Part shown: one piece after another, positions 1 to 64,000 of the stretch
How positions within the stretch are numbered: position 1 is the first letter of the stretch
How the letters are laid out: every line of letters begins with the position of its first letter
Sequence record: MN148435
Source of the DNA: Shigella phage SGF2
DNA: 64,000 nucleotides
Direction: 5' to 3' (one strand)
Notes under the pieces: generated by a model
The model's input: the letters and a program-made list of their open reading frames with translations, nothing else
Told to the model about the DNA's origin: nothing
Databases searched by the model: none
Made by a program: the position numbers and the translations under genes

Positions 1-4
1 TGAG

Positions 5-1840
5 ATGGTAATGTTTCCTTATGACCCAACGAAGAATATCTCATATCCGGGGGTTCTTCCTGCCGATGGTCGTTTGGTGTCAAAAGAGTCTGCTCTAGAC
101 TTAGGCCCATCTCTAGTCAGTGGTCAGCTTCCTGTGGTCTCTGAAACAGAATGGCAGGGTGGTGCTCGTCAGTATTTCTCTTGGGGTAAGTTAGCAGATG
201 GGGTCACTGATGCGGATTCTACTAACTTCACTAGTATCCGACTTCCTGATTGGACTGGCGGTGAGGCTATTAGATCTCCTGATTCAAATAAAGATGCTAA
301 TTACAAAGGTCGTGTTCAATCTCAGATCCCTTACATTGTAACCGTAAACGGAAAAGCTCCTGATGATACTAATGGTAACGTAGTCCTCACAGCTGCTAAT
401 GTTGGGGCCTTTAGTATATCTAATAACTTGTCTGAGATTACGAACACAAGTCAAGCTATCAAGAACATAGGACTTGCTGATCATGGTATAGCAACCGCCT
501 CCTTGGTTAAGTTAAGCTCTTTTGATTGGCAGACGTTCGTTTTTACTAACTCAGCCAGATATTATGTGGACTACTCTGCCATGACTAACCGGCCAGAAGG
601 ATTGACCTACTCTTCTGATACAGGTCTTTTTATTGAAGTTATAGGGGTTGCTGGTTCAGCTTTAGAGGTTCGAATTGTCCCATTTACTAACACAAACGCA
701 AAGTACATTACTTACGCTGTTAGGGCAAGTGGCGCCATAGGTAGTCGCACATTTATAGTACGAGAAGAGCTGTCTTCCGCACTCCCTGTGACTGTTTCTC
801 AGGGCGGAACTGGAGCAACCACTGCTGATGATGCTCGATTGGCACTTATTGCAGCTAAAAGTGGGGATAACTATGATATCACATCCCTCCACAATCTCAC
901 TACAGCACTATCAATGGAACAGGGTGGCACAGGAGCTACTTCAGAAACAGCAGCTCGTGTTAATTTGAAAGTTGATAAACTTGTTCAGAGTTCAACTGAT
1001 ACTAAGCTCTTAGATGGCTCAGGGGATCATACGTTCTTTATTACAGACACTGATTGGGGGTATTTCAGTAATTCAGATTCTTCTCGAATTGCTCTACCGA
1101 TAATAAGCGGGGGTACGGGAGGGAAGACTCCAGCAGAAGCTTCTGAAAAACTAGCAGCAATGCACTATCAGTATGATTCCTCAGTCTACTACGGTGGTGA
1201 TGATTTACCAACTGGTATTGGATTCTACAGCGGGGACACGTCACCCTTTCCGGGAGGTAATGGGGCACCCTTCACATATGCAGAGATAATGACTATTTCT
1301 GAAGGTGGTCGTGGAGGTAACTGGTCCCAAATAGGGTTCTCTACTATCACGTATGAAGCCCCTCGCTACAGACAAAGGACTAGTAACCCTTCTTTAATCA
1401 CAAACTGGCGTGAGTTCTTAATAAGGGATTTGAACACTACCGTAGATGTTAATGGTTTTGTTAAGATTGCATCGCCTATAGTCAAACTAAAATCTGATGG
1501 TTCTTCTGAAGTTAATGACCAAGCCCAAGGAGTAACAACCGAAAGATTAGATGTTGGTGTTTACAAGATATCTGGGACTTTAGGGTTTAACTCGGATGCA
1601 TCTTGGGGCGGTATCGAAGGTGGTTTTTCTATTCCACAAAACTCCAATGGGTTACCTCTTCTTTGGGTTGATTATGAAGTTGATGAAGAAGGTGATATTA
1701 CTCTGAAAACTTACCATCGAACTCATGAGGGAGTTCCTTCTTTTGCCAGTAATGTAATAGAGGGTGTGACAGATGGAGAACCTATCGATATTCCTGTTGG
1801 AAGATGGATTGACCTACGTGTTGAAATGCCTTCTAAATGA
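5..1840 (+). CDS. tail fibre protein (5' end may lie upstream of window)
   Basis: 611-aa ORF with repeated GGTGA-type fibre motifs (SQGGTGATTADDARLAL, MEQGGTGATSETAARVNL, ISGGTGGKTPAEASEKL); hairpin terminator follows. Confidence 0.6.
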   Translation: MVMFPYDPTKNISYPGVLPADGRLVSKESALDLGPSLVSGQLPVVSETEWQGGARQYFSWGKLADGVTDADSTNFTSIRLPDWTGGEAIRSPDSNKDANYKGRVQSQIPYIVTVNGKAPDDTNGNVVLTAANVGAFSISNNLSEITNTSQAIKNIGLADHGIATASLVKLSSFDWQTFVFTNSARYYVDYSAMTNRPEGLTYSSDTGLFIEVIGVAGSALEVRIVPFTNTNAKYITYAVRASGAIGSRTFIVREELSSALPVTVSQGGTGATTADDARLALIAAKSGDNYDITSLHNLTTALSMEQGGTGATSETAARVNLKVDKLVQSSTDTKLLDGSGDHTFFITDTDWGYFSNSDSSRIALPIISGGTGGKTPAEASEKLAAMHYQYDSSVYYGGDDLPTGIGFYSGDTSPFPGGNGAPFTYAEIMTISEGGRGGNWSQIGFSTITYEAPRYRQRTSNPSLITNWREFLIRDLNTTVDVNGFVKIASPIVKLKSDGSSEVNDQAQGVTTERLDVGVYKISGTLGFNSDASWGGIEGGFSIPQNSNGLPLLWVDYEVDEEGDITLKTYHRTHEGVPSFASNVIEGVTDGEPIDIPVGRWIDLRVEMPSK

Positions 1841-1849
1841 AACAAGAAT

Positions 1850-1868
1850 GCTCCCTTCGGGGAGCTTT
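1850..1868 (+). terminator. hairpin terminator GCTCCC-TTCG-GGGAGC followed by TTT
   Basis: perfect 6-bp stem with UUCG tetraloop directly after stop of first fibre gene; short T tract. Confidence 0.45.
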
Positions 1869-1880
1869 AAGGAGAAATAA

Positions 1881-4073
1881 ATGTCTAGAGAATTAATGCC
1901 CAAATCTGGCATAATGATGCCCCACGTAGTTGTAACCAGAGATGCGGCTGTTGTTGGTGTTTCTACTGTAGATGGACAGGCCGGGGCTATTGACCTCACT
2001 GGAAAGTATTTACAGAAAACCGATGCAGCTGCTACATATCAGACTAAAGTGGAAGGTGCGTCTAAAGATTTTGTACTGGATTCAATTCAACCTATTATGT
2101 CTGGTGCCCTATTCAGGGAAGACCCTTGGGTTGTGAATGATACACCTTTCCGTTCTACTGGAGCTAATGGTGTAGAGTCAGTAGATATGATGAAAGTTAC
2201 TACTGATAACTCAATTAAGATTGGCAGTTATGCTTCTTCTGTTCAGGGGGTAGAGATTCACTCTGCTGGTCGTCTTCAAGTAGTAGACCAGAATGACTCT
2301 GGAGTAGAAACTAAGTATCCAGTTTATTCTAAACGGTATCGTCCAGAGATTGAGGATTTGCCTTTTGCTGCAATTGGTTCTTATGTCAAAGATTCCAAAG
2401 GCCGCACTATTGGGGTTAATCGTACAGGTATTAACTCTGATATCAAACAACTTACTCAGAAGGTAACGTTTACTCAGCCAGTAACTGTTGCTGATGCTGT
2501 TGGTGATTATGATGCAGTCACTTTGAGGCAGCTTCGAAACAGTGGTGGTGGTTCTGGTGGTCCTACAATGAGTGGCATTTCTAACTTTGGGATTGGGGAT
2601 TTTCACCTACGGGATAGTCGAGCTTTCATTCCAGCTTTTGAAGTGACATCTGATGGTCAGCTTCTTAATCGTGCTGACTACCCAGACCTTTGGGCATACG
2701 CTCAACTACTATCCCCAATTGAAGACTCTCTTTGGTTGTCTAATATCTATCAGAGAGGTAGATACTCTACAGGTGATGGCACCACCACTTTCCGTGTCCC
2801 TGACCGAAATGGTATTCAGCCTAACTCTCTTTCAGCTCTTTATGGACGAGGTGATGGGGGTGCTTCCGCAGCTAACGGTCAAGTGTTTGACTCTGCGGCC
2901 CCAGACATTATAGGCTCTGTTGCAGCATACTCTGCTGGAACTTATGCCCAGGTTTTTGGGTTAGCTACTAATGCCTTTGAGTCTAACAATGCCCTCTTTC
3001 CTGAGGGTTCAGGTGATACAATACCTCCGGGGTCTGGGCCAGTTACTGGTCGAAACAACACCCTTGAGTTCAAAGCTTCCAGATATAATGGAATTTATGG
3101 TCGTAGTAATACAGAGATTATGGGTCGTAACTTTGTTGGTGTTTGGACTATTCGTGCTAATGGTGGGTTTGTCGCTGCTAATACTTCTTGGAGTGTCATT
3201 AACAGTGATAGCGCAGCTCCGGCTTTAAATACTTCTGTGGTTGGTGGTAAGGTAGAATCTAAATATACTAACCCAACCTCTTCCCAATATGCTCGTATGT
3301 ATATTTCCTCTTCTTGGGGAAGTGTTTGCTCTGCCGTGATCGAAGCACAGGGTGCAAGTACTCACGCTTATAAGTTTTATGAGGATGGCACTGTTGATTT
3401 TAGGCAGTCTGGTAAGACAAACCCATTCCGCATGTACACACCAACTGGAACTTGGACTGGACTGACGGATGCGGGGTCAAACAATTTAACCACCAATGGA
3501 ATGGATAGGGTGGCGATTTCTAGTGGCTCTGACACAGTGGTGCGTGGGTACTCTATTGGAGGATCTAAACCTAATGGTTATCCAACCAAGGTTGGGTATC
3601 ATATGTATTTGCCGGGAAGTAACGCCTTTGGTATCGCCTGTACAACTATTGGAGGAGACAACGGAAAGTTCTGTCGATATTTTTACGACATAGACGGGCA
3701 GATGTATGGCTCAACTGATTATGGAAACTTTAGCTATACAAAGAGTGGTGTCTCGGATGAAAACCTGAAACATAACATTGTTGATATTGATGCAGAAAGA
3801 GCTATTGAAGTAATAAAAGGACTGAAGTTCAAATCCTTTGTTTACAACGATGATGAGAGGAATCGATCTCGTCGTGGTATCATTGCACAGCAGGCAGAGA
3901 CGGTAGAACCTCTGTATGTCAAGACTCGCAAATACCCAGGAATGGAGAAAGGCTCTCCAGAAATTGAGCAGAAAGAGCTAGATACTACTCCAATGCTCCT
4001 TGACACTATGCAAGTAGTTCAAGATCTTCTGAAGCGTATTGAGATTCTAGAATCAAAACTAGCAGAGAAGTAA
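1881..4073 (+). CDS. tail fibre protein with collar-like domain and C-terminal intramolecular chaperone (peptidase S74-like)
   Basis: RBS AAGGAG before ATG; collar-like motif DGQLLNRADYPDLWAYAQ...GDGTTTFRVPDRNG; C-terminus NIVDIDAERAIEVIKGLKFKSFVYNDDERNRSRRGIIAQQ typical of self-cleaving fibre chaperone domains. Confidence 0.8.
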   Translation: MSRELMPKSGIMMPHVVVTRDAAVVGVSTVDGQAGAIDLTGKYLQKTDAAATYQTKVEGASKDFVLDSIQPIMSGALFREDPWVVNDTPFRSTGANGVESVDMMKVTTDNSIKIGSYASSVQGVEIHSAGRLQVVDQNDSGVETKYPVYSKRYRPEIEDLPFAAIGSYVKDSKGRTIGVNRTGINSDIKQLTQKVTFTQPVTVADAVGDYDAVTLRQLRNSGGGSGGPTMSGISNFGIGDFHLRDSRAFIPAFEVTSDGQLLNRADYPDLWAYAQLLSPIEDSLWLSNIYQRGRYSTGDGTTTFRVPDRNGIQPNSLSALYGRGDGGASAANGQVFDSAAPDIIGSVAAYSAGTYAQVFGLATNAFESNNALFPEGSGDTIPPGSGPVTGRNNTLEFKASRYNGIYGRSNTEIMGRNFVGVWTIRANGGFVAANTSWSVINSDSAAPALNTSVVGGKVESKYTNPTSSQYARMYISSSWGSVCSAVIEAQGASTHAYKFYEDGTVDFRQSGKTNPFRMYTPTGTWTGLTDAGSNNLTTNGMDRVAISSGSDTVVRGYSIGGSKPNGYPTKVGYHMYLPGSNAFGIACTTIGGDNGKFCRYFYDIDGQMYGSTDYGNFSYTKSGVSDENLKHNIVDIDAERAIEVIKGLKFKSFVYNDDERNRSRRGIIAQQAETVEPLYVKTRKYPGMEKGSPEIEQKELDTTPMLLDTMQVVQDLLKRIEILESKLAEK

Positions 4074-4077
4074 TATA

Positions 4078-4095
4078 AGCCCCTTCGGGGGCTTT
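4078..4095 (+). terminator. hairpin terminator AGCCCC-TTCG-GGGGCT followed by TT
   Basis: perfect stem with UUCG loop immediately after fibre gene stop. Confidence 0.45.
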
Positions 4096-4165
4096 AGTAG
4101 TAAGTACCCTTAGTAAGTAATGAAACTAATATATCCCAAGAGGTTAATATATAGGAGACACTTAA

Positions 4166-4384
4166 ATGAAAATGATGAAACAAGCTGCATATGGTTTAAT
4201 CTGTTTAGGCGCAGGTGTTGTGGTATCAACCGCAGTTCCTGTAAGCGCAGTTCATCCATTAGTAACTGTCCCTGCTCCAGTAGAGAAGCTTAGCTCTCAA
4301 TGCAAGCAGAGAACAATTCAAAATAACCTAGTTGTTATTTGTCCTGATGCTGAATCTAACGCTCTGAGAAAGATACTACCTTAA
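4166..4384 (+). CDS. small single-TMD/signal-peptide protein directly upstream of lysozyme (holin candidate)
   Basis: 72 aa; hydrophobic stretch AAYGLICLGAGVVVSTAVPVSAV; RBS GGAGA; position next to endolysin. Confidence 0.3.
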   Translation: MKMMKQAAYGLICLGAGVVVSTAVPVSAVHPLVTVPAPVEKLSSQCKQRTIQNNLVVICPDAESNALRKILP

Positions 4385-4412
4385 TTTAAAGGGACCACAA
4401 AGGAGGTTAGAA

Positions 4413-4904
4413 ATGGATAACGCCGCATTGCCACCTGTACAACTAAACTTAAGCCCAGCTGGAATGGAATTCATCATGAAGCACGAGGGTATGAGAACCA
4501 AGGCTTATAAAGATTCCGCAGGTATCTGGACTATATGTGTAGGGGCTACGCGCGATATGAATGGTTATCCGGTTAGACAAGGATTAACGTATTCTATAGA
4601 GGATTGTCTAGCTCTGCTAGATAGAGACACACAAGACTCTGTTCGTGCTACTCAGAAGAACATAAAGATTCCTTTGCTAGTTCATGAGTTTGATGCACTC
4701 ACTTCTTTCAACTTCAACGTTGGCAGTGGGGCTTTGAGCACATCTAAGTTAAGGAAGGTTATCAATGGAGAAGTGAAAGGGGATGTTTATTCCGAATTTC
4801 TTCGTTGGGATAAAATAACGGTCAGGGGAGAAAAGCAGAGAAGTCAGGGTCTTCATAACAGAAGGGTTGCAGAAGCTGATCTTTACACTGAAGGTAAATA
4901 TTAA
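4413..4904 (+). CDS. endolysin, T4/lambda-type lysozyme (GH24)
   Basis: RBS AAAGGAGG; EG...KAYKDSAGIWTICVGATRD... catalytic-region pattern of GH24 lysozymes; 163 aa. Confidence 0.85.
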   Translation: MDNAALPPVQLNLSPAGMEFIMKHEGMRTKAYKDSAGIWTICVGATRDMNGYPVRQGLTYSIEDCLALLDRDTQDSVRATQKNIKIPLLVHEFDALTSFNFNVGSGALSTSKLRKVINGEVKGDVYSEFLRWDKITVRGEKQRSQGLHNRRVAEADLYTEGKY

Positions 4905-4916
4905 TGGAGGTGCCTT

Positions 4917-5720
4917 TTGGCTATCGAAACTAATGCGGTAGTTGTTACCGATTTAAACCCACTCTATCCTAGAGATAGGGATTATATCTATGAAGGGGCG
5001 GCTCAAATCCGCCTCATTAAACAAACACTACAGAACACATTCCCCAATGTCACAGAACCAGTTGATATTGATTCTGACACTTTTAAGATTATGTCAGAGA
5101 AGCTCAAGTTTACTGGTGATGCAATGGATGTTGGTGGTCTGATGATTAAGAACGTCACTCCGGGGACTGGTGACAAAGATGTTGTTACTAAGGGTCAGAT
5201 GGAAGCGTTCATGAAGAACTGGATGGAGAATAAACTCTATCGAATTGGCTCTTACTACATCACTGAAGAAGATATTAACCCCGGTGATTCTATCTCCTTA
5301 GGGTTTGGCTCTTGGGCTAAAGTGACTGGTGTTATCATGGGTACTGGTGTTGTAAACCCTGATGGTTCTGTTCCTAATGCTCAGAGAGTTGAGTTCCAAG
5401 CAGGCGGTACAGGTGGTCGTGTCTTTAATACCATTCGTACAGAGAACGTACCTTTGATGACAGTTAATGGCTCCAGCTTCTCCTTATCCAGTAACACCCA
5501 CAGTCACAACATGGTGTTTGGTCGTGGGGATGCTAGCGGTCATAACAGCTCACCTAACTGGTACAGTCCGGGTAGTGGTTATAGTCAGAGAACAGAGAAT
5601 GACACACACTCTCATACAATCTCTGGTAGTGTGAGTCTTGGTCGTGATGACATTTCTCGTCAACCTATTAACACTTTGCCACCATTCAGAGCGGCTCACA
5701 TTTGGAGACGTATTAGCTAA
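4917..5720 (+). CDS. virion/tail-associated protein (TTG start)
   Basis: GGAGG 6 nt upstream of TTG; 267 aa; His-rich THSH repeats; sits between lysozyme and large structural gene. Confidence 0.4.
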   Translation: MAIETNAVVVTDLNPLYPRDRDYIYEGAAQIRLIKQTLQNTFPNVTEPVDIDSDTFKIMSEKLKFTGDAMDVGGLMIKNVTPGTGDKDVVTKGQMEAFMKNWMENKLYRIGSYYITEEDINPGDSISLGFGSWAKVTGVIMGTGVVNPDGSVPNAQRVEFQAGGTGGRVFNTIRTENVPLMTVNGSSFSLSSNTHSHNMVFGRGDASGHNSSPNWYSPGSGYSQRTENDTHSHTISGSVSLGRDDISRQPINTLPPFRAAHIWRRIS

Positions 5721-5729
5721 GGAGGAATT

Positions 5730-8700
5730 ATGGCGCTGTATCCAATAAAGTCGTTAGGTGCTGTAGGCGTTATCGCTGATCAGGCTCCGACAGACTTAGC
5801 TCCTAATGCTTTCACTAATGCTATAAATGCTCGATTTGTTGAGCAGAGAGTATTTAAGACGGGGGGCAATGCCCCTCTTTCTTATGTAGATGAAGATAAG
5901 GATTTAACCCCTCTGTCTTTCGTTTCTATGCCTTTCGATTATTATAGCGCAGGTAATAGCTTTCTTGTTGTAGGTACGGATAAGAAGTTATATAAACTGA
6001 CAGATGAAAGCTTGACTGATATTAGCCGTAAGGTTGCTACAGTCACTAAGAAGGCTTCTGCCTCAATTAAGATTTATCCAGTTGTTTCTCAGATCGTTCC
6101 TAAAGAATCAACTATCTCAATGAACTTCAATCAGACCAAGAATCTAGAGGTTTCTCTTCTCCCTGCTGATGCTAACAATACTGATCTTATTTGGGAGGTT
6201 AGTAACTCGGCCTATGGAAGTGTTACGGTAGACCCTAGTGACTCTAAACTTGCTACTCTAACATCTTTTGAGAAAGAGGGTAATCTTGTAGTAACTATCT
6301 CTACTGCTAATGAATCAGTAGTGGCTCAGATTGCTGTTAATATCATCGATGGTGATTCAGGCATCTTCTTGAGTCAAGATACTGTTACAATTCGTAAAGG
6401 AGGGACTACTACTCTCACGGCTGTTACTGGCAAGACTCCTGTAACTTGGTCCAGCAATAACGCTTCTATTGTATCTGTAACTCCTAACGCCAACTCTTTA
6501 ACTGCTGTCATTACAGCGAATGGAGAAGGTAATGTAACAATCACTGCTGATAACGGAACTAAGACTGCTTCTTGTGAGATTGTTTCCATTCCTCAGATTG
6601 ATAGTATCTCTTTAAGCCAGTCAGATGTTATTGTGAGTAGGGGTTCTCAGTATATCTTAACTGCTACCCTTTCTCCTACTAATGCTCCTAATCAAAATAT
6701 TACTTGGACCTCTTCTAATCCAAATATTGCAACAGTATCAGGGACTAGCACACAAGGGACAGTAAATGCTCTACTTGCTGGTTTTACTGAGATTACAGCT
6801 ACCACTGAAGAAGGTAACAGAGTTGCTGTCTGTACTGTACGTGTAGATTTAGCTGGAAGGACAATGAGAACAAGTGCTATGGCATTTGCTGCTCCTATGT
6901 CAGAGTCAGTAGAAACTCAAGAGGAAGAAGTAGTAACTCCTCCTGAAAGCGAAGAGACGGTTTATTTTGCTGAGCCTACATCCGGTATTGATACGTCAGG
7001 GATGTATGAAGGTAACAACTTCTATGACTACTCTAACGTGAATGACATTGAAGGTTTTGCAAGAGCTTCTTTACTGGCAACCCCTCTGTCATCTGTAACC
7101 TTAGATATTGTCAGCGCTTCTCTTGATGTTGGTGAAGAGATTGTCATTACAGCCACAGCTTCTCCAGAAGGTGAGTACTCTTATCAGTGGTCTGTTGATA
7201 AAACTGGTTATGTTTCTACAACTTCAGTCACTGGTAAATCTATCAAACTGGTTGCTCTTCGTAAAGGGGAGATTAACGTAACCTGTACTGTCAGTCAGAT
7301 GACTCAGAAAGATTACGATGCTTTTGATGACTATCCTTGGTATCACGCTGTTATCTCTAACTGTGCAGTTGCTACAACTCACTATGAAATTCCTCAGGTA
7401 AAAGAATTCGAATCAGAATACTTTGTAGACCTTCCGGGGTGGGGTGAGCAAACAGTTGTTGATAACGATGGAAACCCTTCAGTCAAGAAGTTTAACTGGA
7501 AATGTGAAAGAGTAAGATCTTTTAACAACCGTCTTTTTGCTCTGAATATGAGAGAGGCTAATGCTTCTGGTGTTACCACTAACTATCCACTTCGTCTTCG
7601 TTGGTCTAACTTTGCCAATGAGAACAAAGCTCCTACACTGTGGGATGACTTTGCCTATGATCGAGTTGTGTCTTCGGACTTGGCTTCTAACATCGTAGGA
7701 CAGACTCAGGCTTTAGAGAATGGGTATGCTGGTTACATTGACCTAGCGGATTCTAATGGTAGTTTGATTGATATCCTACCTCTTAAAGATTACTTGTTCG
7801 TTTATACAGAGTTTGAAACGTATATTGGCTCTCCTACTAATAACACGTACCAACCTCTAATGTTCAAGAAGCTCTTTAACGACTCTGGTATCCTTGCTCC
7901 TGAGTGTGTGGTTGAAGTAGAAGGTAGTCACTTCGTAGTTACTCAGAACGATGTAATCTTACACAATGGTGCAACCAAGAAGTCAATTGCATCTAACCGT
8001 GTCAAGAACATGTTGATTAACGAGGTGTGTCTGGTTAACCCTCTAGCAACTCGAGTACACTTGCATCAGGATAAGAAAGAAGTTTGGGTTCTCTATGTAG
8101 GTCCGGGAGAGCCGAAAGAAAGCTTCGCTTGCACTAAAGCTGCTGTATGGAACTACGAGTTTGATACTTGGTCTTTCCGTACTATCCCTTATGCTCAGTG
8201 TATCGGTCTGGTTGATCCTCCTGTTTTAGAGAGAGGTCCAATCTGGTCTGACTTCCAAGAGATCACTTGGGATGATCCATCTATCAAAGAACTTGTTTGG
8301 AGAAAGGATGCAACAAACTTTAGACAGAGGGTTACAATAGTAGGTTCATTCTTGAGGGGATTCTATCAAGTGGATGTTGGTGCTTTGGATTACTTCTATG
8401 ATAGGCTTAATGATAAGGTTATAGAAAAACCACTGGAGATGAGGTTAGAAAGAACTGGTATGGATTTTGATAACATCACTAACGAATGGAATCAGAAACA
8501 TATCAACAGGTTCCGACCTCAGACAACTGGCTCAGGCACTTATACATTTGAAGCTGGAGGTAGTCAATTCTCAAATGAATATGGACACCCACACACATCT
8601 AAGACTTATACAATCGGTGTTGACAGGCATGTCTCGGTGAGACTGAACCATCCATACCTTTTCTATAATGTTATAGATAATGATGTTAACAGTAATGCTG

Positions 8701-8747
8701 CTATCAATGGGTTAACGATAGAGTTTGCTGTTGGCGGACGGAGATAA
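5730..8747 (+). CDS. large virion structural protein with bacterial Ig-like (Big_2-type) domains, probable tail/host-recognition protein
   Basis: RBS AAGGAGG; 1005 aa; several ~80-aa Ig-like repeats (e.g. TLTAVTGKTPVTWSSNNASIVSVTPNANSLTAVITANGEGNVTITADNG). Confidence 0.5.
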   Translation: MALYPIKSLGAVGVIADQAPTDLAPNAFTNAINARFVEQRVFKTGGNAPLSYVDEDKDLTPLSFVSMPFDYYSAGNSFLVVGTDKKLYKLTDESLTDISRKVATVTKKASASIKIYPVVSQIVPKESTISMNFNQTKNLEVSLLPADANNTDLIWEVSNSAYGSVTVDPSDSKLATLTSFEKEGNLVVTISTANESVVAQIAVNIIDGDSGIFLSQDTVTIRKGGTTTLTAVTGKTPVTWSSNNASIVSVTPNANSLTAVITANGEGNVTITADNGTKTASCEIVSIPQIDSISLSQSDVIVSRGSQYILTATLSPTNAPNQNITWTSSNPNIATVSGTSTQGTVNALLAGFTEITATTEEGNRVAVCTVRVDLAGRTMRTSAMAFAAPMSESVETQEEEVVTPPESEETVYFAEPTSGIDTSGMYEGNNFYDYSNVNDIEGFARASLLATPLSSVTLDIVSASLDVGEEIVITATASPEGEYSYQWSVDKTGYVSTTSVTGKSIKLVALRKGEINVTCTVSQMTQKDYDAFDDYPWYHAVISNCAVATTHYEIPQVKEFESEYFVDLPGWGEQTVVDNDGNPSVKKFNWKCERVRSFNNRLFALNMREANASGVTTNYPLRLRWSNFANENKAPTLWDDFAYDRVVSSDLASNIVGQTQALENGYAGYIDLADSNGSLIDILPLKDYLFVYTEFETYIGSPTNNTYQPLMFKKLFNDSGILAPECVVEVEGSHFVVTQNDVILHNGATKKSIASNRVKNMLINEVCLVNPLATRVHLHQDKKEVWVLYVGPGEPKESFACTKAAVWNYEFDTWSFRTIPYAQCIGLVDPPVLERGPIWSDFQEITWDDPSIKELVWRKDATNFRQRVTIVGSFLRGFYQVDVGALDYFYDRLNDKVIEKPLEMRLERTGMDFDNITNEWNQKHINRFRPQTTGSGTYTFEAGGSQFSNEYGHPHTSKTYTIGVDRHVSVRLNHPYLFYNVIDNDVNSNAAINGLTIEFAVGGRR

Positions 8748-8751
8748 CAAC

Positions 8752-8780
8752 AAGGGGCTTCGTGCCCCTTTTATTGTTTT
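8752..8780 (+). terminator. rho-independent terminator
   Basis: AAGGGGC-TTCGT-GCCCCTT followed by TTATTGTTTT right after stop of 5730-8747. Confidence 0.55.
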
Positions 8781-8790
8781 GGAGGAACTT

Positions 8791-9759
8791 ATGGGTGCAG
8801 GTGGTTTTCGTAAGAACACTGGTCGTAATAACACCACACTCCCGTACAACGTTGGGTTTCTCAATAATGTACAGGACACAGAAACATATAACGTAGCCGT
8901 ATATGACGAGCTACAGAAAGTCAGCACAGCTACTAACCAAATGTTCCAAGCTATTGATGAGATTCACGATGAGATTGATGTTCGTATCAAAGCTCTTCAC
9001 GCGATGAACTTACAATTTGATGAGCTTGAGAATAGGATTACTACAGAGATAGAGACAGCTATTGCAGATATTCAAACACAGATGGGGAATCTTTCCACTG
9101 AAGATATTTGGGATAATTCTGTTCAACCTCCTGTAAAATTAGAAAGCACTGTATCTGGCTTTAAAACAAGTATTGAGGGTAACACAACTAAGATTCAAAC
9201 GGTAGAAGGGATTGTTAATGACCAAGGTCAAGAGATTGCTTTAGTTCAAACAGAGATTCAAAATATTAATGGAAGCCTCTCTCAGTATATGAAGCTTTCT
9301 GAGTATGAAGCTACGTGGGGTGTTAACTCTACAGTCAACGGAAGGTATGCTGGGGTCAAGTTAACTAACAACGGAACAAATAGCCAATTCCAAGTAACAG
9401 CTAACAAGTTTATTGTTGGTGATGGAAGCTCTGGTAACACCCCTTTTGTATTTGAGGGCGGAAGGGCTAGGATGGAGTTCGCTGACATAAAGAACGTCAA
9501 CATCACAACAGCTCAAATTGCCAATGCTAGAATCCAATGGGCACAGATAGATAACGTATCTATTTCTAATGCTCAGATTCAGAATTTATCAGCGGATAAA
9601 ATCACTGCTGGTTCTATGTGGGGTTCTAACTGGAGACTTACTGTTGGTGGTGATTTTGTTATGGGTGGTACAGGTGGGGCACAGTTATGGATGAATGGAA
9701 ACAGAATAGACTTCTACGATGGAAGTGGTGCTCTAAGAATTAGAATAGGGAGTTGGTAA
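8791..9759 (+). CDS. tail fibre-like protein with N-terminal coiled coil
   Basis: ATG at 8791 preceded by GGAGG (the track ORF from 8725 spans the terminator); C-terminal repeat-rich fibre-like region (NVNITTAQIANARIQWAQIDNVSISNAQIQNL). Confidence 0.4.
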   Translation: MGAGGFRKNTGRNNTTLPYNVGFLNNVQDTETYNVAVYDELQKVSTATNQMFQAIDEIHDEIDVRIKALHAMNLQFDELENRITTEIETAIADIQTQMGNLSTEDIWDNSVQPPVKLESTVSGFKTSIEGNTTKIQTVEGIVNDQGQEIALVQTEIQNINGSLSQYMKLSEYEATWGVNSTVNGRYAGVKLTNNGTNSQFQVTANKFIVGDGSSGNTPFVFEGGRARMEFADIKNVNITTAQIANARIQWAQIDNVSISNAQIQNLSADKITAGSMWGSNWRLTVGGDFVMGGTGGAQLWMNGNRIDFYDGSGALRIRIGSW

Positions 9760-9760
9760 T

Positions 9761-10792
9761 ATGGCATATGGAATATGGACACAACCAGTAGGGCCGGGGC
9801 CAGCAACCCCCGCTCCCTTGTTTATTGATAGCGGAAGTACTTTCCCTCAGTTCAAGAACAGTATAAGAGGGAGCTTTAACTTTAATGGAGCTGGGAGATC
9901 TTTCCCTATTAGTGGATGGGATGGTAGTGGTCAGATAGTTATTGTTCCCACTGGTTCTCTGTGCTGGCAATGGGAAGTCCCTCCTAACTTAGTCCCTGAT
10001 GTTTATTGTGTAAATAACATCTATGTAGAAAATGCCTCATCTTTTAGGGTTACTCTGAACCAGAATCCCGGCGGCAATCCTTTATTTGACTGTGGATTCA
10101 ACGTCTACCAGATTTGGCCTAGAGCTGATAGAAACTATGGGATAACTTTCTCAAATACAGCAGACTACTTTTCCATATCAGATGCTGGGGTTGTTGGTCA
10201 ATGCATTTGGGCTTGGCAGGGGGTCATAAACAATGCCCTTCAGATACCAAATATCGGTGGGTTCAATATGACCAATGCTGTTGTATTTGCTAATTGGTCT
10301 GATGGAGGACTCGGGCTGTCTTATACCTCTGATGACAGAGTTATTCGTGTCTACCAGAACAGACCTTACGTAAACGGCAACACTAATGAGGGTGGTTCTG
10401 TGTTTGCTAGAATTGCAGTATTCTGCAATGGGGCAGGTGTTCCGGAACATAATGGAGGTTTAAATATCTACTCTCCGGGAACCACTCAATGTGTATTTTC
10501 TACTAACAGAACACCTTTCACTGTGGATACTTTTATAGGCTCAGGAGGTGGTAACACTGGAATGGCGTACCCTATGATACCTCTTACTTCTGGAATAGGT
10601 GCAATAAAAGGCCAAGGTAGTGGGTGGAGATACCAGCAAATGAGATCTCACACAATGAGTGGCTCTAGTATAGGAACTGGTTATGGAAGGTACTTATTTC
10701 AGTGGAATCAAAATTACGATCTAGGGGCTGACACTGTTGTTAACTTATCAGTTCCTGTAATAAACGCAGCTAAGGTTTTTGCTGGACTATAA
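9761..10792 (+). CDS. virion protein, function unknown
   Basis: 343-aa ORF tightly packed in late operon; Gly/Asn-rich. Confidence 0.35.
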   Translation: MAYGIWTQPVGPGPATPAPLFIDSGSTFPQFKNSIRGSFNFNGAGRSFPISGWDGSGQIVIVPTGSLCWQWEVPPNLVPDVYCVNNIYVENASSFRVTLNQNPGGNPLFDCGFNVYQIWPRADRNYGITFSNTADYFSISDAGVVGQCIWAWQGVINNALQIPNIGGFNMTNAVVFANWSDGGLGLSYTSDDRVIRVYQNRPYVNGNTNEGGSVFARIAVFCNGAGVPEHNGGLNIYSPGTTQCVFSTNRTPFTVDTFIGSGGGNTGMAYPMIPLTSGIGAIKGQGSGWRYQQMRSHTMSGSSIGTGYGRYLFQWNQNYDLGADTVVNLSVPVINAAKVFAGL

Positions 10793-10804
10793 CAAGGAGA
10801 TATT

Positions 10805-11587
10805 ATGGCAATTAAAATGGGTATTGAAGAACTAGACCCAATGGTGCAACAGGCTTCAAAGAAGTATGGAATACCAGCTGCTTTGATTCATGCTGTAATC
10901 CAAAGAGAGTCTAGTGGACGTCCTAAAGTAGCCTCTGGAACTGGTCCTGTAGGTTTAATGCAGATCAGTAAAGGATTGGCTAAAGACTATGGATACAAAC
11001 TAGAAGATAGACTGGACCCAGCAAAGAATATTGACATGGGTGCTCGTTATATCAGAGATAACTTAAAAGCTTTTAATGGTGATGTTAAGAAAGCGATGGT
11101 TGGTTACTCTGAAGGGACAGGGGGTGCTAGGCAGATGTTTGCTGGTAAGAAAGGGTTTACTCCTCAGGCGCTTGACTCAATGAACAACAAACATTTTCTC
11201 CCTTTCTATGGTGATGCTGCTTCTCAGATTGCTAACCCTGTTGGAGCTTTGCAAGCTGTTCAACCAGTTAACCAATTTAGTCCGGATACCCTTGATAGGG
11301 AGAAGGCTGCTCAAGCTCCGACTCAGGCAGAAATTGCTGCTTCTAAGACTGGTGCTTTAGGTGGCAATCCAGTAGAGTTTTACTCTGATGAAGTTCAGGA
11401 AGGTGAGGACCAGAAGCCTCAACAGAACTTTGGTAATGCAGTATTAGGGGTAGCTGCTATGCTTGCTGGTAAACCTCCTACTTCTCAAACAGTTCAGAGA
11501 GTGAGTACACCTCATGCAGCAGGTTCTCAGTACAGTCCACAAACACAAGCAGTGCTTAGACGTTTGGCTAGCATTGGTGTTAAGTAA
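10805..11587 (+). CDS. virion-associated lytic transglycosylase (SLT domain)
   Basis: motifs IHAVIQRESSGRP...GLMQIS characteristic of SLT/GH23 catalytic region; RBS AAGGAG. Confidence 0.75.
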   Translation: MAIKMGIEELDPMVQQASKKYGIPAALIHAVIQRESSGRPKVASGTGPVGLMQISKGLAKDYGYKLEDRLDPAKNIDMGARYIRDNLKAFNGDVKKAMVGYSEGTGGARQMFAGKKGFTPQALDSMNNKHFLPFYGDAASQIANPVGALQAVQPVNQFSPDTLDREKAAQAPTQAEIAASKTGALGGNPVEFYSDEVQEGEDQKPQQNFGNAVLGVAAMLAGKPPTSQTVQRVSTPHAAGSQYSPQTQAVLRRLASIGVK

Positions 11588-11606
11588 TAATCGTTAAGGA
11601 GGACTT

Positions 11607-12659
11607 ATGTCTTTATTTGGAAAATCAGCTTCTAGCAAAACCACAGTGGCTCCTTCCTCTCAGGTTGATGCCCTGCTGAAGCAGATTGTTGCTAATGCTC
11701 AGAATATGCAGAACAACGATCAGGGATTTATTTCCCAACAGCTGGCTGGGTTTAACGGCAACCAACAAGGTGCTCTGAATAACTTAGCAGCTTCTACTAC
11801 TCAAAAGCAATTGGCTAATATGTACACACCTCGTACACAGCAAGGTTTGGACCAACTGAACTCCCTTGCTCAACAGTATCAGAATATTGTTAATGGTGGT
11901 GGTTTAACTGCTGATGGTGTTAACAACTTCAGTAAAGGGTTAAACAACTCGGCTCTTGCTCAGGCTACTAGTAAGGCAGCTTCTAATGTATCTCTTGGAA
12001 ATGGTTCTGATTCAGGTTCCCTCCGTAGAGCTGCTGCTCAAGGTGCTGCTCTGAATGGCGCTAATACAAATCTATCTCGTACCATCAACGGTAAGAACAT
12101 GGGAATCAGTGCTCTTCAACAAGACCAGAACTTCCAGAGAGGTTTGCTTGGTGCTCAGTCTGGTTTAGCTGGACAGAACCTCAACCTTGGTGCACAAGGT
12201 GTTCAGGCAACTCAGCAAGCTATCCAGAATCAACTCATGGCTGGTAATCTACAACAGCAACAAGCTCAAGCTCAAGCAGATATCAATTGGCAGAATGCTA
12301 TTGGCTCTCAGCAGTATGGATGGAATCAGCTTAACAACCAGCTTAATGTATTAAACAGTGTAAGCCCTATGGCTGGATACACGATTAAGAATGCTGCTCC
12401 GGGAGTTAATACTGGACAACAGCTCCTAGGTGCTGGTATCACTGGCTTGGGTATTGCAGGTCGTATGGGTGCTTTCTCTCCTAACCAACAGACTCAGAAT
12501 GCTTGGAGTTCCTATAACAACTCAGGTGGGCAGTCTGGTATGGCTGGTCCTATGATTGGAGGTTCTAATCTTTCTCAACAGAAAGGTCAGTCTAACTGGT
12601 TATCCACAACGGGTAATAATATCTTAGGCGGTGTCTTAGGGGCATTCGGAGCAAACTAA
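11607..12659 (+). CDS. Q/N/G-rich low-complexity virion protein
   Basis: 350 aa, starts MSLFGK; paralogous to next gene. Confidence 0.4.
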   Translation: MSLFGKSASSKTTVAPSSQVDALLKQIVANAQNMQNNDQGFISQQLAGFNGNQQGALNNLAASTTQKQLANMYTPRTQQGLDQLNSLAQQYQNIVNGGGLTADGVNNFSKGLNNSALAQATSKAASNVSLGNGSDSGSLRRAAAQGAALNGANTNLSRTINGKNMGISALQQDQNFQRGLLGAQSGLAGQNLNLGAQGVQATQQAIQNQLMAGNLQQQQAQAQADINWQNAIGSQQYGWNQLNNQLNVLNSVSPMAGYTIKNAAPGVNTGQQLLGAGITGLGIAGRMGAFSPNQQTQNAWSSYNNSGGQSGMAGPMIGGSNLSQQKGQSNWLSTTGNNILGGVLGAFGAN

Positions 12660-12671
12660 AGGAGATTTGAT

Positions 12672-13640
12672 ATGGCTTTATTTGGAGGAGGGAATAGTAA
12701 AACTACTTCCCAAATGATTCGCCCTGAATACATTCAACAGTATATTGACCAGCTTAACCAACAGATTGGTAATACTAGTTCAGGGGATTATGTTTATCGT
12801 GACAATGTAGGGTTTAATAACAACCAGACAGAAGCTCTTAACAACTTGGCACAGTCTGGTGCTCTAGGGACTCTCTCGCAGCAATACATGGATGCAGCAG
12901 GTCAAGGGTTAGGTTATCTGGATAATGCCTATAAAGGCTACCAGAGCCTCTCTGGACAAGGTGGTATTACTGGAGAACAGATTGGTGCTCTCGCTGGTCA
13001 GCTGTATGATGACGATGTTGTGCAAGCAGCCATTACAGCTAATAATGAACAAGTTCAACAGAACCTAGCACGTAATGCTTTGCCTCAGTTAGCTCAACAG
13101 TATGCTGGTCAACAGGGTTCAGGTGCTCGTATGGCTAAGTCCTTTGCCCAAGGTGATGCTCTGAATCAGATGCAAGGCCAAGCAACAGATATTACCAATA
13201 GCGCCTATAACTCAGCTATTAGTCAAGCTGAAAGCATCCTATCTGGTAACAGACAGAATCAGGCAGCTGCTCTCTCAGGTCTTTCTACTATCGGTTCTAA
13301 CCTTTCTAACTTAGGTCAGCAAGGTGCTAATTTGTCTCAGCAGCAAATAATGAATCAATGGAATGCAGGGTTGCAGCAACAACAGCAACAACAGAATGAA
13401 TATGATAATGCCTACCAGAATGCTCAGAACGCAGCTAATTGGGGATGGCAAGATATCAACAACCAACTCGGTGCAGCAGGTGTACTTAACGGCGCTCTCG
13501 GACAAACTACAACTACTAAAACATCTGGTGGCAAAGGTGGTTTCCTTGGTGGAGCTATGAGTGGTGCAGCAGCAGGTTCTTCCTTTGGGCCTTGGGGTGC
13601 ATTGGCTGGAGGTGTAATCGGTGGGTTGGCTAGTACTTAA
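12672..13640 (+). CDS. Q/N/G-rich low-complexity virion protein (paralogue of 11607-12659)
   Basis: 322 aa, starts MALFGG; shared N-terminal pattern and QQQQ runs; RBS AAGGAG. Confidence 0.4.
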   Translation: MALFGGGNSKTTSQMIRPEYIQQYIDQLNQQIGNTSSGDYVYRDNVGFNNNQTEALNNLAQSGALGTLSQQYMDAAGQGLGYLDNAYKGYQSLSGQGGITGEQIGALAGQLYDDDVVQAAITANNEQVQQNLARNALPQLAQQYAGQQGSGARMAKSFAQGDALNQMQGQATDITNSAYNSAISQAESILSGNRQNQAAALSGLSTIGSNLSNLGQQGANLSQQQIMNQWNAGLQQQQQQQNEYDNAYQNAQNAANWGWQDINNQLGAAGVLNGALGQTTTTKTSGGKGGFLGGAMSGAAAGSSFGPWGALAGGVIGGLAST

Positions 13641-13653
13641 TTAGGAGACAAAT

Positions 13654-15309
13654 ATGCAACAGACAACTTACGCTCAGGTCAGAAGTCGTGATCCGAGAAA
13701 TACTTTTTATGGTGTTAATCCGGGAGCGGCTTCGGCCTCTCCTTATATGGCTAGACCTACTCAGACAGCTGATGTTTCTATGTACCAACGTCCTGCTGTA
13801 CCTTCATCTCTCGCAGGTCTTGTCTCTCAGGCAGAAGAAGATCAGAATGCTATGGTGAATCCGGGATTCCAGCAACGTCTTATGGAACAACAGAATCAAG
13901 GAACTCCAACAAGCCTTCAGGGTATTAATATTGGAGAGCCAGCTCCTGTAGCAGCTAATCCTAATTTATCCACTGATCAAGGTTTGCAGGATGCTGGACT
14001 TATGCCTAGTGACCCTCTTCCGGTAACACCTCCTACTAAACCACTAGAAGCTGGTCCTATGGAGTTTACTCCTTCTCAGGTGGAACAGGCACAAGGTGTG
14101 ATTAACACTCTTGCTCAAGGACAAGACACCGGTGACGGAATGACTGCTGCTACTCGCACTAAAGATCAAGAGCGTGTTAACAATGATATCATGCAGGTTG
14201 CTAAAGCTAAAGACCCTTCAGAAGCTTGGAATAAACTACAGAAAGAACCTTTCTATCAGAACTCCAGTTTCTATACAGGTTTGATGGGTGTAGGTCTTTC
14301 TATCATGTCAGGTAAGTCTCCTATCGAAGCGTTTCAGATTGGTCAGGGAATGGCTAATCAAGATGAGACTAAGAAGCAACTGGAAGCTAACCGTGATGCA
14401 TTAGTTGAACAGGGTTTCTCTCAAGACTCTATTGCTGCTGCTATTGCAAGTGGTGATCCTTCTCTTCTGAAGATGAGAGCTAAAAATCCTCTTCAACAGG
14501 AAGCTCTGTATGCTGCTCGTGAAGAACGTCAGAATGCTGAGTGGGATAGACGTCAACAGATTCAAGAGCAGTCTATGCGTGAACGTGCTGAGGAAACTCG
14601 TCGTGCTGCTGAAAAGAGAACTGACATGAACTTTGAACGTCAGAAAGAGTTGATTGGCTATCGTGATAAGGTTAAGGCTGAACGTGCTGAACAAGCTGCT
14701 CAGAGTTTTAACTTTAACCCGAAAGAAGTTCGTCTTGCTCAGAACACAGCTGAAGGTACAGTTGCTAAGCAGTGGGCGGAGAAAGGTGGTCTGTTTAACC
14801 AGTCCAACAAAGACTTGGATTTGGCTGACAAAGCAGTTAAAGATAAAGACTACCAGACAGCTCGTTCTGCTTACATGCAGGCTATCATGAACTCCGCAAG
14901 GGCTGAAATCGGTGCTACCCGTTCTCTTACTGAAGAAGACTTGGGACACTTCGCAGAAGACCCATCAATCTTCGTTCGTGTTGGCAACAAGTTTGCACTG
15001 AAATCTGGATGGCGTCCTACTGATGCTGCTCTTTCTTATGCTCGTAAGCAGGCTAATGTTGGTCACACCTCTGCAATGAAGGGTGTTGCTGATGCTAAGA
15101 AGGCTACTATCGAAGCATACATCGGTTCTGGTATGGATAAGAAGAGAGCTACTGCATTGGTTAACCGTGCAATCCCTTCTGGTGGTTTCTATGACCCTCT
15201 AGGTGTTTTCTCTGAACAAGCAGAAGAAGCAGTTGGTGGTGCAGCAACCAATCCTAAGCTTAATGGTGCTTTATCAGCTGTCGAAGACACTAGCTGGTTT
15301 ACTCAATAA
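13654..15309 (+). CDS. internal virion protein, function unknown
   Basis: 551 aa; RBS AGGAGA; coiled-coil C-terminal half. Confidence 0.4.
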   Translation: MQQTTYAQVRSRDPRNTFYGVNPGAASASPYMARPTQTADVSMYQRPAVPSSLAGLVSQAEEDQNAMVNPGFQQRLMEQQNQGTPTSLQGINIGEPAPVAANPNLSTDQGLQDAGLMPSDPLPVTPPTKPLEAGPMEFTPSQVEQAQGVINTLAQGQDTGDGMTAATRTKDQERVNNDIMQVAKAKDPSEAWNKLQKEPFYQNSSFYTGLMGVGLSIMSGKSPIEAFQIGQGMANQDETKKQLEANRDALVEQGFSQDSIAAAIASGDPSLLKMRAKNPLQQEALYAAREERQNAEWDRRQQIQEQSMRERAEETRRAAEKRTDMNFERQKELIGYRDKVKAERAEQAAQSFNFNPKEVRLAQNTAEGTVAKQWAEKGGLFNQSNKDLDLADKAVKDKDYQTARSAYMQAIMNSARAEIGATRSLTEEDLGHFAEDPSIFVRVGNKFALKSGWRPTDAALSYARKQANVGHTSAMKGVADAKKATIEAYIGSGMDKKRATALVNRAIPSGGFYDPLGVFSEQAEEAVGGAATNPKLNGALSAVEDTSWFTQ

Positions 15310-15376
15310 GACCTAAGTCCTGCCTTCTATAATGTATATAGGGGGTAGGACATTTTTATTTATAAAAGGAGACGTT

Positions 15377-18300
15377 ATGGCTAACATTAAACCGTGGGAA
15401 GAAGCTTCCAAAGCTCCTGCGTATCTGAATGCCTCTCCGGAGCAACAAGCTCAAATGAGAGAACAATATAAGGCAGCAGGTGGCTCTATTCCTGAGGAAC
15501 AACCAGTAGCACAACCACAACAAGAAGAACGTGGTGCTATAGGTGAGTTTGCTCAAGGTGTGTCAAATGCTCTTCAATCTGGTGGTGCAAATATTGCAGC
15601 TAGTGCTGCTAAAGGTATTGGTGGTTTAGTTGAGATTGGTGAGAATCTAGCTGGAGCACAAACTAGTTATGGTAAGCGTATACAAGAGAACTCTCAGAAC
15701 CTTCTGAAAGAACGTATGGATAAGATTGAGGATGGGATTGGTAAAACTGTCGGTCAGTATGCTGGTGTTGCTGGTGATATCGGTTTGACAGTTGCTAACC
15801 CATTGGCTGCTGCTGCTATCATCGCAGGTCGTGAGACAGGTCGTGCATATGCAGACCAAACCCCTGAAGAGGGAGAAGATAAGTCTATTCTAGATGCAGC
15901 CTTAGTTGGTGGTGCTAACTATGCGGCTCAGAGAATCCTTCCGGGTGCTGTCGGTACAGCTGAATCCACACTTGGACGTATTGGTCAGAACGTTGCTAGT
16001 AACGCAGTGGCTGGTGCTAAAGGTGGTGCTCTTGTGGGTGCTGCTGAAGCTCAGAATAAGCACGGAGATGACACAACCTTTGCTAATGTATTAGAAGGTG
16101 CTATCGAAGAAGGTGCTATGGGTGCTGCATTTGGTGGTGCAGTTGGTGGGGTTCATGGTTTGATTAGCCGTCCGGGTTCTGCTGTCTTCAAGAATACTCC
16201 AGAGTATGCGAAGACTGATATTGCTGCTGATGATGAACTAATTCGTAGTGCTAAGAACATTGATGAACTGAAAGAAGCTTACTCTAAAGCTGAAACTGCT
16301 AACGCTGCTTCTGCTCTGAATCTTCTGGATGAGAATGGATTCCGTATTACAGATGCTGTTGCTGTGGATTCTCCTGCCGCTCAGCGTATTCTTAATACAG
16401 ACCAAGCCCGTGCTGAGAAAGCTGCTTCTGTTCAGAAAGAACATTCTAACATTCCGGGCCTTAACCCTTTGGCTTCTCCTGCTAAAGTTCGTGGTAAAGC
16501 ATTCGCTGATAATGAGCACAACCAGAAGCAAGCTGTCGCTATGAAAGACGCAATGGCTGATTACACAAAGGATAACACTAAAGCTCTTACAGATGTTCTG
16601 GATAATCTTGATCGTGAGTTAGTCTCTCTCCGAGCTTCTGGTGACTTTACTGGCAGTCCGATTGATATTAAGAATCGCACACAAGCTGACCGTGATTTCA
16701 TTGATGCTTACAAGACTTTCTATAATGAAGCAAATCGATTCAAAGCTCGTGATGGTGAAGACTTTAACAACTTCGTAGAGAAAGCTACTGAACTACAGAA
16801 GATGGCTGATAATGTTTCTCCAGAGATGAAACAAGCTATTGGTGGGTTGAAGAAACTGAAAGGTATGCCTGAAGGTTTTAATCCTATTCAAGATGCTTAT
16901 ACTCTGAACAATACAGCTAAGTTCATGAGCAACCAAGACCGTGGTTGGACTTCCCTGACTGATGATGGCTTCCGTGAGGCTTCTTCTCCTAGTCTGGTTA
17001 TGAATACACTTGGTGCTGCTAAGTATGCTCTGAATCGCTTCTCTTCTCAGCGTGCTCGCTCTCAACGTGTTAAACAACAAGAATCCAACAGTGAAGCTAT
17101 CCGCTCTCTAGCTCGTGGTGATTTGGAAGTTGCTCGTGCTAAATCTACTGCTGATGAAGCTCGTGCTAAAATGGAAGAAGAACCAGTTGTTGATGACATT
17201 AAATTTAAGACGCAAAATGACGTGGAAACCGAACCGGTTCGGGAGCCTTCTTCTAGTACTGTGACGGAAGAAAATCTTCCTTCTTCTGCTCCTCAAGAAA
17301 CTCCTCTTACAGCTCGAGATTTAGTTGCGCAAAGACGCGCTATCCGTCAGGCTGAACAGCGTCGCGCTGAAGAAGAGGCATTGGCTGCTCAAGAAGCTCC
17401 GGTCGAACAAACTCCACAGGCTGAACCTCTCCCTGCTCGTAACCCTCTAGAGGAGCGTCGTGCAATGGAACAGCAACGTGCTCAAGAAGAGGCCGCACAG
17501 GCTCCAGAACCAACCGTAGAGGAACCAACAGTCAAAGCTGAGCCATTACCTGCCCGTGCTCCTAAAGCTCCTAAGGAAGCTGTACAGGACGTTAAACCGG
17601 CAAGTGGTGTAGAACGTTTAGCTGCTATGTCCAGTGCTGCTCGTCAGGCTACTAAAGATCGTGCAGAACGTTTTGCTCGTTCTCTGTATTCCAAGGCTGC
17701 TAAGGCTAAAGCTACTGCTGAAAACTTCTTGGCTTACAAGGGTGATCCTAAAGAGTTGATGCGTCGTATTCGTCAGGAAGATAATGCTATCAACACTGAA
17801 CGTCATGAAGAGATGGCTCGTAATCAGCTAGCTTCTCAGCAAGGTATTGCTACTGCTAAGAACAACACTGTACGAACTAATTTTGCTGAATGGGTTAAGG
17901 AACGTGGTCTGCCAGAAGACATTGCTACTAAGGCATTACGTGCTGAAGAAAAAGGTTTAGGTGGGAACGTTACTAACTTGGATAGTCTGAAACGTCGTGC
18001 TGAAAGATTGTATCAGAAGCAGCGTGAGGATGAGTTTGATAGGTTGTATCAACAAGCTCTAGAAGAGAACAAAGCTTTCGATAAGAAGGATGCTCCTAAA
18101 CTGGTTGACCAGAAGAAAGAGCTTCAGTCTGAGATTGATACTTTGATTGATTCAGAACCTTTACGTCCTGCTCAGAAAGATGCTATGCGTAAGCTGATGA
18201 ATGATTATGTAGATGGGAAGTTTAAATCTTCAGAGAAGGCTGGTAGGGAAGAGGCTTTGGAAGTGGGTCAGATGAAGGATATTTGGGATGGGTTTATTAA

Positions 18301-19798
18301 CACCTATAACAGAGAAGTGAATGCCTTCAACAAAGCTAACAAGAACTCTCAATACGAAGCTGCTGCTAAACACTTGCAGGCTCGTGAAGAACGTCTTGCT
18401 ACTCTGAGAAATAAAGCTCAGGCTCGTTCAGATGCTAAGGCTGCTGTTGAGAATGAACGTAAAACTCTAGAGGCTATTGCAGCTCAGAAGAGTGAGATTG
18501 AGAAGATGATGGAAGGCTTACCTAAGTCTGTTCGTGAAGCTCAGGAATCTCGTACATTGAAACAGTTGGCTGCTCACCATGATAAGAACTCTCCAGTTCC
18601 TCCAGAGAAGTTCCGTAGCTATATCGAACGTATCCATAACGCCGAGTCAGATTACCTTGATCGTCAGCGTCGTTTAACTGATGCAGAGGAAGATGCTCGT
18701 CAGGCTAAATGGAACAGGATGTATGAGCAAGCGGAAGAGATGGACCGTAAGTTTGATATAGACAAAAAGGTTAAGCGTAGTGAAGCGCTTAAAGAGGCCC
18801 AAAAGCGTGAGAATGACCTTATGGCAGTACAACGTCAACGTGACGACATTCATCGTCGACTGATGCACACTTTGGAAGATAAGGGCATATCTAGAGAGGA
18901 TGCTGAAGCATTTGCTGGTTCCTACATGGATAACCGTTATGCACTTCTTGATAAGCCTATGACTCCTACTGAACATCAGAATGCTCGTTCTCGTATTGAG
19001 GCTGATGTTGAGAAGTTTGCTAAGAAGTACGAATCAATGACTCCTATCGAGAAAGAGATTGTTAAGGTTACTGGAGATACTGAAGGTAAGCTTGATAACT
19101 TGGATGCGGATACTAGGAAGGCTGTTGAGGAGGCTCAGAAGGTTGACTCTGATATTAAGAAACTGCAAGAGGAAGAGTTGGAGATGGAGAAGGTTCGTTC
19201 TGCTCTGCCTGACGATGAAAGATCTCAAGCAAGTTCTGATATCTTGGAAAGTATCAAACAGCAGGAAGAAGCCTTTGCTGATAAAGCAGAGAAAGCTTTC
19301 TTGAATGGGAAGAGCTTGGATGAGTTAGCTAGTGTGGCTGAAGTTTTAGACAGGGTTCATGGTGCAGATAAGGCTGGTAACAACCGTCGCTTTGTACGTG
19401 CATTGCAGACTGCTGCTGAAAACAAGAAGAAGTATGGTGATAATCCGGTAGCTTGGTTTAGTGCTGATGATTATTCTGCCATTGCTAAACTTGGTGCTTC
19501 TTCCGCAGGTGGTAACAAATCCAGAGCACTGGAGAAGATCTTTGGTTCTACAGCTGAACAAGCTAAGAGTAAGTTGCTTGGCAGGGATGATGTAGCGAAG
19601 ATGAGACGTGTAATTGAAGAGAACCCTGATATTAAGATTCCTTCTTACAAGACAACGAATCGTACTGAGTACTTGCAGTTCTTGGAGAAGTTTAATGACG
19701 AAGGGAAGCCGAAGATTAAACGTGGCTCATTGTCAGAGAAGCTTGAACGCAGTAAGCGTCAATCGAGACTCCGTGTAAGAGTTCGACCTAAGGAGTGA
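15377..19798 (+). CDS. large coiled-coil-rich internal virion/ejection protein (tape-measure-like)
   Basis: ATG at 15377 preceded by AAGGAG (track ORF starts 15332); ~1473 aa; Gly/Ala-rich hydrophobic N-terminal segments then highly charged helical repeats. Confidence 0.5.
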   Translation: MANIKPWEEASKAPAYLNASPEQQAQMREQYKAAGGSIPEEQPVAQPQQEERGAIGEFAQGVSNALQSGGANIAASAAKGIGGLVEIGENLAGAQTSYGKRIQENSQNLLKERMDKIEDGIGKTVGQYAGVAGDIGLTVANPLAAAAIIAGRETGRAYADQTPEEGEDKSILDAALVGGANYAAQRILPGAVGTAESTLGRIGQNVASNAVAGAKGGALVGAAEAQNKHGDDTTFANVLEGAIEEGAMGAAFGGAVGGVHGLISRPGSAVFKNTPEYAKTDIAADDELIRSAKNIDELKEAYSKAETANAASALNLLDENGFRITDAVAVDSPAAQRILNTDQARAEKAASVQKEHSNIPGLNPLASPAKVRGKAFADNEHNQKQAVAMKDAMADYTKDNTKALTDVLDNLDRELVSLRASGDFTGSPIDIKNRTQADRDFIDAYKTFYNEANRFKARDGEDFNNFVEKATELQKMADNVSPEMKQAIGGLKKLKGMPEGFNPIQDAYTLNNTAKFMSNQDRGWTSLTDDGFREASSPSLVMNTLGAAKYALNRFSSQRARSQRVKQQESNSEAIRSLARGDLEVARAKSTADEARAKMEEEPVVDDIKFKTQNDVETEPVREPSSSTVTEENLPSSAPQETPLTARDLVAQRRAIRQAEQRRAEEEALAAQEAPVEQTPQAEPLPARNPLEERRAMEQQRAQEEAAQAPEPTVEEPTVKAEPLPARAPKAPKEAVQDVKPASGVERLAAMSSAARQATKDRAERFARSLYSKAAKAKATAENFLAYKGDPKELMRRIRQEDNAINTERHEEMARNQLASQQGIATAKNNTVRTNFAEWVKERGLPEDIATKALRAEEKGLGGNVTNLDSLKRRAERLYQKQREDEFDRLYQQALEENKAFDKKDAPKLVDQKKELQSEIDTLIDSEPLRPAQKDAMRKLMNDYVDGKFKSSEKAGREEALEVGQMKDIWDGFINTYNREVNAFNKANKNSQYEAAAKHLQAREERLATLRNKAQARSDAKAAVENERKTLEAIAAQKSEIEKMMEGLPKSVREAQESRTLKQLAAHHDKNSPVPPEKFRSYIERIHNAESDYLDRQRRLTDAEEDARQAKWNRMYEQAEEMDRKFDIDKKVKRSEALKEAQKRENDLMAVQRQRDDIHRRLMHTLEDKGISREDAEAFAGSYMDNRYALLDKPMTPTEHQNARSRIEADVEKFAKKYESMTPIEKEIVKVTGDTEGKLDNLDADTRKAVEEAQKVDSDIKKLQEEELEMEKVRSALPDDERSQASSDILESIKQQEEAFADKAEKAFLNGKSLDELASVAEVLDRVHGADKAGNNRRFVRALQTAAENKKKYGDNPVAWFSADDYSAIAKLGASSAGGNKSRALEKIFGSTAEQAKSKLLGRDDVAKMRRVIEENPDIKIPSYKTTNRTEYLQFLEKFNDEGKPKIKRGSLSEKLERSKRQSRLRVRVRPKE

Positions 19799-19802
19799 TA
19801 AA

Positions 19803-19846
19803 AGAAAAGCCCTCAAGGAGAAATCCAAGAGGGCTTTATTTGTTTC
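19803..19846. terminator. bidirectional rho-independent terminator between convergent modules
   Basis: AAAGCCCTC...GAGGGCTTT hairpin flanked by A-run upstream and TATTTGTTT downstream; gene orientation switches here. Confidence 0.55.
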
Positions 19847-19991
19847 TAAGTTTTAAAAACCATCAAATTCGTCATACATCCCAATTCTCTTCAGAAGTCT
19901 GGATGTTCATCTTCAAAGCATCCTGAGATGCCTCCATAGAACCAATCTGATTTACTGCCAAGGATAACAACTTCTTCATTCATATACCCTC

Positions 19992-20219
19992 CTAGATTAA
20001 ATCGTAATACTGAATAATGTCAGAGAGTTTGAACTCTCGAATCTCATCTTTCTCTACATCTATCGCTGTCATAATCCAACAAGGTTTGCCACCGTTATGA
20101 AAACGGGAGCTAGCAACGGAGGTTCGGAGTGGAATAACGGACCGGTCAGCAACCTCGCCTCTCCAATTGCGATAGCGAAAGCGAAGCACTTGTTGCGTAG
20201 ATTTTTGATCATCACTCAT
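19992..20219 (-). CDS. hypothetical protein
   Basis: start MSDDQKS 5 nt after HNH stop; the longer track ORF overlaps the HNH gene. Confidence 0.35.
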   Translation of the reverse strand: MSDDQKSTQQVLRFRYRNWRGEVADRSVIPLRTSVASSRFHNGGKPCWIMTAIDVEKDEIREFKLSDIIQYYDLI

Positions 20220-20613
20220 TTCCTTTTTTGAATTGTTTTCTTGCATCATTCTCTTCTTTTGTTTTAATCTTATGACAAGGGTCTTTACATAGAACCTGAA
20301 AACCTTCTTTCTCACACAGAGCACGAGAGATGATTTCATCCCAAGTTGCTTCATGGTCAAGAGGAACTATAGGCTCTATGTGGTCAATAGCCATATCCTT
20401 TACAGGGTGGTCAGAGCCACACATGGCACACTTAAAGTGCATTGCCAGTCTACCTGTCTTTGGATTAATCTTCTGCTCTGTCTTGGCGTCTGCTAGTGCA
20501 TCGAACATGGGCTTCCACTTTCTAGTCAGAGAACGAATCCCTGACTTGATGAAAGAGTTATAACGAGCTTCAGTCCACATGCCGGAGCATCTAGTCTTCT
20601 CAGACTTCGCCAT
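20212..20613 (-). CDS. HNH endonuclease
   Basis: CAMCGSDHPVKDMAIDHIEP ... CKDPCHKIKT: Cys/His HNH motif. Confidence 0.7.
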   Translation of the reverse strand: MAKSEKTRCSGMWTEARYNSFIKSGIRSLTRKWKPMFDALADAKTEQKINPKTGRLAMHFKCAMCGSDHPVKDMAIDHIEPIVPLDHEATWDEIISRALCEKEGFQVLCKDPCHKIKTKEENDARKQFKKGNE

Positions 20614-20780
20614 AATCAGCTTCTTCCCATACGCGCTTACCTACTCGATGTGATACTTTTTCACGCTTTTCTTTAATATAGCGATTGCCTAATTCATGAC
20701 TATATTTAATACGCTGCTCTTTACGAGATTCACGATTGGAGGAGTTTTCATCATATGAACGATAATCAAATTTACCCATT
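20601..20780 (-). CDS. small basic hypothetical protein (59 aa)
   Basis: ORF below track cut-off (MGKFDYRSYDENSSNRESRKEQRIKY...); fills gap between FEN and HNH genes. Confidence 0.25.
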
Positions 20781-20792
20781 ATAATATCCTTA

Positions 20793-21620
20793 TTACCAAG
20801 ATTTATCTAACCATGTCCAGTCGAACAGGTCTTCCGGAGTCTGACCAACAAAGAGCAGCCGAGCATTCTCAAGCATTTTCTCTTCATCTTCAGTATCGAA
20901 CTTCTTATAATATTCCATTCGTACTATATGATACATGGTCCACTTGTCTGTAACACCAGCCAACAACTTAGCTGCTGCTTTCTTCCCTATTCCTTGACGT
21001 CGAAGCTGGAGCTTGCCACCCCACATAACTTCTTTACGTTCTCCACATCCGGGGATATTATCTGTACCATCTCCAATCAACATCTGATAGAAGAAGTTTT
21101 GCCATGAAACTAAATCAGATACATAGTGAGGAGGAACCTCTTTCTGCCTTTCTCCACAAGCCCAACGGTAATGCCATCCGGGGGTTATCAACAAATCCTT
21201 GTCTCTAGTACAGATGATAGTGTTCTTATCCCTACGTTGCCTTTCAGCTAGTGCATCATCAGCCTCTCTCCCAAATACATCTATGTATTCATACTTACCT
21301 TTAATGTAATCACCAACGTTTTGCCAGTGAAAAGGTCTTTCTCCGGGAGGCCTGTTTGCTTTGTAGTCTTGCTGCTTAGCAACATCAAAACGGAAGTTAC
21401 CACCTTCGCTGAAGTAGAACACAACCTTGCTGCAACCCGATCGAGCTATGATTGTATCAATCTTATATTGAAGTCGTTCAATCATAAAGTTGTAGTCAAC
21501 TGGAACACGTCCTGTGTCAAGGAATGGATGCTCTTGAGTAAGAGCACCTACTTCATATCGAAGAACGTCAGCGTCCACTATAGCTACTTCAGGGAGCTTA
21601 ACTTCTTCCATAAATATCAT
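20793..21620 (-). CDS. 5'-3' exonuclease / flap endonuclease (FEN family)
   Basis: motifs AIVDADVLRY, DYKANRP, ICTRDKDLL, LIGDGTDNIPG match 5'-nuclease N and H3TH regions. Confidence 0.85.
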   Translation of the reverse strand: MIFMEEVKLPEVAIVDADVLRYEVGALTQEHPFLDTGRVPVDYNFMIERLQYKIDTIIARSGCSKVVFYFSEGGNFRFDVAKQQDYKANRPPGERPFHWQNVGDYIKGKYEYIDVFGREADDALAERQRRDKNTIICTRDKDLLITPGWHYRWACGERQKEVPPHYVSDLVSWQNFFYQMLIGDGTDNIPGCGERKEVMWGGKLQLRRQGIGKKAAAKLLAGVTDKWTMYHIVRMEYYKKFDTEDEEKMLENARLLFVGQTPEDLFDWTWLDKSW

Positions 21621-22199
21621 CCTGAGCTTGAGCGATAATCCAATCTAGATCTAACACTGCTGATTCAATAGTTGAGTCGTTAAACAGCAGATATGTTTTT
21701 CTCTGCTCCCCTTCAATGTATGAACGAGAATCTCCATTAAAAGAGCAACCATCTCTAAGCACTTGGACAACTTGGACATGGAAATTCTTTTCTAGTTCTC
21801 GTACCTCTGCATCAAAACCTCCGTCAGTAAAAACAATAATGTCATCCTGACCTAACTCCTCTTGTTTGATACTCTTTACAGCGAGGTTCCCCATATGATT
21901 GTTGCCAAACATAGGTTTTAAGAAGTCTTCACTTGTAGAAATCATCAAATCTCTTACAGACTTCCCTCCCCACTCTGGTCTAGATTTTTCTTTCCATTCA
22001 CGATCTTCATAGCGTGCTAGGAAGTTTTCTAGAGGCATTCCTAGTGCAGCAGCAGCCACTCTATACATCGGCTCCTTGAAGGATTTGGTTAAATGATTGT
22101 GATGGTATGAATGTGCATTAACCCAAGCACTAGCTATTGTATCTTTCCCACAACCCGGAGGTCCATTAAGAATTACTACTAAAGGTTTAGACTCACCAT

Positions 22200-22209
<10 letters not shown>
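21598..22209 (-). CDS. P-loop kinase, deoxynucleoside monophosphate kinase-like
   Basis: Walker A LNGPPGCGKDT; overall pattern resembles phage dNMP kinases. Confidence 0.55.
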
Positions 22210-23695
<1,486 letters not shown>

Positions 23696-23696
<1 letters not shown>

Positions 23697-23956
23697 TACT
23701 CTATTCCACGCTCTTTCAGAGCTTCTAACAATCCATTGTGATTAGCAGCACATTCTGTGTACTGATCCTGATACCACTCCAACGTAGTGGCTAGTGCCTT
23801 TCCTTGAGCACTCTCTAAAAGAGGTAGGTCAACCCTACATTCAGCTTTTAGGTTTGTTGGTAAGGGCATTGATTGCCTGCTGTTGTCGCTCGTTGAACAA
23901 GCTGACATACTCATCACTAGCGCAGACATTATAAAAAACTGGTTTAGTTTTCTCAT
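23696..23956 (-). CDS. o-spanin (Rz1-like outer-membrane lipoprotein)
   Basis: start MRKLNQFF...; lipobox-like MSAC then Pro-rich periplasmic part; embedded out of frame in 3' end of i-spanin gene. Confidence 0.6.
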
Positions 23957-24191
23957 AATGCATCTCTTTATAAACGGTTTCCGTGTTCTTCTTCCAGCTA
24001 GATAAACCGGTAAGAACTCTCTGGGCAACTTCATCAGCTGCCTTGCTTCTTTCAATCTCTAACTCTTGCTGGTGCTTCTCTTTGTCCAGATTACTACTGT
24101 CTGTTTGATATTCGTTAAACTTCATACCACCAAAGAATACAAGAGCCGAGAAAATGATAAACCCTAAGTTATCACTTAACGTGTTTTGCAT
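23841..24191 (-). CDS. i-spanin (Rz-like)
   Basis: start MQNTLSDN after GGAGA RBS; N-terminal TMD LGFIIFSALVFFGG; coiled-coil periplasmic domain; overlaps o-spanin. Confidence 0.6.
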   Translation of the reverse strand: MQNTLSDNLGFIIFSALVFFGGMKFNEYQTDSSNLDKEKHQQELEIERSKAADEVAQRVLTGLSSWKKNTETVYKEMHYEKTKPVFYNVCASDEYVSLFNERQQQAINALTNKPKS

Positions 24192-24203
24192 GTTGTCTCC
24201 AAC

Positions 24204-24227
24204 GAAAAAAGCCACCCGAAGGTGGCT
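24204..24227 (-). terminator. rho-independent terminator (minus strand)
   Basis: minus-strand AGCCACC-TTCG-GGTGGCT followed by TTTTTTC; between SSB and spanin genes. Confidence 0.55.
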
Positions 24228-24248
24228 AAGCTATAACAAGGAGAGTTA

Positions 24249-24995
24249 TTAGAATGGGCTATCGTTGTCGTCTTCGTAAGTAGAAGCAGGCTCTTTATCA
24301 ATCGTAGGGATTGAAGGAGTAGCTTCTTTCTGTTCTGTTTCAGAAGCACGAGTAATTTCACGACCAGCCAGAGGCATGTTCTTAGCGTCATTAGCTTGGG
24401 TAAGCAGGTTGCGCTGGAACGGGAACATCAGTTGATAGGATGCTACGTTCTCATCGGTTTCCGCATACGGTTCGAAGAATACCAGAGGACTACGAGCTTC
24501 ACCAACTGCTGCACGATATTTAGTTGGGATTGGAGAAATGGTCTTGATGGAGTTTTTAACTTCACCAGCTTTGTTAGTGTAAGAGTTAACCAGAATGTTA
24601 ACAGGCTGACCTAACAGCACATCCTTAAACCAAGACAGATCACCTTTCAGTGCTTGAATGCTTGGGTCAATCATCTTGCAGAGATCAAGGATACCAGAGT
24701 TCTTAGCTCGCGGGTTTACATCATAACTCTTGAACTGGCAAGCAGGACGTGGCTCTAATGCCTTACCATCGGAATCTTTACCAGTAGCATCAACACCAAT
24801 TAGCTCGAAAGCCAAATCCATACGGAAAGCCGGATTCTTAGGGGTTACTGCTTTGGTCTTCGGGTCAATCCAAGGGTCACGATTGTGAACACCCAAACCT
24901 ACTACACGAACGATACGTGCTTCGTATTCACCATCAGGGATTACATCGTAGTTGGATTTACGGGAAGCAGTTGCGATAGTTGGAATCATAGACAT
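24249..24995 (-). CDS. single-stranded DNA-binding protein (T7 gp2.5-like size, acidic C-terminal tail)
   Basis: 248 aa ending YEDDNDSPF (acidic tail with terminal Phe typical of SSBs); strong AT-rich upstream region. Confidence 0.5.
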   Translation of the reverse strand: MSMIPTIATASRKSNYDVIPDGEYEARIVRVVGLGVHNRDPWIDPKTKAVTPKNPAFRMDLAFELIGVDATGKDSDGKALEPRPACQFKSYDVNPRAKNSGILDLCKMIDPSIQALKGDLSWFKDVLLGQPVNILVNSYTNKAGEVKNSIKTISPIPTKYRAAVGEARSPLVFFEPYAETDENVASYQLMFPFQRNLLTQANDAKNMPLAGREITRASETEQKEATPSIPTIDKEPASTYEDDNDSPF

Positions 24996-25412
24996 ATTTT
25001 AACTTCCTTATTTAATTTGAAAGATTGTTGCTCTCTTTGAGCGGTTATGTATAGTATACATTACGCTTATACCGATAAGAGTACTATATAATATAAGTAT
25101 CTTTGGTAGTAGATATAACACACTAGTAATGTATATATTGTATAGCTGATAAAGCTATTGCAGGCTTGTATATTGGGCAATTCACAGAATCCCTTGCAAG
25201 TACCGAAGGGCAGGAGCCACCTGCGAGATAAAAATAGAGAATTAAGGAATCCTTGATTTAGGTTGTAGGGACTCCTAGGGACTTTGATTCTCTATTTAAA
25301 AAGAATATTAATTACTTACTACCTAAATAATTAACTAACTTACTTAAACCAAATTCAATAAGAATAGATAAAAAGATTATTCCTAAGAAAGCTAAAAAGT
25401 ATAGAATATAAG
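24996..25412. promoter_or_regulatory. AT-rich structured intergenic region upstream of SSB gene
   Basis: 417 bp without ORF; palindrome ATGTATAGTATACAT (25047-25061), TAATGTATATATTGTATAGC (25127-25146), long inverted repeat AAAAATAGAGAAT...ATTCTCTATTT (25232-25300). Confidence 0.4.
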
Positions 25413-25595
25413 TTACCATTCAAGTAAACCTTTAAAGTTAGATTTTTCTACTATTCGCTGATAGTGAAGATTAGAATCAGCTTGTTTCTTTAACATCTCA
25501 TTATGTTGATCTCTGATATAATCCCTATAAACCATACGTTCTTTGAGTAACGAAATTTTCTTTCTTTCAGAGCTTAAATAGTACATCCTAGACAT
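25413..25595 (-). CDS. hypothetical protein
   Basis: 60-aa ORF in co-directional early cluster. Confidence 0.3.
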   Translation of the reverse strand: MSRMYYLSSERKKISLLKERMVYRDYIRDQHNEMLKKQADSNLHYQRIVEKSNFKGLLEW

Positions 25596-25768
25596 TCAAA
25601 GTCTCCACTGAGAGATTCCTGTAACAAATGACTCTGTTCATCAGAGACTAATTGATTCACTACTTTCTGTAATTCTAATAAATCATCAAAATCGATCATC
25701 ATACCTTCATCGAGTTTATCTGTATCAACCGACCAGAAAGGGTTATCTCCTAGCATTTTACTAATCAT
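25574..25768 (-). CDS. hypothetical protein
   Basis: 64-aa ORF, overlapping arrangement with neighbours. Confidence 0.3.
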   Translation of the reverse strand: MISKMLGDNPFWSVDTDKLDEGMMIDFDDLLELQKVVNQLVSDEQSHLLQESLSGDFECLGCTI

Positions 25769-26007
25769 TCTACATCTCCTTGTTTATTGTTAATAACATC
25801 CAGTGCTGTATAAGCTTTACCTGTTCCTAGATATTCTAGAACTGGAGGATTCTTCTTTTCTTCAGCGACTACATAAGGTGTGATCTTCCCTTTCAGTACA
25901 GCCTGAGATGCCTTAGCACTGGCTTCAGACGTGTGAACAGTAGTAAGCCCTTTCTTTCCTATTCTATAAGTGTGAATCCAAATCATGCTTCTTCCTCGTA
26001 TTCCCAA
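25765..26007 (-). CDS. hypothetical protein
   Basis: 80-aa ORF with ATGA-type overlap to next gene. Confidence 0.3.
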   Translation of the reverse strand: MGIRGRSMIWIHTYRIGKKGLTTVHTSEASAKASQAVLKGKITPYVVAEEKKNPPVLEYLGTGKAYTALDVINNKQGDVE

Positions 26008-26183
26008 TTTCTTTCATAATATCCAGAGTTATAGTTTAGGGCGCACTTCTCGGCCTCTTCTATATCGTCAGTGTTTAGGATATTAACCCATCCACCAACT
26101 TCATCAAAACCTTCTTCTACCTCGTTAAACCATACACTATACTTTTTCATCGAGAAGTTCTTCCCCAATCTTTTACATAGCAT
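25983..26183 (-). CDS. hypothetical protein
   Basis: 66-aa acidic ORF. Confidence 0.3.
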   Translation of the reverse strand: MLCKRLGKNFSMKKYSVWFNEVEEGFDEVGGWVNILNTDDIEEAEKCALNYNSGYYERNWEYEEEA

Positions 26184-26319
26184 CGACCATTAACCCACTT
26201 TGTCTCTGATTTAAATTCCTGAGACATTCGTACTTCGCAGTCTTCTCTACTGGCATCTCCTCCGATATCAATCAGATACAGGAATAGAGCTATACCTAAA
26301 GCCCAAAGAATTATCTTCT

Positions 26320-26712
26320 TCATCGAATCACCAGAGGCTCTTCAGAGTACACAGGAGCGGCTATTTCTACAGGAGGTGCTGCCCTAAGGTCGTTAAGTCT
26401 TACGCCCTTCAGCATCCCATCTAGGTGGTCCTTTTTGGGGATTCCAACAGGGAAGTCGTCAATCCAGATATCTACAAAGAAACCTAGTTGTCGACATACA
26501 TCATCCTTCTGAACGCCATTGCAAAAGATGATAGGAATCTGCAAACACTCTGCATCAATCTTAATGTCGTGGTTATCGTACCCGTTAGGCTCGGCAAAGC
26601 GATAAGTTACAAAACGTACATCATAACCCTTCGCTTGCATTAATGTCACCACAGACCGCCACAGCTCCTTATCTGAGGTGTAAGTATCATCATAATCTAA
26701 ACCAATATTCAT
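26320..26712 (-). CDS. HAD-like phosphatase (5'-nucleotidase candidate)
   Basis: ATG at 26712 with AAGGA RBS; N-terminal MNIGLDYDDT = DxDxT motif I of HAD phosphatases. Confidence 0.4.
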   Translation of the reverse strand: MNIGLDYDDTYTSDKELWRSVVTLMQAKGYDVRFVTYRFAEPNGYDNHDIKIDAECLQIPIIFCNGVQKDDVCRQLGFFVDIWIDDFPVGIPKKDHLDGMLKGVRLNDLRAAPPVEIAAPVYSEEPLVIR

Positions 26713-26728
26713 GTCAAATCCTTTAGAC

Positions 26729-26754
26729 AAGAAAAGCCGCCCGAAGGCAGCTTC
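26729..26754 (-). terminator. rho-independent terminator (minus strand)
   Basis: minus-strand AAGCTGCC-TTCG-GGCGGCTT then TTTCTTG. Confidence 0.45.
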
Positions 26755-26761
26755 TTATTTA

Positions 26762-26938
26762 ACCGTTCACTTTAGCTTCAAGTGTTTCATTTTCAATACT
26801 CAAGTCAATCACTACACCAGTAAGCTCAACGACTGCTTGGCGAAGGGCATCTTTACCCATAGAGTGTACTTGAGATAAGAAGAAAGCTTTACCTTCTTCA
26901 GTGGATAGGGTTTCTTTTAATTCAGAAGCAGTCATTGA
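26762..26938 (-). CDS. small hypothetical protein (58 aa)
   Basis: ORF below track cut-off (MTASELKETLSTEEGKAF...) ending just before the terminator. Confidence 0.25.
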
Positions 26939-26944
26939 TATTCC

Positions 26945-27139
26945 TTATGTTATGTTATAAATTCGCATGATTGTACCACCATTGGCTTCAATAGCAGCAA
27001 CCATTTGGTTTCGTTCTTCATCCGTGTAAACTAACACACTTCTAAATTCACCTGTTGCATCAGTATAAAGGATGTTGTATTTCGGAGGTGGCTTACGGTA
27101 AATACCTTCCATCACTCTTTCTCCTCTCGTTCTTTCCAC
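26945..27139 (-). CDS. hypothetical protein
   Basis: 64-aa ORF. Confidence 0.3.
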   Translation of the reverse strand: MERTRGERVMEGIYRKPPPKYNILYTDATGEFRSVLVYTDEERNQMVAAIEANGGTIMRIYNIT

Positions 27140-27295
27140 AGTTCGGCTAGCTCTAGATAGAACTCAGCCTCATCAGGACGACCTTGTTCATTACAGATGG
27201 CGCTCTGACGATAACACCAATCCGATGGCATCTCTTCCACTTCAATCTCCTTATTACGAACTAATCAATAAGAATAGTTCATTCGTCTTATTTAT

Positions 27296-27487
27296 TCACT
27301 CTACCAATGCAGGTACTTCTATCCGTTTAACTGTGAATGTCTTGTTTGGAAACTTTCGAACTAGCTCTGCTGATTTGGTTATTGCTAAGTTCTCTGTCTC
27401 AAAGATACACAATTGACCATTTAATGCTATGAGGGTAGAGCCACCGCTGAAGATGGCCCAAGATTCATAATAGCCTTTAACACTCAT
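27296..27487 (-). CDS. hypothetical protein
   Basis: 63-aa ORF. Confidence 0.3.
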   Translation of the reverse strand: MSVKGYYESWAIFSGGSTLIALNGQLCIFETENLAITKSAELVRKFPNKTFTVKRIEVPALVE

Positions 27488-27849
27488 TATTTAACCTCAA
27501 TATTATATCTACTTTTCAGTGTATCTCTTACCCAAGCTACACGTTTTGGGTTTTTATGATGAGATCTAGTGTAACTATCCATGTGATACCGATCACACCC
27601 AAAAGGGTAAACCGGATCTTCAAAGTCAGTAAACATATTCTTTATATCATCTGCATCTAAATGCTTAGTGAAGTAATAGTGAGATTTATAACAACGAAAA
27701 TTAAAACACAAACCACGGCCTTCATCAAACCAAGGAGGGCACTCCTCTGTTTGAGTTATGTGATAATACTGTAGGAGGAAATCTTCCATCCCCCTCTCCT
27801 TGAATAAACACCTAAGTGTTCTATAAACTATATTAGTTTCTTTCATCAC
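27487..27849 (-). CDS. hypothetical Cys/His-containing protein
   Basis: 120-aa ORF directly downstream of polymerase gene. Confidence 0.35.
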   Translation of the reverse strand: MMKETNIVYRTLRCLFKERGMEDFLLQYYHITQTEECPPWFDEGRGLCFNFRCYKSHYYFTKHLDADDIKNMFTDFEDPVYPFGCDRYHMDSYTRSHHKNPKRVAWVRDTLKSRYNIEVK

Positions 27850-27854
27850 CTACC

Positions 27855-29699
27855 TCAATGGGTATGCATCCAGTTAAGTCCAATCTGACAATCAGAAGCC
27901 AGAGGACATTCCATGTTCAAATATTCACCAGCCTTCTTAACACAAAGCTCGGTGTGTTCTTTGAGTTTCTGTACATCATTACGGTTCACTGAGAACTGGC
28001 CCTCATCGTGCATATCAATTACCTTAGCACAACGAACCTTATCTTTCTCAATCCACTTGTTAAGGAACATCATAGCATATTTCATAACAACAGCACCAGC
28101 ACATTGAAGGAGAGTATTAAGAGCTTTATGAACCATAACTTTACCAGTGGCATCTCGTCTCATTGTAATCTTACGACCATCAACACCAATCAAGTATCCT
28201 TGAGCAGCTTTCTCTGTCATACGATCAATGAGGATTGCAATACATGGATTCTCTGCCAAGAAACGTGCTCGCATCACTGAACCTTCGTCAGCCCCACCAC
28301 CTACAATTGAACCAAGCTTAGCATCACCAGCACCATAGTTGAATGCGTAGATAAACGTCTTAGCGTTGTCACGAGTAGGAAGACCAGCAAGTTTCTGGTT
28401 GTGGGAGTGGATATCACCTTCAAGGAGAATATCACGATACATAATAGCAGAAGCTAAACCACGCTCTGCCAGAGCTTTCTTAGCTGGATTATTCTCTTCG
28501 ATTGCTTCAGCAAGCATATCCCTACACTCTTTAATGAGGTAGTGTGCGAGCATACGCAATTCTAATCCAGAACCATCATACCCTAAGAATACTTCTTTAC
28601 CAGCGGGTATGTAATATTTGTAAGCACCTACAGGTTTATCTTTCTTCCCCGGCTTACCTTTCTCATAAATTACGTTAGTACCTTTTCGTATATAACAACC
28701 ATCAGGAACAACGTTAGTAATAATGAAAGGACGAGAGTGATCATCATCTGAGTTATAGTCAGACTCAAACAAACCGCGACACTCATGACCAAACAAACCA
28801 CGGGAGGGAATATTAACCACGATACGATGTTTGAATCGAAAAGTCGGCGTAGCGCAGCTGTTAGCTTCTGCCGAAAGTTTACCATCTTCGCGTTCCTTTG
28901 CTATGAGTCCACTGATAAGACCTAGCCTGTGAGCCGCTACAACGCGTCTCTTAAGCAAACTTCCGACACTCCCTAGCTCACCCCCTAACCCTTCTTCAAG
29001 AGTCTCCTCGAGGTTTGTAGGAGCTGTAGGCCACTTGTTTGAGGTAGCTAGTGCTATCTTAATCTCATCAAAAGTGATAGGTCTACGTCGGTTAGGATTT
29101 AAACCTAAACCAAACACATAAGCCTTCATATAGTTCTTAGTTTTAAACCGAAAATGCTTCTCTAAGAACTTTCTAATATCAGCGTCAACCATCTCGGCTG
29201 TCTGCTTCTGTTTAGCATTACCTCGCATCCAAGCTGAATACCACGCTTGGTATGTTCCATACTTTCGCATATCTTTCTTGATTTCAAAAGTATTCCAAGG
29301 TTTCTTTGATACGTTAAACTCTGGAGGAAGAAAGCCCTCATCCATAAGGGCTTCTTTAACTCGTGCATCTTTCGATGGGTCAAAGTCTACATATTCAACA
29401 CAGGTGAATGCTCCACCAATGTCTTCTCTCTTAAGACCAACTCTATCACAATAGGCTTGAGGCCACTTCTGTAAAGCTCCAGACTTCTTAAATGGCTTCA
29501 TATAAGTAGAGCCATCTAGTCTCATCTTAGGTAAGAGAGGAATCAATTCTTTATCAATATTAACAATAATCTCTTTAAGGAGGTGAACATACCACCGAGC
29601 ATTTCTTCGGTTGAAACTCACTCCGTGCTTCGCTTGCTTAGAGATTATATCAGCGACAGTCATCTCTGTCAAAAATGGGAGAGCGTCCGGGTTGCTCAC
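27855..29699 (-). CDS. family A DNA polymerase, polymerase (palm/fingers) domain only
   Basis: motif A LGYDGSGLELRMLAHY, motif B RDNAKTFIYAFNYGAG, motif C VIDMHDEGQF; no exonuclease motifs in this ORF. Confidence 0.85.
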   Translation of the reverse strand: MSNPDALPFLTEMTVADIISKQAKHGVSFNRRNARWYVHLLKEIIVNIDKELIPLLPKMRLDGSTYMKPFKKSGALQKWPQAYCDRVGLKREDIGGAFTCVEYVDFDPSKDARVKEALMDEGFLPPEFNVSKKPWNTFEIKKDMRKYGTYQAWYSAWMRGNAKQKQTAEMVDADIRKFLEKHFRFKTKNYMKAYVFGLGLNPNRRRPITFDEIKIALATSNKWPTAPTNLEETLEEGLGGELGSVGSLLKRRVVAAHRLGLISGLIAKEREDGKLSAEANSCATPTFRFKHRIVVNIPSRGLFGHECRGLFESDYNSDDDHSRPFIITNVVPDGCYIRKGTNVIYEKGKPGKKDKPVGAYKYYIPAGKEVFLGYDGSGLELRMLAHYLIKECRDMLAEAIEENNPAKKALAERGLASAIMYRDILLEGDIHSHNQKLAGLPTRDNAKTFIYAFNYGAGDAKLGSIVGGGADEGSVMRARFLAENPCIAILIDRMTEKAAQGYLIGVDGRKITMRRDATGKVMVHKALNTLLQCAGAVVMKYAMMFLNKWIEKDKVRCAKVIDMHDEGQFSVNRNDVQKLKEHTELCVKKAGEYLNMECPLASDCQIGLNWMHTH

Positions 29700-29715
29700 T
29701 TTATACTCCTTTAAA

Positions 29716-30138
29716 TTATCGGTAAAGTAAATCTGTGAATGCTTGGTTATCTTCTACTACATCTAGCATGGTAGCTTCATCACTGTAAGCCCTAACCGTC
29801 CCGTTGACAACTGTCCAAGGAGGTGGTGGAGGTGGTGCATGGTTAGCCCTAGCTTCACGAGGTTGCTCTCGTACTAAATGAGCCACAACCCTTTGGTTAG
29901 CGACTTCTTCTCTTTCTCGGATAGCTCTCTGAATGTAAGCCAACTTCATACCCCAAGCTTCTTCAAACTCTTGAGGGTGCTTATCACTGATAACCACATA
30001 CTGACGTTCAGGGATACCAGAGCGAATCTCTGACAGTAGTTCATGGAACAAATCAAGTTCATGTTCAGTGAGATTCATTTCGATATCATCCCACTTAAGA
30101 ACTAAGAAACGGTTTTGGTGTCTAGCTGGTAATGGCAT
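29716..30138 (-). CDS. hypothetical protein
   Basis: 140-aa ORF with proline run PPPPPPW. Confidence 0.35.
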   Translation of the reverse strand: MPLPARHQNRFLVLKWDDIEMNLTEHELDLFHELLSEIRSGIPERQYVVISDKHPQEFEEAWGMKLAYIQRAIREREEVANQRVVAHLVREQPREARANHAPPPPPPWTVVNGTVRAYSDEATMLDVVEDNQAFTDLLYR

Positions 30139-30301
30139 TCTACTCCACCTCTACTTCAATGTAAGTTCTCTCGCCAACGTCATCTTTTAAGACCCATGCC
30201 TTGGCATCTTCTTCAGACTTAAAAGCTTTCACAACGCTGTACCCACCTTCCCATTCATCACCGAACCACCGCTGACCAACGTAAATATACTCTTTCATAG
30301 C

Positions 30302-30586
30302 TTAACCTTTTGGGAACGGCATTAAAAATTCCATAGCAGATTTAATTTCGTTATTGATTCGTGCATCGCGATAAGAGATAAATTTACCTTTGCTATCTCG
30401 TAACATCACATGAGTTCTGGCTGTTTTGTGAGGAAGCAAAGTAATACTGGTTGGGATAGTATCAATCCCCACAGAGAACGAATTAATAGTCTTACTCTCA
30501 ACTAGCAGGTAAGACCAAGTACGTGGTTTCTGCTCTGGGCGATTAGGGTATGTGTCTCGAATCTGAACCATAGCTAACTTATTCAT
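30302..30586 (-). CDS. small protein, PFPKG-ending paralogue 1
   Basis: 94 aa ending FLMPFPKG; shares KFISY...PFPKG pattern with adjacent gene. Confidence 0.4.
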   Translation of the reverse strand: MNKLAMVQIRDTYPNRPEQKPRTWSYLLVESKTINSFSVGIDTIPTSITLLPHKTARTHVMLRDSKGKFISYRDARINNEIKSAMEFLMPFPKG

Positions 30587-30587
30587 T

Positions 30588-30842
30588 TTAAACTCCTTTA
30601 GGGAAAGGGATGAGATTTTCTACTGCAACACGGAAAGATTTTTCTACGTTCTTATTCTTATAAGAGATAAATTTTCCATCAGCTCCGCGAAGGAGTACGT
30701 TAGTGCGAGCTGTTTTTGGGTTAATCTCAATCATCCGTTCGATGATCTTGTTTGATTTGTTGTGGTGGTTAGCGAAAGCCCACTTAACAACCTTGCCATC
30801 TCTGGTTACATCAAAAATATTTACGATTTTTACAATAGACAT
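30588..30842 (-). CDS. small protein, PFPKG-ending paralogue 2
   Basis: 84 aa ending LIPFPKGV; tandem duplicate. Confidence 0.4.
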   Translation of the reverse strand: MSIVKIVNIFDVTRDGKVVKWAFANHHNKSNKIIERMIEINPKTARTNVLLRGADGKFISYKNKNVEKSFRVAVENLIPFPKGV

Positions 30843-30876
30843 ATTTATTACCTAAGAAGTTTATTTTGGTTTATAT

Positions 30877-30905
30877 AAAAGAAAAGGCCACCCATTTGGG
30901 TAGCC
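30877..30905 (-). terminator. rho-independent terminator (minus strand)
   Basis: minus-strand GGCTACCC-AAAT-GGGTGGCC then TTTTCTTTT. Confidence 0.45.
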
Positions 30906-30921
30906 TCATATTACGATGAGC

Positions 30922-31413
30922 TTAAAGCTCCTTTAAAGCATGGAGTATAGCTGTATGGCTCACGCCAAACAACTTACCAAGACCTCTAGAGCCAAAATCC
31001 CTAGAACCCTTCACATACATCTGTTTAATCTTTACAACATCTCCAGAGGATAATTTGGTCATTCCGTTATTGTCACGAGTATGCCCTTTATTCAACCCTG
31101 TATCAAAGGAATGTTGTATGTTTTCAGAAGCGGATACCCATTCAAGATTCTCCAGTCGATTATCGTCTTTTATCCCATTGATGTGGTTGACTTCTGGATA
31201 ATTGTTAGGGTTTGGTATAAAGTGCGTAGCTATAAGTCGGTGCGCTCTCCATCGTCTTCCTTGGAAATACACACCGATATAGCCTTTCGATATCATACAT
31301 CCAGCTATCTTTCCGGGGTGGCTTTTGTTCCACATCACTCCTTTGCTAGGAGATTTTGTGTAATATAGGTTACCTGTGACCGCATCGTAAGATAAGGTGT
31401 CATCAAGAACCAC
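30922..31413 (-). CDS. HNH homing endonuclease
   Basis: YPEVNHINGIKDDNRLENLEWVSASENIQH = HNH_3-type motif preceded by NUMOD-like region. Confidence 0.8.
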   Translation of the reverse strand: MVLDDTLSYDAVTGNLYYTKSPSKGVMWNKSHPGKIAGCMISKGYIGVYFQGRRWRAHRLIATHFIPNPNNYPEVNHINGIKDDNRLENLEWVSASENIQHSFDTGLNKGHTRDNNGMTKLSSGDVVKIKQMYVKGSRDFGSRGLGKLFGVSHTAILHALKEL

Positions 31414-31720
31414 TCAACGCCCCCTTCCTAGCTCCGTTTGCTTTTCCAGCTCGATCACCACTTTTGCCGCCGTTTGAACGGTTTGAGCTGACTGATTCAA
31501 CACGTAAGTTGCTTGACGCATTAGAGCCTCCAGACTTGACAGCTCGTTTGTGTCCAACATCTTTACCTCTGACAGCAGCTTTTCCATCGCGCTTTTCAAC
31601 GATGCGACGTGCACGGTGGCGCTGAGCATCTCCGCTCTTGCTCCCAATGCCTGTCTCACCACGGGCAATTGCGGTACGTCTTTCTTGTGCATAATCTCTC
31701 TTTCCTACATGATCTGCCAT
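31403..31720 (-). CDS. basic Gly/Lys/Arg-rich low-complexity protein
   Basis: strong RBS AAGGAG 7 nt before ATG at 31720; 105 aa. Confidence 0.4.
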   Translation of the reverse strand: MADHVGKRDYAQERRTAIARGETGIGSKSGDAQRHRARRIVEKRDGKAAVRGKDVGHKRAVKSGGSNASSNLRVESVSSNRSNGGKSGDRAGKANGARKGALSGS

Positions 31721-31776
31721 TTAGAACTCCTTAATATATCAGTGTACACTAAGGAGTATACATTATAAGTTACTGT

Positions 31777-32514
31777 TTAAGCTTTCTTTTCCATTGCTTT
31801 AACAATCGCCTTACAGAAACCAGAACGAACAATATCATCTGATTCACCATCTACAATCTCAGCAAACTCATACAGATCGTGTTCATCAATAAAGTTAGTA
31901 GCCCAAGTTAGACCACTCTCACGACCACGCATGTCATGCTGGTTTGTATCACCCATGCAGAACAGCTGAGAGGTTTCCCCCAATCGAGTCATGATGGAGA
32001 AGGCTTCATCTTTAGTTGTGTTCTGGAACTCATCAACAATAACAATAGCATCATTGAAAGAACGACCACGGAGATATTCCAGAGGTACGAACTCAATGTT
32101 ACTATTACCGAGCTGGCATTCATAGAACCCCTTACCGTACCGCTGAGTAATAACATCAATGATAGGCATCAGGTAAGGTTCAAACTTCTCACGCATTCCT
32201 CCCGGAAGCAACCCAAGAGAGTTGCCCATTCCAACTGAAGGACGACTCAGGATAATCTTCTGAATCTTACCACTCTTCAATGCATCAATAACTGTGGAAG
32301 TGATTACAAAGGTCTTACCACAGCCCGCAGGAGCGTCTGTGAACACAACTTGCTTAGTCTTGATAGCGTTGAGTAGCTCAGACTGAAACTGGTTCTGAGG
32401 GACTACAGGCTTTGCTAAAACCACCTCTTCAAACTCTCGCTTACCCTTACGAGTGACAAGTGCTTCCCGACGAAGGTCTTTCCGTGATTCTTTCCGTGAT
32501 TGACGACGACTCAT
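31777..32514 (-). CDS. phoH: PhoH-like ATPase
   Basis: Walker A DAPAGCGKT and PhoH signature IVIVDEFQNTT...MGDTNQHD. Confidence 0.85.
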   Translation of the reverse strand: MSRRQSRKESRKDLRREALVTRKGKREFEEVVLAKPVVPQNQFQSELLNAIKTKQVVFTDAPAGCGKTFVITSTVIDALKSGKIQKIILSRPSVGMGNSLGLLPGGMREKFEPYLMPIIDVITQRYGKGFYECQLGNSNIEFVPLEYLRGRSFNDAIVIVDEFQNTTKDEAFSIMTRLGETSQLFCMGDTNQHDMRGRESGLTWATNFIDEHDLYEFAEIVDGESDDIVRSGFCKAIVKAMEKKA

Positions 32515-32696
32515 TTACGCTCTCCAATTTCTTCGTAATGACATTCAGTAGTTAAACAATCTTTACAGATTGCTGTATAAACCCTGACGTTAGTAAATCG
32601 TTTGTTCTTCCCTTTGGTTGGAGAGCCTTTGGCAAGCTCTCTGATAACCTTGTTACTTAAGTGAAGGTTTGTTCCTTCACATTTAGAGCACTTCAT
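32511..32696 (-). CDS. small zinc-ribbon protein
   Basis: 61 aa with CSKCEG...CKDC. Confidence 0.35.
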   Translation of the reverse strand: MKCSKCEGTNLHLSNKVIRELAKGSPTKGKNKRFTNVRVYTAICKDCLTTECHYEEIGERK

Positions 32697-42165: not shown

Positions 42166-42171
42166 ATATCC

Positions 42172-43374
42172 TTAGTAGTTTACAACAGTACCATCATTCA
42201 GGGTAAGGCTATTAATCTGCAACACACGACCAAGCTGACGATCGCTAATCGGTGCGTTCCAGCCAGAGCGGTAGAAGTTACGACCACAGAAGAACAAGAT
42301 CACATTACTTGCTACAGTCGAACCGTTTTCAGGATGCTTGATGTTAGCGATATAATAACCACGACGCAGATTACGACGGGTTACCGGGTTGATCTCTAAC
42401 CCTTGTTCTTCAACTTGCATTGTTTCAGGGACAGGCTCCGAAGATTCTTCAGCAACTGGCTCGGAGCTTTCCGCTGACAGTGCGTAATCCTCATCACCTG
42501 CTGGTGAAAATGTTTCTTCCACTTCTTCAACAGGGAGTTCGTATGCAACACGATAGTCAGGCTCAACACCAGAGAAGCTCTTAACAAACTCAACGATATT
42601 GTGAGTGTAAGTTTCCAGAGTTGTTCCAGTCAGTCCCGGAGCTGTGTTAACTTCCAGAACCCAAGCGTTAGTATTTTTACTAATCAGGTCAACAGCACCG
42701 AAGTTCAAACCCAGAGCAGATACAGCTTTGTGAGCTTGAATCAGAACTTGATCAGGAGGTGCATCTTGGAAGTTTGAGGAATAAACCCAACCAGTATGAT
42801 GGTTACGAATATCTTCACGATAGCTTTCCAGTTCACGATAACCGTTACGACGAATCTTCTTCTGAACGTAAGTGATAACACCCTCAAACACATGGACACG
42901 CCATTCACGACGTGGGCCTTGGATGCCTTTGGTGTACAGAGGAGCATCCGCAACACCTTCTCGCGTAAGACGAACAGTAATACCTTCTCCAGAGTGACCA
43001 GTTAAGGTTCCACGTTCATAAACAATTTCATTCCGGTTCCAGTTCTGAGCTACTTCACGATCGACGGTGTATTCAACAGTTTTGACTTCAGCTAAACGCA
43101 GTGCGTTAAATGCTGCAACTTTGTTAGCCGCTCGGTTCAAGGCAACCACAGAGTTCAACACAGTTGCGCCACCGAAGAAAGAATCATTGTATCGACGGTT
43201 TCCGTAGTTGACAACAATATCACCAACACGAGAACGGTAACGAGAACCCTCTGATACCAGAGACATTACGTTAGCATTTAAGCGAAGTTCCTGAATCTTA
43301 GTGTTAATTGCAGAAGTAAGTTCACGAACTGAATCAGAAGGGCCATAAGGAAGAATACGGATACGAGTAGTCAT
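42172..43374 (-). CDS. ATP-grasp family ligase
   Basis: GAVDLISKNTNAWVLEVNTAPGLTG = ATP-grasp C-terminal catalytic motif; acidic insert SAESSEPVAEESSEPV. Confidence 0.65.
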   Translation of the reverse strand: MTTRIRILPYGPSDSVRELTSAINTKIQELRLNANVMSLVSEGSRYRSRVGDIVVNYGNRRYNDSFFGGATVLNSVVALNRAANKVAAFNALRLAEVKTVEYTVDREVAQNWNRNEIVYERGTLTGHSGEGITVRLTREGVADAPLYTKGIQGPRREWRVHVFEGVITYVQKKIRRNGYRELESYREDIRNHHTGWVYSSNFQDAPPDQVLIQAHKAVSALGLNFGAVDLISKNTNAWVLEVNTAPGLTGTTLETYTHNIVEFVKSFSGVEPDYRVAYELPVEEVEETFSPAGDEDYALSAESSEPVAEESSEPVPETMQVEEQGLEINPVTRRNLRRGYYIANIKHPENGSTVASNVILFFCGRNFYRSGWNAPISDRQLGRVLQINSLTLNDGTVVNY

Positions 43375-43376
43375 TG

Positions 43377-43601
43377 TTAGATACCTTTAAGTTTAAGAAT
43401 TTCGTTACGAGTTTTTTGAATCTGAGCTTCAATTTCGAAGTAGTCGTTGAACGCATCGTTCTCTACTTCATCGGATGGTGCATCAATCAGACCGAAAGCG
43501 AACGGATACAGCTTTCGCTGCTCCGTTACTAATTCGATATGAACTCCTATGTAATACTGTAGGAGAGTGATCTTCGGTTTCTTAGGAACCAGATTTGACA
43601 T
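43377..43601 (-). CDS. hypothetical protein
   Basis: 74-aa ORF between ATP-grasp and amidotransferase genes. Confidence 0.3.
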   Translation of the reverse strand: MSNLVPKKPKITLLQYYIGVHIELVTEQRKLYPFAFGLIDAPSDEVENDAFNDYFEIEAQIQKTRNEILKLKGI

Positions 43602-43815
43602 GAGGTTCTACCTTAATGCCTTTGATTTTTACATAATCAGCAAGCACGTTGTTGATCACCGTTGGGAAAGGAACCTCAACCTGTGTCTCAAGTACTTGAC
43701 CAATACCAGCTTGCATCCACTTCTGGATTGCACGAAGGTTATCACATCCTGTGCTCGTCATCGGGATACGTCGAGTAGTTACAACGTTATCCAGCATCAT
43801 CTTACGAATTTCCAT
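43582..43815 (-). CDS. hypothetical protein
   Basis: 77-aa ORF. Confidence 0.3.
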   Translation of the reverse strand: MEIRKMMLDNVVTTRRIPMTSTGCDNLRAIQKWMQAGIGQVLETQVEVPFPTVINNVLADYVKIKGIKVEPHVKSGS

Positions 43816-43817
43816 AC

Positions 43818-45848
43818 TTAACCTCTATTCAATGAACATTTAGGAGAATTACAATAAACTTGATTCATAGAACCAAGCGTACAACTTTCAGCATCGCGCC
43901 ACGGAATCTGCTTAAAACACTCTGAGCAGTAGCCGAGGGTTGACCACATGGCTTTGGTGAAGTCAGTGCTTCGGTTTCCGTCGAAGCTGACAACAGTTTT
44001 GCGGAGAGCTGTTCGTGATTCAGGAAACACACCTGCTTTCTCAGCAGGTTCCTCCTTTTTTGGCTTAGTTGAGATTGCAAAAATACTGTTGCTACGTTTC
44101 TCAACATAAGCATCAACAACATCCTCCAGAGTGATGCCTGTCTGTTTCGCTGAGGAAGGTAATACAGTCATACGACCAATCATATCTTCAGTTACACGTA
44201 AAGCAAATTCAGGACGACGGGCGTTTGTTGTATCTGTTGCTTTAATCCAGACATAACCATCTTTGATCGTAGCATTAGATACTTTCTTCTTTACATCTAC
44301 AGCGCAGACTTTACAGATATCTTCACCACGAAGACGACTAAGTTCATCATCGAACTCGTTCTCTGTTTTAACTTCACCGCAGATTTCACAAACACCAATA
44401 GGAGTTTCCTCCTCTTCTTCATCTTTAGGTTTAGTCAAACCTTCCAGACATTCAGGGTGCCAGTAGCACTGATATGCGAAGACTGCTTTAGGTGCATCCT
44501 TCCAATCAATGTGTTTGTCACAACCACCGCAATCACCATGAGAGTGTGCTTCCCAGAATTTACGAGTGATAGTAACGCCATTCTTATTGACGAAACTATC
44601 ATTCATGTCAAAAGGGATATCATCATCGAAGTCAGCGGTAGTAGACTCAGGCTCCTTTTTCTCCAGAGATGGGTCAACAAAACGACCTGCTGTGATCACT
44701 AAACGAACCATAGCATTAACTTCGGAGATGCAGGATACTGTCCCACGGTAAACAATTTTAGGGTCTTTCAGGGCATCCTGATAAGCCTTAATGTCTACGT
44801 TATGAACATCACCTTCGATATACTCTTGAGACTTCTCATCGTAGATATAACCAATCATCTTACCACGAGAAGGAACAGCACCAGCTGTTGCATAAGGAAC
44901 AAACTCATGTGGTGTGATTTCCACAGTCATATCGCGGCGAATGTCAATGTTTCGATCGCTTGCGATTTTGTTTTGACTTACCACTGCGTTTCTTCGACGA
45001 ACGTCTGCCGCTGTCACTCCCGGCTTCGTGTCGTAAGGATTGCTTGTACTGCTTTTTGAGGAACTTTGATAATTGCTTTGGCTGTAGTTGTTCGAGTAGT
45101 AATTGCCCCAACGATTGATTACCGTAAAAACCGGAAGCTCGTGGGCGACCTCTTCAACTAGAGTCATACTGTTGTTTGACATGTCAAAGATATACTCTGT
45201 ACCAACTTTACATTCAAAGTGCTCATCAATACGGTTCTTGTGAGACTTAGAACGCTTCAGAATCCACATCAACATGTCTTCTTCAGAAGCACCAAACCAA
45301 TCTCTGTTACAACGTGCGAGATGGAATGGACGCTCTTCGTTACGGATGATATGAAGACGGTTGTCAGAAGCATCATGCCAGATTAAGGTGAAAGCACCAT
45401 CCAGCTTTTGAATAGTCTCTGCTGCACCAATAGTGTTAATAGAGTGGCAGATGTTCTCACTGTCTACCTCGAAGTTTTTGCTGTCAGGTAACAGATCTTG
45501 GTCCATCAAGGTTCCGTTATGAACCAGAGTGATGTTACCATGTTGGAAAGGATGGGCGTTCTTGGCGTTAACTGCACCTTTCGTTGCATGACGGCTATGA
45601 CCAACAATCCATGAAGGTGCTACAGTGTAAGCTGTTTCACCAGTGGTGTGCTTCTTGTACTCATCTTGAAGGATGAATGCGAAAGAAGGAAGGGCTTCTT
45701 TATAGGTGAAGACTTCCTTAGTGCTCTTACGCTGACCAAAGATACCAGAGGAATGTTGTCCTCGGAACACTCCAGCATAAAAGAGTTGGTTGAATACGTC
45801 TAAATCAGTGCTTGACAGATTACCGCCAGCTAATACGATGCCACAAAT
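43818..45848 (-). CDS. class-II (Ntn) glutamine amidotransferase-like protein with C-terminal Cys-rich Zn-ribbon region
   Basis: reading frame extends upstream of track start to I-CGIVLAGGNLSS... (Ntn Cys nucleophile pattern); AGGTGG RBS; no in-frame ATG after a TAG, so ATT start or readthrough implied; C-terminal CxxC clusters. Confidence 0.55.
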   Translation of the reverse strand: MCGIVLAGGNLSSTDLDVFNQLFYAGVFRGQHSSGIFGQRKSTKEVFTYKEALPSFAFILQDEYKKHTTGETAYTVAPSWIVGHSRHATKGAVNAKNAHPFQHGNITLVHNGTLMDQDLLPDSKNFEVDSENICHSINTIGAAETIQKLDGAFTLIWHDASDNRLHIIRNEERPFHLARCNRDWFGASEEDMLMWILKRSKSHKNRIDEHFECKVGTEYIFDMSNNSMTLVEEVAHELPVFTVINRWGNYYSNNYSQSNYQSSSKSSTSNPYDTKPGVTAADVRRRNAVVSQNKIASDRNIDIRRDMTVEITPHEFVPYATAGAVPSRGKMIGYIYDEKSQEYIEGDVHNVDIKAYQDALKDPKIVYRGTVSCISEVNAMVRLVITAGRFVDPSLEKKEPESTTADFDDDIPFDMNDSFVNKNGVTITRKFWEAHSHGDCGGCDKHIDWKDAPKAVFAYQCYWHPECLEGLTKPKDEEEEETPIGVCEICGEVKTENEFDDELSRLRGEDICKVCAVDVKKKVSNATIKDGYVWIKATDTTNARRPEFALRVTEDMIGRMTVLPSSAKQTGITLEDVVDAYVEKRSNSIFAISTKPKKEEPAEKAGVFPESRTALRKTVVSFDGNRSTDFTKAMWSTLGYCSECFKQIPWRDAESCTLGSMNQVYCNSPKCSLNRG

Positions 45849-45927
45849 TTTCTAATCCACCTGAAGGGTAAACCCTTTCATCTAATTAACCTTTAAATTG
45901 TGCCCCTTTATCAGAGGCACCCATTGA

Positions 45928-47031
45928 TTACAGCGCTTGCTCTAACTGATTTTCCAGATGATCTGGAATGTACCCTGTGATATTGCTATCACTGTGACCT
46001 GACTCACGCAGTAAGTCAAAAATAGCACGGATACGTTGCTCTGGTGCAGATCGTACAGTAGATAGATCAGTTGTACGAAGCATAACCAGAATCTCTTGGT
46101 ACAAGTTGTTAGCGTTCCCTCGGACATATCCAAGGAATCCGTAGAAGTCTGAGATATGACGTAGATCAACAAGAACTTCTCCGTTGGAGTTGGTTCGACG
46201 TAAACGAATACGACCAGACTGTTCTACTTCATGAGAACGACAATACAAAACATCACGGGCCATACAATAACCTGAATGCAAATCCGATTCATCCAGATTG
46301 TAATCCAGAGGAAGGTAAGGAAGCATTGGGGCAAATCGTACAGTATTTAAATGCTCAATAAACTGATCATTGCTCATCTCTGCGTTATCTAAAGCCAGCT
46401 TCTTCAACATCAAGAAGCGGTTAACCAGATTGAGAAGTTGACCACGTTTCCACTTAGGCTCACTGATACGGAACTCGATCGAACCGTATTGGGCAAGTGG
46501 CAGAAGATTCAGGGATGTATACTTATCCCATGAACGAACCAGACGGTTGAAGAATTCTTCATCGTCGTAGTTAAATGCGTCAGAGGCATTCATTACCTGT
46601 GCTTGTACCACTGCGAAAGCAGGGCAGAAGTTGCTACGGTAACGATGATAGCCTGAACACTTGAACAACATCTTTTCATAGAAGGTCCAAGCGAGAATGG
46701 TTTTCTTGAGGATATTACTATCAGCATCCCTCATATCCATATGAACGTGAGTAGAGCAACGCCAAGTCCCCTCGGCGTGCGATTCAGCTACTGCTTCACT
46801 CAGGTTGTTGATAGCGTCTAACAACTCCTGTCCGTTGTAAGGTCGTGAACATACCATTTCACAGCCATTACGCAGGGAACCATCCTCTGTACAATCCCAC
46901 ATATCTGCTTCGATATGGTCGGAGCCTTCGAGTTCTAGTTCGATACCGACACCGCACTGAAGTGCAATTGAACTATGCGCCTCAGTTAAACGACCTTCTC
47001 GATATCCAAAAGTTTGCGCTACAGTTGTCAT
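45928..47031 (-). CDS. glutamine-synthetase-like amidoligase (carboxylate-amine ligase fold)
   Basis: VGIELELEG...EDGSLRNGCEMV...GTWRCSTHVHMD resembles GS-like amidoligase motifs. Confidence 0.5.
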   Translation of the reverse strand: MTTVAQTFGYREGRLTEAHSSIALQCGVGIELELEGSDHIEADMWDCTEDGSLRNGCEMVCSRPYNGQELLDAINNLSEAVAESHAEGTWRCSTHVHMDMRDADSNILKKTILAWTFYEKMLFKCSGYHRYRSNFCPAFAVVQAQVMNASDAFNYDDEEFFNRLVRSWDKYTSLNLLPLAQYGSIEFRISEPKWKRGQLLNLVNRFLMLKKLALDNAEMSNDQFIEHLNTVRFAPMLPYLPLDYNLDESDLHSGYCMARDVLYCRSHEVEQSGRIRLRRTNSNGEVLVDLRHISDFYGFLGYVRGNANNLYQEILVMLRTTDLSTVRSAPEQRIRAIFDLLRESGHSDSNITGYIPDHLENQLEQAL

Positions 47032-47645
47032 AACGAATCCACCAACGTAATATTATAATTGCTAAGGTTTTCAGAAATGTGATGAAAGTGTTCCAGAAGT
47101 CGCATCGGTTGCTGACCATAAGAGTCACGAGGCGCTTCCAGATCTACTTGCCCTACCAGTGCACCTTTATAATGCACCTTACCATCCGTAGGGTTGATGT
47201 AAATATAACGAGTGACCAATCCATCAAACTCTGGATTGAATAGACTGTAAACCATCTCCCCAGAGATAGAACGACCAATCCCAGGAGCATTTCGAATCTT
47301 GTTACCCATCAAACCCTTTGCTCTCTGACGAACAGGGTTAATGTGAGTCCAGCTTACAGTGTTACCGTTATGGAACAGATAACCAACATCAGGTGATTCA
47401 AGAATCAAGGTTGGGTCGAACACTGGAATATTCATCGTAGTGTTTCGAAGGTGCCCTTGCTCATTCTTGTACCACTGCTCTACAACAAAATACAGAGCCT
47501 GTTCTGCTTCGTGAGAGAAGTCATCGCTGCGGAAGTTACCGCTCTGCTCGACACCAATCACAAAACATGGAAGGTTGATATTACCTGCTCGTTTAGCAAT
47601 CCATGTACCATTATAGTAATGAGAAAAATCAGCTACTAAGCTCAC
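47028..47645 (-). CDS. hypothetical protein
   Basis: 205-aa ORF, translationally coupled to neighbours. Confidence 0.35.
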   Translation of the reverse strand: MSLVADFSHYYNGTWIAKRAGNINLPCFVIGVEQSGNFRSDDFSHEAEQALYFVVEQWYKNEQGHLRNTTMNIPVFDPTLILESPDVGYLFHNGNTVSWTHINPVRQRAKGLMGNKIRNAPGIGRSISGEMVYSLFNPEFDGLVTRYIYINPTDGKVHYKGALVGQVDLEAPRDSYGQQPMRLLEHFHHISENLSNYNITLVDSL

Positions 47646-47654
47646 GATAACCTC

Positions 47655-48461
47655 TTATGCTACCTGAAGGAGTTTGATCTGCTGGTCCGCTTCTTTAACG
47701 TTGTTGCCGTTAATGATTTCATGAAGCTTCTCAATCGGAAGGCGAGAGTGTAATGCCATCAGAGTGGACATATCACACTGCTGAACAACTTTGTCAACCT
47801 GATCGTAAACAAACTTACGGTTTTCACGATCGCTAATCCAGAAGTTAGACAGTGAACGGTATTCGATACCATAGTCTTTATAACGGATTGCAGACGCTTT
47901 ACCGTAGAGTTCTTTACGGCGAGTATCTTTATCCATAATAACTGCTGGGAGGGACAGGAAGTAGTCACACAGCACACCCAACATCATCTGAGTTTGCAGG
48001 GTGATATCCAAAGCACCAACTACGCCGAGATGTACGTGACCACCGGCAGTACGAAGCCCTTTATTCTGAGAAGTCGGGGATGGATTCTTCTGACCAGTGA
48101 AAGCGTTGAAATCAGGAGTACATCCGAAGATGAACGCTGATTCATTGAAAGTCTTCATCTCTTCTTCAGTGAAGATGTGAGAGCTAACACCCGGAGCTGT
48201 TTCCATGTCCAGTTTGTTCAGGACATTGTTGGTGAGATCGATACCACGTTGCATGTTATCGTTAAACGCTTCAAAGCCGCTCTGTGGGTCAATATCAAAC
48301 TCAGCCAGTACGTTGTCCTCTTGAAGACGAACATCCTTAGCCAGAGTGATCTTATCGTCCTTAGAACAACCTAACAGACCAGCTACAGAGGTGATAATAC
48401 CATTGCTGGTACGAACAAACATTTCAGGGTCAGAGCCGATAAGGAATTTGCGCTTAGTCAT
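47655..48461 (-). CDS. hypothetical protein, possibly second divergent GS-like ligase
   Basis: N-terminal FLIGSDPEMFV loosely resembles GxExE strand of amidoligases; weak. Confidence 0.3.
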   Translation of the reverse strand: MTKRKFLIGSDPEMFVRTSNGIITSVAGLLGCSKDDKITLAKDVRLQEDNVLAEFDIDPQSGFEAFNDNMQRGIDLTNNVLNKLDMETAPGVSSHIFTEEEMKTFNESAFIFGCTPDFNAFTGQKNPSPTSQNKGLRTAGGHVHLGVVGALDITLQTQMMLGVLCDYFLSLPAVIMDKDTRRKELYGKASAIRYKDYGIEYRSLSNFWISDRENRKFVYDQVDKVVQQCDMSTLMALHSRLPIEKLHEIINGNNVKEADQQIKLLQVA

Positions 48462-49425
48462 TGTAATACTCCACTAGTTCAGAAAAGAGAGATGAGATTG
48501 TGTTACCAACTTCTTCAGTAGTAAGGCCAGAGCTTGGACCAGTACGCTGAATTAGTCGGGCTGTAAAGTTTTGTACTGTAATGTTTCCCAACTTGTCGTC
48601 TATTGATTCACGTTTGTGACCATAACAGTTGGACCAGAGTCTTAACCACTCTGACATTGTTTCATACTCGTCCGGGTCTTGATCTTTAGCACGAGCAAAT
48701 CTTCGTAAGGCATCTTGGTTATGGTTACGAACATAACCGTCCTTGTTGTCACCAACACCGAAGGGGTTTTGCACCCATACTTGTTTCGTGTATTCATCAG
48801 AGTCTACAACCAAAGGAAGGAATGCTGCTGCTGACATATTGTTATTAACAACAATAGAGGTGCTCTCGCTACTCCCATTGGCTCTTCCTCGTTGAGACCA
48901 TCCACCGAAGAAGTCACGACCCAACCCAGCTAACACTAGAGCGATGCCGATGCGCTTACGCTTCAGCCACTCTTCCCTGTCTTCAATTCCTTCTGCTAGG
49001 AAATCCATTCCACGATACTGCCCTTCCAGAATGCTACGGAAGAGCATAAGTCCTGTGAAGATTTGATCTGCTGGATGCTCACGGAGGTTGACAGCAACAC
49101 TATTCGCTGAAGTGATCGTAAATATACCACGATAGCAAGACATAGAGTTCATAATGTCTGCTGTTTCAACCAAGTTCTTTTCAATGTCAGATGCAGCGAG
49201 ACCATGAAAAGAGTGAGTCCAGTAATTCAACATCTCCAATTGCAAGTTAATGTCACGGTTGAAGCGTTTATGACGCCCTTCTTCCATGACACATTCGTCA
49301 TTAACATCATATACGACTTGACCTTGCATGTAGTTGTGAATACCGAAGCACCCACGACCTAAGAACTTCTGTTCCCCTAAATCCTGTTGAAGATTAAGAG
49401 GTACGATCGTTGTGGAGATTGCCAT
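48454..49425 (-). CDS. hypothetical protein
   Basis: 323-aa ORF. Confidence 0.35.
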   Translation of the reverse strand: MAISTTIVPLNLQQDLGEQKFLGRGCFGIHNYMQGQVVYDVNDECVMEEGRHKRFNRDINLQLEMLNYWTHSFHGLAASDIEKNLVETADIMNSMSCYRGIFTITSANSVAVNLREHPADQIFTGLMLFRSILEGQYRGMDFLAEGIEDREEWLKRKRIGIALVLAGLGRDFFGGWSQRGRANGSSESTSIVVNNNMSAAAFLPLVVDSDEYTKQVWVQNPFGVGDNKDGYVRNHNQDALRRFARAKDQDPDEYETMSEWLRLWSNCYGHKRESIDDKLGNITVQNFTARLIQRTGPSSGLTTEEVGNTISSLFSELVEYYND

Positions 49426-49435
49426 AACTAACCTT

Positions 49436-50632
49436 TTATTTTCCTAAAAATAATCCGCTCATAATACCATCCCATTCAGAGGATGGAAACACCGAATACT
49501 CTGAACTTTGGTCCAGAGTTCCGCTACTGAATCGCTGAACAATATTATAAATATTGAACATATCTTTAGTCTCAGCGCGATAAGCGTAGACTAATCTGTC
49601 AGCTGTTCTTTCATCTTTAGATACCCGACGAGCAAAGGTAACCAGAAGGTTGTCACCTTTGAGTATTTCTGACTCATCTTTTACTAGATCAGGGTGCATA
49701 ACCGGCAAGAACATCGAGTTATTAACTCGTAATTCTGCTGTTTCATCATTCTCATAATGAATCCACTTAAAGTCTTCATCACGGAAGTGACCGCATCCAT
49801 CTCTGTACGACTGCTGACGCCAAGGCACTTTAAACGCTTCAGTATACTTATCAGCCATACCAACTGTAAATAGCGACGCTGGGAAGATACAAGCATCCCA
49901 ATCATTACCGACCAGAGTTGCTTTCGTTTCACCCAAGAGGTTAGTGTAAGTGCTAACCATTCGTGAGTAAACGTAAGCCTGAAGAATTGTCCAGCCTTCA
50001 ACCAACCATTTATGAAGGAAGGTTTCAACTTGACTCTCTTCATCTTCACAATAGAAGGTTCGATCTAACATCAAATAGAACAGACAACGATCAGCAGGAA
50101 CATTCTCAGTTGCTACCCCCATAAAACCTTTCTCGTGCCAGCGTAAACAGGAGGGACGATCTTTGTCCACAAATGCTTCCATAGCTTCCAGTACAGCACG
50201 AGGTGTGGTTTGATGTTCAGGATTTTTATTATTCCAACGATCAATGTTATTCTTAGGAGGTGTGTCTTCATCTTCATACGAACACCAACTTAAAGCTTCA
50301 GCTACGTGCTTTTCATCACGCCAGCGTCTAAAACCTAACATCTTCATGTGAGTTCCGGAGTTCCAGATATGCTTGATTTTACACATATCCATCTCTCGGC
50401 TTAACAGGAACTCTTCCCCATCAGCACTACGAACGTTAGCTTCTTCATGCCACACTCGAACGTGCATATTCCACCCATGAGTTGCCTCATACATGTTAGG
50501 GTCGAAGTATTCATCTTCGTCATCGTCTTCATCAACGCCACCGTTATAGTTGCGAAGCTGAAGGAACCCATAACAAGGAGGGTTGACCGTTAAAACATTA
50601 CCTTCAGTATCTTCTAATGTTACTGGAAACAT
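49436..50632 (-). CDS. hypothetical protein
   Basis: 398-aa ORF, Trp/acidic-rich. Confidence 0.35.
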   Translation of the reverse strand: MFPVTLEDTEGNVLTVNPPCYGFLQLRNYNGGVDEDDDEDEYFDPNMYEATHGWNMHVRVWHEEANVRSADGEEFLLSREMDMCKIKHIWNSGTHMKMLGFRRWRDEKHVAEALSWCSYEDEDTPPKNNIDRWNNKNPEHQTTPRAVLEAMEAFVDKDRPSCLRWHEKGFMGVATENVPADRCLFYLMLDRTFYCEDEESQVETFLHKWLVEGWTILQAYVYSRMVSTYTNLLGETKATLVGNDWDACIFPASLFTVGMADKYTEAFKVPWRQQSYRDGCGHFRDEDFKWIHYENDETAELRVNNSMFLPVMHPDLVKDESEILKGDNLLVTFARRVSKDERTADRLVYAYRAETKDMFNIYNIVQRFSSGTLDQSSEYSVFPSSEWDGIMSGLFLGK

Positions 50633-50643
50633 TATACCAACCT

Positions 50644-51006
50644 CTATTGGTTTTTAATCAACTCGATCGACTTACGGATATAAAGAATATCTCGGAAGTT
50701 TCGATAGTTGTTCATAAATTGGTGCTTCTGGAAAGTAGCTTCTTCCAGAGATTTCTTTGCTTCTGCGTAGTTTTTACGGGCAAGATGTACAACCCGCTCT
50801 GGTAACACATTTGCACGACGGATGATATACTTGTGAGCCTTCATGTTGCTTTGCTCACGAGCAATCTTACCTTTAGCAACTTTGATACCATTTGCAATCC
50901 AAGCAAGTTCTTGCTCAAGCTCATCGTTGGACATTCCACCGAGATTTGATGCAACCTTGTTCAGAGTTTCAATATTAACGTTGCCCTTAATGGGACGTGT
51001 ATTCAT
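50644..51006 (-). CDS. hypothetical helical protein
   Basis: 120-aa ORF. Confidence 0.35.
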   Translation of the reverse strand: MNTRPIKGNVNIETLNKVASNLGGMSNDELEQELAWIANGIKVAKGKIAREQSNMKAHKYIIRRANVLPERVVHLARKNYAEAKKSLEEATFQKHQFMNNYRNFRDILYIRKSIELIKNQ

Positions 51007-51007
51007 A

Positions 51008-51163
51008 CTTACTCCTGTTGTTTACACTCGTCAATAACCCACTGATAAGTGGATTGCCCAGAAAAGAAACACTGAATAAATCCAGATGTTCTCTGCGTTA
51101 CCAGTGCTAGTGCACAAATCACTACCGCTGCTGCTAGCAGTTTTAAATCTAATTTAGACATAT
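51008..51163 (-). CDS. small membrane protein (50 aa)
   Basis: ORF below cut-off MSKLDLKLLAAAVVICALALVTQ...; RBS GAGAGG; directly after terminator. Confidence 0.3.
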
Positions 51164-51180
51164 TTCCTCTCATTGAATTT

Positions 51181-51206
51181 AAAAAAGGACTCTCCGAAAA
51201 GAGTCA
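51181..51206 (-). terminator. rho-independent terminator (minus strand)
   Basis: minus-strand GACTCTT-TTCGG-AGAGTCC then TTTTTT. Confidence 0.55.
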
Positions 51207-51234
51207 AGCTTTAAATCCAAAAAGATATTACCCA

Positions 51235-51390
51235 ATATCTGTGGATAACCTGCTCTTAAAATATCTATCCGACGGATGTTTGAGGAACATTCCTCGCCCT
51301 AGCATCGGCCCCATACGGGAAATATATTAAGATTAGGTTAGTTGAGTCAGAATAACTCACATAGCCCTCAGAAGAAGGCTATAGATGTTA
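51235..51390. repeat. repeated non-coding element R1 (3' of small-protein family gene)
   Basis: shares GGATGTT.GAGGAACA...CCTAGC...CACATAGCCCTC..hairpin..GGCTATA...GTTAC blocks with element at 56290-56425. Confidence 0.4.
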
Positions 51391-51392
51391 CT

Positions 51393-51635
51393 CTACTTAT
51401 CCCCACCAAAGGCGAGGTAGGCATCTTTGATTTCAGTAACCTGTGAATCAGGTTTGAATGCAGACAGGTGTCCTGTGTTCAGGTTAACTGCGTTGGCAGG
51501 GATGATGCAACCCTCAACTTTAGTGTCAGGGATTCTCATGTAGTAACTTGAAAAGTGCTCAGCTGAGAAAACTTCCCCAATAGAGATATCACCAATCTTC
51601 GCTAGAACATCCTTAGCTGGTTTCCCTATTTTCAT
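51393..51635 (-). CDS. small paralogous-family protein (member A)
   Basis: 80 aa; family pattern IGDISIGEVF...YYMR...AVNLNTGHL. Confidence 0.45.
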   Translation of the reverse strand: MKIGKPAKDVLAKIGDISIGEVFSAEHFSSYYMRIPDTKVEGCIIPANAVNLNTGHLSAFKPDSQVTEIKDAYLAFGGDK

Positions 51636-51868
51636 TACTCACCTTTCTTAGCACGATCTTTGGCAGTTTTGCCAGTGCGGATACGATGGGAAACGTTAAC
51701 CAGAGTGCCACCATCAATTACAGTAACGCTCTTGTTTTTAGCCAGATCAAACACAGTCTTCTCTGTGCCACCCAAGCGAATTTGCTTAGGCTCACTGAAG
51801 GTTTGGGTTGATTTGGATTGGAACTGGAACGGTTGACGGATTGCATCGATTGCGCTTACTTTAGACAT
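51635..51868 (-). CDS. small basic hypothetical protein
   Basis: 77-aa ORF; not obviously a family member. Confidence 0.35.
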   Translation of the reverse strand: MSKVSAIDAIRQPFQFQSKSTQTFSEPKQIRLGGTEKTVFDLAKNKSVTVIDGGTLVNVSHRIRTGKTAKDRAKKGE

Positions 51869-52099
51869 AGGGGAAATTCCTTAAAAAGTTATGGCTGCGT
51901 AGAGGGAATTCCCTACGCAAATTGGGCCGCCCACAGAGAGGCGTCATAGTACTAAAAGGAGGAGAGAAGAGGGCTTATTTAGCTACCTTTTTCTGTCCGT
52001 TTACGAACCAGATAATTGAACCGTCAGGCTGTCGTTGACCGAAGCCTTTCATGTTGGTCATTTCTTCTGTAGAATCATTAAATGTGATCACTTGTTTTC

Positions 52100-52348
52100 C
52101 TATGGAGTTAAGATAATTTCAGCCTTACTAAACTTCTCACCAACAACCATATCTCCAGAGATAACACGCAGTTCTCCAGTGCCCAAATTAACAGCTCCAG
52201 CAGGTTGACAACCCCTGCTCTTAGCTGTCAGCATGTAAATCTTTTGAAGATGGCACTCTTGGAGAGTGAACACATCTGACATATTTAGATCTTTAACACG
52301 GAGGACTGTTTCCTCTTTGCTCTTAACTTTAATATGAATAGTGCCCAT
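52100..52348 (-). CDS. small paralogous-family protein (member C)
   Basis: LRVKDLNMSDVF...IYML...AVNLGTGEL. Confidence 0.45.
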   Translation of the reverse strand: MGTIHIKVKSKEETVLRVKDLNMSDVFTLQECHLQKIYMLTAKSRGCQPAGAVNLGTGELRVISGDMVVGEKFSKAEIILTP

Positions 52349-52350
52349 AA

Positions 52351-52596
52351 TTACTCCTGAATCACTGACATACGAATCATTTCTACCTGATCATCAAGAC
52401 CTTTAACAGATAGTACACCTGTGGAAAGGTTTACCACAGGAACCCAGCCACTGGCTATACGGATATTACCAGAAGCATTTTCAACCCTCATATAATATTG
52501 AGGAGAGGCACTTCCGTGCTGTACCACAAAGGGGTTTCCGGGAATGATCGTTTCCAACCGTACCGTATTATCCTTTTTCTTTGGGATGATTTTCAT
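52351..52596 (-). CDS. small paralogous-family protein (member D)
   Basis: LETIIPGNPF...YYMRV...VVNLSTGVL. Confidence 0.45.
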   Translation of the reverse strand: MKIIPKKKDNTVRLETIIPGNPFVVQHGSASPQYYMRVENASGNIRIASGWVPVVNLSTGVLSVKGLDDQVEMIRMSVIQE

Positions 52597-52847
52597 TTAG
52601 AACCCTTAATAACGTTAGCTTCAACTTTAACAGGGATAACAGGAATACCCTCGACCGGACCACTCAGATTACCATCTTCCAGCCTGACACACACTACTCG
52701 ATCTCGTGCAACTTCCACCCAATTAGTAGATGCATCAGTGCAGACCATGTGTATTGGTCCATTCTCCTCTAAACGAAATGTATCACCCTTCTTCAGAGTA
52801 TGGAGTTTCACAGTCTTGGTAGTTCTATTTAATTCGTTAACTTTCAT
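52593..52847 (-). CDS. small paralogous-family protein (member E)
   Basis: LHTLKKGDTF...VRLEDGNLSG. Confidence 0.4.
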   Translation of the reverse strand: MKVNELNRTTKTVKLHTLKKGDTFRLEENGPIHMVCTDASTNWVEVARDRVVCVRLEDGNLSGPVEGIPVIPVKVEANVIKGSK

Positions 52848-52855
52848 ATTGATTC

Positions 52856-53167
52856 CTATTTAAGTTTGAGGCTAATGTTAAGGTGCATACATGCCCTGTT
52901 CTGTACAGCAGCATAACTTCTACCGAGCATGTCAGCCATTCTCTGAATAGACATGAACCCAGCATTACGGATAAGGAACTGATCTTCTTCTTTAGACCAC
53001 TTAACTCGGATTACAGCTCTAGAGATACCGAACTTAGTGCAAGCTGTATTAACTGCATTCTCCGTTACATTCATAATCTGAGCAACCTCTTGAACCGAGT
53101 ACTCTTTGATTAGTCTCCGAAGATTTTCAATCTGCATCGGAGTCCATATAGTTCTTCGTGCTTTCAT
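52856..53167 (-). CDS. DNA-binding protein with two tandem HTH (SANT/Myb-like) repeats
   Basis: internal repeats WTPMQIENLRRLIKEYSVQEVAQIMNVTENAV / WSKEEDQFLIRNAGFMSIQRMADMLGRSYAAV. Confidence 0.4.
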   Translation of the reverse strand: MKARRTIWTPMQIENLRRLIKEYSVQEVAQIMNVTENAVNTACTKFGISRAVIRVKWSKEEDQFLIRNAGFMSIQRMADMLGRSYAAVQNRACMHLNISLKLK

Positions 53168-53474
53168 ACATCCTCCAATTAAACATTTATATAAGACTTG
53201 CTTAGATAAAGATTCAATAAAATAGGGGGAGGGGACGAATCCTCCCTTATCCTATTAGTTAATATTGCATGTAAGATCTAACAATCGGTTGCCTTTGTAG
53301 GAATAAGCGTAAAGCCAATCCAGCACTAAACTCCCGCCCCCCTTAGTGGGCTGGGTTATTAAAGGGTAACGCCCTTATGGGCTAGTTACGTGAATGTTAG
53401 TTTGATAGGAGATCTGAAGTCCTATCTCAAAGGACTCTCGTAAGAATCCTTCACGATATTACTTATCCAGCTCC

Positions 53475-53696
53475 TTAGTAGACCAAACCTATAGCCTTTG
53501 CATCAGGCTGAGGGACTACTTTTGCACTAGGACGATAGCCATCCACTGAACCATTCCAAAGGTTGACACAGGTAATATACCCATCGTTCAAGTAGTCTGT
53601 TTTAATCCAGAAGTGTTTATCATGACCAAAAATACTTCCATTTGGAAGGGTGGACAGTTCAACAGTTTTAAGGGATTGTTTAGAATCTAATTTCAT
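53475..53696 (-). CDS. small paralogous-family protein (member F)
   Basis: LSTLPNGSIF...FWIKTDY...CVNLWNGSV. Confidence 0.45.
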   Translation of the reverse strand: MKLDSKQSLKTVELSTLPNGSIFGHDKHFWIKTDYLNDGYITCVNLWNGSVDGYRPSAKVVPQPDAKAIGLVY

Positions 53697-53705
53697 ATAA
53701 GTTCC

Positions 53706-53903
53706 TTAATACACCAAGCCATGTAAGAGAAACACTCTCTTAGTTAACTCTACTTTAGCTCTGTAATAAGCCTTAGAACCTAACAGTCGGCGTTTAACAA
53801 AGAACTTAATGTCATTGCTAACATCTTGTATTAAACGCTCCTGTACAGCTTCTGAGGAGCCATTAATCGAATCAATTAACACCTTTGTAGATGTGTAATT
53901 CAT
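53706..53903 (-). CDS. hypothetical protein
   Basis: start MNYTSTK 1 nt after lipoprotein stop. Confidence 0.3.
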   Translation of the reverse strand: MNYTSTKVLIDSINGSSEAVQERLIQDVSNDIKFFVKRRLLGSKAYYRAKVELTKRVFLLHGLVY

Positions 53904-53904
53904 A

Positions 53905-54204
53905 TCACCACTCTTTACCGGTTGTAATCGTAGAGCCACCACACCACAACGCTGTATCAATCACAACATTGTCTGGCGTAGACTTCTCTTCGTTGATAGA
54001 AGGGTTAGCATTAGAGCAGGTTGCTCCGTTCCAGCGCATATCAATCTCACCAGAAGGAACCTTCTCACCTTTATGCCAGCGAGATACACAAATACCATCC
54101 ACTGCTACTGCACACCATCCATCAGGACGGCTCTGTACGCAGCCTGTAAGGGCCACACAGACAAGGAAGATACAGATTAAGGATATTACACCACCCCAAC
54201 TCAT
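53905..54204 (-). CDS. Cys-rich lipoprotein (superinfection-exclusion candidate)
   Basis: signal peptide MSWGGVISLICIFLVCVALTGC with lipobox LTGC; 8 further Cys. Confidence 0.5.
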   Translation of the reverse strand: MSWGGVISLICIFLVCVALTGCVQSRPDGWCAVAVDGICVSRWHKGEKVPSGEIDMRWNGATCSNANPSINEEKSTPDNVVIDTALWCGGSTITTGKEW

Positions 54205-54223
54205 AACTATCTCCTATTAGATT

Positions 54224-54299
54224 TGGTGCACCCTACAGGACTCGAACCTGTAACCAACGACTTAGAAGGTCGCTGCTCTGTCCATTGAGCTAAGGGTGC
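54224..54299 (-). tRNA. tRNA-Arg (anticodon UCU), CCA encoded
   Basis: minus-strand GCACCCTTAGCTCAATGGACAGAGCAGCGACCTTCTAAGTCGTTGGTTACAGGTTCGAGTCCTGTAGGGTGCACCA folds as cloverleaf: 7-bp acceptor, D-arm GCTC/GAGC, anticodon loop CTTCTAA, T-loop TTCGAGT. Confidence 0.85.
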
Positions 54300-54308
54300 T
54301 AGATTTGT

Positions 54309-54518
54309 TTAACTAAAGATACGAATGGCTACATCGTGACCGATATGACCGGGAACTTTATGCTGTTCTATTTTCAAACAGTGTTTACAGATACGAGATA
54401 CACGAGATTCTTTTCTCTCGACCGGAGTGTCTTTAGCGTGGGTGATATGTAGGTTCTCAGTGATCACCCACTCGTGTTTACATCCAGAATCTTCGGGCTT
54501 TTTCTTACGAAAGAACAT
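54309..54518 (-). CDS. small zinc-finger protein, paralogue 1 of 3
   Basis: start MFFRKKKPEDSGCKHEW...RICKHCL. Confidence 0.4.
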   Translation of the reverse strand: MFFRKKKPEDSGCKHEWVITENLHITHAKDTPVERKESRVSRICKHCLKIEQHKVPGHIGHDVAIRIFS

Positions 54519-54526
54519 AACACCCC

Positions 54527-54691
54527 TTAGATCAGATCTGTTTTCTTGTGCAGACCACACACTTTACAGCGAGAGTAGATACGCAACCCTTGTCGCTCTC
54601 TGTCAGTAAGTTTATTTGTGATCGTCAGTTCATAAGTATGAAGATCTTCCCACTCATGGAAATGAAAGAAGCGTTTGAACCATTTGATCAT
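54527..54691 (-). CDS. small zinc-finger protein, paralogue 2 of 3 (54 aa)
   Basis: ORF below cut-off MIKWFKRFFHFHEW...RCKVCG. Confidence 0.4.
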   Translation of the reverse strand: MIKWFKRFFHFHEWEDLHTYELTITNKLTDRERQGLRIYSRCKVCGLHKKTDLI

Positions 54692-54700
54692 AATGATTCC

Positions 54701-54862
54701 TTAGATTACATCACGATGACTAACATCACCACACACCTTACACTGAATAACGTAACGTGTGCCCTTGTCATTATTCCCATCTGAATCTGTATAGACCAGA
54801 GGGCGAGTATTAATAATCTTCCAATCATGACAATGAAAGACACGCTTTAGCCACTTGAACAT
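54701..54862 (-). CDS. small zinc-finger protein, paralogue 3 of 3
   Basis: start MFKWLKRVFHCHDW...QCKVCGD (internal Met of track ORF). Confidence 0.4.
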   Translation of the reverse strand: MFKWLKRVFHCHDWKIINTRPLVYTDSDGNNDKGTRYVIQCKVCGDVSHRDVI

Positions 54863-54869
54863 ATTAACC

Positions 54870-55121
54870 TCAAGCACAAGCAGGGAGAGTGATGATTTTA
54901 TACTGACCTTCAAACTCTCCAAACAAACCCAAGAATGTAGGACTGTAAGTACCAGTACAAACAAACTCATCAAACAATTCGTTATAGCTAGGCTTGATCT
55001 TCCAAGCCCATACATAACCCATTTTGTCAATTGCAATGTAACGAGAGTTCAGAGGAACAGTCATCATCACATCATCAACTTCAATCACTTTAGTGATTGG
55101 TGCAGCTTGGAAGTTTTTCAT
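54870..55121 (-). CDS. hypothetical protein
   Basis: 83-aa ORF. Confidence 0.3.
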   Translation of the reverse strand: MKNFQAAPITKVIEVDDVMMTVPLNSRYIAIDKMGYVWAWKIKPSYNELFDEFVCTGTYSPTFLGLFGEFEGQYKIITLPACA

Positions 55122-55303
55122 ACTTTACCTTTGATGAAAATATCATTACCACAGACACAGCATGAACGAACAACAGTAGCGCCACGCTGAACGATACGAA
55201 CCTCTTCTTTAACCAGATTAACACGAGCACCACAGCAAGGAGAGTTAACATAAGAGTAACCAGCTTGTGTATTCTTGATTGTTTGCTTAGACATTTGATT
55301 CAA
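55118..55303 (-). CDS. small zinc-ribbon protein
   Basis: CCGAR...CCVCG. Confidence 0.3.
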   Translation of the reverse strand: MNQMSKQTIKNTQAGYSYVNSPCCGARVNLVKEEVRIVQRGATVVRSCCVCGNDIFIKGKV

Positions 55304-55643
55304 GATCTCTCAGTTGTTTAGCCAATTGTTCGCACTCGTTGATGCAGAACTCTTCTGTTCTTGGAACCCCATTAGGGTTGAACCATGTCTTATCACCTGC
55401 ATGGGCACAATCAAATCCGACTGTATTTAAACCACCCATTTCTTCGAGAGAATCCTGCCACGTAACACCGCCATGGACGTTGACATAACAAACCTCTTCC
55501 TCGTCCCCATTATATCCGGTGAAGTTTTTACTGCTCAGAGTATCTGGCAACTCCACATACCCACATAAGTGTGAGTAGTTCATGTGCATAATCACAGCAC
55601 GAAGACCTGATTTAGTTTCCCAATCTTTAACTATGCGTCTCAT
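55287..55643 (-). CDS. hypothetical protein
   Basis: start MRRIVKDW with AGAGGTG RBS. Confidence 0.35.
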   Translation of the reverse strand: MRRIVKDWETKSGLRAVIMHMNYSHLCGYVELPDTLSSKNFTGYNGDEEEVCYVNVHGGVTWQDSLEEMGGLNTVGFDCAHAGDKTWFNPNGVPRTEEFCINECEQLAKQLRDLESNV

Positions 55644-55694
55644 ATAAGCACCTCTTGTTAGTTTAAGTAAGAGCTGTCCCTTAATTAAAACAAC

Positions 55695-55718
55695 AAAGGC
55701 CACCCGAAGGCAGCCTTT
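55695..55718 (-). terminator. hairpin terminator (possibly bidirectional)
   Basis: AAAGGC..CCCGAAGG..GCCTTT hairpin flanked by T-rich tracts on both strands. Confidence 0.35.
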
Positions 55719-55721
55719 CTT

Positions 55722-55931
55722 TTATTGACTCACGCCACGAATCAGATGATTCTGTAGCGTTTCGTCTTCTGCATTATAAAGGAATGCGAACATCAATTCC
55801 TTAGCCACATCTCTTGAGCAATTAAGACACTTAGAGATTTGCGTTAGTTGCATGTTGCGATCAGTGTGTTCCATCAAGGCAATGCGAATGATCTCTCGCA
55901 TACCTATTACATGGGTTGTTTTAACCGGCAT
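55722..55931 (-). CDS. hypothetical protein
   Basis: start MPVKTTHVIG...; small 46-aa ORF lies upstream. Confidence 0.3.
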   Translation of the reverse strand: MPVKTTHVIGMREIIRIALMEHTDRNMQLTQISKCLNCSRDVAKELMFAFLYNAEDETLQNHLIRGVSQ

Positions 55932-56289
55932 AGGTCCAATTACCTTGCTTATTACGGATGGCTGACATTGCATGAACCCAGAAGCCTTCCAGTTTCAGAG
56001 CACCGTTAGCTACTGCATCCATACGTTCAGGGCGGTTCATACGTTTGGTTGATACTTTCATACCTATCTCTCTTTGTTAGTGGAGGCATTATTGCCAGTT
56101 GATATAAGGGATAGCCCTAGTCAGGAGGCTAACTCTGACCGCGTACTCATTGCCGACCTTCTCTGCCTAAGAGTTCAGGTTCTAGAGCTATCTCTTATTC
56201 CAACTGGTGAAGACTCCCTACCCCTAGGAAGTCTCCTGAATCCCAAACCAATATGTACCCCTACATATCAGAAAGTCTTTCGAAAATTA

Positions 56290-56425
56290 ACAGGTTTTAG
56301 TCTAGCACCGGATGTTCGAGCAAGCTCTCCCTAGCGGTGTGGCATATGCCTGATTAATAAGTTAATGAGGAACACCCTCACATAGCCCTCTGATAAACAC
56401 AAGGGCTATAAGTCGGTGTTACTTT
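56290..56425. repeat. repeated non-coding element R2 (3' of small-protein family gene)
   Basis: GGATGTTCGAGC...CCTAGCGGTG...TGAGGAACACCCTCACATAGCCCT-loop-AGGGCTAT...GTTAC; related to R1. Confidence 0.4.
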
Positions 56426-56637
56426 TGAGATAAACACAGATCAGGACGTGGCATAACAGTGGTTGATAGGCCGAAGACTTCAACAGAACCACTATTCAAG
56501 TCAGCAGCTTTACACAAACCGTCAGGAGTTTTATCTTCTAGCATCAGCCAGAAACGTCTATCGTAAGAGAAAACATCACCGCCCTTAACGTCTTCTGCAT
56601 TTGCATATTTAGGATAATCGACTACTTTAATTTCCAT
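56419..56637 (-). CDS. small paralogous-family protein (member G)
   Basis: VKGGDVF...FWLMLED...ADLNSGSV. Confidence 0.45.
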   Translation of the reverse strand: MEIKVVDYPKYANAEDVKGGDVFSYDRRFWLMLEDKTPDGLCKAADLNSGSVEVFGLSTTVMPRPDLCLSQK

Positions 56638-56641
56638 CTAC

Positions 56642-56896
56642 TTACCCTTTGTTGGTGATTACAACATCATGAAGTACAATAACCTTGCTTTTTGAGCTGA
56701 GCTTAAGGACTTGCTTGTTTGTTAGACTGAGGACGACACAACCACCATCAGAGGGTTTAGTCTCCTCAACCTGCGATCTAAACAGATGAACAACCATGTA
56801 GAAATCTGCTCGTGTTTCCTTGATTTGGAATACATCTCCGAGTTTAAGATCACCAACACACAAAGACGGTTCATTTACTTCAAGATTAATCTTCAT
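56642..56896 (-). CDS. small paralogous-family protein (member H)
   Basis: LKLGDVF...FYMVV...VLSLTNKQV. Confidence 0.45.
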   Translation of the reverse strand: MKINLEVNEPSLCVGDLKLGDVFQIKETRADFYMVVHLFRSQVEETKPSDGGCVVLSLTNKQVLKLSSKSKVIVLHDVVITNKG

Positions 56897-57122
56897 CTTT
56901 AGCCTCTATGTTAGTTATGTGGAGATCACTGCGTACTTGGCAAACTTCATCCCGTTTAAAAGGCATGAGCTTTCCAGTTACCACATCAACACAGTTGACA
57001 TAATTGTCTGCGTACAATGTGTCGGTTCTAATGTAAAGGGACTCTTTACGCTCAAACAGAACTCCCGGCTTCATGTTATTTAAGCGAAGCATGGTATAAT
57101 TAGGTTTAATATTAACTTTCAC
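56886..57122 (-). CDS. small paralogous-family protein (member I)
   Basis: MKPGVLF...YIRTD...CVDVVTGKL. Confidence 0.45.
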   Translation of the reverse strand: MKVNIKPNYTMLRLNNMKPGVLFERKESLYIRTDTLYADNYVNCVDVVTGKLMPFKRDEVCQVRSDLHITNIEAKDED

Positions 57123-57373
57123 TAATCCACCTTATTGGTAAGACGAACGTTATCAATCAACTGGACGTTGGTGTCACTTTTCAGTACGGTAACTTTATCC
57201 GATACTAGATCTAATACAACTCTCCAACTACCCATTAAACTGTACTGTCTAATACTACTCGCATCTAATTTGACAACCAGATAAATCTTCTTTTTAGGTG
57301 GGATAGTTTCAAAAACATCACCAACCTTCAGTTCCTTCAGTTGTTTAACCACAGGCACTGTATTGATATCATG
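57122..57373 (-). CDS. small paralogous-family protein (member J), probable GTG start
   Basis: LKELKVGDVF...YLVVKLD...VVLDLVSDKV; GGAG RBS before in-frame GTG; longer track ORF overlaps upstream gene. Confidence 0.35.
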   Translation of the reverse strand, partial: HDINTVPVVKQLKELKVGDVFETIPPKKKIYLVVKLDASSIRQYSLMGSWRVVLDLVSDKVTVLKSDTNVQLIDNVRLTNKVD

Positions 57374-57665
57374 CTTCACTATTAATCTCCTGCTGCTTAG
57401 CAATAGCCACTCGCAAGTCTTCATTAGCACGAGCAAGGCGCAATACTTCATGGTTGAGATTCTGAAGACGCTTGTTTCTGTCCTCAACTTGCATAATAAG
57501 ATCGTTAAGAGTTGCTTTAACTTTCTCATTATACATCTCATCCACTCGGACTAGAGATTTGTACATTCTCTCCCAGCTTGCTGCTTTGTTTCTTAGAACA
57601 ATAAATCCTAGAACGCTGACAGTTAAACAGCTTACAAAAAGGAATTTATATACTTCTAAAGTCAT
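57369..57665 (-). CDS. membrane-anchored coiled-coil protein
   Basis: N-terminal TMD FLFVSCLTVSVLGFIVL then heptad-like helix. Confidence 0.35.
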   Translation of the reverse strand: MTLEVYKFLFVSCLTVSVLGFIVLRNKAASWERMYKSLVRVDEMYNEKVKATLNDLIMQVEDRNKRLQNLNHEVLRLARANEDLRVAIAKQQEINSEA

Positions 57666-57864
57666 ATTATTTACCCTTTATCAGAGATTAAAAGTAATAT
57701 TATTTAAGTAAGTTATATTTAGTAAACTTATTTTCTAAGAAATTTTCAAAGGGTCTATATACAGAGCATTACCCATAGTCCCAGAATACTACCATCTTTT
57801 TCAATAAATTTACTAAGTGGTTGGTTTATAAAGGAATTTAGTTTGTCAAATCTGGCACTAGTGA

Positions 57865-58254
57865 TTACTCCATAGAGCTATTATCAAACACTAAATCACC
57901 ACAATACATAGGATTGGCATACCATTTTGGCACCCCTTCGCTCTTACTCTGAAAGTAAGTCCCACTGTACAGCGGAACATAATTCTTCTTAAGGGCACGT
58001 TTAGCAAGTCGCTCGCTTTCTCCAATGGCTTGCTTAGTCATCGGATTTTTATCACGAATCAGCTTTACATAACGTTTATAAGGTTTCTCCTGTTTTAATA
58101 GTACCGGAATCCACTCAAACTGGTTCTTTTGTCTTATCACCTGTTCAGCGGTCAGTTTTCGTTGAGCCATTCTATTTATCACGGTATCCGCAACTAAAGC
58201 CTTACATGCGGTTGGCTGGTTCCCTGCCTCATAATAAATAGTCAATGTCAACAT
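57865..58254 (-). CDS. SleB-like cell-wall hydrolase domain protein
   Basis: TIYYEAGNQPTACKALVADTVINRM...KNQFEW resembles SleB/Hydrolase_2 core. Confidence 0.5.
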   Translation of the reverse strand: MLTLTIYYEAGNQPTACKALVADTVINRMAQRKLTAEQVIRQKNQFEWIPVLLKQEKPYKRYVKLIRDKNPMTKQAIGESERLAKRALKKNYVPLYSGTYFQSKSEGVPKWYANPMYCGDLVFDNSSME

Positions 58255-58386
58255 TAGCTGGGCCGTTGTTATCAGAACTTGCTACCTCCTGTTTTGTTGT
58301 TTCCATAAACACCCTCGAAAAGATGCTTATAGAAACACCCCTCCCTTTCGGAATAGGTGTTATCTTACTATTTGTAACTTACACCA

Positions 58387-58686
58387 TTACTTTTTTACAT
58401 ATATTGCCAGTGGCGACTTGGTGTTTAGTGGAGTGAAGTTCATGTCCAGTTTATACCCCATCTTGAAAACCATTTCCAACAACATATCGACGGAGAACTT
58501 TGAAAGCTGTCCATTCATAAGGTTACTAATCCTTGGCTGGCTAACACCTAGCTTCTCTGCGGCAACACACTGCGACCAACCCTGATCACGAATTAACTTC
58601 GTAAGAATGATGATCAGCTTGGACTTCAATGAAAGCACGTTGACCTCTACAGGGTCTGTACTTATTAGCTCGAATGGGTTTTTCAT
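58387..58686 (-). CDS. HTH XRE-family DNA-binding protein (antitoxin/repressor-like)
   Basis: DQGWSQCVAAEKLGVSQPRISNLMNGQLSKFSVDMLLEM. Confidence 0.6.
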   Translation of the reverse strand: MKNPFELISTDPVEVNVLSLKSKLIIILTKLIRDQGWSQCVAAEKLGVSQPRISNLMNGQLSKFSVDMLLEMVFKMGYKLDMNFTPLNTKSPLAIYVKK

Positions 58687-58709
58687 AGAAAATTCCTATA
58701 CAATAGACA

Positions 58710-58736
58710 TAAAAAGCCCCAGCCGTAGCCGGGGCA
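58710..58736 (-). terminator. rho-independent terminator (minus strand)
   Basis: minus-strand GCCCCGGC-TAC-GGCTGGGGC then TTTTTATG. Confidence 0.45.
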
Positions 58737-58797
58737 AACCTGAAAGCAACACATGACCGTTGCTATAAATACACTCGCAAATGCACTTACAGCAACG

Positions 58798-58821
58798 CAA
58801 AAAGCCGCTCAAAGGCGGCTA
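58798..58821 (-). terminator. second hairpin terminator (minus strand)
   Basis: minus-strand AGCCGCC-TTTGA-GCGGCT then TTTTTGCG. Confidence 0.4.
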
Positions 58822-58900
58822 TGCGGAAGCTTCAAATGGGGAGAGGGCACGACGCTACAGAAAGAGCGTCATAGTACTAAAAGAGGGGGCTATATTCCTA

Positions 58901-59344
58901 CTACTTAACCCTTGCCTCTTTGATGGGGTCAATGTATTTTTCAACGCCCCACTTGTGTTTACTATCTGCGTAGAAAACATCAGGTGCACACTGGCTTGTC
59001 TTAGGGAAAGCCTGCGGGTCTTTCGTGCTACCTTTAAACTTCTGTTTACCACGGGTGCGACCATTACAGAGGATTTCTAACTTCTTCTCTTCTTCTGTTT
59101 TAGCTCCCCCGCTCTGTAACAAAGAACGTTTATGATCGGCTAACAATAACGCATCAGCACGATGAACACGATGGCCTACACGTTTTGCCACACTGGAAGG
59201 AATATGGGATTCAGCCTCAGTTTTTGCAGCGCGACGTTTTAAACTGCGCTTGCTGACGTGATTGGTTGCCTTTGGCTTCTCTTTCTCCAGTTCAGAGATA
59301 GAAAAACAACGCCCGCCCTTCATGCTGATTTTAGATTTAGCCAC
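58901..59344 (-). CDS. basic hypothetical protein
   Basis: 147-aa Lys/Arg-rich ORF. Confidence 0.35.
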   Translation of the reverse strand: MAKSKISMKGGRCFSISELEKEKPKATNHVSKRSLKRRAAKTEAESHIPSSVAKRVGHRVHRADALLLADHKRSLLQSGGAKTEEEKKLEILCNGRTRGKQKFKGSTKDPQAFPKTSQCAPDVFYADSKHKWGVEKYIDPIKEARVK

Positions 59345-59413
59345 AATCTTATTCCTTTTAGTGATAAGTTATATCGGGCAAGCCCATCAAGGTGACAGGC
59401 TTGAACAAATAAC

Positions 59414-59623
59414 TTAATCAAGTAAACTAAACGATTTCCAACTGCGTAGCAGGATTGTACCGTCATCCATAGCTACGCATAACTTTAACAGTTTCTTGTT
59501 AGCACTACTCACCGTTGTAATTCGTCCAGTTGTACATTTACCTTTATTGCTGTAAAGATATACAACACGACGGCCTAACAAGCGGGAAGGTGCTTTCTTA
59601 AATTCTGAAATGTTAGTGATCAT
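59414..59623 (-). CDS. hypothetical protein
   Basis: 69 aa; ATGA-type coupling with upstream gene. Confidence 0.3.
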   Translation of the reverse strand: MITNISEFKKAPSRLLGRRVVYLYSNKGKCTTGRITTVSSANKKLLKLCVAMDDGTILLRSWKSFSLLD

Positions 59624-59844
59624 AATGCTTGATACCTTTGAATGTGTTCAATACGGGTGGATTGAGCAAATGACGCTTTAACAGCCATTTTCCTAACTTC
59701 TTCTTTACGCTGGTTAGTGTGTACAGTATCCCAATGTTTGTTATCACGTTGGCGCTGTAATATCTTACTACATTTGCGATGGTTTCCCGTGCTGCGATGT
59801 TTCTCACAAATAGGACACTTGCCAAAATTACTACTGAATATCAT
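59620..59844 (-). CDS. small basic zinc-binding protein
   Basis: GKCPICEKH...HRKC; preferred over overlapping alternative frame by coupling to neighbours. Confidence 0.3.
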   Translation of the reverse strand: MIFSSNFGKCPICEKHRSTGNHRKCSKILQRQRDNKHWDTVHTNQRKEEVRKMAVKASFAQSTRIEHIQRYQAL

Positions 59845-60068
59845 TTTCTCAATCCCAGCTTTCTTAAGATACGGCCTAACGTTGTTTCTTGCGTGATAAT
59901 ATAGCTGATTGCTTCACGTTCCAATGTTTCAATCTTCATTGGTGACGGATACCATTCACCGGTAATAACACATTTACATTCAACGCCATACTTTTTAGAT
60001 AGGCGGTAATGTTGACCGTTGACAAGATTCCTATAAATAGTGGTATGCGTAATTAACATGATCATCAC
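59841..60068 (-). CDS. hypothetical protein
   Basis: 75-aa ORF. Confidence 0.3.
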   Translation of the reverse strand: MMIMLITHTTIYRNLVNGQHYRLSKKYGVECKCVITGEWYPSPMKIETLEREAISYIITQETTLGRILRKLGLRK

Positions 60069-60111
60069 CTTTGATTAAATTCTTTGATTAATGCACTGAA
60101 TCAATGCACTG

Positions 60112-60148
60112 ATAAAAGAAAAGGCGCTACCCGTTAAGATAGCGCCTT
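60112..60148 (-). terminator. rho-independent terminator (minus strand)
   Basis: minus-strand AGGCGCTA-loop-TAGCGCCTT then TTCTTTTATC, after stop of 60171-61079. Confidence 0.45.
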
Positions 60149-60170
60149 ATGTTTATTCAAATTGTCTTAC

Positions 60171-61079
60171 TTATGCCGCCTGACGTGCCGCCATAATTTC
60201 AGCCGCTTTACGCAATACTTCTTCCTCTTCTGCTTTCGCCGCTTGTTCGGTACGGGTAGCAACCGTTGAAGAGATACGACCGCGCAGACTTTCTAACTTC
60301 TCCTGCATAGCTGCAACAGTCTTTTCCATTTCATCAGCGTATGAATCGAGTGATTCTAATTCCTTGCTTGATGCGTTCATCAGATAATCATCCGAGATCG
60401 CTACCGTCGAGGCCGTGATTTTCTTGATGAGTGAATCAAAGGACTTTTTAACCTTCCCAACTTCTTCACTCAGGGCGATAGTGTTATCGCTGGTTGCGCC
60501 GTTGCGCTCATCAGCCAGTAATTTGGCTTCAATACGGATTGCATTCAAGCGTTCAACCAAAGCGTAAATATCCTGATTAAAATCTTCCTTGTTTTTCGCC
60601 GGAATTTGCAGGTGTGCCGCCACGTTGTCATTGCAACCTTTGTAGAAGTTAGGATTATCCACTTCAATTGCACGACCTAATGCAAAGTTTTCGAAAGCGT
60701 TTGACCAGCGAGCGCGGTTTTGTTCCATTTTGGCCTTAATTTGCGCTTCTTTCGCATCTTCTTTAGCTTTCGCCTCACCTTCCAGATTAATCCACTTTTT
60801 ACGACCATTTGCCGCATCGGTGTTAAACTTGATAGGAGTTAAGAAAGTAATCGCGGTGGCAATAACATCCATATCGCGGAAACGTTCGGTTAACAGGAAG
60901 TCAACCGCCGCCTGCAATACGTCCAGCTTTTTACCGTTACTGCGGAAGTGCTGTAAGTGCCCTAACAGGAAGTTAGAAACATCTTGTTTGATCGCCGCGT
61001 TATTGCTACGAATGTTGTTAGCCAGTGCGTTAAAACCAGATTCGTTAACCAGAGTAAAAACTTTAGCCATGATATTCAC
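60171..61079 (-). CDS. hypothetical helical protein (first gene downstream of large non-coding region)
   Basis: 302-aa ORF; coiled-coil-rich C-terminal half. Confidence 0.4.
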   Translation of the reverse strand: MNIMAKVFTLVNESGFNALANNIRSNNAAIKQDVSNFLLGHLQHFRSNGKKLDVLQAAVDFLLTERFRDMDVIATAITFLTPIKFNTDAANGRKKWINLEGEAKAKEDAKEAQIKAKMEQNRARWSNAFENFALGRAIEVDNPNFYKGCNDNVAAHLQIPAKNKEDFNQDIYALVERLNAIRIEAKLLADERNGATSDNTIALSEEVGKVKKSFDSLIKKITASTVAISDDYLMNASSKELESLDSYADEMEKTVAAMQEKLESLRGRISSTVATRTEQAAKAEEEEVLRKAAEIMAARQAA

Positions 61080-62858
61080 CTTTCAATTGTAAGGGCACTA
61101 TGCCCCGCTCTCTATGAGCTTGTTTAAGTCACTATTAACTTATCTCTAACCACTCACTTTTTTAAGTAGTTACAGGTAAGCGAGGCGGTCTTATCAGGAG
61201 TTAACCTTGCCGCCTCCTTATCCGTGATGTTTCATCTGGTATCTTTAATTAGTCGCTATAAACGAAGCCGACCTGATAGCGATGATCAATCATCACAATA
61301 AGGCAGTGCGTCCGACTCTAATTAGTTACGTTTATTGTAACCGTCGGCAATATCGTCTACTTTGCTTTCGCTCTCGCCTATCCTTTTGTATCAACTCTCA
61401 ATCACTAGCCATCGCCCACAACGGGATGCTATTGTGAAAGAGTCATTGACCGTCTAATGTTCTGACGTTTTATATCTTTCGGCAAGTTTACTACATAAAC
61501 CGACTATGTACTTTCATCTTGTGATGAATCTCAAGCCGTTCACATCGTAAACGTTCACACTAAACCTTATTGTTAAATAGCAATTTGCCACTTTTTAACC
61601 GCTCCCCGCCGCCCTCAATTGGGCGTTAATTTGTCGGACTTGCCTACCCTGATTAACTTCTTTCACTGTAGCACCATGTTAGCGATGACCGCCGCTACCC
61701 TTAACCGTGGGCGATTAGCTTAAGTCTTTGCGTGTACTCAATGAATCCGTCTATCAGTGGTGACGTTTCCAGTAAGGGAATGTAAGGCTGTTTTCTCTGA
61801 TAGTTTAGAGAGTCTTACACCGTTTTATCTGGTATGCTTTCCGATGGTTATTATCATCAAGCATATTCAACCGATATAGGAGAACGTTTAAATTATTAAA
61901 GAGCGGTAAATCTATCAGTGTACTTTCTCACACTATGCAACTGTTAGCCGTTGTTACGCTTTTCACTGAAGCGATGATTTGCTTAGTGAGTGCTCATTAT
62001 GAATCATGTTGTTTTCGCTGTCAACCGCTTTTTAATCTTTTTCGTCGTTCCCGCTATTGGGAGGATATATCAATCAGCTTTATTTGATTGAAGATTAAGC
62101 GGTGAGGCTTAACTTATGACTCATATTGTTAAAGAGCGTTTAGCCTTTTAAAGTGTCTGCTAATCACTGTCACATTGAAGGCTTACTGATTCATTAACAG
62201 GACGCCTAACCCTGAACTACTCGCCGCACTATGTGCCACCTTTCCCGCGATACGTTGACTTGGGAACTAGTTAACGTTGTTTTGTTAACTTGTGGTTAGT
62301 ATGGACTACCTTAACCACGTTTGCAACTCTTTTTTATCATCTTCTTTTAATTCCTTTCCCTTATCTCGCTTGAATCTTTGCGAAAGGGCAAGATGATAAG
62401 TTTTTAAAGAGCGGAGATATTTTAAGTCATCGCTGACTATGCTCACTATATATCAGGCTTTTTCTGGTGTCAATACTCTTTTTAAGTATTTTCACTTTCT
62501 AGCCTGATTTTTAAAGAGCGGGGCAAGTTTCCTTGCCTTGTATGTTTTTCATCGTACCCGATGAATTGAAGTATACGCCAACCAATGTGTAATGCAATAG
62601 GGTAAAGCAAATTATTTTAAACTTTTTCATAGTGGGATAGGTAAAAGAACGCGCACGCGTGATACATCATAGAAAATAGCTTGTAAAGCATTATTTAACG
62701 GCCTGTAACGCATCACAACGAGCTAAAGGAGGGTAAGGAATACAATCACCTTAGAAATGAGAAAAGCCTCACTAGGAGGCTTACAGGAAGGATTTAAAGC
62801 AACAGATACAGTAGGACCATAGGCATGACTACGGCACAATATAGGAGAAAGATTAAGC
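61080..62858. promoter_or_regulatory. 1.8-kb ORF-free repeat-bearing region (candidate early promoter cluster / origin / terminal region)
   Basis: no ORF of 60 aa or more in six frames; four copies of TTAAAGAGCG at 61896, 62129, 62404, 62511; duplicated TTT(C/T)ATCTGGTAT(C/G)CTTT at ~61226 and ~61820; CACTATA-like elements. Confidence 0.4.
62753..62782 (-). terminator. rho-independent terminator (minus strand)
   Basis: minus-strand AAGCCTCC-TAGT-GAGGCTT then TTTCTCATTTC, after 62859-63230. Confidence 0.45.
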
Positions 62859-63230
62859 CTATGGATTTACACATTGACCTAAACCGGATTCTACTTCATT
62901 CATAGACTCGTCAAAGAGCGTCAACGACGAGCGCATCAAGTGATCGACCGTGATTTGTTTACCAGTGGTTTCATTCACTAGCTGAATAGTTTTATCGTAT
63001 GATTGTACATGATCGAAATCATTTACATGTAAAATAATAACTTTAGGTGACTTTTTACCAGTTTCATAGTTTTCTATCAAATAGGTGCACTGTAAACCGT
63101 CAACCGTAGCAGGGGAGAACGTTGCAGCCTTTACACTACCCATAGCCGATAGCAGGACACCTAACAGGAGAACAACCAGAAAGAAGCCTACAACCGTTTT
63201 AACGACGAATTTAATAAACCACATAGCCAA
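62859..63230 (-). CDS. membrane-anchored protein
   Basis: N-terminal TMD FVVKTVVGFFLVVLLLGVLLSAMG. Confidence 0.35.
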   Translation of the reverse strand: MAMWFIKFVVKTVVGFFLVVLLLGVLLSAMGSVKAATFSPATVDGLQCTYLIENYETGKKSPKVIILHVNDFDHVQSYDKTIQLVNETTGKQITVDHLMRSSLTLFDESMNEVESGLGQCVNP

Positions 63231-63414
63231 TCAACCTTTAATAATGAGATTAATAACATCGAGAGCGGCAACAATCAGTAAATAATTTAAAGAAATGAAG
63301 CCCGCGACAAACAAAAACAAAAACAGCACATCCAGACCTTAGAAAACGTAAGAATACAGCATATCAGTAATGAACAGCAGGAAGGTCGCACCAAACAAGC
63401 AACGCCAAAAATAA

Positions 63415-63696
63415 TCATTCTTCTTCATTGCTACCCTCGCCAAAAAATGCTACGCTAATCTGTTCCACTTCTTCCAGCGACAGGAGAATCCCGCGTTGGG
63501 CTAAATACTTCCCAACAGTTAGATAATCTTGCACTAAACAGACAATAGGAAAGCGTATATTTTGAATCTCACCTTTGGAAAGAAAAGACAAATATCCAAC
63601 GTCGATTGATTCATCAAAGGACAATGTAACGCCACCGTAATTATGCGTATCAATTAACGCAATAGTTTCATTTCCCATAACGTTTCCAATCCTCAT
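63415..63696 (-). CDS. hypothetical protein
   Basis: 93-aa ORF; exact start uncertain. Confidence 0.3.
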   Translation of the reverse strand: MRIGNVMGNETIALIDTHNYGGVTLSFDESIDVGYLSFLSKGEIQNIRFPIVCLVQDYLTVGKYLAQRGILLSLEEVEQISVAFFGEGSNEEE

Positions 63697-63898
63697 AATG
63701 ATTAACTAGTGCCTGATAATCATCAGATGATAACTCACCGCCTAAATAGGCAACGGTTATGCGTGCTTTGTATTCTGACAAACTGCATAGCGCGGGAGCG
63801 GGTAACCTGCTTTCGCCATAACATCCTAGCACTTCAACGATACAACCGTTTAAAGATACTGATTTATTAATCACGATACGGTTAGCCATTAATATCAT
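63668..63898 (-). CDS. hypothetical protein
   Basis: 76-aa ORF with CxxC pairs. Confidence 0.3.
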   Translation of the reverse strand: MILMANRIVINKSVSLNGCIVEVLGCYGESRLPAPALCSLSEYKARITVAYLGGELSSDDYQALVNHYEDWKRYGK

Positions 63899-64000
63899 CC
63901 TTAATCAGTCCATGATTGAGCAGGTTAGCCAGTGACAAGTCACCGTCAATATAGATTGATTTGAAATCTTCACGGGTAATTTCGAAATCAGCAAAGGCTA
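63882..64000 (-). CDS. hypothetical protein, 3' end only (continues beyond window)
   Basis: open frame from window edge ending ...GLIKDDING at TAA 63882-63884. Confidence 0.25.
   Translation of the reverse strand, partial: AFADFEITREDFKSIYIDGDLSLANLLNHGLIKDDING

Follow-up and report, generated by a model that had tools for sequence, protein, structure and literature searches.

What are the products of two neighbouring genes dominated by glutamine, asparagine, glycine and alanine, and what could such a composition mean in a phage particle? The question is raised by a locus of Shigella phage SGF2 (record MN148435), of which we analysed one stretch of 64,000 nucleotides, referred to here as the window. 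A preliminary description had pointed to the two adjacent genes, here A and B, to their MSLFGK and MALFGG starts and to their poly-Q runs, and the ORFs, the composition and the runs were all verified (Table 1). It had also considered the products to be prion-like low-complexity proteins, unusual in a virion operon, and possibly ejection or internal proteins that need flexibility or phase behaviour; these further suggestions fared unequally.

Table 1. Positions in the window of genes A and B, of segments within them and of the other genes of the cassette.
Feature	Position	Strand	Remarks
Lytic transglycosylase (SLT), SU10 gp20 ortholog	10805..11587	+	Pfam SLT E 1.7e-24; first cassette gene
gp21-like ejection protein, paralog A	11607..12659	+	350 aa; MSLFGKSASS... 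start; SD site; phrog_4287
Most Q/N-rich 80 residues of A	12117..12356	+	residues 171-250; 35 Q/N
QQQQAQAQA of A	12252..12278	+	residues 216-224
First hydrophobic Gly/Ala segment of A	12420..12476	+	residues 272-290, QLLGAGITGLGIAGRMGAF; conserved in the A family
Q/N/S/G tail of A, length-variable	12477..12617	+	residues 291-337; gap-filled in the A-family alignment; predicted coil
Terminal hydrophobic segment of A	12618..12656	+	residues 338-350, NILGGVLGAFGAN; conserved in closer A-family members
gp22-like ejection protein, paralog B	12672..13640	+	322 aa; MALFGGGNSK... start; SD site; phrog_4287
Most Q/N-rich 80 residues of B	13254..13493	+	residues 195-274; 33 Q/N
QQQQQQQ of B	13374..13394	+	residues 235-241
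C-terminal glycine-zipper segment of B	13527..13637	+	residues 286-322, GGKGGFLGGAMSGAAAGSSFGPWGALAGGVIGGLAST; putative two-helix membrane hairpin, P-W turn
Ejection protein of 551 aa, in synteny with SU10 gp23	13654..15309	+	phrog_12130; periplasmic-tunnel size
Ejection protein of ~1473 aa, in synteny with SU10 gp24	15377..19798	+	phrog_14629; inner-membrane-complex size

Two ejection genes of a Kuravirus

In a megablast search the window is 93-94% identical to about 77 kuraviruses, and its DNA can be assigned by sequence to Kuravirus, i.e. to the phiEco32/SU10-like coliphages. Protein A is 96-98% identical to SU10 gp21 and 172-1 gp039, and protein B is 97-98% identical to SU10 gp22 and 172-1 gp040; compared with SU10, the lengths are equal, the substitutions are few and nothing material differs. 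Both proteins are matched at full length by the phrog_4287 'DNA ejection protein' profile (E 2.7e-117 for A and 1.4e-108 for B), and their phiEco32 and 172-1 counterparts, also of phrog_4287, are annotated as 'DNA injection/ejection proteins'. A Pfam search with A and B found nothing, and a sequence search of the PDB gave no meaningful match, the sole one, to 2pu3 endonuclease I (E 0.53), being taken as chance.

Virion proteomics, proposed as a check in the preliminary description, has been published for the SU10 orthologs, and both gp21 and gp22 were found in purified virions by LC-MS/MS, with coverage of 53% and 49% (PMC4281155). SU10 gp20-24 are missing from genome-release intermediates, and it is because of this absence that gp21 and gp22 were named ejection proteins; the SU10 maps contain no ordered density assignable to either of them (PMC9509320). 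The earlier suggestion of 'ejection or internal proteins' is thus borne out by orthologs, 96-98% identical, that are present in virions and lost on genome release. The identity of A and B as ejection proteins is already known, and the channel mechanism proposed below is what we infer. Both proteins are ordinary for Kuravirus-type phages; the phrog_4287 family comprises 536 clusters at 50% identity and is conserved throughout the prolate (C3) podophage group and further, which speaks against their being unusual in a virion operon.

A and B are evidently paralogs of one another, with 32% identity across 275 aa (E 8e-13), and carry opposite net charges, +8 in A and -8 in B, the family means being +4.8 and -6.9, respectively. 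Strong Shine-Dalgarno sequences (AAGGAGG and AAGGAGA, spacing 6-8 nt) precede both genes, and the gaps between the genes around them are 12-19 nt. They belong to a five-gene cassette, of which the first product has been described in SU10, as gp20, as an SLT-type ejection protein (PMC9509320). The 551-aa product encoded after B parallels in size Pa223 gp54 (505 aa), and in the last gene an SD site before the ATG at 15377 gives 1473 aa, as reported for SU10 gp24. The order of tail needle, gp19, SLT, gp21, gp22, ~550-aa and ~1470-aa proteins is the same in the window, in SU10 and in 172-1, and a cassette of SLT, A, B, ~500-aa and ~1100-1500-aa proteins is kept in L006, a relative at just 43% identity.

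Amino acid bias and positional conservation

The composition of A and B was compared with that of the 64 other ORFs of the same window. Q+N amounts to 27.7% in A and 25.2% in B versus a mean of 9.2% (sd 2.7, maximum 16.8), i.e. to z-scores of +6.8 and +5.8; Q, N, G, A and S together make up 63% and 61% versus 29% in the other ORFs, and the charged residues (D+E+K+R) 6.3% and 8.7% versus 24.6% (z = -4.0 and -3.4). Entropy in 40-residue windows is lower in A and B than in any other ORF, and entropy of the whole protein is 3.61 bits in A and 3.68 in B, the sole lower value (3.54) belonging to an ORF of 105 aa at 31403-31720. Both proteins also pass a crude criterion for a Q/N-rich domain, at least 30 Q/N per 80 residues; the stretch concerned in A includes, besides QQQQAQAQA, a conserved NWQN...GWNQLNNQLN motif.

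The bias is distributed along positionally conserved sequence and has no repeat-like character. Both poly-Q runs are short, at 4 and 7 residues, with mixed CAA and CAG codons, and their length is not conserved, varying from 2 to 8 Q across homologs; replication-slippage repeats were rejected as a source of the bias, because Tandem Repeats Finder reported merely two tiny arrays, of 17 and 21 nt. Position-specific conservation in the two families persists to 37-40% identity, with 37 invariant columns among 36 B-family sequences and 26 among 32 A-family sequences, and in the B family the best-conserved block comprises the Gly/Ala residues 286-322. Unlike yeast-prion domains, A and B have plentiful Leu, Ile and Ala at regular spacing. 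A hydrophobic periodicity of 3.45-3.75 residues was found in three segments, where 0, 3 and 4 of 500 shuffles reached it; in the most Q/N-rich stretch of B, residues 195-274, the helical periodicity is 3.6 residues, equalled by 3 of 500 shuffles.

AlphaFold2 models, built on alignments of 32-36 sequences, show long helices in both proteins, with coil at the C-terminus, and are of low confidence (pLDDT 39 for A and 48 for B, and below 50 across most of both); residues 137-252 of A are predicted as a single long helix with a block-mean pLDDT of about 40-63. Such low values would fit disorder or, equally, an obligate oligomer. Judged from the alignments, residues 291-337 of A are the sole stretch of either protein that behaves as true low-complexity sequence, and the idea that this tail might be a degenerate S74 domain drew no support from Pfam, where even a cutoff of E 10 gave no match. 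The hydrophobic segment in front of the tail, residues 272-290, holds the peak 19-residue Kyte-Doolittle window of A (1.16). By eye, this segment resembles the stretch that comes right before the S74 cleavage site in the relatives P0158 and P0118.

Taken together, positional conservation, helical periodicity, the predicted helices and a conserved glycine-zipper C-terminus leave the label 'prion-like low-complexity' unsupported. A need of flexibility is plausible for any protein threading the tail channel, and none of the results speaks for phase behaviour.

The C-terminus and relatives in other phages

In situ cryo-EM of P22 presents a gp7 dodecamer as the channel from the hub to the outer membrane, with a V-shaped C-terminal two-helix hairpin within the membrane and Q/N-mediated hydrogen bonds in the gp7-gp20 contacts (preprint 10.64898/2026.09.03.749273). 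A C-terminal motif of glycine-zipper type, GGxSGAxAG...PWGAxxGGxIG, is common to P22 gp7 and the B family, the hairpin being putative in B, and the same Pfam glycine-zipper 2TM families are matched, below threshold, by the glycine-zipper segment of B and by the gp7 C-terminus. Against the B-family C-terminal HMM the gp7 C-terminus scores 22 bits, a score that 7 of 2000 composition-preserving shuffles reach, and the C-terminus of LUZ24 gp53 does no better than shuffles (113 of 2000). Profile-profile comparison with the gp7 family gave local matches for the B family (probability 65%, E 6e-5, 53 columns in the N-terminal third) and for the broader family (probability 75%, E 2.4e-5), and none for the A-family profile. 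The composition of gp7 is similar to that of A and B (Q+N 18%, G 14%, charged 10.5%), and its gene likewise lies shortly downstream of the tail-needle gene. Homology to gp7 is nevertheless unproven, because there is no match to Pfam P22_gp7 (PF25688), either for A and B at E 0.1 or for their C-termini at E 10 (as a control, the P22 gp7 C-terminus alone scores 54 bits), and no full-length similarity, the full-length family HMMs giving a negative score against gp7. The P22 protein also differs in being single-copy and of 229 aa, compared with two paralogs of 350 and 322 aa, and in that 20 residues are removed from its N-terminus by host OpdA, according to a note in the sequence record.

Clear homologs occur at the same genomic position in Grimontviridae, namely Salmonella phage 7-11 gp20 and Cronobacter phage A24 gp089 (phrog_4287 E 2e-136; 124-151 bits with the A5 HMM). 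These are single-copy proteins with a C-terminal autocleaving S74 chaperone domain, unlike A and B, which are two copies in which Pfam finds no Peptidase_S74. The domain scores 20.5-22.2 bits in the two Grimontviridae proteins and 33-45 bits in the relatives P0158, P0165 and P0213; in 7-11 gp20 and A24 gp089 it has an S-D-x-x-x-K dyad (Ser/Lys spacing after PMC3742443), and the C-terminus of B coincides with their predicted autocleavage point. S74 is carried by 9 of 57 family members and by 8 of 32 of the long relatives, and in some relatives it directly follows the glycine-zipper segment and is at times fused to a cell-wall hydrolase. In distant relatives the ejection domain is the N-terminal part of proteins of 700-1600 aa that also bear a cell-wall hydrolase, and one such protein is encoded in a podovirus tail/ejection module; in some relatives the same region has weak matches to 'tail fiber' PHROGs. 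The presence of S74, a folding-dependent chaperone/protease, would imply a defined oligomeric fold in these relatives. In the literature searched we found no description of an S74-driven, trimerisation-gated maturation of ejection proteins.

A remote link can also be suggested between the phrog_4287 family and the Bruynoghevirus protein Pa223 gp56 / LUZ24 gp53 (phrog_7477), a virion protein of 313 aa, near to A and B in size, which has the same position in a cassette of parallel gene order and sizes, and a hydrophobic C-terminus, rich in Gly, where membrane helices are predicted; its Q/N content is lower (16%) and its charge higher than in A and B. LUZ24 gp53 matches phrog_4287 (E 2e-10), 7-11 gp20 matches phrog_7477 (E 2e-4), and LUZ24 gp53 scores 19.5 bits against the B-family HMM; A and B themselves gave no match to phrog_7477 at E 0.01, and hhalign of the combined Kuravirus-family profile with the lone LUZ24 gp53 sequence gave a probability of 2.5%. 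A T7-gp14-like role of Pa223 gp56 in an outer-membrane channel is a proposal from bioinformatics and AlphaFold3. With full-length HMMs, T7 gp13/14/15, P22 gp14/7/20/16, LUZ24 gp51 and phiX174 H received negative scores or scores in which the bias correction dominated.

The last of these, phiX174 H, resembles A and B in composition, with a Gly-rich hydrophobic end and Q/N-rich helices; there is no sequence relation, and its hydrophobic end is N-terminal, unlike the C-terminal one of A and B. phiX174 is a ssDNA virus, and its H pilot protein is a functional analogy as a DNA conduit; its tube structure was reportedly described by Sun and colleagues in 2014. No sequence similarity to T7 gp14 was found either (-3.9 to -10.4 bits with the HMMs), and that protein is unlike A and B in having 196 aa, 20% charged residues and no Q/N richness. 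What we propose as shared is the functional class of T7 gp14, that of small, first-ejected, membrane-inserting internal proteins that form the outer-membrane pore (PMC8954989).

A candidate role in the DNA channel

In our reading, gp21 and gp22 are paralogous, mainly alpha-helical, Q/N-rich and nearly uncharged ejection (pilot) proteins, packed within the prolate head and expelled via the tail nozzle after the tail needle departs; that they are part of the virion and are released with the genome was shown for the SU10 orthologs. Once ejected, they may oligomerise into the tail-proximal part of a trans-envelope DNA channel, possibly as a hetero-oligomer of basic gp21 and acidic gp22, and the conserved C-terminal glycine-zipper hairpin would anchor them in the outer membrane, as in P22 gp7. 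In this scheme the task of the SLT protein gp20 would be to cut peptidoglycan, and that of gp23 and gp24 to form the periplasmic and inner-membrane parts of the channel. The richness in Q and N would then provide networks of side-chain hydrogen bonds between helices or subunits and a surface of low charge, and no prion or condensate property. We consider this explanation as a whole rather probable; the outer-membrane site, as opposed to the periplasm or the inner membrane, would follow from analogy to the systems compared above. The trimeric assembly step implied by S74 in the relatives is not obviously compatible with a ring of 12 or 9 subunits.

A bolder version, which we put forward tentatively and hold unlikely in its full form, would derive gp21 and gp22 from a P22-gp7-like outer-membrane protein. 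The ancestral type of precursor would have had an ejection domain, a Gly-zipper, S74 and sometimes a cell-wall hydrolase, and would be self-cleaving in many podophages; in the Kuravirus line S74 would have been dispensed with and the gene duplicated, giving a basic/acidic ring, e.g. 6+6, whose alternating subunits would match the six-fold nozzle. The two genes might thus have fixed what P22 achieves with the gp7-o and gp7-i conformers of one protein.

The same data may be read in other ways. If A and B were prion-like, disordered internal proteins of low complexity, acting by flexibility or phase separation, e.g. as a condensate or lubricant in the capsid, one would expect the Q+N content of 25-28%, the passing of the threshold of at least 30 Q/N per 80 residues, the very low charge, the pLDDT below 50 for the larger part of each protein, the lack of ordered density in the SU10 map and the truly variable Q/N/S/G tail of A (residues 291-337). 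Such proteins would, however, hardly be conserved position by position down to 37-40% identity, with helical amphipathic periodicity exceeding that of shuffles and a regular Leu/Ile/Ala spacing unlike that of yeast-prion domains; moreover, Q-run length is unconserved, conservation is highest in the hydrophobic Gly-zipper and not in the Q/N part, and the folding-dependent S74 of the relatives points to a defined oligomeric fold, so that we regard this reading as quite improbable. Trimeric, fibre-like external structural proteins are suggested by the S74 domain, of tail-fibre type, found in 9 of 57 family members as well as in 8 of 32 of the long relatives, and by the weak 'tail fiber' PHROG matches; yet the SU10 tail is fully built from gp11-gp18, without gp21 and gp22 (PMC9509320), which exit the particle together with the DNA, and A and B have no S74, which leaves a fibre role with hardly any probability.

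A closer competitor would keep A and B as ejection proteins and place them elsewhere than at the outer-membrane end, i.e. as lining of a periplasmic tube, as an inner-membrane pore or as a plug or chaperone of gp23/gp24. Presence in the virion and release are equally compatible with such sites, helices as long as those predicted, about 70-115 residues, could reach 10-17 nm, phiX174 H, too, has Q/N-rich helices together with a hydrophobic end rich in Gly, and two paralogs could occupy two separate sites. We find this placement unlikely, if less so than the two preceding readings: no sequence relation to phiX174 H, T7 gp15 or P22 gp20 is detectable, the tunnel and inner-membrane classes are already matched in size by gp23 (551 aa) and gp24 (1473 aa), and the likeness in motif and synteny is specific to the outer-membrane class, to P22 gp7 and Pa223 gp56.

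The clues to a channel, namely the gp7-like hairpin, the link to Pa223 gp56, the relatives with S74 and hydrolase domains and the opposite charges of the paralogs, when assembled, lead to a concrete and testable assignment of gp21 and gp22 as the part of the channel proximal to the outer membrane. Kuraviruses feature in phage-therapy collections, and knowledge of their entry machinery would be of some practical value.

The gene pair and its SU10 counterparts

Two adjacent open reading frames, termed here A and B (see the table), have the lengths of gp21 and gp22 of the coliphage SU10, and are 96-98% identical to the SU10 and 172-1 orthologs. By megablast, region 11000-14500 matched 79 phage records, 77 of which span it with identity up to 94%; the genus Kuravirus, with Escherichia phages such as phiEco32, SU10, 172-1 and NJ01, accounts for nearly all of the matches. 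The profile phrog_4287 "DNA ejection protein" covers each protein from end to end (E 1e-117 for A, 1e-108 for B); neither has a Pfam family, nor a match in the PDB sequence search. Strong Shine-Dalgarno sequences precede both genes, and the intergenic gaps are tight (12-19 nt).

In SU10 virions gp21 (35.9 kDa, 53% coverage, 11 peptides) and gp22 (33.3 kDa, 49% coverage, 5 peptides) were found by LC-MS/MS (PMC4281155). The cryo-EM study lists gp20-24 among the structural proteins, uses SDS-PAGE and MS to show that intermediates of genome release are devoid of gp20-24 and of the needle gp18, and concludes that gp20-24 are five ejection proteins, of which gp20 is the transglycosylase; none of the five could be assigned to density (PMC9509320). 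A and B are thus almost certainly ejection proteins, and their virion-internal, ejection-released status is established on ortholog evidence. The guess of the preliminary description that they are ejection or internal proteins was correct, and the virion proteomics which it proposed as a check, absence from virions being the refuting outcome, had been answered by the published SU10 data. The feature itself is already known, as SU10 gp21/gp22 and as DNA ejection or injection proteins in the annotation of many records, and the pair is typical for its phage group, not unusual in a virion operon as had been thought.

Several neighbouring genes deserve a remark. For the ORF at 15332-19798, the ATG at 15377, preceded by AAGGAGA, is the likelier start, because the resulting 1473 aa equal the length reported for SU10 gp24. 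SU10 gp19, the counterpart of the DUF6453 protein gene, is listed as undetected in virions, and this gene is therefore a non-structural one amid the structural operon. If the ORF at 4413-4904 is the lysin, lysis genes would sit inside the tail module, judging from synteny with SU10 and the 172-1 annotation.

Features of the window and of relatives' loci
Feature	Location	Strand	Description
A	11607-12659	+	350-aa ORF, gp21-like; with B, spans exactly the interval of the preliminary description
B	12672-13640	+	322-aa ORF, gp22-like; with A, spans exactly the interval of the preliminary description
gp24-like ORF	15332-19798	+	1488 aa as listed mechanically
DUF6453 protein	9761-10792	+	343 aa; phrog_1265 "membrane protein"; between tail-needle gene and ejection cassette
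Putative lysin	4413-4904	+	163-aa ORF between tail genes; size and position as SU10 gp15 lysin, beside holin
Basic protein	31403-31720	-	105-aa ORF; early/middle region
tRNA-Arg	54224-54299	-	single tRNA-Arg gene; anticodon TCT
P0165	L010 9834-13295		1153 aa; metagenome assembly GCA_050655915.1; gp21/22-like module, Peptidase_S74 300-350, Hydrolase_2 cell-wall hydrolase 536-654, long C-terminal region
Salmonella phage 7-11 gp20	L003 8986-10224		412 aa; single-copy gp21/22 homolog, same genomic position; Grimontviridae
Cronobacter phage A24 gp089	L004 8974-10206		410 aa; single-copy gp21/22 homolog, same genomic position; Grimontviridae

Composition and structure

Among the 66 ORFs of the window A and B are the strongest compositional outliers: Q+N reaches 27.7% and 25.2% (other 64 ORFs: mean 9.2%, sd 2.7, maximum 16.8; z +6.8 and +5.8), Q+N+G+A+S 63% and 61% (mean 29%; z +5.4 and +5.1), and D+E+K+R 6.3% and 8.7% (mean 24.6%; z -4.0 and -3.4). 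QQQQAQAQA occupies residues 216-224 of A and QQQQQQQ residues 235-241 of B, both runs in mixed CAA/CAG codons; both proteins pass a crude threshold of 30 or more Q/N per 80 residues, and Tandem Repeats Finder returned two arrays only, of 17 and 21 nt. The earlier picture of an adjacent Q/N/G-rich pair with poly-Q runs was accurate. No protein in the window has a lower whole-protein entropy than the very basic, G/S/R/K/A-rich one (…KSGGSNASSNLRVESVSSNRSNGGKSGDRAGKANGARKG…) at 31403-31720, with 3.54 bits.

The two proteins are paralogous: with statistics adjusted for composition, they align over 275 residues at 32% identity and E 8e-13. In homolog searches, which gave 48 and 52 clusters at identity down to about 35-40%, Q+N of 21-29% is conserved throughout, but the longest run of Q is anything from 2 to 8 residues. 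The alignments contain 26 invariant positions in the A family and 37 in the B family, with the motifs AG(F/L)NxxQxxAL, GSxxR, NWQN...GWxQ(L/I)NNQLN and an N-terminal MxLFGG. When hydropathy is averaged by column, a period of 3.45-3.75 residues dominates; it was rarely equalled by composition-preserving shuffles (0/500 for B 18-95, 3/500 for B 195-270, 4/500 for A 17-100) and was not significant in two other segments. The best-conserved block overall is the Gly/Ala hydrophobic C-terminal segment of B, LGGAMSGAAAGSAFGPWGALAGGVIGG, from which sub-threshold matches to glycine-zipper 2TM families were obtained.

These properties bear on the earlier proposal of prion-like low complexity, with a disordered or condensate-based role. 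AlphaFold2 gave long helices and, after them, a C-terminal coil, at low confidence (pLDDT 39 and 48); such helices are weak evidence, and the low pLDDT is compatible with monomer disorder and with a prion-like role. However, the invariant positions, the helical periodicity, the variability of Q runs and the conserved membrane-type terminus speak against this role, and we disfavour it; only the length-variable Q/N/S/G tail of A (291-337) acts as true low-complexity sequence. We conclude that the Q/N-rich composition is a genuine trait of the family, kept by selection, and that A and B are structured proteins of amphipathic helices, with a terminus of membrane type, rather than prion-like domains.

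Likeness to P22 gp7 and a possible channel role

A similarly unusual composition is found in P22 gp7 (Pfam PF25688; Q+N 18%, G 14%, charged 10.5%), which in situ assembles as a dodecameric channel that starts at the tail hub and enters the outer membrane, with a membrane-embedded V-shaped C-terminal two-helix hairpin, two alternating conformers and Asn/Gln hydrogen bonds joining it to gp20 (10.64898/2026.09.03.749273). The B-family C-terminal HMM can be aligned with the end of gp7, IGGGASGAIAGAGLAKLIGSSTPWGAAIGGGIGLLGS, at a score that only 7/2000 composition-preserving shuffles reach (20/2000 for the bona fide relative 7-11 gp20); the N-terminal thirds gave profile-profile E of 6e-5 and 2.4e-5, with probability 65-75%. 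From the sequence comparisons homology to gp7 seems plausible but unproven, because A and B do not match PF25688, the bias-corrected scores of gp7 with full-length HMMs are negative, and the A family has no profile match to it. HMM comparisons detected no relation of A/B to T7 gp14/15, P22 gp20/16 or phiX174 H.

A preprint on the Bruynoghevirus Pa223 (10.1101/2025.06.11.659172) proposes that gp56 (313 aa, C-terminal membrane helices) forms an outer-membrane channel like that of T7 gp14; the next two proteins are a tunnel protein of 505 aa and an inner-membrane protein of 1055 aa. Kuraviruses have a parallel gene order: needle, transglycosylase, gp21 (350) and gp22 (322), gp23 (551), gp24 (1473 aa). 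LUZ24 gp53, the ortholog of gp56, matches phrog_4287 (E 2e-10) and scores 19.5 bits with the B-family HMM, and its family is matched by 7-11 gp20 (E 2e-4).

It would be logical to suggest that after needle release gp21 and gp22 exit via the nozzle and refold as a helical oligomer, which may extend the nozzle as far as the outer membrane and across it, with the glycine-zipper hairpin as an anchor; gp20 would cut peptidoglycan, and gp23 and gp24 would complete the periplasmic and inner-membrane parts. Through networks of hydrogen bonds, the near-uncharged Q/N-rich helices may hold to one another and join the subunits, in the manner of the gp7-gp20 contacts of P22. Net charge averages +4.8 (-1 to +11) in the gp21-like and -6.9 (-12 to -2) in the gp22-like family (+8 for A, -8 for B), and these opposite charges hint, speculatively, at a hetero-oligomer. 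We give the outer-membrane-proximal channel role somewhat better than an even chance; a place elsewhere in the ejectosome, as periplasmic lining or in the inner membrane, is a serious alternative, and a role as external fibre proteins is contradicted by the SU10 structure and release data.

Relatives carrying Peptidase_S74

A profile built from both paralog groups found 536 clusters at E <= 1e-3 among 1.84 billion cluster representatives. About one fifth of the best 150 are proteins of 650-1600 aa with the gp21/22-like module (~300 aa) at the N-terminus, and in three relatives (P0158, P0165, P0213) Pfam Peptidase_S74 follows the module directly (33-45 bits). This domain is the endosialidase intramolecular chaperone/autoprotease, with a Ser/Lys dyad spacing and trimerisation-dependent cleavage (PMC3742443), and it occurs in 8/32 long and 9/57 shorter relatives. 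The gene for P0165 lies downstream of two SU10-type adaptor genes, in a tail/ejection module of podovirus type, and its product resembles an "ejection polyprotein" that cleaves itself; peptidoglycan-hydrolase fusions of this kind lend independent, Rosetta-stone-type support to an envelope-penetration role.

In 7-11 gp20 and A24 gp089 the S74 matches (20.5 and 22.2 bits) are borderline to threshold, and the S-D-x-x-x-K motif is intact. The end of B (…GGLAST) aligns exactly with the predicted cut in these relatives (after …GWW, before SDASMK), and Kuravirus gp22 is therefore the counterpart of the N-terminal fragment that maturation of an S74-type precursor would yield. Net charge of 7-11 gp20 and A24 gp089 is +13 and +9 in the C-terminal S74-like domain, -4 and -5 in the mature part. 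The gp22 homolog P0042 (43% identity) appears under its name in NCBI assemblies of Enterobacter cloacae and E. mori, where the contig reportedly reaches 317 kb; the P0042 locus analysed (L006, Logan SRR24679947, 59.9 kb) is a Kuravirus-like phage contig having SU10-type capsid and portal genes with the same five-gene cassette.

To our knowledge, and as far as we have searched, the literature describes neither the S74-bearing and hydrolase-fused relatives, nor the match in position between the gp22 C-terminus and the S74 cleavage site, nor the motif-level link to the membrane hairpin of P22 gp7. Taken together, these three points give a testable model for that part of the SU10 infection machinery which cryo-EM left unresolved.

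Follow-up and report, generated by a model that had tools for sequence, protein, structure and literature searches.

A probable two-component spanin pair of overlapped architecture, encoded apart from the endolysin gene in a phiEco32-like phage

Among the described two-component spanins, lambda Rz and Rz1 are a type II inner-membrane protein and an outer-membrane lipoprotein, respectively, with Rz1 encoded in the +1 frame wholly within Rz, and both genes belong to the S-R-Rz cassette. In P2 LysB/LysC, the outer-membrane subunit (o-spanin) gene begins inside the inner-membrane subunit (i-spanin) gene in another frame and passes its stop codon, and this pair is reported to be the final element of a contiguous lysis cassette. 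The T4 pair PseT.3/PseT.2 (genes pseT.3/pseT.2) represents the separated architecture and lies away from the holin gene t and the endolysin gene e (Kongari et al. 2018, PMC6139136).

The closest described system is that of phage phiEco32, which was placed in the overlapped class, with its i-spanin in a 15-member "JH2" family that includes Felix O1 and its o-spanin in a group of four (NJ01, ECBP2, KBNP1711 and phiEco32) (Kongari et al. 2018, PMC6139136). The supplement of that study gives "Phieco32 ovl -1 35417 35768 35272 35533 ... 116", that is, the i-spanin at 35417-35768, the o-spanin at 35272-35533 and an overlap of 116 nt, and annotated o-spanin starts of related phages were shifted upstream there to regain the lipoprotein signal (Kongari et al. 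2018, PMC6139136). A transmembrane segment in the i-spanin and a lipobox in the o-spanin have also been described in recent Kuravirus genome papers, and in one of these, the coordinates given for holin, endolysin and o-spanin amount to a separation of ~19 kb on opposite strands. The spanin pair, its architecture and its distance from the endolysin gene are already known from this literature.

We analyzed a 64,000-nt stretch of Shigella phage SGF2 DNA (MN148435; the window), which shows ~96% DNA identity to phiEco32-like phages (Kuravirus, Gordonclarkvirinae); the 3-kb region around the spanin pair is 95-97% identical to more than 60 of them. Position x of the window corresponds to approximately x + 11,577 in phiEco32. 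A sequence-only reading had placed a two-component spanin pair at 23696-24191, and this interval proved to be the exact union of two minus-strand open reading frames (ORFs), one for an i-spanin and one for an o-spanin (Table 1). From homology, sorting signals and gene context, we assign the locus to a two-component spanin of a phiEco32-like Kuravirus, of overlapped architecture, with a probability of roughly 0.88. The genes are those of phiEco32 gp39/gp38: identity to the phiEco32 proteins is 96.6% for the i-spanin and 98.8% for the o-spanin, and the two phages agree in protein length (116 and 86 aa), extent of the overlap (116 nt), strand and neighboring genes. Only a few substitutions distinguish the two, the window being from another isolate within this phage group.

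Likeness to P2 LysB/LysC concerns the architecture only, and no sequence similarity is claimed. Compared with lambda, the subunits follow the same logic, but the o-spanin extends past the i-spanin gene and the pair lies outside any cassette. The mature phiEco32 o-spanin is predicted to be ~46% helical, whereas lambda Rz1 has been characterized as unstructured (Kongari et al. 2018, PMC6139136). The T4 o-spanin has a predicted C-terminal helix, as does the family in the window, although the T4 genes, compared by description only, do not overlap.

Table 1. Positions of the spanin genes, other muralytic or lysis genes and transcription signals in the window
Feature	Position	Strand	Basis or remark
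Putative holin gene, phi32_16 homolog, 72 aa	4166..4384	+	PHROG 11161, annotation
GH24 (T4-lysozyme-type) endolysin gene, phi32_17 homolog	4413..4904	+	PF00959; PHROG 7
SLT transglycosylase gene, phi32_22 homolog, third muralytic domain	10805-11587	+	"transglycosylase, contains SLT domain"
Phage sigma factor gene, phi32_gp36 homolog	22589..23236	-	PHROG 1740, E 6e-46; annotation
Macro-domain (Appr-1-p processing) gene	23256..23696	-	PF01661, E 4e-9
o-spanin gene, longer correct form of phi32_38, 86 aa	23956..23696	-	ORF, lipobox, PHROG 2425
Dual-coding overlap, 116 nt	23841..23956	-	i-spanin C-terminus; o-spanin signal peptide and N-terminus
i-spanin gene, phi32_39 homolog, 116 aa	24191..23841	-	ORF, PHROG 1152, hydropathy
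Terminator-like hairpin, AGCCACC-UUCG-GGUGGCU then U6	24204..24227	-	terminator scan
Gene 40 homolog, 248 aa, no assigned function	24249..24995	-	first gene after P40
gp36-holoenzyme promoter element TAATGTATA (phiEco32 P40)	25055..25063	-	motif search, published P40
SleB-like cell-wall hydrolase domain gene, phi32_117 homolog	57865..58254	-	PF07486 Hydrolase_2

Reading frames and sorting signals of the pair

The i-spanin matched PHROG 1152, "Rz-like spanin", with an E value of 3.8e-37. Its N-terminal hydrophobic segment comprises residues 9-23 (LGFIIFSALVFFGGM; Kyte-Doolittle 2.25), and hydropathy revealed no second such segment in the protein, so that a type II inner-membrane protein with an N-terminal transmembrane domain and a periplasmic C-terminal domain is predicted. 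The shortness of the transmembrane core, ~15 residues, counts against this assignment. No basic residue precedes the segment and the N-terminus is net negative, a feature that was likewise flagged for NJ01 (Kongari et al. 2018, PMC6139136). Because the N-terminus lacks a basic residue, the positive-inside rule alone cannot fix the topology, and the predicted orientation is taken from the family. Of the 88 periplasmic residues of the phiEco32 i-spanin, 54 are helical according to the supplement of Kongari et al. (2018, PMC6139136). Cys89, within the motif EKTKPVFYNVCASDEY (NVCASD), was conserved across all homologs aligned. Pfam gave no significant match for either spanin, and only a sub-threshold one, DUF3290, for the i-spanin.

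The o-spanin begins with its signal peptide, MRKLNQFFIMSALVMSMSA, followed by CSTSDNS. This signal consists of an MRK n-region, a 15-residue hydrophobic core and the lipobox M-S-A-C20, with Ser at +2; a rule-based scan recognized it as a lipoprotein signal with a lipobox, an invariant Cys and no Asp at +2. At position -3, the lipobox has Met or Thr, which counts against the assignment, Leu being the commonest residue there. The predicted mature lipoprotein has 67 aa and the conserved residues Cys41 and Cys69, of which Cys69 was found in all homologs aligned and Cys41 within Gordonclarkvirinae and some others. Each subunit is thereby predicted to offer at least one periplasmic cysteine for disulfide linkage.

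A six-frame scan of the 64-kb window under a strict lipobox rule gave the o-spanin as its sole match. This rule demanded a basic n-region and so passed over a phi32_106-type lipoprotein; the relaxed rule yielded this one extra match, an unrelated early-gene lipoprotein at 53905-54204, which was rejected as a second spanin since it has no i-spanin-like neighbor. No other spanin candidate was present in the 64-kb window, which covers all but ~13.5 kb of the genome. Nor does the locus resemble a unimolecular spanin of the T1 gp11 type, as its 86-aa lipoprotein has no C-terminal hydrophobic segment, and no ORF of the unimolecular type adjoins the endolysin gene.

The pair had been described as embedded, after the manner of lambda Rz/Rz1. 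Instead, the o-spanin frame, which is +1 relative to that of the i-spanin, starts within the i-spanin gene and continues 145 nt beyond its stop codon, the overlapped arrangement of P2 LysB/LysC. To examine selection on the two frames, we aligned eight genomes from three genera (Kuravirus, Nieuwekanaalvirus and Suseptimavirus). Upstream of the overlap, variability was highest at the third codon position of the i-spanin frame (pi of 0.29, vs 0.13 and 0.08), and beyond the i-spanin stop it was highest at the third position of the o-spanin frame (0.37, vs 0.17 and 0.04). Nucleotide diversity within the overlap was 0.082, half that of the flanks (0.166 and 0.193). Because codon periodicity switches at the i-spanin stop and diversity is halved in the overlap, the alignment indicates that both frames are real overlapping genes under selection. 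A sigma-70-like match at 23956-23928, also within the overlap, was judged to be a by-product of the coding sequence.

Homologous pairs and the other lysis genes

Both subunits have homologs in Felix O1-like phages (Ounavirinae). In phage finno, gp43 is 33% identical to the i-spanin (BLASTP, E 2e-15) and gp42 is 29% identical to the o-spanin (BLASTP, E 3e-12). The finno genes have the same overlapped architecture, but with an overlap of 107 nt, and share with those of the window the i-spanin motif EKTKPxFYNVC, the o-spanin lipobox MS[AG]C and the o-spanin motif LE[WF]YxD...C; finno differs in that a putative lysin gene lies only ~1.2 kb upstream of its pair. The 68-nt stretch 23890-23957 of the window and the spanin overlap in Felix O1-like phages share ~82% DNA identity. 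In the clustering of Kongari et al., the phiEco32 and Felix O1-like o-spanins fall into separate families, and according to those families the pair could be a mosaic of i- and o-spanins of different descent. We rejected this possibility, because both subunits as well as the 68-nt piece of DNA match the Felix O1-like pair, which argues that the pair travels as a unit.

At ~30-40% identity, the lipobox Cys remained aligned in homologs from Felix O1-like, Erwinia, Proteus and E. coli phages and from one Yersinia phage; a second Yersinia phage, YenM324, stands outside that alignment and has MSGC in its o-spanin ORF. The distant o-spanin homologs also retain the C-terminal motif LE[WFY]YxDxYxxC (LEWYxDxYxxCA). 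In several of these phages, the homologous pair closes a lysis cassette: the order is holin, endolysin, membrane protein, i-spanin, o-spanin in E. coli phage Bas82 and holin, peptidase, i-spanin, o-spanin in YenM324, and in Proteus phage RS10pmA and Yersinia phage P778 the pair is similarly placed after the endolysin gene. This cassette-final position is the strongest contextual support for a role in lysis.

In the window, by contrast with these cassettes, the spanin pair and the GH24 endolysin gene are 18.8 kb apart and on opposite strands, close to the ~19 kb that the sequence-only reading had stated; linkage within a lysis cassette, which is typical though not obligatory, is absent. Spanins and endolysin are ~12 kb apart in phage Privateer. 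The endolysin matched PF00959 with an E value of 1.5e-31 (109.7 bits), and its translation contains the pattern E25-X8-D34-X5-T40, the predicted catalytic residues of a Phage_lysozyme. Its N-terminus has no convincing hydrophobic segment (maximum 19-residue Kyte-Doolittle value, 0.82). Directly upstream lies the gene annotated as a holin, which matched PHROG 11161, "holin", with an E value of 4.8e-50 and has one N-terminal hydrophobic segment; for the phi32_16-type putative holin, only a signal peptide was reported in the ZCEC16 paper. Both genes are situated between tail-fiber genes in the rightward late block and form a two-gene unit, with the spanins 18.8 kb off on the other strand. The earlier statement that the lysis genes do not form one cassette thus holds for the spanins but not for the endolysin, which is not isolated. 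Some records label the GH24 endolysin as a SAR endolysin.

Two further muralytic domains were found. The SleB-like protein, which had been proposed as a possible second enzyme of this kind, scored 32.2 bits against PF07486 (cutoff, 27) and is 99% identical to phi32_117. It is encoded in the early region, has neither a signal peptide nor a transmembrane segment, and gave no match to PDB sequences. The SLT transglycosylase gene lies among tail and DNA-ejection genes, and internal virion and lytic tail proteins are among its PHROG matches. Small hydrophobic ORFs are scattered through the window by hydropathy, in agreement with the small membrane proteins said to be dispersed there.

Transcription unit around the pair

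In the leftward direction, the phiEco32 annotation lists gene 40, gene 39 ("Rz-like spanin"), gene 38 (hypothetical, 174 nt), gene 37 (macro domain) and gene 36 (sigma factor). This gene order, with the sigma factor gene in the same leftward unit as the spanin genes, bears out the placement of the pair in a "middle" minus-strand block. At a TAATG junction, the ATG of the macro-domain gene overlaps the o-spanin stop codon. The macro-domain gene is present between the o-spanin and sigma factor genes in the window, phiEco32 and SU10. In the annotation of phage LAMP it is absent from this position, and the sigma factor gene follows the o-spanin gene directly, overlapping its stop codon; alignments suggest that 172-1 and Ptacy1479 likewise have no intervening macro-domain gene. 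The gene 40 homolog is kept as far out as 7-11 and Privateer.

phiEco32 gp36 recognizes a single element, tAATGTAtA, at six published promoters (P6, P13, P26, P40, P58 and P68), P26 having been classed as late and P68 as middle. Copies of AATGTATA lie in the window at 15331 (+), 25055 (-), 31757 (-) and 35929 (-). The homologs of genes 26 and 68 begin shortly after the sites at 15331 and 35929, which represent P26 and P68, and the site at 31757 is assigned to P58 by position. The remaining site, ~60 nt ahead of the start codon of gene 40, is P40, which is listed for phiEco32 in Table S3 of Lavysh (2022). This element is conserved in three genera, and the 41 nt around it recur unchanged in SU10 as the "middle promoter" located "between CDS37 and CDS38".

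The terminator-like hairpin lies between gene 40 and the i-spanin ribosome-binding site, in a 66-nt intergenic stretch with a folding energy of -18.5 kcal/mol (z = -2.9). Its stem was identical in 8 of 8 other Gordonclarkvirinae loci examined, the only change being U/C in the loop, and in SU10, where an HNH gene is inserted upstream, the hairpin still adjoins the i-spanin gene. In 7-11 and Privateer, prolate podophages of distant relationship, a terminator-like hairpin likewise comes after the gene 40 homolog, with the sigma factor gene immediately beyond it, and the endolysin gene is located two or three genes upstream of gene 40. Across the wider group, then, the neighborhood of gene 40 holds lysis genes, and in the window the spanin pair sits within the module of gene 40, hairpin and sigma factor gene.

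The leftward cluster with the sigma factor gene is an experimentally defined middle class in phiEco32, and for this reason the spanins are probably made from mid-infection onward. The hairpin with its U6 tract could stop most P40 transcripts before the spanin genes, so that the hairpin may lower the level of the spanins, which gp36 feedback at P40 may sustain.

Alternative readings and the timing of lysis

The locus could be read as a single gene, with only the i-spanin frame real and the 86-aa ORF due to chance, or with a true second product of 57 aa that is no lipoprotein and has no signal peptide. Such a reading would fit most GenBank records, which carry a 174-nt CDS for the 57-aa "phi32_38" (also ShigP1_00076, "o-spanin") or, in some cases, one shorter still, and the long start is preceded by a weak Shine-Dalgarno-like sequence (AAAGAG). 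We consider it exceedingly improbable, since the 29 upstream codons with the n-region, the hydrophobic core and the lipobox Cys are conserved even at ~30% identity, whereas the internal Met with which the 57-aa annotation starts (MPLPTNLK...) is not, being Ile in Bas88 and Phe in finno. In all eight genomes of the three genera, the 86-codon frame, the basic n-region and a [MT]-S-[AS]-C lipobox are kept. The match of the o-spanin to PHROG 2425 (E 3.5e-27) extends from residue 6 to residue 84, and tblastn matched at least 80% of the query in 252 of 252 matching phage records; among the Gordonclarkvirinae matches listed, 15 of 15 (77-100% identity) begin at residue 1, and distant matches begin at residues 1-8. 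Starts of this kind were also explicitly corrected by Kongari et al. (PMC6139136). A real pair of a membrane protein and a lipoprotein might still serve mainly a non-lytic purpose, such as superinfection exclusion or envelope remodeling. The literature searched contained no experiment on the phiEco32-type spanin family, and we know of no member that has been tested genetically or biochemically; this circumstance, the location in a middle-class leftward block far from the endolysin gene, and the translational coupling to the macro-domain or sigma factor gene would favor such a role. We nevertheless think it distinctly improbable, because clear homologs occupy the last place in holin-endolysin-spanin cassettes of unrelated phages, the pair shows all the bioinformatic hallmarks of two-component spanins, the 64-kb window holds no alternative candidate, and the T4 spanin genes are also located away from those for holin and endolysin.

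According to another reading, the separation serves a dedicated timing, with the hairpin and its U6 tract acting as a regulated attenuator that keeps the spanin (and sigma factor) low until late in infection. The stem shared by three genera, its persistence beside the i-spanin 5' region in spite of the HNH insertion, and the hairpins at the equivalent place in 7-11 and Privateer speak for regulation, and a regulatory or stabilizing role was proposed for the 7-11 hairpin (Lavysh et al.). However, C(UUCG)G hairpins occur generally between the genes of this genome (the hexamer was observed 29 times vs 17.4 expected), one of them also precedes the holin gene, and the hairpin could equally well be the 3' end or a stabilizer of the gene 40 transcript. 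As the accepted model gives the spanins no need of timing of their own, we regard a dedicated attenuator as very improbable. A related speculation is that the pair has been captured into a sigma-factor autoregulatory unit consisting of P40, gene 40, an attenuator hairpin, the spanins and gp36, such that spanin dosage would be tied to hairpin read-through and sigma feedback, and a non-lytic envelope role in mid-infection would be possible. The chance that this is correct seems very small to us; if true, lysis genes would here be regulated in a way not described for other phages.

For the preferred reading, a two-component spanin that acts in lysis, we infer localization, complex formation, time of expression and membrane disruption as follows. 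Leftward transcription from P40, together with read-through from upstream promoters, would cross the UUCG hairpin, and the spanin genes would be co-transcribed with the macro-domain and sigma factor genes. The N-terminal transmembrane segment of gp39 would anchor it in the inner membrane, with a largely helical domain projecting into the periplasm, while gp38 would be exported, lipid-modified at Cys20 and cleaved by signal peptidase II. Binding between the periplasmic domains of gp38 and gp39 would create a bridge threaded through the peptidoglycan, probably stabilized by disulfides via the conserved cysteines. The complex would accumulate from mid-infection onward and stay inert until the late lysis genes of the tail block release the GH24 endolysin; once the peptidoglycan is removed, the spanins would fuse or disrupt the outer membrane.

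Spanin complexes are described as accumulating trapped in the peptidoglycan meshwork and acting only after the endolysin (Kongari et al. 2018, PMC6139136, citing Rajaure et al.). Because spanins are inactive until the endolysin acts, the holin, acting upstream, would determine when lysis occurs, and spanin expression would not. The separation of spanin and endolysin genes had been taken to raise a question of timing control; under the accepted model it would pose no such problem, and T4, as well as relatives of the phage in the window, also scatter their lysis genes.

The significance of the pair beyond annotation hygiene is small, as it has already been published for the phiEco32 group. Most GenBank records of these phages either lack an o-spanin altogether or carry a truncated one, without its signal peptide and lipobox, and the 86-aa start at 23956 merits propagation across them. 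The comparison also illustrates that lysis genes need not cluster: the same spanin family that is found inside canonical cassettes elsewhere lies beside the sigma factor gene in these prolate (C3-morphotype) podophages. In Grimontviridae relatives of the prolate podophages, it is the endolysin gene that is located in the sigma-factor neighborhood.

Gene order around the spanin genes in relatives

Comparison with phage 7-11 (L017) and Privateer (L018), prolate podophages that are distant from the window phage, revealed a gene order that both share (see table). The position of the spanin pair in the window therefore matches a neighbourhood where lysis genes are found repeatedly in the wider group. 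In SU10 (L011) and some relatives, an HNH insertion lies upstream of the hairpin and the i-spanin gene, leaving the junction between hairpin and spanin undisturbed.

Coordinates of features in the window and in the compared genomes
Feature	Genome	Position	Strand	Remarks
Holin-annotated gene	window	4166-4384	+	single N-terminal hydrophobic segment, then VSA|VH motif
Endolysin, 1-2 small genes, gene-40 homolog, terminator-like hairpin, sigma factor	7-11	1520-3870		gene order
Endolysin, 1-2 small genes, gene-40 homolog, terminator-like hairpin, sigma factor	Privateer	1259-3874		gene order
HNH homing endonuclease gene	SU10	2151-2564		between gene-40 homolog and hairpin/i-spanin
Second lipoprotein candidate	window	53905-54204	-	99 aa; MSWGGVISLICIFLVCVALTG|C; early region
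SleB-like Hydrolase_2 protein (phi32_117 homolog)	window	57865-58254	-	among early genes
SLT-type transglycosylase (phi32_22 homolog)	window	10805-11587	+	PHROG 12507
Exact AATGTATA match	window	25128-25135	+	66 bp from P40, divergent to it
Exact AATGTATA match	window	8541-8548	-	motif search
C(UUCG)G tetraloop hairpin	window	24210-24227	-	intergenic, before i-spanin gene
C(UUCG)G tetraloop hairpin	window	4077-4094	+	intergenic, before holin-annotated gene

Annotation of the o-spanin and holin genes

When the GenBank records L001-L007 were compared, the o-spanin (window 23696-23956, minus strand) was found to be annotated in most deposited genomes as a fragment of 57 aa or 41 aa that lacks the signal peptide, or to be labelled 'hypothetical'. 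This misannotation was already pointed out in 2018, and the error still persists in GenBank. As judged from its sequence, the N-terminus of the holin-annotated product resembles a cleavable signal peptide; likewise, only a signal peptide was seen in the holin-annotated protein of a 2026 Kuravirus paper. The true holin of phiEco32-like phages, and hence their lysis timer, may still await identification.

Other lipoprotein and peptidoglycan-degrading candidates

The second lipoprotein candidate is rich in cysteine, lacks a basic n-region, matches PHROG 4281 and is a homolog (74% identity) of phi32_106, a 'putative phage lipoprotein'. No i-spanin-like gene was found beside it, and it could be a lipoprotein of the superinfection-exclusion type.

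The SleB-like protein has neither a signal peptide nor a transmembrane segment, and a PDB sequence search with it returned no match. According to a published table, phages 7-11 (gp111) and GAP52 (gp023) have it too, and because these two phages reportedly lack the holin and the GH24 lysozyme, its gene is part of a conserved core that reaches deeper than the endolysin. The SLT-type transglycosylase, the third peptidoglycan-degrading domain in the window, is encoded among genes for the tail and DNA ejection, and it probably serves in infection, not in lysis.

Promoter motif matches and hairpins

Neither of the two additional AATGTATA matches is a published promoter of the phage sigma factor gp36, the chance expectation for exact matches being ~2.7. 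The hexamer CTTCGG occurs 29 times in the whole window vs 17.4 +/- 4.2 expected, and the C(UUCG)G hairpins are similar to the intergenic CUUCGG hairpins described in T4.

Follow-up and report, generated by a model that had tools for sequence, protein, structure and literature searches.

A putative AUU start codon and an adjoining hairpin in the amidotransferase gene of phiEco32-like phages

The amidotransferase gene and its leader

The window (64,000 nt of Shigella phage SGF2, record MN148435) derives from a phiEco32-like coliphage (Kuravirus), and the features discussed here are collected in Table 1. The amidotransferase gene is located in the phiEco32-type amidoligase/ATP-grasp cluster, and it has the same extent as the phi32_83 CDS of phiEco32 and the SU10_085 CDS. 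As for the intergenic stem that precedes its leader, compensatory differences occur between genera (GGGTGCC..GGGGCAC vs GGGCGC..GGGCGC).

Table 1. Features of the amidotransferase locus, from the upstream gene to the proposed products
Feature	Position	Strand	Remarks
Upstream gene, Amidoligase_2 family (phiEco32 gp84 homologue)	45928..47031	minus	
Intergenic 8-bp hairpin	45900..45920	minus	terminator-like, weak U tract; after the amidoligase gene; 'terminator' in MK373770
Invariant 52-nt block	45844..45895	minus	common to Kuravirus/Suseptimavirus-type phages; holds hairpin, Shine-Dalgarno (SD), TAG and ATT
Mini-ORF MKGFTLQVD-stop, 9 codons	45852..45881	minus	ATG 45881-45879, AAA GGG TTT ACC CTT CAG GTG GAT, TAG; stop 3 nt before ATT
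Hairpin AAGGG-UUUA-CCCUU	45864..45877	minus	arms 45877-73 and 45868-64; 3' end at -16 from the start codon
Shine-Dalgarno AGGTGG	45857..45862	minus	8 nt before ATT
Spacer ATTAGAAA, 8 nt	45849..45856	minus	between SD and ATT; holds in-frame TAG 45854-45852
Codon AAA	45851-45849	minus	between TAG and ATT
ATT, proposed initiation codon (AUU)	45846..45848	minus	precedes Cys1 directly; SD 8 nt upstream; TAG 2 codons upstream
Amidotransferase gene (phiEco32 gp83 homologue)	43818..45848	minus	ATT start to TAA stop; 2031 nt, 676 codons, 76 kDa
TGT, Cys1, predicted N-terminal nucleophile of the Ntn glutaminase	45843..45845	minus	followed by GGC ATC GTA (CGIV...)
Class-II (Ntn) glutaminase domain, ~260 aa	45066..45845	minus	Pfam GATase_6/7; profile matches to GlmS and PurF structures
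First canonical in-frame start, GTG	45768..45770	minus	26 codons after ATT; used by automatic annotation, e.g. SR02
Predicted N-terminal tryptic peptide of the AUU-started product, Cys first			CGIVLAGGNLSSTDLDVFNQLFYAGVFR
Predicted N-terminus of the GTG-started product			(M)FRGQHSSGIFGQR

Regarding the encoded enzyme, its N-terminal domain scored 55 bits with Pfam GATase_6 (cut-off 27) and 27.4 bits with GATase_7 (cut-off 25). A search with a family profile matched GlmS at 1.3e-18 and PurF at 5.7e-11, and the profile aligned the Cys of the window with Cys1 of E. coli GlmS; such a profile was required, as phmmer against the PDB with the single domain sequence gave zero matches. Cys1-Gly2 is invariant in family alignments A1 and A3; R28 is nearly invariant, and N110, G111 and D128 are invariant in alignment A1. 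R28, N110-G111 and D128 correspond to residues of the glutamine site of GlmS (Arg26, Asn98-Gly99 and Asp123 in GlmS numbering), with N110-G111 and D128 within the aligned HNG and (V)DSE motifs. On these matches, the enzyme is classified as a class-II (Ntn) glutamine amidotransferase. Its C-terminal part consists of 415 residues with four CxxC pairs, and Pfam gives no match for it.

The initial annotation had read TAG AAA ATT TGT on the minus strand, and this reading is correct: the Cys codon comes directly after the ATT, and between the in-frame TAG and the Cys codon there are zero in-frame ATG, GTG or TTG codons. The AGGTGG that it had placed 8 nt upstream of the ATT is likewise present, with a duplex energy against the anti-SD of -5.9 kcal/mol, which is only moderate. 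The hairpin that it had noticed inside the 9-codon ORF also exists, and is a member of a family-wide hairpin set; the mini-ORF thus contains both this hairpin and the SD of the amidotransferase gene. A crude scan for ORFs across the window found only this gene to combine a long start-less 5' extension with a near-cognate codon preceded by an SD. Three options had been listed at the outset for the locus (a start at ATT, readthrough with a propeptide, and a sequencing error), and none of them had been chosen.

Leaders and start codons across the family

The 52-nt block (45895..45844) is 100% identical in 95 Escherichia/Shigella phage GenBank records, while the coding DNA that flanks it is ~15-20% different between the same genomes; both the TAG and the ATT, whose conservation among orthologues the initial annotation had singled out as informative, are invariant in these records. 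A 501-nt query (leader plus 5' coding region) had 97.6% identity with phiEco32, and the 52-nt block was identical. The CDS is annotated from the same ATT in phiEco32 (EU330206, NC_010324; ABY52884.1 / YP_001671828.1) and in SU10; the ATT start of phiEco32 gp83 is already in GenBank, as an annotation, and the mechanism of AUU initiation belongs to textbook knowledge. As for more distant relatives, the ATT is kept in phage BUCT695 and in the family member L182, at 52-60% protein identity, and the spacer GGATTAG(A/T)AAATT is common to BUCT695, L182, L084 and L119; the SD of BUCT695 is AGGCGG, and the changed position already mismatches the SD consensus. Exact-pattern scans of IMG/VR for the leader returned kuravirus contigs only, and a looser SD-spacer-ATT pattern returned unrelated coding sequences and one already known locus.

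Across the family, the codon before Cys1 in 199 distinct 5' leaders was ATG in 154, ATT in 22, ATC in 7, TTG in 10 and GTG in 6, which gives totals of 29 for ATT/ATC and 16 for GTG/TTG. The family carries ATT/ATC in about one in seven leaders, and annotated AUU/AUC starts amount to 0.004-0.024% in bacteria (PMC5499595), although part of this apparent enrichment is ascertainment, since recognising a non-canonical start requires a family whose residue 1 is obligatory. ATT/ATC was found in 19 of the 108 clusters at 70% identity, the nearest relative being mostly an ATG sequence, and a neighbour-joining tree gave ~23 changes of start-codon state; the ATT/ATC leaders are a few related leader types, so not every one of these events counts as independent. 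In 33/34 ATT/ATC sequences, no canonical in-frame start follows the nearest upstream stop. Cases from cultured phages are Aeromonas BUCT695 (ATT), Klebsiella KpnP_VR7901 (ATT) and Pseudomonas O4 (ATC). The ratio of ATT/ATC to GTG/TTG varies by subfamily, being 34:5 in a first set and 5:10 in a second. With regard to the SD, it is stronger in the ATT/ATC leaders (-8.5 vs -7.4 kcal/mol, p=0.01), and GGAGG occurs in 7/19 of them vs 12/101 (p=0.013).

Among the ATT/ATC leaders, 19/29 have a perfectly paired hairpin (5 bp or more) whose 3' end falls at -18..-12; the counts are 7/154 for ATG leaders (p=2.8e-13) and 1/16 for GTG/TTG leaders (p=1.2e-4). This position range was narrowed after inspection of the data; a broader one, used first, had given p=4.6e-8. 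When ATT/ATC leaders were shuffled, the same test yielded 1.0 such leaders on average and at most 4, and the 3' ends of the hairpins peak sharply at -16..-14. The association with ATT/ATC persists in tightly coupled and in spaced gene arrangements, and a second, independently fetched set had the hairpin in 2/5 vs 1/48 leaders (p=0.02), with p=0.007 for the folding energy.

The stem sequences vary between leaders, while the SD-spacer-ATT part stays similar. BUCT695 retains the stem, with UUAA as the loop, and the homologous hairpin of L182 has a compensatory extra A-U pair (AAGGGA-UUUA-UCCCUU); MAFFT aligned the three leader types without gaps, thereby misplacing the L182 stem. The hairpin of the window is weak, and its leader folds no better than shuffled sequences (z -0.3 to -1.7). 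An alternative hairpin of the MFE fold that would sequester the SD, GGUUUACC/GGUGGAUU, was rejected because both BUCT695 substitutions break its pairing.

The probable start site and a possible role of the hairpin

Since the Cys codon lies directly after the ATT, which an SD precedes by 8 nt, and cannot be reached from any canonical start, translation of the amidotransferase very probably starts at the AUU at 45848-45846. This was the first of the options listed initially; the comparative evidence supports it strongly, and it agrees with the GenBank annotation of phiEco32 and SU10. As for the mechanism, fMet-tRNA would recognise the AUU as near-cognate, in the manner known from infC and pcnB of E. 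coli, and deformylase and methionine aminopeptidase would then remove the Met, leaving Cys1 with a free amino group for catalysis; both steps are modelled on known bacterial initiation and on the Ntn amidotransferases GlmS, PurF and AsnB. The hairpin, ending 16 nt before the start codon and abutting the SD, would be part of the recurrent hairpin-SD-spacer-AUU/AUC module that emerges from the family survey. Most likely it helps the 30S subunit to hold the weak start codon, and it could stack on, or insulate, the SD helix, so that the complex survives IF3 proofreading. The AUU itself would keep expression low and sensitive to the status of the initiation factors; by analogy with work in E. coli (PMC5499595), it would be limited by IF3 or respond to it. 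The mini-ORF possibly adds some termination-reinitiation, as at thrS-infC.

Taken as a whole, the AUU start, the removal of Met and the hairpin-SD module form the best explanation of the locus, to which we assign a probability of roughly 0.85. It seems somewhat probable that the hairpin has a function within the initiation region, and that its purpose is throttling or regulation is a possibility at a little under even odds. The survey gives a tentative indication that AUU/AUC is a selectively maintained, recurrent trait, found in ~15% of distinct leaders and in at least three phage families with a dedicated hairpin-SD module. The module would consist of a strong SD, 7-9 nt ahead of the start, and of a hairpin of 5-7 bp that abuts it and is rare in ATG and GUG/UUG relatives; this definition is equally provisional.

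Regarding the protein, proteomics of SU10 detected it with nine peptides, and the same paper lists it at 63.8 kDa (PMC4281155), a value at odds with the 76.1 kDa of the ATT product and with the 73.5 kDa of the GTG product alike; the N-terminal peptide of the amidotransferase is absent from the SU10 proteomics supplements examined.

A rather unlikely alternative is that ribosomes reach the AUU mainly after translating the mini-ORF, melting the hairpin, terminating at the UAG and restarting 3 nt downstream; the leader would be a natural 'bicistronic design' like thrS-infC, in which the hairpin matters less than the mini-ORF. The geometry of a stop 3 nt before the AUU is identical to that of infC, whose junction gave in reporter work twice the expression of a single-cistron AUU (PMC3592434), and an ORF ends at the TAG in all three leader lineages, namely the mini-ORF in kuraviruses and BUCT695, and a long ORF for an HTH protein in L182. 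However, upstream coupling is the norm of the family, with 0-5 nt or an overlap in 77/108 ATG members vs 6/20 non-kuravirus ATT/ATC members; what sets the ATT/ATC leaders apart is the hairpin and not the end of an ORF, and the SD of the mini-ORF is missing in BUCT695. Coupling as a special ATT/ATC feature was rejected, because close upstream ORF ends are normal in ATG members too.

It is likewise doubtful that the hairpin and the 52-nt block serve mainly a non-ribosomal role, with the link to ATT/ATC arising by descent of shared cassettes; candidate roles are those of a mobile regulatory cassette, of an operator bound by an RNA- or DNA-binding phage protein, and of an element within the long early transcript that governs RNA processing or stability. 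In this direction point the invariance of all 52 nt, which exceeds what an RBS and a 5-bp hairpin need, the leaders common to proteins only 40-55% identical, the small HTH genes just upstream in BUCT695, L182 and L118, and the pair L143/L149 (98% identical proteins), in which the switch to another leader and start codon has its boundary precisely at the start codon; T4-type phages are described as carrying mobile promoter-stem-loop cassettes (PMC2839356). On the other hand, the differing stem sequences between leaders imply no common sequence-specific operator, and it is the start codon (-16..-14), rather than the upstream gene, from which the hairpin keeps a fixed distance. The minus strand has no match to a sigma70 or gp36 (AATGTA) promoter, and a promoter role for the block was discarded for lack of a sigma70-type site on this strand; no copy of the phiEco32 gp36 element TAATGTATA occurs in the vicinity of the leader, the count of this element in the window being equal to chance, and a sigma70-like site does occur at 45812-45839 of the plus strand, without conservation in ECBP2. 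There is also no Rfam match, as the best hits of the leader in Rfam 15 reached 16.7 bits (gathering score 44) and 14.2 bits (gathering score 70). The block may still have an overlapping further function next to initiation at the AUU.

Readthrough, the second option listed initially, is improbable: translation would start at the ATG of the mini-ORF, the UAG would be read through, and a 12-residue propeptide (MKGFTLQVD-X-KI) would be removed autocatalytically, exposing Cys1. The mini-ORF is in frame with the enzyme, AAAGG lies 8 nt before its ATG, BUCT695 keeps both its frame and the TAG, and a cleavable propeptide is tolerable in Ntn enzymes such as B. subtilis PurF. Nevertheless, TAG is an ordinary stop in the window (9/79 crude ORFs), where the sole tRNA is Arg-TCT and no suppressor tRNA was found; the BUCT695 mini-ORF is without an SD, and both its substitutions are non-synonymous, one of them altering the loop with the stem intact. 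L182 has a TAG TAA double stop before the ATT, and its homologous leader upstream of the hairpin is in another frame; in other ATT/ATC lineages the stops fall at many positions, and the 33/34 sequences free of an upstream canonical start speak against readthrough as well.

It is very improbable that translation really begins at the GTG of codon 27, or at an internal ATG in sister genera, giving a protein without Cys1 and leaving the upstream stretch untranslated. Truncated annotations with loss of Cys1 exist for SR02 (labelled purF), ECBP2, SU7, BUCT695, KpnP_VR7901 and O4, and automatic annotation calls an internal ATG as the start in sister genera. Yet, when genera are compared, 9-13 of the differing codons among codons 1-27 are synonymous and 3-5 non-synonymous, a pattern that shows purifying selection on the 26 codons before the first GTG as protein. 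The tblastn alignments to distant phages start at residue 1, and Cys1-Gly2 and R28 are fully or nearly invariant across the family. In addition, GGAG abuts the GTG directly, which is a poor spacing, and the GTG product could not hydrolyse glutamine; the initial annotation had rightly stated that this start deletes the nucleophile, as Cys1 and 25 more residues are lost. Finally, a sequencing or assembly error, also among the options listed initially, or a decaying pseudogene has a negligible probability, with nothing in its favour beyond the oddity itself, the 52-nt block identical in 95 independently sequenced phages (which excludes the error), the 676-codon frame intact and the SU10 protein detected.

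Gene callers restricted to ATG, GTG and TTG remove the catalytic Cys in many deposited phage genomes, and the enzyme then seems inactive or partial; the obligatory Cys1 offers a simple rule for correcting such records. The hairpin-SD-AUU module is a more interesting lead than the ATT start of a single locus. If the hairpin aids the 30S subunit against IF3 proofreading at near-cognate starts that differ in the third position, it would be a new natural cis-element for non-canonical initiation, and this would be the second gene family after infC with a phylogenetically recurrent AUU start. With its positionally fixed hairpin that shows covariation in sequence, the family offers a compact natural system for the acceptance of a near-cognate start by the ribosome and for the reason why a phage has such a start. 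In a much less likely scenario, the neighbouring RimK-like ATP-grasp protein and the amidoligase could modify the translation apparatus, and the weak start might sense the effect of this pathway. No literature was found on ATT starts in phage amidotransferases or on the module, in a search of incomplete coverage that is weak evidence of novelty.

Comparison with known systems

GlmS, PurF and AsnB belong to the same glutaminase fold family as the phage enzyme, with the codon of the known or predicted Cys1 nucleophile directly after the start codon and the conserved Arg, Asn-Gly and Asp; in E. coli, their genes start with ATG-TGY. The C-terminal 415 residues of the phage protein are unrelated to these enzymes. 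In B. subtilis, PurF has an 11-residue propeptide that is cleaved to expose Cys1; the frame of this propeptide is open from its ATG, whereas the phage locus has an intervening stop. phiEco32 gp83 and SU10_085 are orthologues, with no difference at the locus. Synthetic bicistronic RBS designs and natural coupling resemble the phage leader in having a short leader ORF that contains the SD of the next gene and ends beside its start, a geometry that is not specific to the ATT/ATC members of the family.

As for the classical AUU genes of E. coli, infC (encoding IF3) and pcnB, they share an AUU start, proposed for the phage gene, with a good SD upstream. The infC start reads UAA GGU AUU, with GGAGGA as the SD, and the proposed phage start reads UAG AAA AUU, the stop being exactly 3 nt before the AUU in both; the AUU of infC is phylogenetically conserved, as is that of the phage. 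A known logic, autoregulation by IF3, sets the AUU of infC apart from that of the phage gene. No hairpin abuts the SD of infC, unlike in the phage leader, and the module is therefore no general requirement for AUU starts. Two further differences set the phage gene apart from infC: the codon after its AUU must be Cys, which makes removal of the Met obligatory for activity, and AUU/AUC recurs in many lineages among ATG relatives.

The amidotransferase gene and its surroundings

The amidotransferase gene is a homologue of phiEco32 gp83 and lies within the phiEco32-type amidoligase cluster; its 5' neighbours encode an Amidoligase_2 protein and a "phiEco32-like COOH.NH2 ligase", and its 3' neighbours a DUF7195 protein and a RimK/D-Ala-D-Ala-ligase-like ATP-grasp protein. 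Over this region, identity is 99.8% to Escherichia phage SR02 and 97-98% to phiEco32 and to about 80 further coliphages of the Kuravirus type. All the sequence elements of the initial annotation are present; the frame from ATT to stop spans 2031 nt, with a product of 76 kDa.

Positions of the start region and associated features in the window
Feature	Position	Strand	Remark
Amidoligase stop (TAA)	45930-45928	-
Intergenic hairpin	45900-45920	-	8 bp
Conserved block	45895..45844		52 nt
ATG of the 9-codon mini-ORF	45881-79	-	then AAA GGG TTT ACC CTT CAG GTG GAT
Hairpin AAGGG-TTTA-CCCTT	45877-64	-	3' end 16 nt before start codon, two bases from SD
Shine-Dalgarno (SD) AGGTGG	45862-57	-	8 nt before ATT
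In-frame TAG	45854-52	-	then AAA
ATT, proposed start	45848-46	-	directly before TGT
Out-of-frame TTG	45844-45848	-	from ATT-TGT, two bases into start codon
TGT, Cys codon	45845-43	-
sigma70-like match	45812-45839	+	TTGACA-16-TACGAT
GTG, first canonical in-frame start	45770	-	26 codons after ATT
C-terminal 415 residues	43821-45065	-	no Pfam match
tRNA-Arg (anticodon TCT)	54224-54299	-	sole tRNA in window

As for the intergenic hairpin after the amidoligase stop, its stem has compensatory changes between phage genera (GGGTGCC..GGGGCAC vs GGGCGC..GGGCGC), it is followed by only a weak U tract, and one GenBank record labels it a terminator. Between this hairpin and the Cys codon, the motif TTTAAATGTAA(A/T) is present in several Grimontviridae and related phages (loci L005, L006, L007, L009, L022 and L024). 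AATGTA, which forms the core of the gp36 promoter element of phiEco32, is part of this motif; the corresponding site in the window reads TTTAAAGGTTAAT. Near the leader, the sequence 5' of the Cys codon, no promoter consensus was found on the coding (minus) strand, and no Rfam family was found for the leader itself. From the sigma70-like match, an antisense RNA would be transcribed over the start region; ECBP2-type phages do not conserve its -35, and shuffles contain such sites in equal number. The out-of-frame TTG opens the frame TTG TGG CAT CGT ATT AGC TGG CGG TAA; as ECBP2-type phages do not keep this frame, the TTG is probably just a competing site.

Proposed initiation at ATT and the alternatives

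Regarding the enzyme, its first ~250 residues score above the cut-offs of the Pfam class-II GATase models, and a profile built from 16 family members matches E. coli GlmS (1.3e-18) and PurF. In the profile alignment the family Cys coincides with the first residue of mature GlmS, and R28 (nearly invariant) together with N110-G111 and D128 (invariant in the family) falls within the GlmS glutamine-site motifs. Catalysis by Ntn amidotransferases involves the free amino group of Cys1, so that a product started at GTG would be dead as a glutaminase; as first proposed, such a start, 26 codons after ATT, would delete the nucleophile. The C-terminal part has four CxxC pairs, at residues 439, 486, 511 and 640, which suggest zinc-ribbon-like modules; a similar CxxC...CxxC region ends the relatives' proteins.

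Its substitutions show that the stretch before GTG is translated: when Kuravirus- and Suseptimavirus-type genomes are compared, 9-13 of the first 27 codons differ synonymously and only 3-5 non-synonymously. The tblastn alignments start at residue 1 even with phages down to 30% identity, and most homologues in a large protein database start with MCG. AUU is shown by comparison to be the initiation codon, in agreement with one option of the initial annotation: the Cys directly follows ATT, the codons before GTG appear to be under selection, and the CDS begins at exactly this ATT in the phiEco32 GenBank and RefSeq records and in the SU10 record. For this locus the reference annotation already gives the ATT start, and initiation at AUU is of a known kind.

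Other records place the start downstream, 9 to 36 codons past the Cys codon where counted, with loss of Cys1: of the pipeline-annotated records, SR02 (OQ870566) starts from GTG, with the gene named purF/amidophosphoribosyltransferase, ECBP2 (NC_018859) and SU7 (MZ342906) from an internal ATG, and Aeromonas phage BUCT695 (OL799327) 10 codons in; KpnP_VR7901 (OM103162) and O4 (KU535860) also have downstream starts. In SU10, the amidotransferase was found in infected cells with 9 peptides, and its gene was assigned to a long early operon under the control of distant sigma70 promoters (PMC4281155); no N-terminal peptide was found in the published proteomics supplements. The proteomics table lists an expected mass of 63.8 kDa, against 76.1 kDa for the ATT product or 73.5 kDa for the GTG product, and its gene numbering is seemingly shifted relative to the locus tags (PMC4281155).

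The second option, that ribosomes read through the in-frame TAG from the mini-ORF, is unlikely: TAG terminates 9 of the 79 crude ORFs in the window, the only tRNA there is Arg-TCT, and the leader is shared by BUCT695, whose protein is only ~52% identical, apart from two substitutions that are non-synonymous with respect to the mini-ORF; of these, one affects the hairpin loop and the other an SD position already mismatching the consensus. In addition, a third lineage, the phage-like contig L182 from a Herbiconiux assembly, has a homologous leader with TAG TAA before ATT and, 5' of the hairpin, a reading frame unlike that of the window. The third option, a sequencing error at ATT or TAG, is contradicted by the conserved block, which runs from TAAAGGTTAATTAG across mini-ORF, hairpin, SD, TAG and ATT into the Cys codon and is 100% identical across 95 Escherichia/Shigella phage records; it is also invariant among 13 distinct aligned sequences, while flanking coding DNA differs by roughly 15-20% in the same genomes.

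Start codons and hairpins across the family

A profile served to place the Cys1 codon in loci drawn from IMG/VR, metagenomes, genomes and GenBank phages. In the 199 distinct leaders, Cys1 was preceded by ATG in 154, ATT in 22, ATC in 7, TTG in 10 and GTG in 6, and by ATA or CTG in none; between ATT/ATC and the nearest in-frame stop, a canonical start was absent in 33 of 34 ATT/ATC sequences. ATT/ATC occurred in 19 of 108 clusters at 70% protein identity, the nearest relative of most being an ATG sequence, and about 23 state changes were needed on a neighbour-joining tree. ATT/ATC did not outnumber GTG/TTG uniformly: the ratio was strongly in their favour in the first sample of loci (34:5) and reversed in the second, Zobellviridae-centred one (5:10). 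Outside the kuraviruses, cultured phages with such starts are BUCT695 (ATT), Klebsiella phage KpnP_VR7901 (ATT) and Pseudomonas phage O4 (ATC).

L143 (ATT) and L149 (ATG) encode 98% identical proteins, but similarity ends precisely at the start codon, with unrelated sequence 5' of it; L036 and L133, another nearly identical gene pair with ATT in one and ATG in the other, also diverge exactly there. Both pairs suggest that leader cassettes were exchanged through recombination at the gene boundary. In three ATT lineages (BUCT695, L182 and L118), a small helix-turn-helix-like ORF lies directly 5' of the amidotransferase; in BUCT695 (L007) it occupies about 1370-1470, a gap without annotated CDS, and in L182 (1-225, sequence ...GLSQLKVATIVGCSQMHISKLERGK...) it runs via the hairpin to TAG.

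The small hairpin noted at the outset is real and has counterparts in many other ATT/ATC leaders. With hairpins defined as perfect, of at least 5 bp, with a loop of 3-7 and a 3' end at -18..-12 from the start codon, a position window narrowed after a broader first test (17/24 vs 14/106, p=4.6e-8), they occurred in 19/29 ATT/ATC leaders, partly related by descent, against 7/154 ATG leaders (Fisher p=2.8e-13) and 1/16 GTG/TTG leaders (p=1.2e-4); shuffled ATT/ATC leaders gave a mean of 1.0 and a maximum of 4. The 3' ends are concentrated at -16, -15 and -14 in ATT/ATC leaders and scattered in ATG ones. ATT/ATC and ATG leaders differed likewise where the gene was tightly coupled to the upstream ORF (4/6 vs 0/67) and where it was spaced from it (13/18 vs 6/37); coupling is not the feature that distinguishes ATT/ATC leaders. 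The second sample alone gave 2/5 vs 1/48 (p=0.02), with folding energies over -45..-10 of -6.3 vs -2.7 kcal/mol (p=0.007). All the same, these hairpins are weak; the leader in the window folds no better than shuffles.

Stems vary in sequence (AAGGG/CCCTT, CCGTA/TACGG, CCTAG/CTAGG, AATGC/GCATT, CCTGA/TCAGG, AAAGC/GCTTT and AACCT/AGGTT among others), the SD-spacer-ATT portion is of few similar types, and SDs are somewhat stronger in ATT/ATC leaders. The L182 hairpin, homologous to that of the window, has one extra complementary A-U pair. Association and covariation point to the hairpin as part of the initiation region. A literature search of incomplete coverage found no paper that describes recurrent ATT/ATC starts for this family or their association with a hairpin.

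Proposed mechanism of initiation at a weak codon

In E. coli reporters, expression from AUU is six- to eight-fold below that from AUG, and translation of AUU-mRNA is selectively depressed by IF3 (PMC3592434, PMC5499595). The weak codon would keep synthesis low and dependent on initiation conditions; most likely, the hairpin would prolong or stabilise 30S binding at a start codon disfavoured by IF3, possibly through stacking against the SD-antiSD helix or by leaving the SD free. After the AUU start, removal of the initiator Met would expose Cys1, as expected from the enzyme family. The family-wide hairpin-SD-AUU module is a worthwhile lead and directly testable.

A parallel is found in infC of E. 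coli: the mini-ORF stop lies 3 nt before AUU, as that of thrS does before infC, and for this reason some reinitiation is plausible. However, infC has no hairpin of this kind.

Follow-up and report, generated by a model that had tools for sequence, protein, structure and literature searches.

Two intergenic copies of an element in the early operon

The window, the whole stretch of 64,000 nucleotides analysed here (Shigella phage SGF2, MN148435), comes from a Kuravirus, a phiEco32-like podophage of the subfamily Gordonclarkvirinae, and shows 92-95% identity to many Escherichia phages by megablast. phiEco32-like phages are model systems of sigma-factor-based takeover of host transcription and widely used therapy candidates. 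The minus strand carries every gene within 48-60 kb, and two spacers of this region hold the element described here. Copy A lies in the spacer 51174-51392, between an 80-aa small-family gene, whose TAG stop codon occupies 51395-51393, and a small membrane-protein gene, and copy G occupies the spacer 56062-56418, whose flanking genes encode a small-family protein of 72 aa and a product of 46 aa. Given the minus-strand orientation of these genes, both copies are directly 3' of their small-family neighbours, where an earlier note on this DNA had placed them. Zero families were returned by a Pfam search of the proteins flanking the element. The sole RNA gene detected in the window by ARAGORN and Rfam is tRNA-Arg(TCT) at 54224-54299, and a tRNA or tRNA-like identity of the element was dropped, as both searches give this tRNA only.

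Two strong sigma70-type promoters on the minus strand, at 62473-62445 and 62024-61996, agree with the promoters described for phage SU10 (PMC4281155), and the phage-sigma promoter TAATGTATA is absent from the minus strand from 64 kb down to 31757 (~31.7 kb), indicating that the whole stretch is one long early transcription unit. This unit is made by host RNA polymerase. It is interrupted by terminator-like sites at 60148, 58820, 58735, 55718, 53246 and 51205, the first three of which fall between the early promoters and copy G. Inside the element, the only promoter candidate is a weak 9/12 sigma70 match (51350-51321) that is not conserved, and there is no TAATGTATA nearby.

The two segments had been proposed to be copies of a repeated, non-coding element of ~150 bp. 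Indeed, A and G align collinearly, with a similarity far above chance. The strict pattern GCTAGGGNGAGN{2,10}CTCRAACATCCG is found at two sites in the window, 51273-51303 and 56309-56335, both on the minus strand, and in 0 of 100 shuffles. By plain BLAST inside the window, the similarity between A and G is weak (17-nt seed, E 0.3), and copy G gives a significant cross-genome match to the SU7 copy of A (E 3.5e-9). Two covariance models were built, R1 for the 3' domain and R2 for the whole core. Each of them matches only copies A and G in the 64 kb, R1 with 78.9 and 57.4 bits, respectively, and R2 with 62.7 bits (E 1.2e-17) and 65.2 bits (E 2e-18). Nothing real was found by R1 in 100 unrelated IMG/VR loci (L128-L227) among the ~240 fetched via loose DNA patterns. 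The extent of ~150 bp has to be enlarged, with collinearity running for ~215 nt: hairpin H6, a UUUGG motif and hairpin H7 follow helix Px of the core in the same order in both copies. The block TGAGGAACA, which had been listed among the blocks of shared order, is not collinear and falls in helix P5 in copy A and in helix P3 in copy G.

Core fold, covariation and distribution

The core is a fold of five helices (P2, P3, P4, Px and P5) and ~115-120 nt on the gene-sense strand. In copy A, R1, R2, RNAalifold and pair counts place it at 51269-51388 (120 nt, minus strand). Its 5' motif, AGTAAC(ATC), starts directly after the TAG stop (51389-51392), followed by P2 (51382-51374 paired with 51369-51361), P3 (51358-51355 with 51347-51344), a linker containing CTAACC (51343-51320) and P4 (51319-51310). 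Px (51308-51303 with 51274-51269) encloses P5 (51295-51282) and an internal loop with the halves CTAGGGC (51302-51296) and AAACATC (51281-51275). In copy G, the core was placed at 56305-56415 on the minus strand by R1, R2 and the alignment, and the AGTAAC motif (56423-56418) includes the TAA stop of the 72-aa gene. It is followed by P2 (56409-56401 with 56390-56382), P3 (56379-56376 with 56370-56367), P4 (56350-56341), Px (56340-56335 with 56310-56305), the loop halves CTAGGGA (56334-56328) and GAACATC (56317-56311), and P5 (56327-56318). The hairpin ATAGCC...GGCTAT singled out in the earlier note corresponds to P2; it is real and, as stated there, lacks a U-tract.

We compared 37 copies with distinct cores (39 before identical core sequences were merged), drawn from IMG/VR, metagenomes and the genomes of public phages. 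Across them, P2 has the form UAUAGCC...GGCUAU, frequently capped by a UNCG tetraloop (UUCG, UACG and UCCG all occur), and P3 the form GAGN...NCUC. P4 varies between CCC-GUAU-GGG, GCC-GUAU-GGC and GGC-AUAU-GCC, Px between CCGAUG:CGUCGG, UCGGUG:CGCCGA, CACCG:CGGUG and AUAGCG:CGCUAU, and P5 between GAGG..CCUC, GAGC..GCUC and GAGA..UCUC, while the internal loop enclosed by Px, CUAGGGN / NAACAUC, is invariant among the 37 copies and near-invariant across the wider family.

The pairing was counted in three ways. RNAalifold, run on a plain MAFFT alignment of 12 sequences, recovered P2, P4, Px and P5, with compensatory changes at 7 of 20 pairs. In a manual structural alignment of the 37 copies, 97.3% of 1073 cells are canonical, compared to 34-47% when the 3' partner is slid. 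For 14 representatives of five lineages, whose alignment was hand-fitted to the structure, 99.4% of cells are paired and 19 of 25 pairs have changed on both sides, with 0 of 500 shuffles as good and slid partners at 38-45%; the RNAalifold result and the 37-copy count are independent of that fitting. Furthermore, the frequent U·G and G·U pairs are valid on the minus strand, and the plus strand would have A·C or C·A mismatches in their place, which, together with the UNCG tetraloops, fixes the transcribed minus strand as the RNA strand. Taken together, the compensatory changes seen across related phages, the UNCG tetraloops and the G·U pairs valid on one strand only strongly support the idea that the element works at the RNA level. 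Among the roles suggested in the earlier note, a small RNA and a processing element are thus both still candidates. Both segments are thus, with strong support, homologous members of a folded-RNA family under selection on the gene-sense strand. By the same token, the suggestion of a recombination site that helped the gene family to spread fares poorly, as base pairing rather than sequence is selected and the element stands beside unrelated genes in three phage families.

A closing helix P1 (ATCTAT with ATAGAT) was also considered and dropped, the changes of its 5' strand (ATC, GCC, ATT, ACC, ACT) being uncompensated. A long-range pairing between TAACCT in the linker and AGGTTA in the tail covaries between types A and G and contig L273 and is broken or bulged in the phiEco32 G copies and in L006, L012 and L266; this pairing is unproven.

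The genomes of Kuravirus and Suseptimavirus (phiEco32, SU7, HC-25922) carry one A-type plus one G-type copy each, and the Salmonella Grimontviridae 7-11, SE131, SeKF_80 and pSal-SNUABM-01 (Moazamivirus-like) a single A-type copy each. The annotation of pSal-SNUABM-01 includes a ProQ/FinO-family protein. Citroviruses (Zobellviridae) match the phiEco32 layout, with small early genes at one end, followed by amidotransferase, COOH-NH2 ligase, amidoligase, ATP-grasp, primase, phage sigma factor and DNA polymerase; here, the element lies 2-3 kb from the early-gene end of the genome. The copies of Klyazma and CVT22 were spotted by eye and then put into the training of R2, which recovered Klebsiella phage Asterion, from outside the training set, at 52.5 bits. 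The 48.7-kb contig L273, binned as a Flavobacterium MAG, carries a divergent copy and was assigned as a Citrovirus-like phage because its 446-aa protein shares 41% identity with CVT22 gp67. No copy was detectable in Erwinia phage Pecta and three further Citrovirus-like contigs, and Cronobacter phage GAP52 has the 5' half alone (P2, P3), inside a 67-nt spacer.

Wherever it occurs, the element is intergenic among early genes, with P2 beginning 0-20 nt past the upstream stop in every lineage and the AGUAAC motif at the unit start sometimes including the stop codon of the upstream gene. The genes downstream differ by lineage and encode a membrane protein, an endolysin or a soluble protein. The internal loop deviates in CVT22 (CTACG / CCTC) and in Klyazma. 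Rfam 15 at E<=10 gave nothing relevant in 51000-56700 or in the Klyazma copy and, in 51170-51400, terminator-like sRNA noise alone (19-20 bits); at the gathering threshold, tRNA-Arg is the only match in the window. The element is also undescribed in the searched literature on phiEco32, SU10, 7-11 and Kuravirus. It is therefore well supported that this structured RNA family is new and common to three podophage families whose members encode a sigma factor.

Small self-cleaving ribozymes are typically multi-helix RNAs with few invariant loop nucleotides and occur in phage intergenic regions, and the element resembles them in its invariant loop, variable helices, intercistronic site and two copies per genome. 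It could accordingly be a new ribozyme that processes the early transcript, with the internal loop as its catalytic core. We consider this very unlikely, given that no similarity to an Rfam ribozyme appears at E<=10 and that the loops of CVT22 and Klyazma deviate from the family sequence.

Tails, 3' ends and a related region

The architecture of the family is modular and consists of a 5' module, the core, a variable tail and a 3'-end signal. In copy A, hairpin H6 (51223-51240, minus strand) has an AT-rich 7-bp stem and a G-rich loop and is followed by TTTTTGG, and hairpin H7 (51181-51205, minus strand) is an intrinsic terminator, GACTCTTTTCGGAGAGTC (stem 51205-51188) followed by CTTTTTT. The statement in the earlier note that the hairpin is not a classic terminator thus holds for P2 and fails for copy A as a whole, whose 3' end is a classic intrinsic terminator (51205-51188): the combination of a G+C-rich hairpin and a U-tract is found in copy A H7, not in P2 or in copy G H7. 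The terminator lies 12 nt ahead of the ribosome-binding site of the next gene, that for the small membrane protein, and the H7 site carries a terminator annotation in SU7 and 7-11. It is kept in the A-type copies of Kuravirus and Moazamivirus, in which the order is core, unpaired conserved stretch, hairpin and Rho-independent terminator, the last being canonical, 65-90 nt 3' of the core and directly before the next ribosome-binding site. The place of H7 is taken by a U-rich hairpin in L273, Klyazma and Asterion. On inspection of the Kuravirus, Moazamivirus and L273 sequences, no alternative terminator/antiterminator pairing between the tail and H7 was found.

The tail of copy A contains a putative double DnaA box, TTAAGAGCA gg TTATCCACA (51240-51259, read on the minus strand), which agrees with the pattern of a high-affinity double box, namely the consensus 9-mer TTATCCACA with a second, weaker box of the same orientation 2-3 bp in front of it. 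This box adjoins an AT-rich stretch. About 42 nt of the tail (51261-51220) are homologous to a site upstream of E. coli nrdD: of 5426 complete E. coli genomes, 5423 contain a single chromosomal match to the copy A tail, located 14-55 nt ahead of the start codon of nrdD. The phage version of the shared core is tTTAAGAGCAggTTATCCACAg, the E. coli version tTTAAGAACAggTTATCCACAg. By DnaA ChIP-seq, tTTAAGAACAggTTATCCACAg upstream of nrdD is a DnaA-bound 'double DnaA box' (PMC11317965). The phage site resembles this known one over ~42 nt with flanks and differs from it in that it lies in an early operon, is turned the other way round with respect to the neighbouring genes and belongs to copy A only. 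TGTGGATAA occurs once in the window. The DnaA stretch is predicted to be unpaired; it is invariant in all A copies of Kuravirus and Suseptimavirus, partly kept in the Salmonella phages, and absent from copy G, from region F (see below) and from the Citrovirus copies. Moreover, copy G, its distal part and region F were without a match in BLAST searches against E. coli genomes. The DnaA box and nrdD match is a property of the copy A tail, not of the repeated fold.

Read in the sense direction, the phage RNA is complementary to the nrdD 5' UTR, and an RNA from copy A only might act in trans on the host nrdDG mRNA, a role compatible with the other readings discussed here: the unpaired tail would pair with -14 to -46 of the 5' UTR, by the Shine-Dalgarno sequence, and block or alter translation. 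Over this stretch, 31 of 33 nt are complementary, a G·U pair and a U·U mismatch account for the other two, and the duplexes of A-type tails reach -31 to -58 kcal/mol, compared to ~-20 +/- 4 for shuffles, with the G tail at background. Invariance in the Kuravirus and Suseptimavirus A copies, predicted single-strandedness and a terminator coming after the tail, like in Hfq-type sRNAs, also fit such a role. Nevertheless, the sequence is a DnaA double box bound in vivo at nrdD (PMC11317965), which explains, at the level of DNA, why it is conserved; for the tails of Salmonella phages, the Salmonella leader is no better a pairing partner than that of E. coli; silencing of ribonucleotide reductase has no obvious benefit; and the window is without an nrdD of its own. 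Host tracking was thus not seen when the nrdD leaders of Salmonella, Citrobacter rodentium and Raoultella were used, and the missing cognate preference of the Salmonella phage tails makes a captured high-affinity DnaA site, acting at the DNA level, the simpler reading of what the copy A tail probably is. We regard the antisense role as improbable.

Two readings of the whole element, as a metabolite riboswitch or as an element acting only as DNA (a recombination site or an origin), are the least probable of all, and we give them hardly any weight. The order of a structured domain, a terminator and a gene would suit a riboswitch, but the element has no Rfam match, no switching helix or conserved antiterminator pairing and no pocket that is invariant in the family, the loops of CVT22 and Klyazma being different; moreover, the downstream genes differ, and 65-90 nt and an extra hairpin separate the fold from the terminator. 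A DNA-only role could appeal to the double DnaA box beside an AT-rich stretch in copy A, but compensatory changes and strand-specific G·U pairs point to selection on RNA, and the box is missing from copy G and every Citrovirus copy.

In copy G, the corresponding hairpins on the minus strand are H6 (56269-56250), with a GGGG loop, and H7 (56236-56209), with a TAGGGGTA loop and no U-tract. Their stems differ among phiEco32, SU7 and the window with pairing retained; the stem of G-type H7 covaries and its loop UAGGGGUA is conserved. That H7 keeps its pairing without a U-tract indicates that this hairpin matters as RNA. Further downstream, copy G only has a long irregular hairpin (56095-56207, minus strand; the next gene starts at 56061), whose lower stem is ~24 bp and which is backed by an internal inverted repeat. 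Its top (56118-56184, 67 nt) shares 80% identity with the leader of gene N/24 in P22-like phages, matched in 22 Salmonella P22-like phages by BLAST and situated between nutL and N in BTP1. The folds of the copy G hairpin and of the P22-like leader are alike, with -48 and -51 kcal/mol and z-scores of -3.9 and -4.8, respectively. At least 20 mostly paired bp (two helical turns or so), the length of an RNase III substrate of the T7 or lambda N-leader type, are present in the predicted fold of 56207-56095, indicating that the copy G hairpin has the shape of such a substrate; the repeated core falls short of it, with 10-11 bp in Px plus P5.

A weaker third copy had been suspected near 53300-53400. 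The core is absent there, and neither R1 nor R2 has a match at E<=5-10, so both models rejected region F as a third full copy; what it does share with A and G, making the suspicion partly right, is the 5' module. This module, common to all three, consists of GUAAYAYC, a tetraloop-capped hairpin, UGAG, a second hairpin and CUAAC, and in region F it reads GTAATATC, the hairpin GAAGGATTCT-TACG-AGAGTCCTT and TGAG (53425-53462, minus strand). A scan for GTAA[CT]A[CT]C plus a hairpin plus [GT]GAG gave exactly three sites in the window, 56422, 53462 and 51391, all on the minus strand and all following small-family genes. Region F is a distinct conserved structured RNA (53168-53474, minus strand) with the terminator 53246-53227 at its end. 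Kuravirus, Suseptimavirus and the Salmonella phages all retain it, and RNAalifold on six phages gave 11 compensatory pairs.

RNase III sites between the early genes of T7 cut its early polycistronic RNA into units. The element could likewise serve as mRNA punctuation only, its hairpins protecting the 3' ends of upstream mRNAs and its RNase sites splitting the early polycistronic RNA. In both cases, repeated structures stand between early genes transcribed by the host polymerase, right after stop codons, and the stem of ~24 bp in the long copy G hairpin is of RNase III type. Such a role would agree with the start of the unit 0-20 nt past the stop codon in every lineage and with the 5' module (UNCG-capped hairpin plus second hairpin), which recurs in A, G and F and, in GAP52, stands by itself within a spacer of 67 nt. 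However, the core is a multi-helix junction of short helices, while the T7 sites are single irregular hairpins of ~20 bp, Px plus P5 remain below RNase III length, and mere protection needs no five-helix fold with a near-invariant loop of 7+7 nt across three phage families. Punctuation as the sole function is therefore unlikely.

Possible roles in the early transcript

Our leading reading, which we put forward tentatively, is that the 3' part of the upstream gene's transcript may form a stable, protein-binding RNA unit; control of read-through is nearly as likely. The unit sits inside the long early transcript, begins at the stop of the small early gene with AGUAAC and runs through the core, the tail, H6 and H7 to a signal for 3'-end formation, namely the intrinsic terminator of copy A or the RNase III-type long hairpin of copy G. 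From the structured 3' portion of the upstream gene, a discrete stable RNA of ~200 nt would accumulate, with its 5' end set through processing at the shared 5' module and its 3' end by the terminator or RNase III. A protein would be bound via the internal loop, which is invariant, and via the loops of UAGGG type that recur in the element, and the bound RNA would act as a regulator, sponge or decoy in host takeover. The differing tails of A and G could give the paralogues different extra functions, the copy A tail additionally bearing, as DNA, the putative double DnaA box from the host nrdD control region.

The sRNA-like anatomy, namely a structure, an unpaired conserved stretch, a hairpin and a terminator, favours a discrete, terminator-ended RNA. 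A and F each couple a conserved RNA of ~200 nt to a terminator, whereas the other terminators of the operon are without such an RNA. The conservation of G-type H7 as a hairpin lacking a U-tract also favours a discrete RNA unit, the missing alternative pairing with the terminator favours a discrete protein-binding RNA, and the loop change in CVT22 and Klyazma suggests a co-evolving protein partner over a metabolite or the conserved RNA polymerase. On the other hand, neither a promoter nor a defined processing site was found for the 5' end of such an RNA, the element is located exactly where a read-through signal in cis would be, and the hairpin following it in CVT22 and copy G is no terminator. 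The 3'UTR-derived sRNAs CpxQ and SroC and ProQ/FinO ligands similarly start past a stop codon and combine conserved structure with an unpaired stretch, and copy A ends in a Rho-independent terminator as terminator-ended sRNAs do. Different from Hfq sRNAs, the element has a far more elaborate fold and a copy, G, without a terminator.

Cis control of read-through, whose standing next to the stable RNA unit is given above and which we regard as possible though doubtful, would make the element a nut- or put-like signal or a protein-dependent attenuator, the nascent fold, by itself or with a protein of phage or host at the internal loop, letting host RNA polymerase pass the terminator. It would gate the genes for the membrane protein or endolysin, amidoligase, amidotransferase and ATP-grasp proteins and the regulators. 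The element lies within an early operon transcribed from sigma70 promoters, with no phage-sigma promoter on the minus strand before 31757, and ~20 kb of early genes further downstream can be expressed only if the polymerase gets past the terminator behind copy A. In the A copies of Kuravirus and in Moazamivirus, the terminator stands 65-90 nt past the core and before the next ribosome-binding site, and in citroviruses the element is promoter-proximal, 2-3 kb from the early-gene genome end. Moreover, the authors of the 7-11 study postulated that early transcription can get as far as the sigma gene only by some undefined form of antitermination (PMC8948821). Beyond its core, copy G is homologous to the P22-like leader just past nutL. 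Several observations speak against this role. The terminators 60148, 58820 and 58735 precede copy G, which cannot explain how they are passed; no mutually exclusive pairing with the terminator was detected; and the loop is not conserved in CVT22, whereas host RNA polymerase is.

The put sites of phage HK022 are ~70 nt long, form two stem-loops and act in cis on RNA polymerase without protein factors. Like putL and putR, the element is a repeated structured RNA of an early operon transcribed by the host polymerase, upstream of intrinsic terminators, and its function may similarly reside in a folded RNA with conserved loop nucleotides. It differs from put in its five helices, its ~115-120 nt plus a tail of ~90 nt, the presence of both copies in one operon and the terminators that also lie upstream of copy G. 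With filters off, R2 found nothing of significance in the whole HK022 genome (best 7.1 bits, E 0.84, outside the early regions), and homology to put is not indicated.

The nut sites and N leaders of lambda and P22 offer another parallel, being leader RNAs of early operons with a terminator behind them that sets delayed genes apart from immediate ones, and the nutL-to-N stretch of P22-like phages matches the distal 67 nt of copy G at 80% identity. The homologous part, however, is the long hairpin of copy G, not the repeated core. A lambda-type nut, with a CGCTCTTA-like boxA and a boxB hairpin with a GNRA-like pentaloop, is absent from the sense strand in A and G; a single boxA-like string, TGCTCTTAAAA, occurs, and it belongs to the DnaA double box as read on the antisense strand. 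We know of no N homologue in phiEco32-like phages and relatives carrying the element.

We also hold it possible, without counting on it, that the element represents a new class of phage RNA acting directly on host machinery, during takeover, either an antiterminator that reprograms host RNA polymerase in phages with a sigma factor of their own or a self-cleaving ribozyme. If so, an antiterminator, factor-dependent or -independent, would supply the strategy postulated for 7-11, and the DnaA box of copy A could couple early phage transcription to the replication-initiation state of the host. Conserved in Gordonclarkvirinae, Grimontviridae and some Zobellviridae, the RNA is a concrete new regulatory part and a testable candidate for the passage of early transcription through internal terminators. 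Its copy A further reveals, as judged from sequence, a probable host-derived DnaA-binding site within a lytic phage operon. The early regions of phiEco32-like phages are annotated almost entirely as 'hypothetical proteins', and several database records put ORFs over the element; the covariance model can be used for annotating these and related genomes.

Region F and the 5' module

Region F (53168-53474, minus strand), where the earlier note had suggested a possible weaker third copy of the element, shares only the 5' module with copies A and G, and is a second conserved structured RNA that is distinct from their five-helix fold and contains 11 compensatory pairs. The blocks CGTGAAGGATTCTTACGAGAGTCCTTTGAG and GTTAGGTCTTACATGC were found within it, together with a terminator at 53246-53227 (minus strand). 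Region F occurs in Kuravirus, Suseptimavirus, 7-11 and pSal-SNUABM-01, and its comparison with Rfam gave no match.

In Cronobacter phage GAP52 (L283 11735-11801, minus strand), the element is reduced to its 5' half, a 67-nt spacer located 5' of an ATP-grasp gene, in which the P2 hairpin (TATAGAGTG..CGCTCTATG) is followed by GTGAA..TTCAC and CAATTAA. Because GAP52 retains the 5' half only, these data suggest that the 5' module is able to stand alone.

Sequences shared with enterobacterial and P22-like leaders

A stretch of ~42 nt in the tail of the A-type unit (window 51220-51261) is homologous to the upstream region of E. coli nrdD (L284 1501-1542), including a double DnaA box verified by ChIP. 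Salmonella, C. rodentium and Raoultella keep the block CTGTGGATAACCTGTTCT in their nrdD leaders, as does E. coli, whose leader also has a second TTATCCACA (L284 1591-1599).

Near copy G, a long hairpin precedes a 46-aa gene (window 56095-56207, minus strand; L001 2478-2590) and is homologous to a leader of P22-like Salmonella phages (80% over 67 nt), where its counterpart sits between nutL and gene N/24 (e.g. BTP1, SE1 and ST160). RNase III-type stems of 22-24 bp are found in the folds of both.

Terminator-like hairpins are enriched in the early operon (29 versus 13.7 expected, 44-64 kb); on the minus strand of 51188-62541, they are located at 60148, 58820, 58735, 55718, 53246 and 51205. This operon also has two near-consensus sigma70 promoters (62473-62445 and 62024-61996).

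Genes over and around the RNA

In database records, 'hypothetical protein' ORFs overlie the RNA fold, such as CDS0013 of Klebsiella phage Asterion (L282 2654-2812), and the copy A region (51174-51392) is covered in this way in several Kuravirus records, e.g. myPSH2311, SU10 and Paul. These ORFs are probably spurious.

The first gene past the A-type unit (window 51009-51161; L277 17246-17398; L273 3325-3803; L005 10222-10647) often encodes a small hydrophobic membrane protein: gp90 in Kuravirus, TM proteins in L273 and, in both Klyazma and Asterion, a protein of 50 aa with two TM segments. In 7-11, the endolysin gene lies directly 3' of the unit. The products of these genes could be toxic if produced too early.

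Nine or more small early proteins (72-84 aa; window 51393-57541, minus strand) form an expanded family with the pattern MKI...GDVF...YM...G..AVNL.TG....V; a Pfam search of this family gave no match. Genes of this family lie immediately 5' of copies A and G and of region F, and in 7-11 and pSal a member likewise directly precedes the A-type copy.

L273 (JBOFGJ010000684.1) is a 48.7-kb contig labelled 'Flavobacterium sp. MAG' in the database. Its 446-aa protein is 41% identical to CVT22 gp67, and the contig resembles the genome of a Citrovirus-like phage, its placement in the Flavobacterium MAG probably reflecting mis-binning. It also carries a separate expanded small-gene family, whose proteins end in EEENE.

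Follow-up and report, generated by a model that had tools for sequence, protein, structure and literature searches.

Nine small genes in the early region of this phage genome are true paralogues, and they belong to a protein family that is real, widespread in phages and unnamed. Family members are predicted to be free-standing SH3-like small beta-barrels with five to six antiparallel strands, and those in this phage may serve as binding scaffolds, each with a target of its own.

Nine paralogous genes in a Kuravirus early region

Gene content and the taxonomy of relatives identify the source of the window (the whole 64-kb stretch of DNA analysed) as a Kuravirus, that is, a phiEco32-like podophage. 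An N4/G7C-like virus was ruled out, since the window lacks RNAPII genes and carries an amidoligase cluster, and since its relatives are classified as Kuraviruses. RimK-like and amidoligase enzymes are also encoded by the phage. The sequence-only reading of this DNA had picked out nine open reading frames (ORFs) by eye, interleaved with other genes in an accessory region. The neighbours it listed (a lipoprotein, a tRNA-Arg, zinc-ribbon paralogues and a tandem-HTH protein) are present, and the nine genes do lie within the phage early region, where most genes are of unknown function. The literature on phiEco32 and SU10 describes early promoters driven by sigma70; by analogy with these relatives, whose papers supply the timing, the nine-gene region appears to be of the early class, transcribed by host sigma70 RNA polymerase. 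A near-consensus sigma70 promoter (TTGACA-17-TATAGT; 62445–62473, minus strand) lies in an ORF-poor spacer upstream of the early genes and would drive the early unit. A second near-consensus promoter (TTGACA-17-CATAAT; 61996–62024, minus strand) may, judging from the same phiEco32/SU10 literature, have a similar role.

All nine ORFs (here m1 to m9) are on the minus strand, each is preceded by a Shine–Dalgarno-like sequence 5–9 nt upstream, and their products are single-domain proteins of 72–85 aa. Their existence, strand and coordinates agree with the first reading, except that the ninth gene does not begin at 57373, where the codon is CAT and not a start. The most likely start of m9 (57122–57379; 85 aa) is GTG 57379, preferred because AGGAG lies upstream and because orthologues open with MKHDINT at the same position, using ATG in Bas90; m9 is absent from phiEco32. 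The genes m2 (52100–52348; 82 aa), m3 (52351–52596; 81 aa), m5 (53475–53696; 73 aa) and m6 (56419–56637; 72 aa) are orthologues of phiEco32 gp95, gp96, gp104 and gp113, respectively, and occur in all six Kuraviruses compared, while m4 (52593–52847; 84 aa), whose stop and the m3 start share 4 nt (ATGA), is found in three of the six. The first gene, m1 (51393–51635; 80 aa), is a variable cassette that matches PHROG 12612 and is shared with ev_rybdy3; an unrelated 71-aa gene takes its place in Bas90. Orthologues of m7 (56642–56896; 84 aa; phiEco32 gp114) include deeply diverged allelic forms, and the m7 start is overlapped by 11 nt by the 3' end of m8 (56886–57122; 78 aa; GTG start; phiEco32 gp115). 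The genes are arranged as two translationally coupled clusters (52100–52847 and 56419–57379) plus single copies, and the gene overlaps, together with ribosome-binding sites inside the 3' end of the upstream gene, indicate co-expression.

That these proteins are homologous could be established despite pairwise identities as low as had been supposed (18–35% global between paralogues). The motifs recognized by eye (MK[IV], L..L..G[DN].F, Y[MI] and V[ND]L.[TS]G) are present in the alignment, in which F23 is invariant. Smith–Waterman z-scores reach 15, and the significant pairs join all nine copies in one connected graph. HMMs built from eight copies were searched against the window's 629 ORFs of 40 aa or more; the copy left out always ranked directly after the eight model builders (E 2.6e-6 to 1.8e-13), with unrelated ORFs at E > 0.2. 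Held-out copies scored 22.7–45.7 bits, versus maxima of 4.4–9.6 bits among 300 shuffles each. The notion that the likeness is a chance or compositional artefact, or that the ORFs are not genes, is refuted by these controls and by the ribosome-binding sites, purifying selection and 1319 related clusters in public data, and we give it practically no weight. No tenth copy was found within the window, even with a broader HMM built from 141 diverse members.

An unnamed family and its predicted fold

Database searches with the HMM recovered a large, phage-wide family, comprising 1319 clusters at 50% identity that match at E ≤ 1e-3. The nine show its hallmarks: a length of ~70–85 aa, the pattern MK[IV]...L..G[DN].F...Y[MI]...V.L..G...V and a significant profile match over the full length. 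By comparison, tblastn with the family consensus or with a distant member returned almost only Kuraviruses or nothing, being too insensitive for proteins of ~75 aa. Seven PHROGs cover the nine (6570, 7832, 7431, 8365, 16423, 12612 and 9955); each protein matches its own PHROG at E 1e-25 to 1e-47, and the nine also cross-match one another's. The 14 PHROGs that the 141 diverse members match all bear the label ‘unknown function’, and several of these separate families prove to be one superfamily. Coliphage N4 contributes a member, gp21 (E 2e-16 against the family HMM); N4 gp8, which inhibits the clamp loader of the host DNA polymerase, is not a member. Tandem arrays of family genes recur in unrelated phage contigs, and outside phages the family profile matches five basic repeats fused to a SprT-like protease in a chromosomal Bacteroidota protein.

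Existing resources do not name this family. Neither Pfam nor NCBIfam has a model for it, and PHROG has no annotated one; Pfam gave no SH3 match among the nine or the 141 diverse members, and no PADLOC model matched any of the nine at E ≤ 0.1. The literature yielded nothing relevant on Kuravirus early-gene paralogy, on what N4 gp21 does or on arrays of small beta-barrels in phages. The GenBank labels ‘endolysin’, ‘endonuclease’ and ‘DNA helicase’ carried by some of these tiny genes are unsupported. Dropping such labels and uniting the separate PHROGs is of practical use for annotation, whatever the function.

A common small beta-barrel fold, proposed earlier as a check on relatedness, is supported by structure prediction. 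AlphaFold2 models of m1 (pLDDT 75) and m4 (pLDDT 85, pTM 0.75), the two most divergent copies, are all-beta, with six and five strand elements, respectively, in similar order, and are predicted SH3-like barrels. Agreement also comes from BFVD, whose independent models of N4 gp21 and of further paralogues match at TM 0.6–0.8. Among solved structures, the best Foldseek matches of m1 and m4 are EF-P domain I / the eIF5A N-domain, Tudor, PWWP and SH3; their probabilities are 0.9–1.0, but the matches are weak (E 0.02–0.9, TM ~0.5).

Conservation, turnover and selection

Only 12 positions are conserved across the 141 members (M1, K2, I3, L17, G20, F23, Y32, M33, V50, L52, G55 and V66 in m1 numbering). 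Setting aside the Met-Lys at the N-terminus, all are hydrophobic or glycine residues of the barrel core, which leaves no obvious conserved site for catalysis or ligand binding. Within orthogroups the beta3–beta4 loop varies most; it is effectively replaced between orthologues of m7 and of m9, and the tails are variable too. Net charge among the nine runs from -3.5 to +3.6, and pI from 4.7 to 9.5. Copy content is also fluid: six Kuraviruses carry 8–11 copies per genome, drawn from at least 14 orthogroups, with copies gained, lost and swapped between related phages.

The low identity had been attributed to old duplications under diversifying selection, and the two parts of that claim fared differently. 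The duplications are indeed old, as Kuravirus orthologues are mostly 85–100% identical compared with 18–35% for paralogues; for most copies, members from other phages outscore the best paralogue in the window. In contrast, diversifying selection as a current force is unsupported, because whole-gene dN/dS between orthologues is 0.02–0.46, mostly ~0.1, in every pair with unsaturated dS; each copy is maintained by purifying selection. We therefore consider it unlikely that an arms race is at present moulding the array through positive diversifying selection on each gene. The replaced loops of m7 and m9 and the varying copy content of closely related phages would suit such a process, but, besides the purifying ratios, the deep variants have saturated dS and are better explained by recombination with diverged lineages than by rapid change in place.

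Candidate functions and comparison with known systems

Regardless of how the copies diverged, a family that is real, widespread and unnamed is a reasonable candidate for host-takeover or anti-defence binders, and this role is plausible for the nine copies. We put at about even the chance that these old SH3-like paralogues are early binding scaffolds with separate targets. Each copy would be a non-enzymatic binding module, the same barrel presenting a different surface, that binds a host or defence macromolecule of its own and blocks or redirects it within the first minutes of infection. It should be said that conservation confined to the core is also expected of any old structural family. No known anti-defence or host-takeover relative was detectable in Pfam, NCBIfam, PADLOC, PDB sequence-profile or Foldseek searches: the top 50 Foldseek PDB hits of m1 and m4 include no Ocr, ArdA, Acr, Tad or Acb protein, and among proteins of solved structure the sequence-profile search returned only AcrIIC5, at a noise-level E of 0.75. 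As for targets, RNA polymerase purified from phiEco32-infected cells carried only gp36 and gp79 and no member of this family, and hence does not readily suggest itself as a target.

A different and rather improbable reading is that the proteins bind nucleic acids or the ribosome, like KOW, EF-P domain I, Tudor or Sm-type barrels, and act on RNA, DNA or translation, whether of the host or of the phage. Their best solved-structure matches point this way (EF-P domain I, eIF5A, Tudor and a PWWP bound to ssDNA), as do the basic repeats of the Bacteroidota SprT-like fusion and the phage's RimK-like and amidoligase enzymes. However, these fold matches are weak and the hallmark loop and OB domains of EF-P are absent; net charge among the nine is near neutral, its spread on either side of zero argues against one shared nucleic-acid target, and the 141 members share no conserved basic or aromatic residue on the surface.

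Less probable still is that the barrels form oligomeric sponges that soak up the small molecules of immune signalling, in the manner of Tad or Acb-type anti-defence proteins. Small barrels often oligomerise via edge strands, and being small, early, multi-copy and abundant in phages would fit a sponge, but no polar pocket residues are conserved family-wide, the PDB hits, whether by sequence or by fold, include no solved sponge protein, and nine different copies seem excessive for the few known signals.

Returning to binders with separate targets, a broader form of this proposal would make the family a general evolvable scaffold of phages, with tandem arrays of one small barrel, its loops swappable, in which each copy neutralises a different defence or host factor. 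Gordonclarkvirinae are reported to resist restriction-modification and other defences broadly, with no known inhibitor genes, and the broader proposal would explain this, although we regard it as a long shot. Should the copies prove to be target-specific binders, the family, with its at least 1300 clusters, would be a source of numerous uncharacterised inhibitors directed at host or defence proteins. It would then also be a concrete candidate explanation of how Kuravirus-like phages, which feature in therapy studies, withstand most of the defence systems tested. For experiments, Bas90 from BASEL is a possible choice, since its hosts include E. coli K-12 in which the O-antigen has been restored.

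Among characterized proteins, phiEco32 gp79 invites comparison, being small (82 aa in the phiEco32 record), the one small regulatory protein of this phage group to have been characterized, and a binder of a host machine, RNA polymerase, much as is proposed for the present family. It has a helical fold, with a hydrophobic groove for the beta' N-terminus, and also binds the clamp (PMC12276001), whereas the present family is all-beta; the gp79 gene adjoins the RimK-like gene elsewhere in the genome. We thus rejected the identification of any copy with gp79, which the profile search of PDB sequences did not return at E ≤ 10 either.

The SH3-like barrels (EF-P domain I / eIF5A N-domain, Tudor, PWWP, SH3 and SH3_3) resemble the family in predicted strands and in size. 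With EF-P and eIF5A the resemblance is at the level of fold only: the nine lack the modified-Lys loop and OB domains, and none has an EF-P match in Pfam or NCBIfam. The family profile matches SH3_3 repeats (PF08239) weakly, summing weak matches over 11 such repeats of P0249, and hhalign against nine SH3_3 repeats gave 54% probability over 28 columns; the Pfam SH3_3 model has no match above its gathering score among the nine or the 141 diverse members. Unlike SH3-like barrels of this kind, the nine proteins have neither a signal peptide nor a cell-wall context. The closest likeness is to N4 gp21 and the seven PHROGs, and extends to sequence homology, size, predicted fold and stand-alone architecture. 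As these relatives are themselves without known function, the match gives a family rather than a mechanism. They also differ in number, with a single copy within the first 30 kb of the N4 genome scanned and nine in this phage.

Nine small paralogues and their arrangement

The sequence-only reading had described nine small paralogous ORFs on the minus strand, here m1–m9 by rising coordinate. All nine are present, each with a Shine-Dalgarno-like sequence, and eight stand as described: m1 (51393–51635), m2 (52100–52348), m3 (52351–52596), m4 (52593–52847), m5 (53475–53696), m6 (56419–56637), m7 (56642–56896) and m8 (56886–57122). For m9, however, the proposed start at 57373 is CAT, and the gene (57122–57379) likely begins at a GTG at 57379, as AGGAG lies upstream and this residue is also the first in orthologues. 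Smith-Waterman z-scores between pairs reach 15 and link all nine copies. When each copy in turn was left out of the HMM and all 629 window ORFs were searched, the held-out copy always ranked next after the eight model builders (E 2.6e-6 to 1.8e-13) and no other ORF fell below E 0.2; a broader 141-sequence HMM found no tenth member in the window. Held-out copies scored 22.7–45.7 bits, as against at most 9.6 bits for shuffled controls (300 per copy), and the motifs picked out by eye coincide with the columns conserved in the alignment. The nine-member paralogue family is correct and statistically solid.

The copies form two minus-strand clusters, m9-m8-m7-m6 (57379–56419) and m4-m3-m2 (52847–52100), with m5 and m1 as single copies outside both. 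Within clusters, neighbours overlap (m9/m8 by 1 nt, m8/m7 by 11 nt, m4/m3 by 4 nt) or lie 2–4 nt apart, so that a downstream gene's ribosome-binding site falls within the 3' end of the gene upstream. This spacing points to co-transcription and coupled translation of the clustered copies.

Breadth of the family and its predicted fold

An exhaustive profile search (E ≤ 1e-3) returned 1319 clusters at 50% identity; among the best 150, nearly all are stand-alone proteins of 67–99 aa, with about a dozen two-domain fusions and three longer multi-domain proteins. Phage N4 gp21 is a clear member at the sequence level (E 2e-16) and the sole match in a scan of the first 30 kb of N4; another candidate, gp8, does not belong to the family. 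Four scattered copies occur in a distant relative, Salmonella phage 7-11. On unrelated siphophage-like metagenome contigs 2–5 copies lie side by side, so tandem arrays recur as a habit of the family. None of 141 diverse members matched SH3 or any other credible Pfam model, NCBIfam and PADLOC gave no matches, and the PHROGs matching the family all lack annotation. The family profile weakly matched SH3_3 (Pfam) repeats in a lysozyme, though hhalign put the probability of this possible link at only 54% over 28 columns.

AlphaFold2 models of m1 (pLDDT 75, pTM 0.66) and of m4 (pLDDT 85, pTM 0.75), whose sequence fits the family least well, are all-beta with identical strand order. Against the PDB, Foldseek placed both in the fold group of EF-P domain I/eIF5A N-domain, Tudor, PWWP and SH3, with scores weak enough (E 0.02–0.9, TM about 0.5) to indicate no close solved relative. 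Among predicted viral structures, the m1 model matched (TM 0.6–0.8) models built independently for other paralogues of Kuraviruses and for small proteins of many other phages, including N4 gp21, Morganella MP2, Proteus Myduc, Vibrio Vp_R1 and Klebsiella, Erwinia, Pseudomonas and Yersinia phages. The common small beta-barrel anticipated from sequence is thus supported, as a prediction. We regard the family as a useful lead, not a surprise: it unites 'hypothetical' proteins that had not been described as a group before, and their fold type is already known.

Tiny early ORFs in related GenBank records bear unsupported names. The 98-aa protein upstream of m9 (57369–57665) is labelled 'DNA helicase', as is the m9 orthologue of EcoN5, where the names 'endolysin' and 'endonuclease' are attached to two family members (L006:7459–7692 and L006:3078–3308, in a related locus compared), and small ORFs nearby are labelled 'terminase' and 'polymerase'.

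Relatives, selection and the early region

About 100 genomes of E. coli phages, among them ev_rybdy3, EcoN5, Bas90/Bas91, NJ01 and phiEco32, match the 7-kb region at 92–94% identity. These relatives belong to the genus Kuravirus in the Gordonclarkvirinae and are prolate C3 podophages of about 77 kb; an N4-like identity was dropped on gene content and the taxonomy of relatives. Six Kuravirus genomes carry 8–11 copies each, in at least 14 orthogroups: the six genomes all share the m2, m3, m5, m6, m7 and m8 types, the m1, m4 and m9 types vary (in Bas90 an unrelated gene occupies the m1 position), and five more types are absent from the window. The nine ORFs match phiEco32 gp95–96, gp104 and gp113–115, with three further types not found in phiEco32.

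Diversifying selection, as first proposed, is not borne out: whole-gene orthologue dN/dS (Nei-Gojobori) is 0.02–0.46, mostly about 0.1, and orthologues are under purifying selection. Some orthogroups, notably m7 and m9, hold deep variants (55–70% identity, dS saturated), and in those of m7 and m9 the central loop is in effect replaced. Per-position mismatch within orthogroups is 0.31–0.46 in the beta3-beta4 loop versus 0–0.09 at core positions. The duplications are old: for most copies, family members of other phages outscore the best in-window paralogue (47 representatives do so for m4). The copies therefore date back about as far as the family does, or else were each acquired separately.

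By analogy with SU10 and YF01, the proposed early-region location also appears sound. In Kuravirus-type phages the right-end, leftward-transcribed genes are the early class, read by host sigma70 RNA polymerase, nearly all hypothetical and termed 'likely host takeover' (SU10 CDS 69–125; YF01 gp82–122). Upstream of the nine ORFs, a spacer of about 1.8 kb with few ORFs (about 61100–62850) contains two near-consensus sigma70 promoters on their strand (62473–62445 and 62024–61996, minus); the SU10 paper describes early promoters within an intergenic spacer of the early genes, to which these two are probably equivalent. Strong terminator-like hairpins (60148–60121, 58735–58716 and 55718–55695, minus) lie within the early transcription unit upstream of family genes, and the region has 20 terminator-like sites, against an expectation of 9.6 by shuffling; the internal hairpins are either read through or accompanied by unrecognised internal promoters.

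Possible function and gene neighbourhood

Across 141 members, conservation is limited to an N-terminal Met-Lys-Ile and to residues that are hydrophobic or glycine (L17, G20, F23, Y32, M33, V50, L52, G55 and V66, m1 numbering); entropy elsewhere is near or above 3 bits, and no conserved candidate for a catalytic or ligand-binding site stands out. Signal peptides and membrane segments are absent. The simplest reading is that one scaffold presents surfaces that differ from copy to copy, whereby the copies would act early as small binders of separate targets. According to the BASEL study, Gordonclarkvirinae withstand restriction-modification and almost every defence tested, without any known inhibitor, which lends this reading circumstantial support.

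The main rival, that the copies bind nucleic acid or the ribosome, is suggested by the fold neighbours and by a chromosomal Bacteroidota protein, P0114 (L010:3583–5019), in which a SprT-like metalloprotease precedes five lysine/arginine-rich repeats matching the family profile, a fusion hinting that some branches of the domain may bind DNA. Against this rival stands the charge of the nine copies, which is near-neutral and heterogeneous (−3.5 to +3.6, pI 4.7–9.5). RNA polymerase is disfavoured as a target, as only gp36 and gp79 co-purified with it from phiEco32-infected cells; gp79 itself is helical and unrelated to the family.

Around these putative binders lie a tandem-HTH protein (103 aa, 52856–53167; 'D5-like regulator' in relatives' annotation), a phage lipoprotein (53905–54204; PF24052, E 3e-34), a Hydrolase_2 cell-wall hydrolase domain protein (57865–58254) and an Xre-type HTH_37 protein (58387–58686). 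A tRNA-Arg (anticodon TCT, 54224–54299, minus), conserved in related phages, separates the lipoprotein from a second small paralogue set of zinc-ribbon-like proteins (54309–55036 and 55118–55303, minus). In this set, the proteins at 54527–54691 and within 54701–55036 (read from the inner Met, MFKWLKR...) are clearly paralogous to each other (Smith-Waterman z = 19), 54309–54560 is weakly related to them (z = 4.3), and the CxxC...CxxC protein at 55118–55303 has no significant similarity to the others. Adjoining the early region is a minus-strand cluster (41051–50632) of amidoligase, glutamine amidotransferase, RimK-like ATP-grasp, COOH-NH2 ligase and gamma-glutamyl cyclotransferase genes, an arrangement shared with phiEco32.
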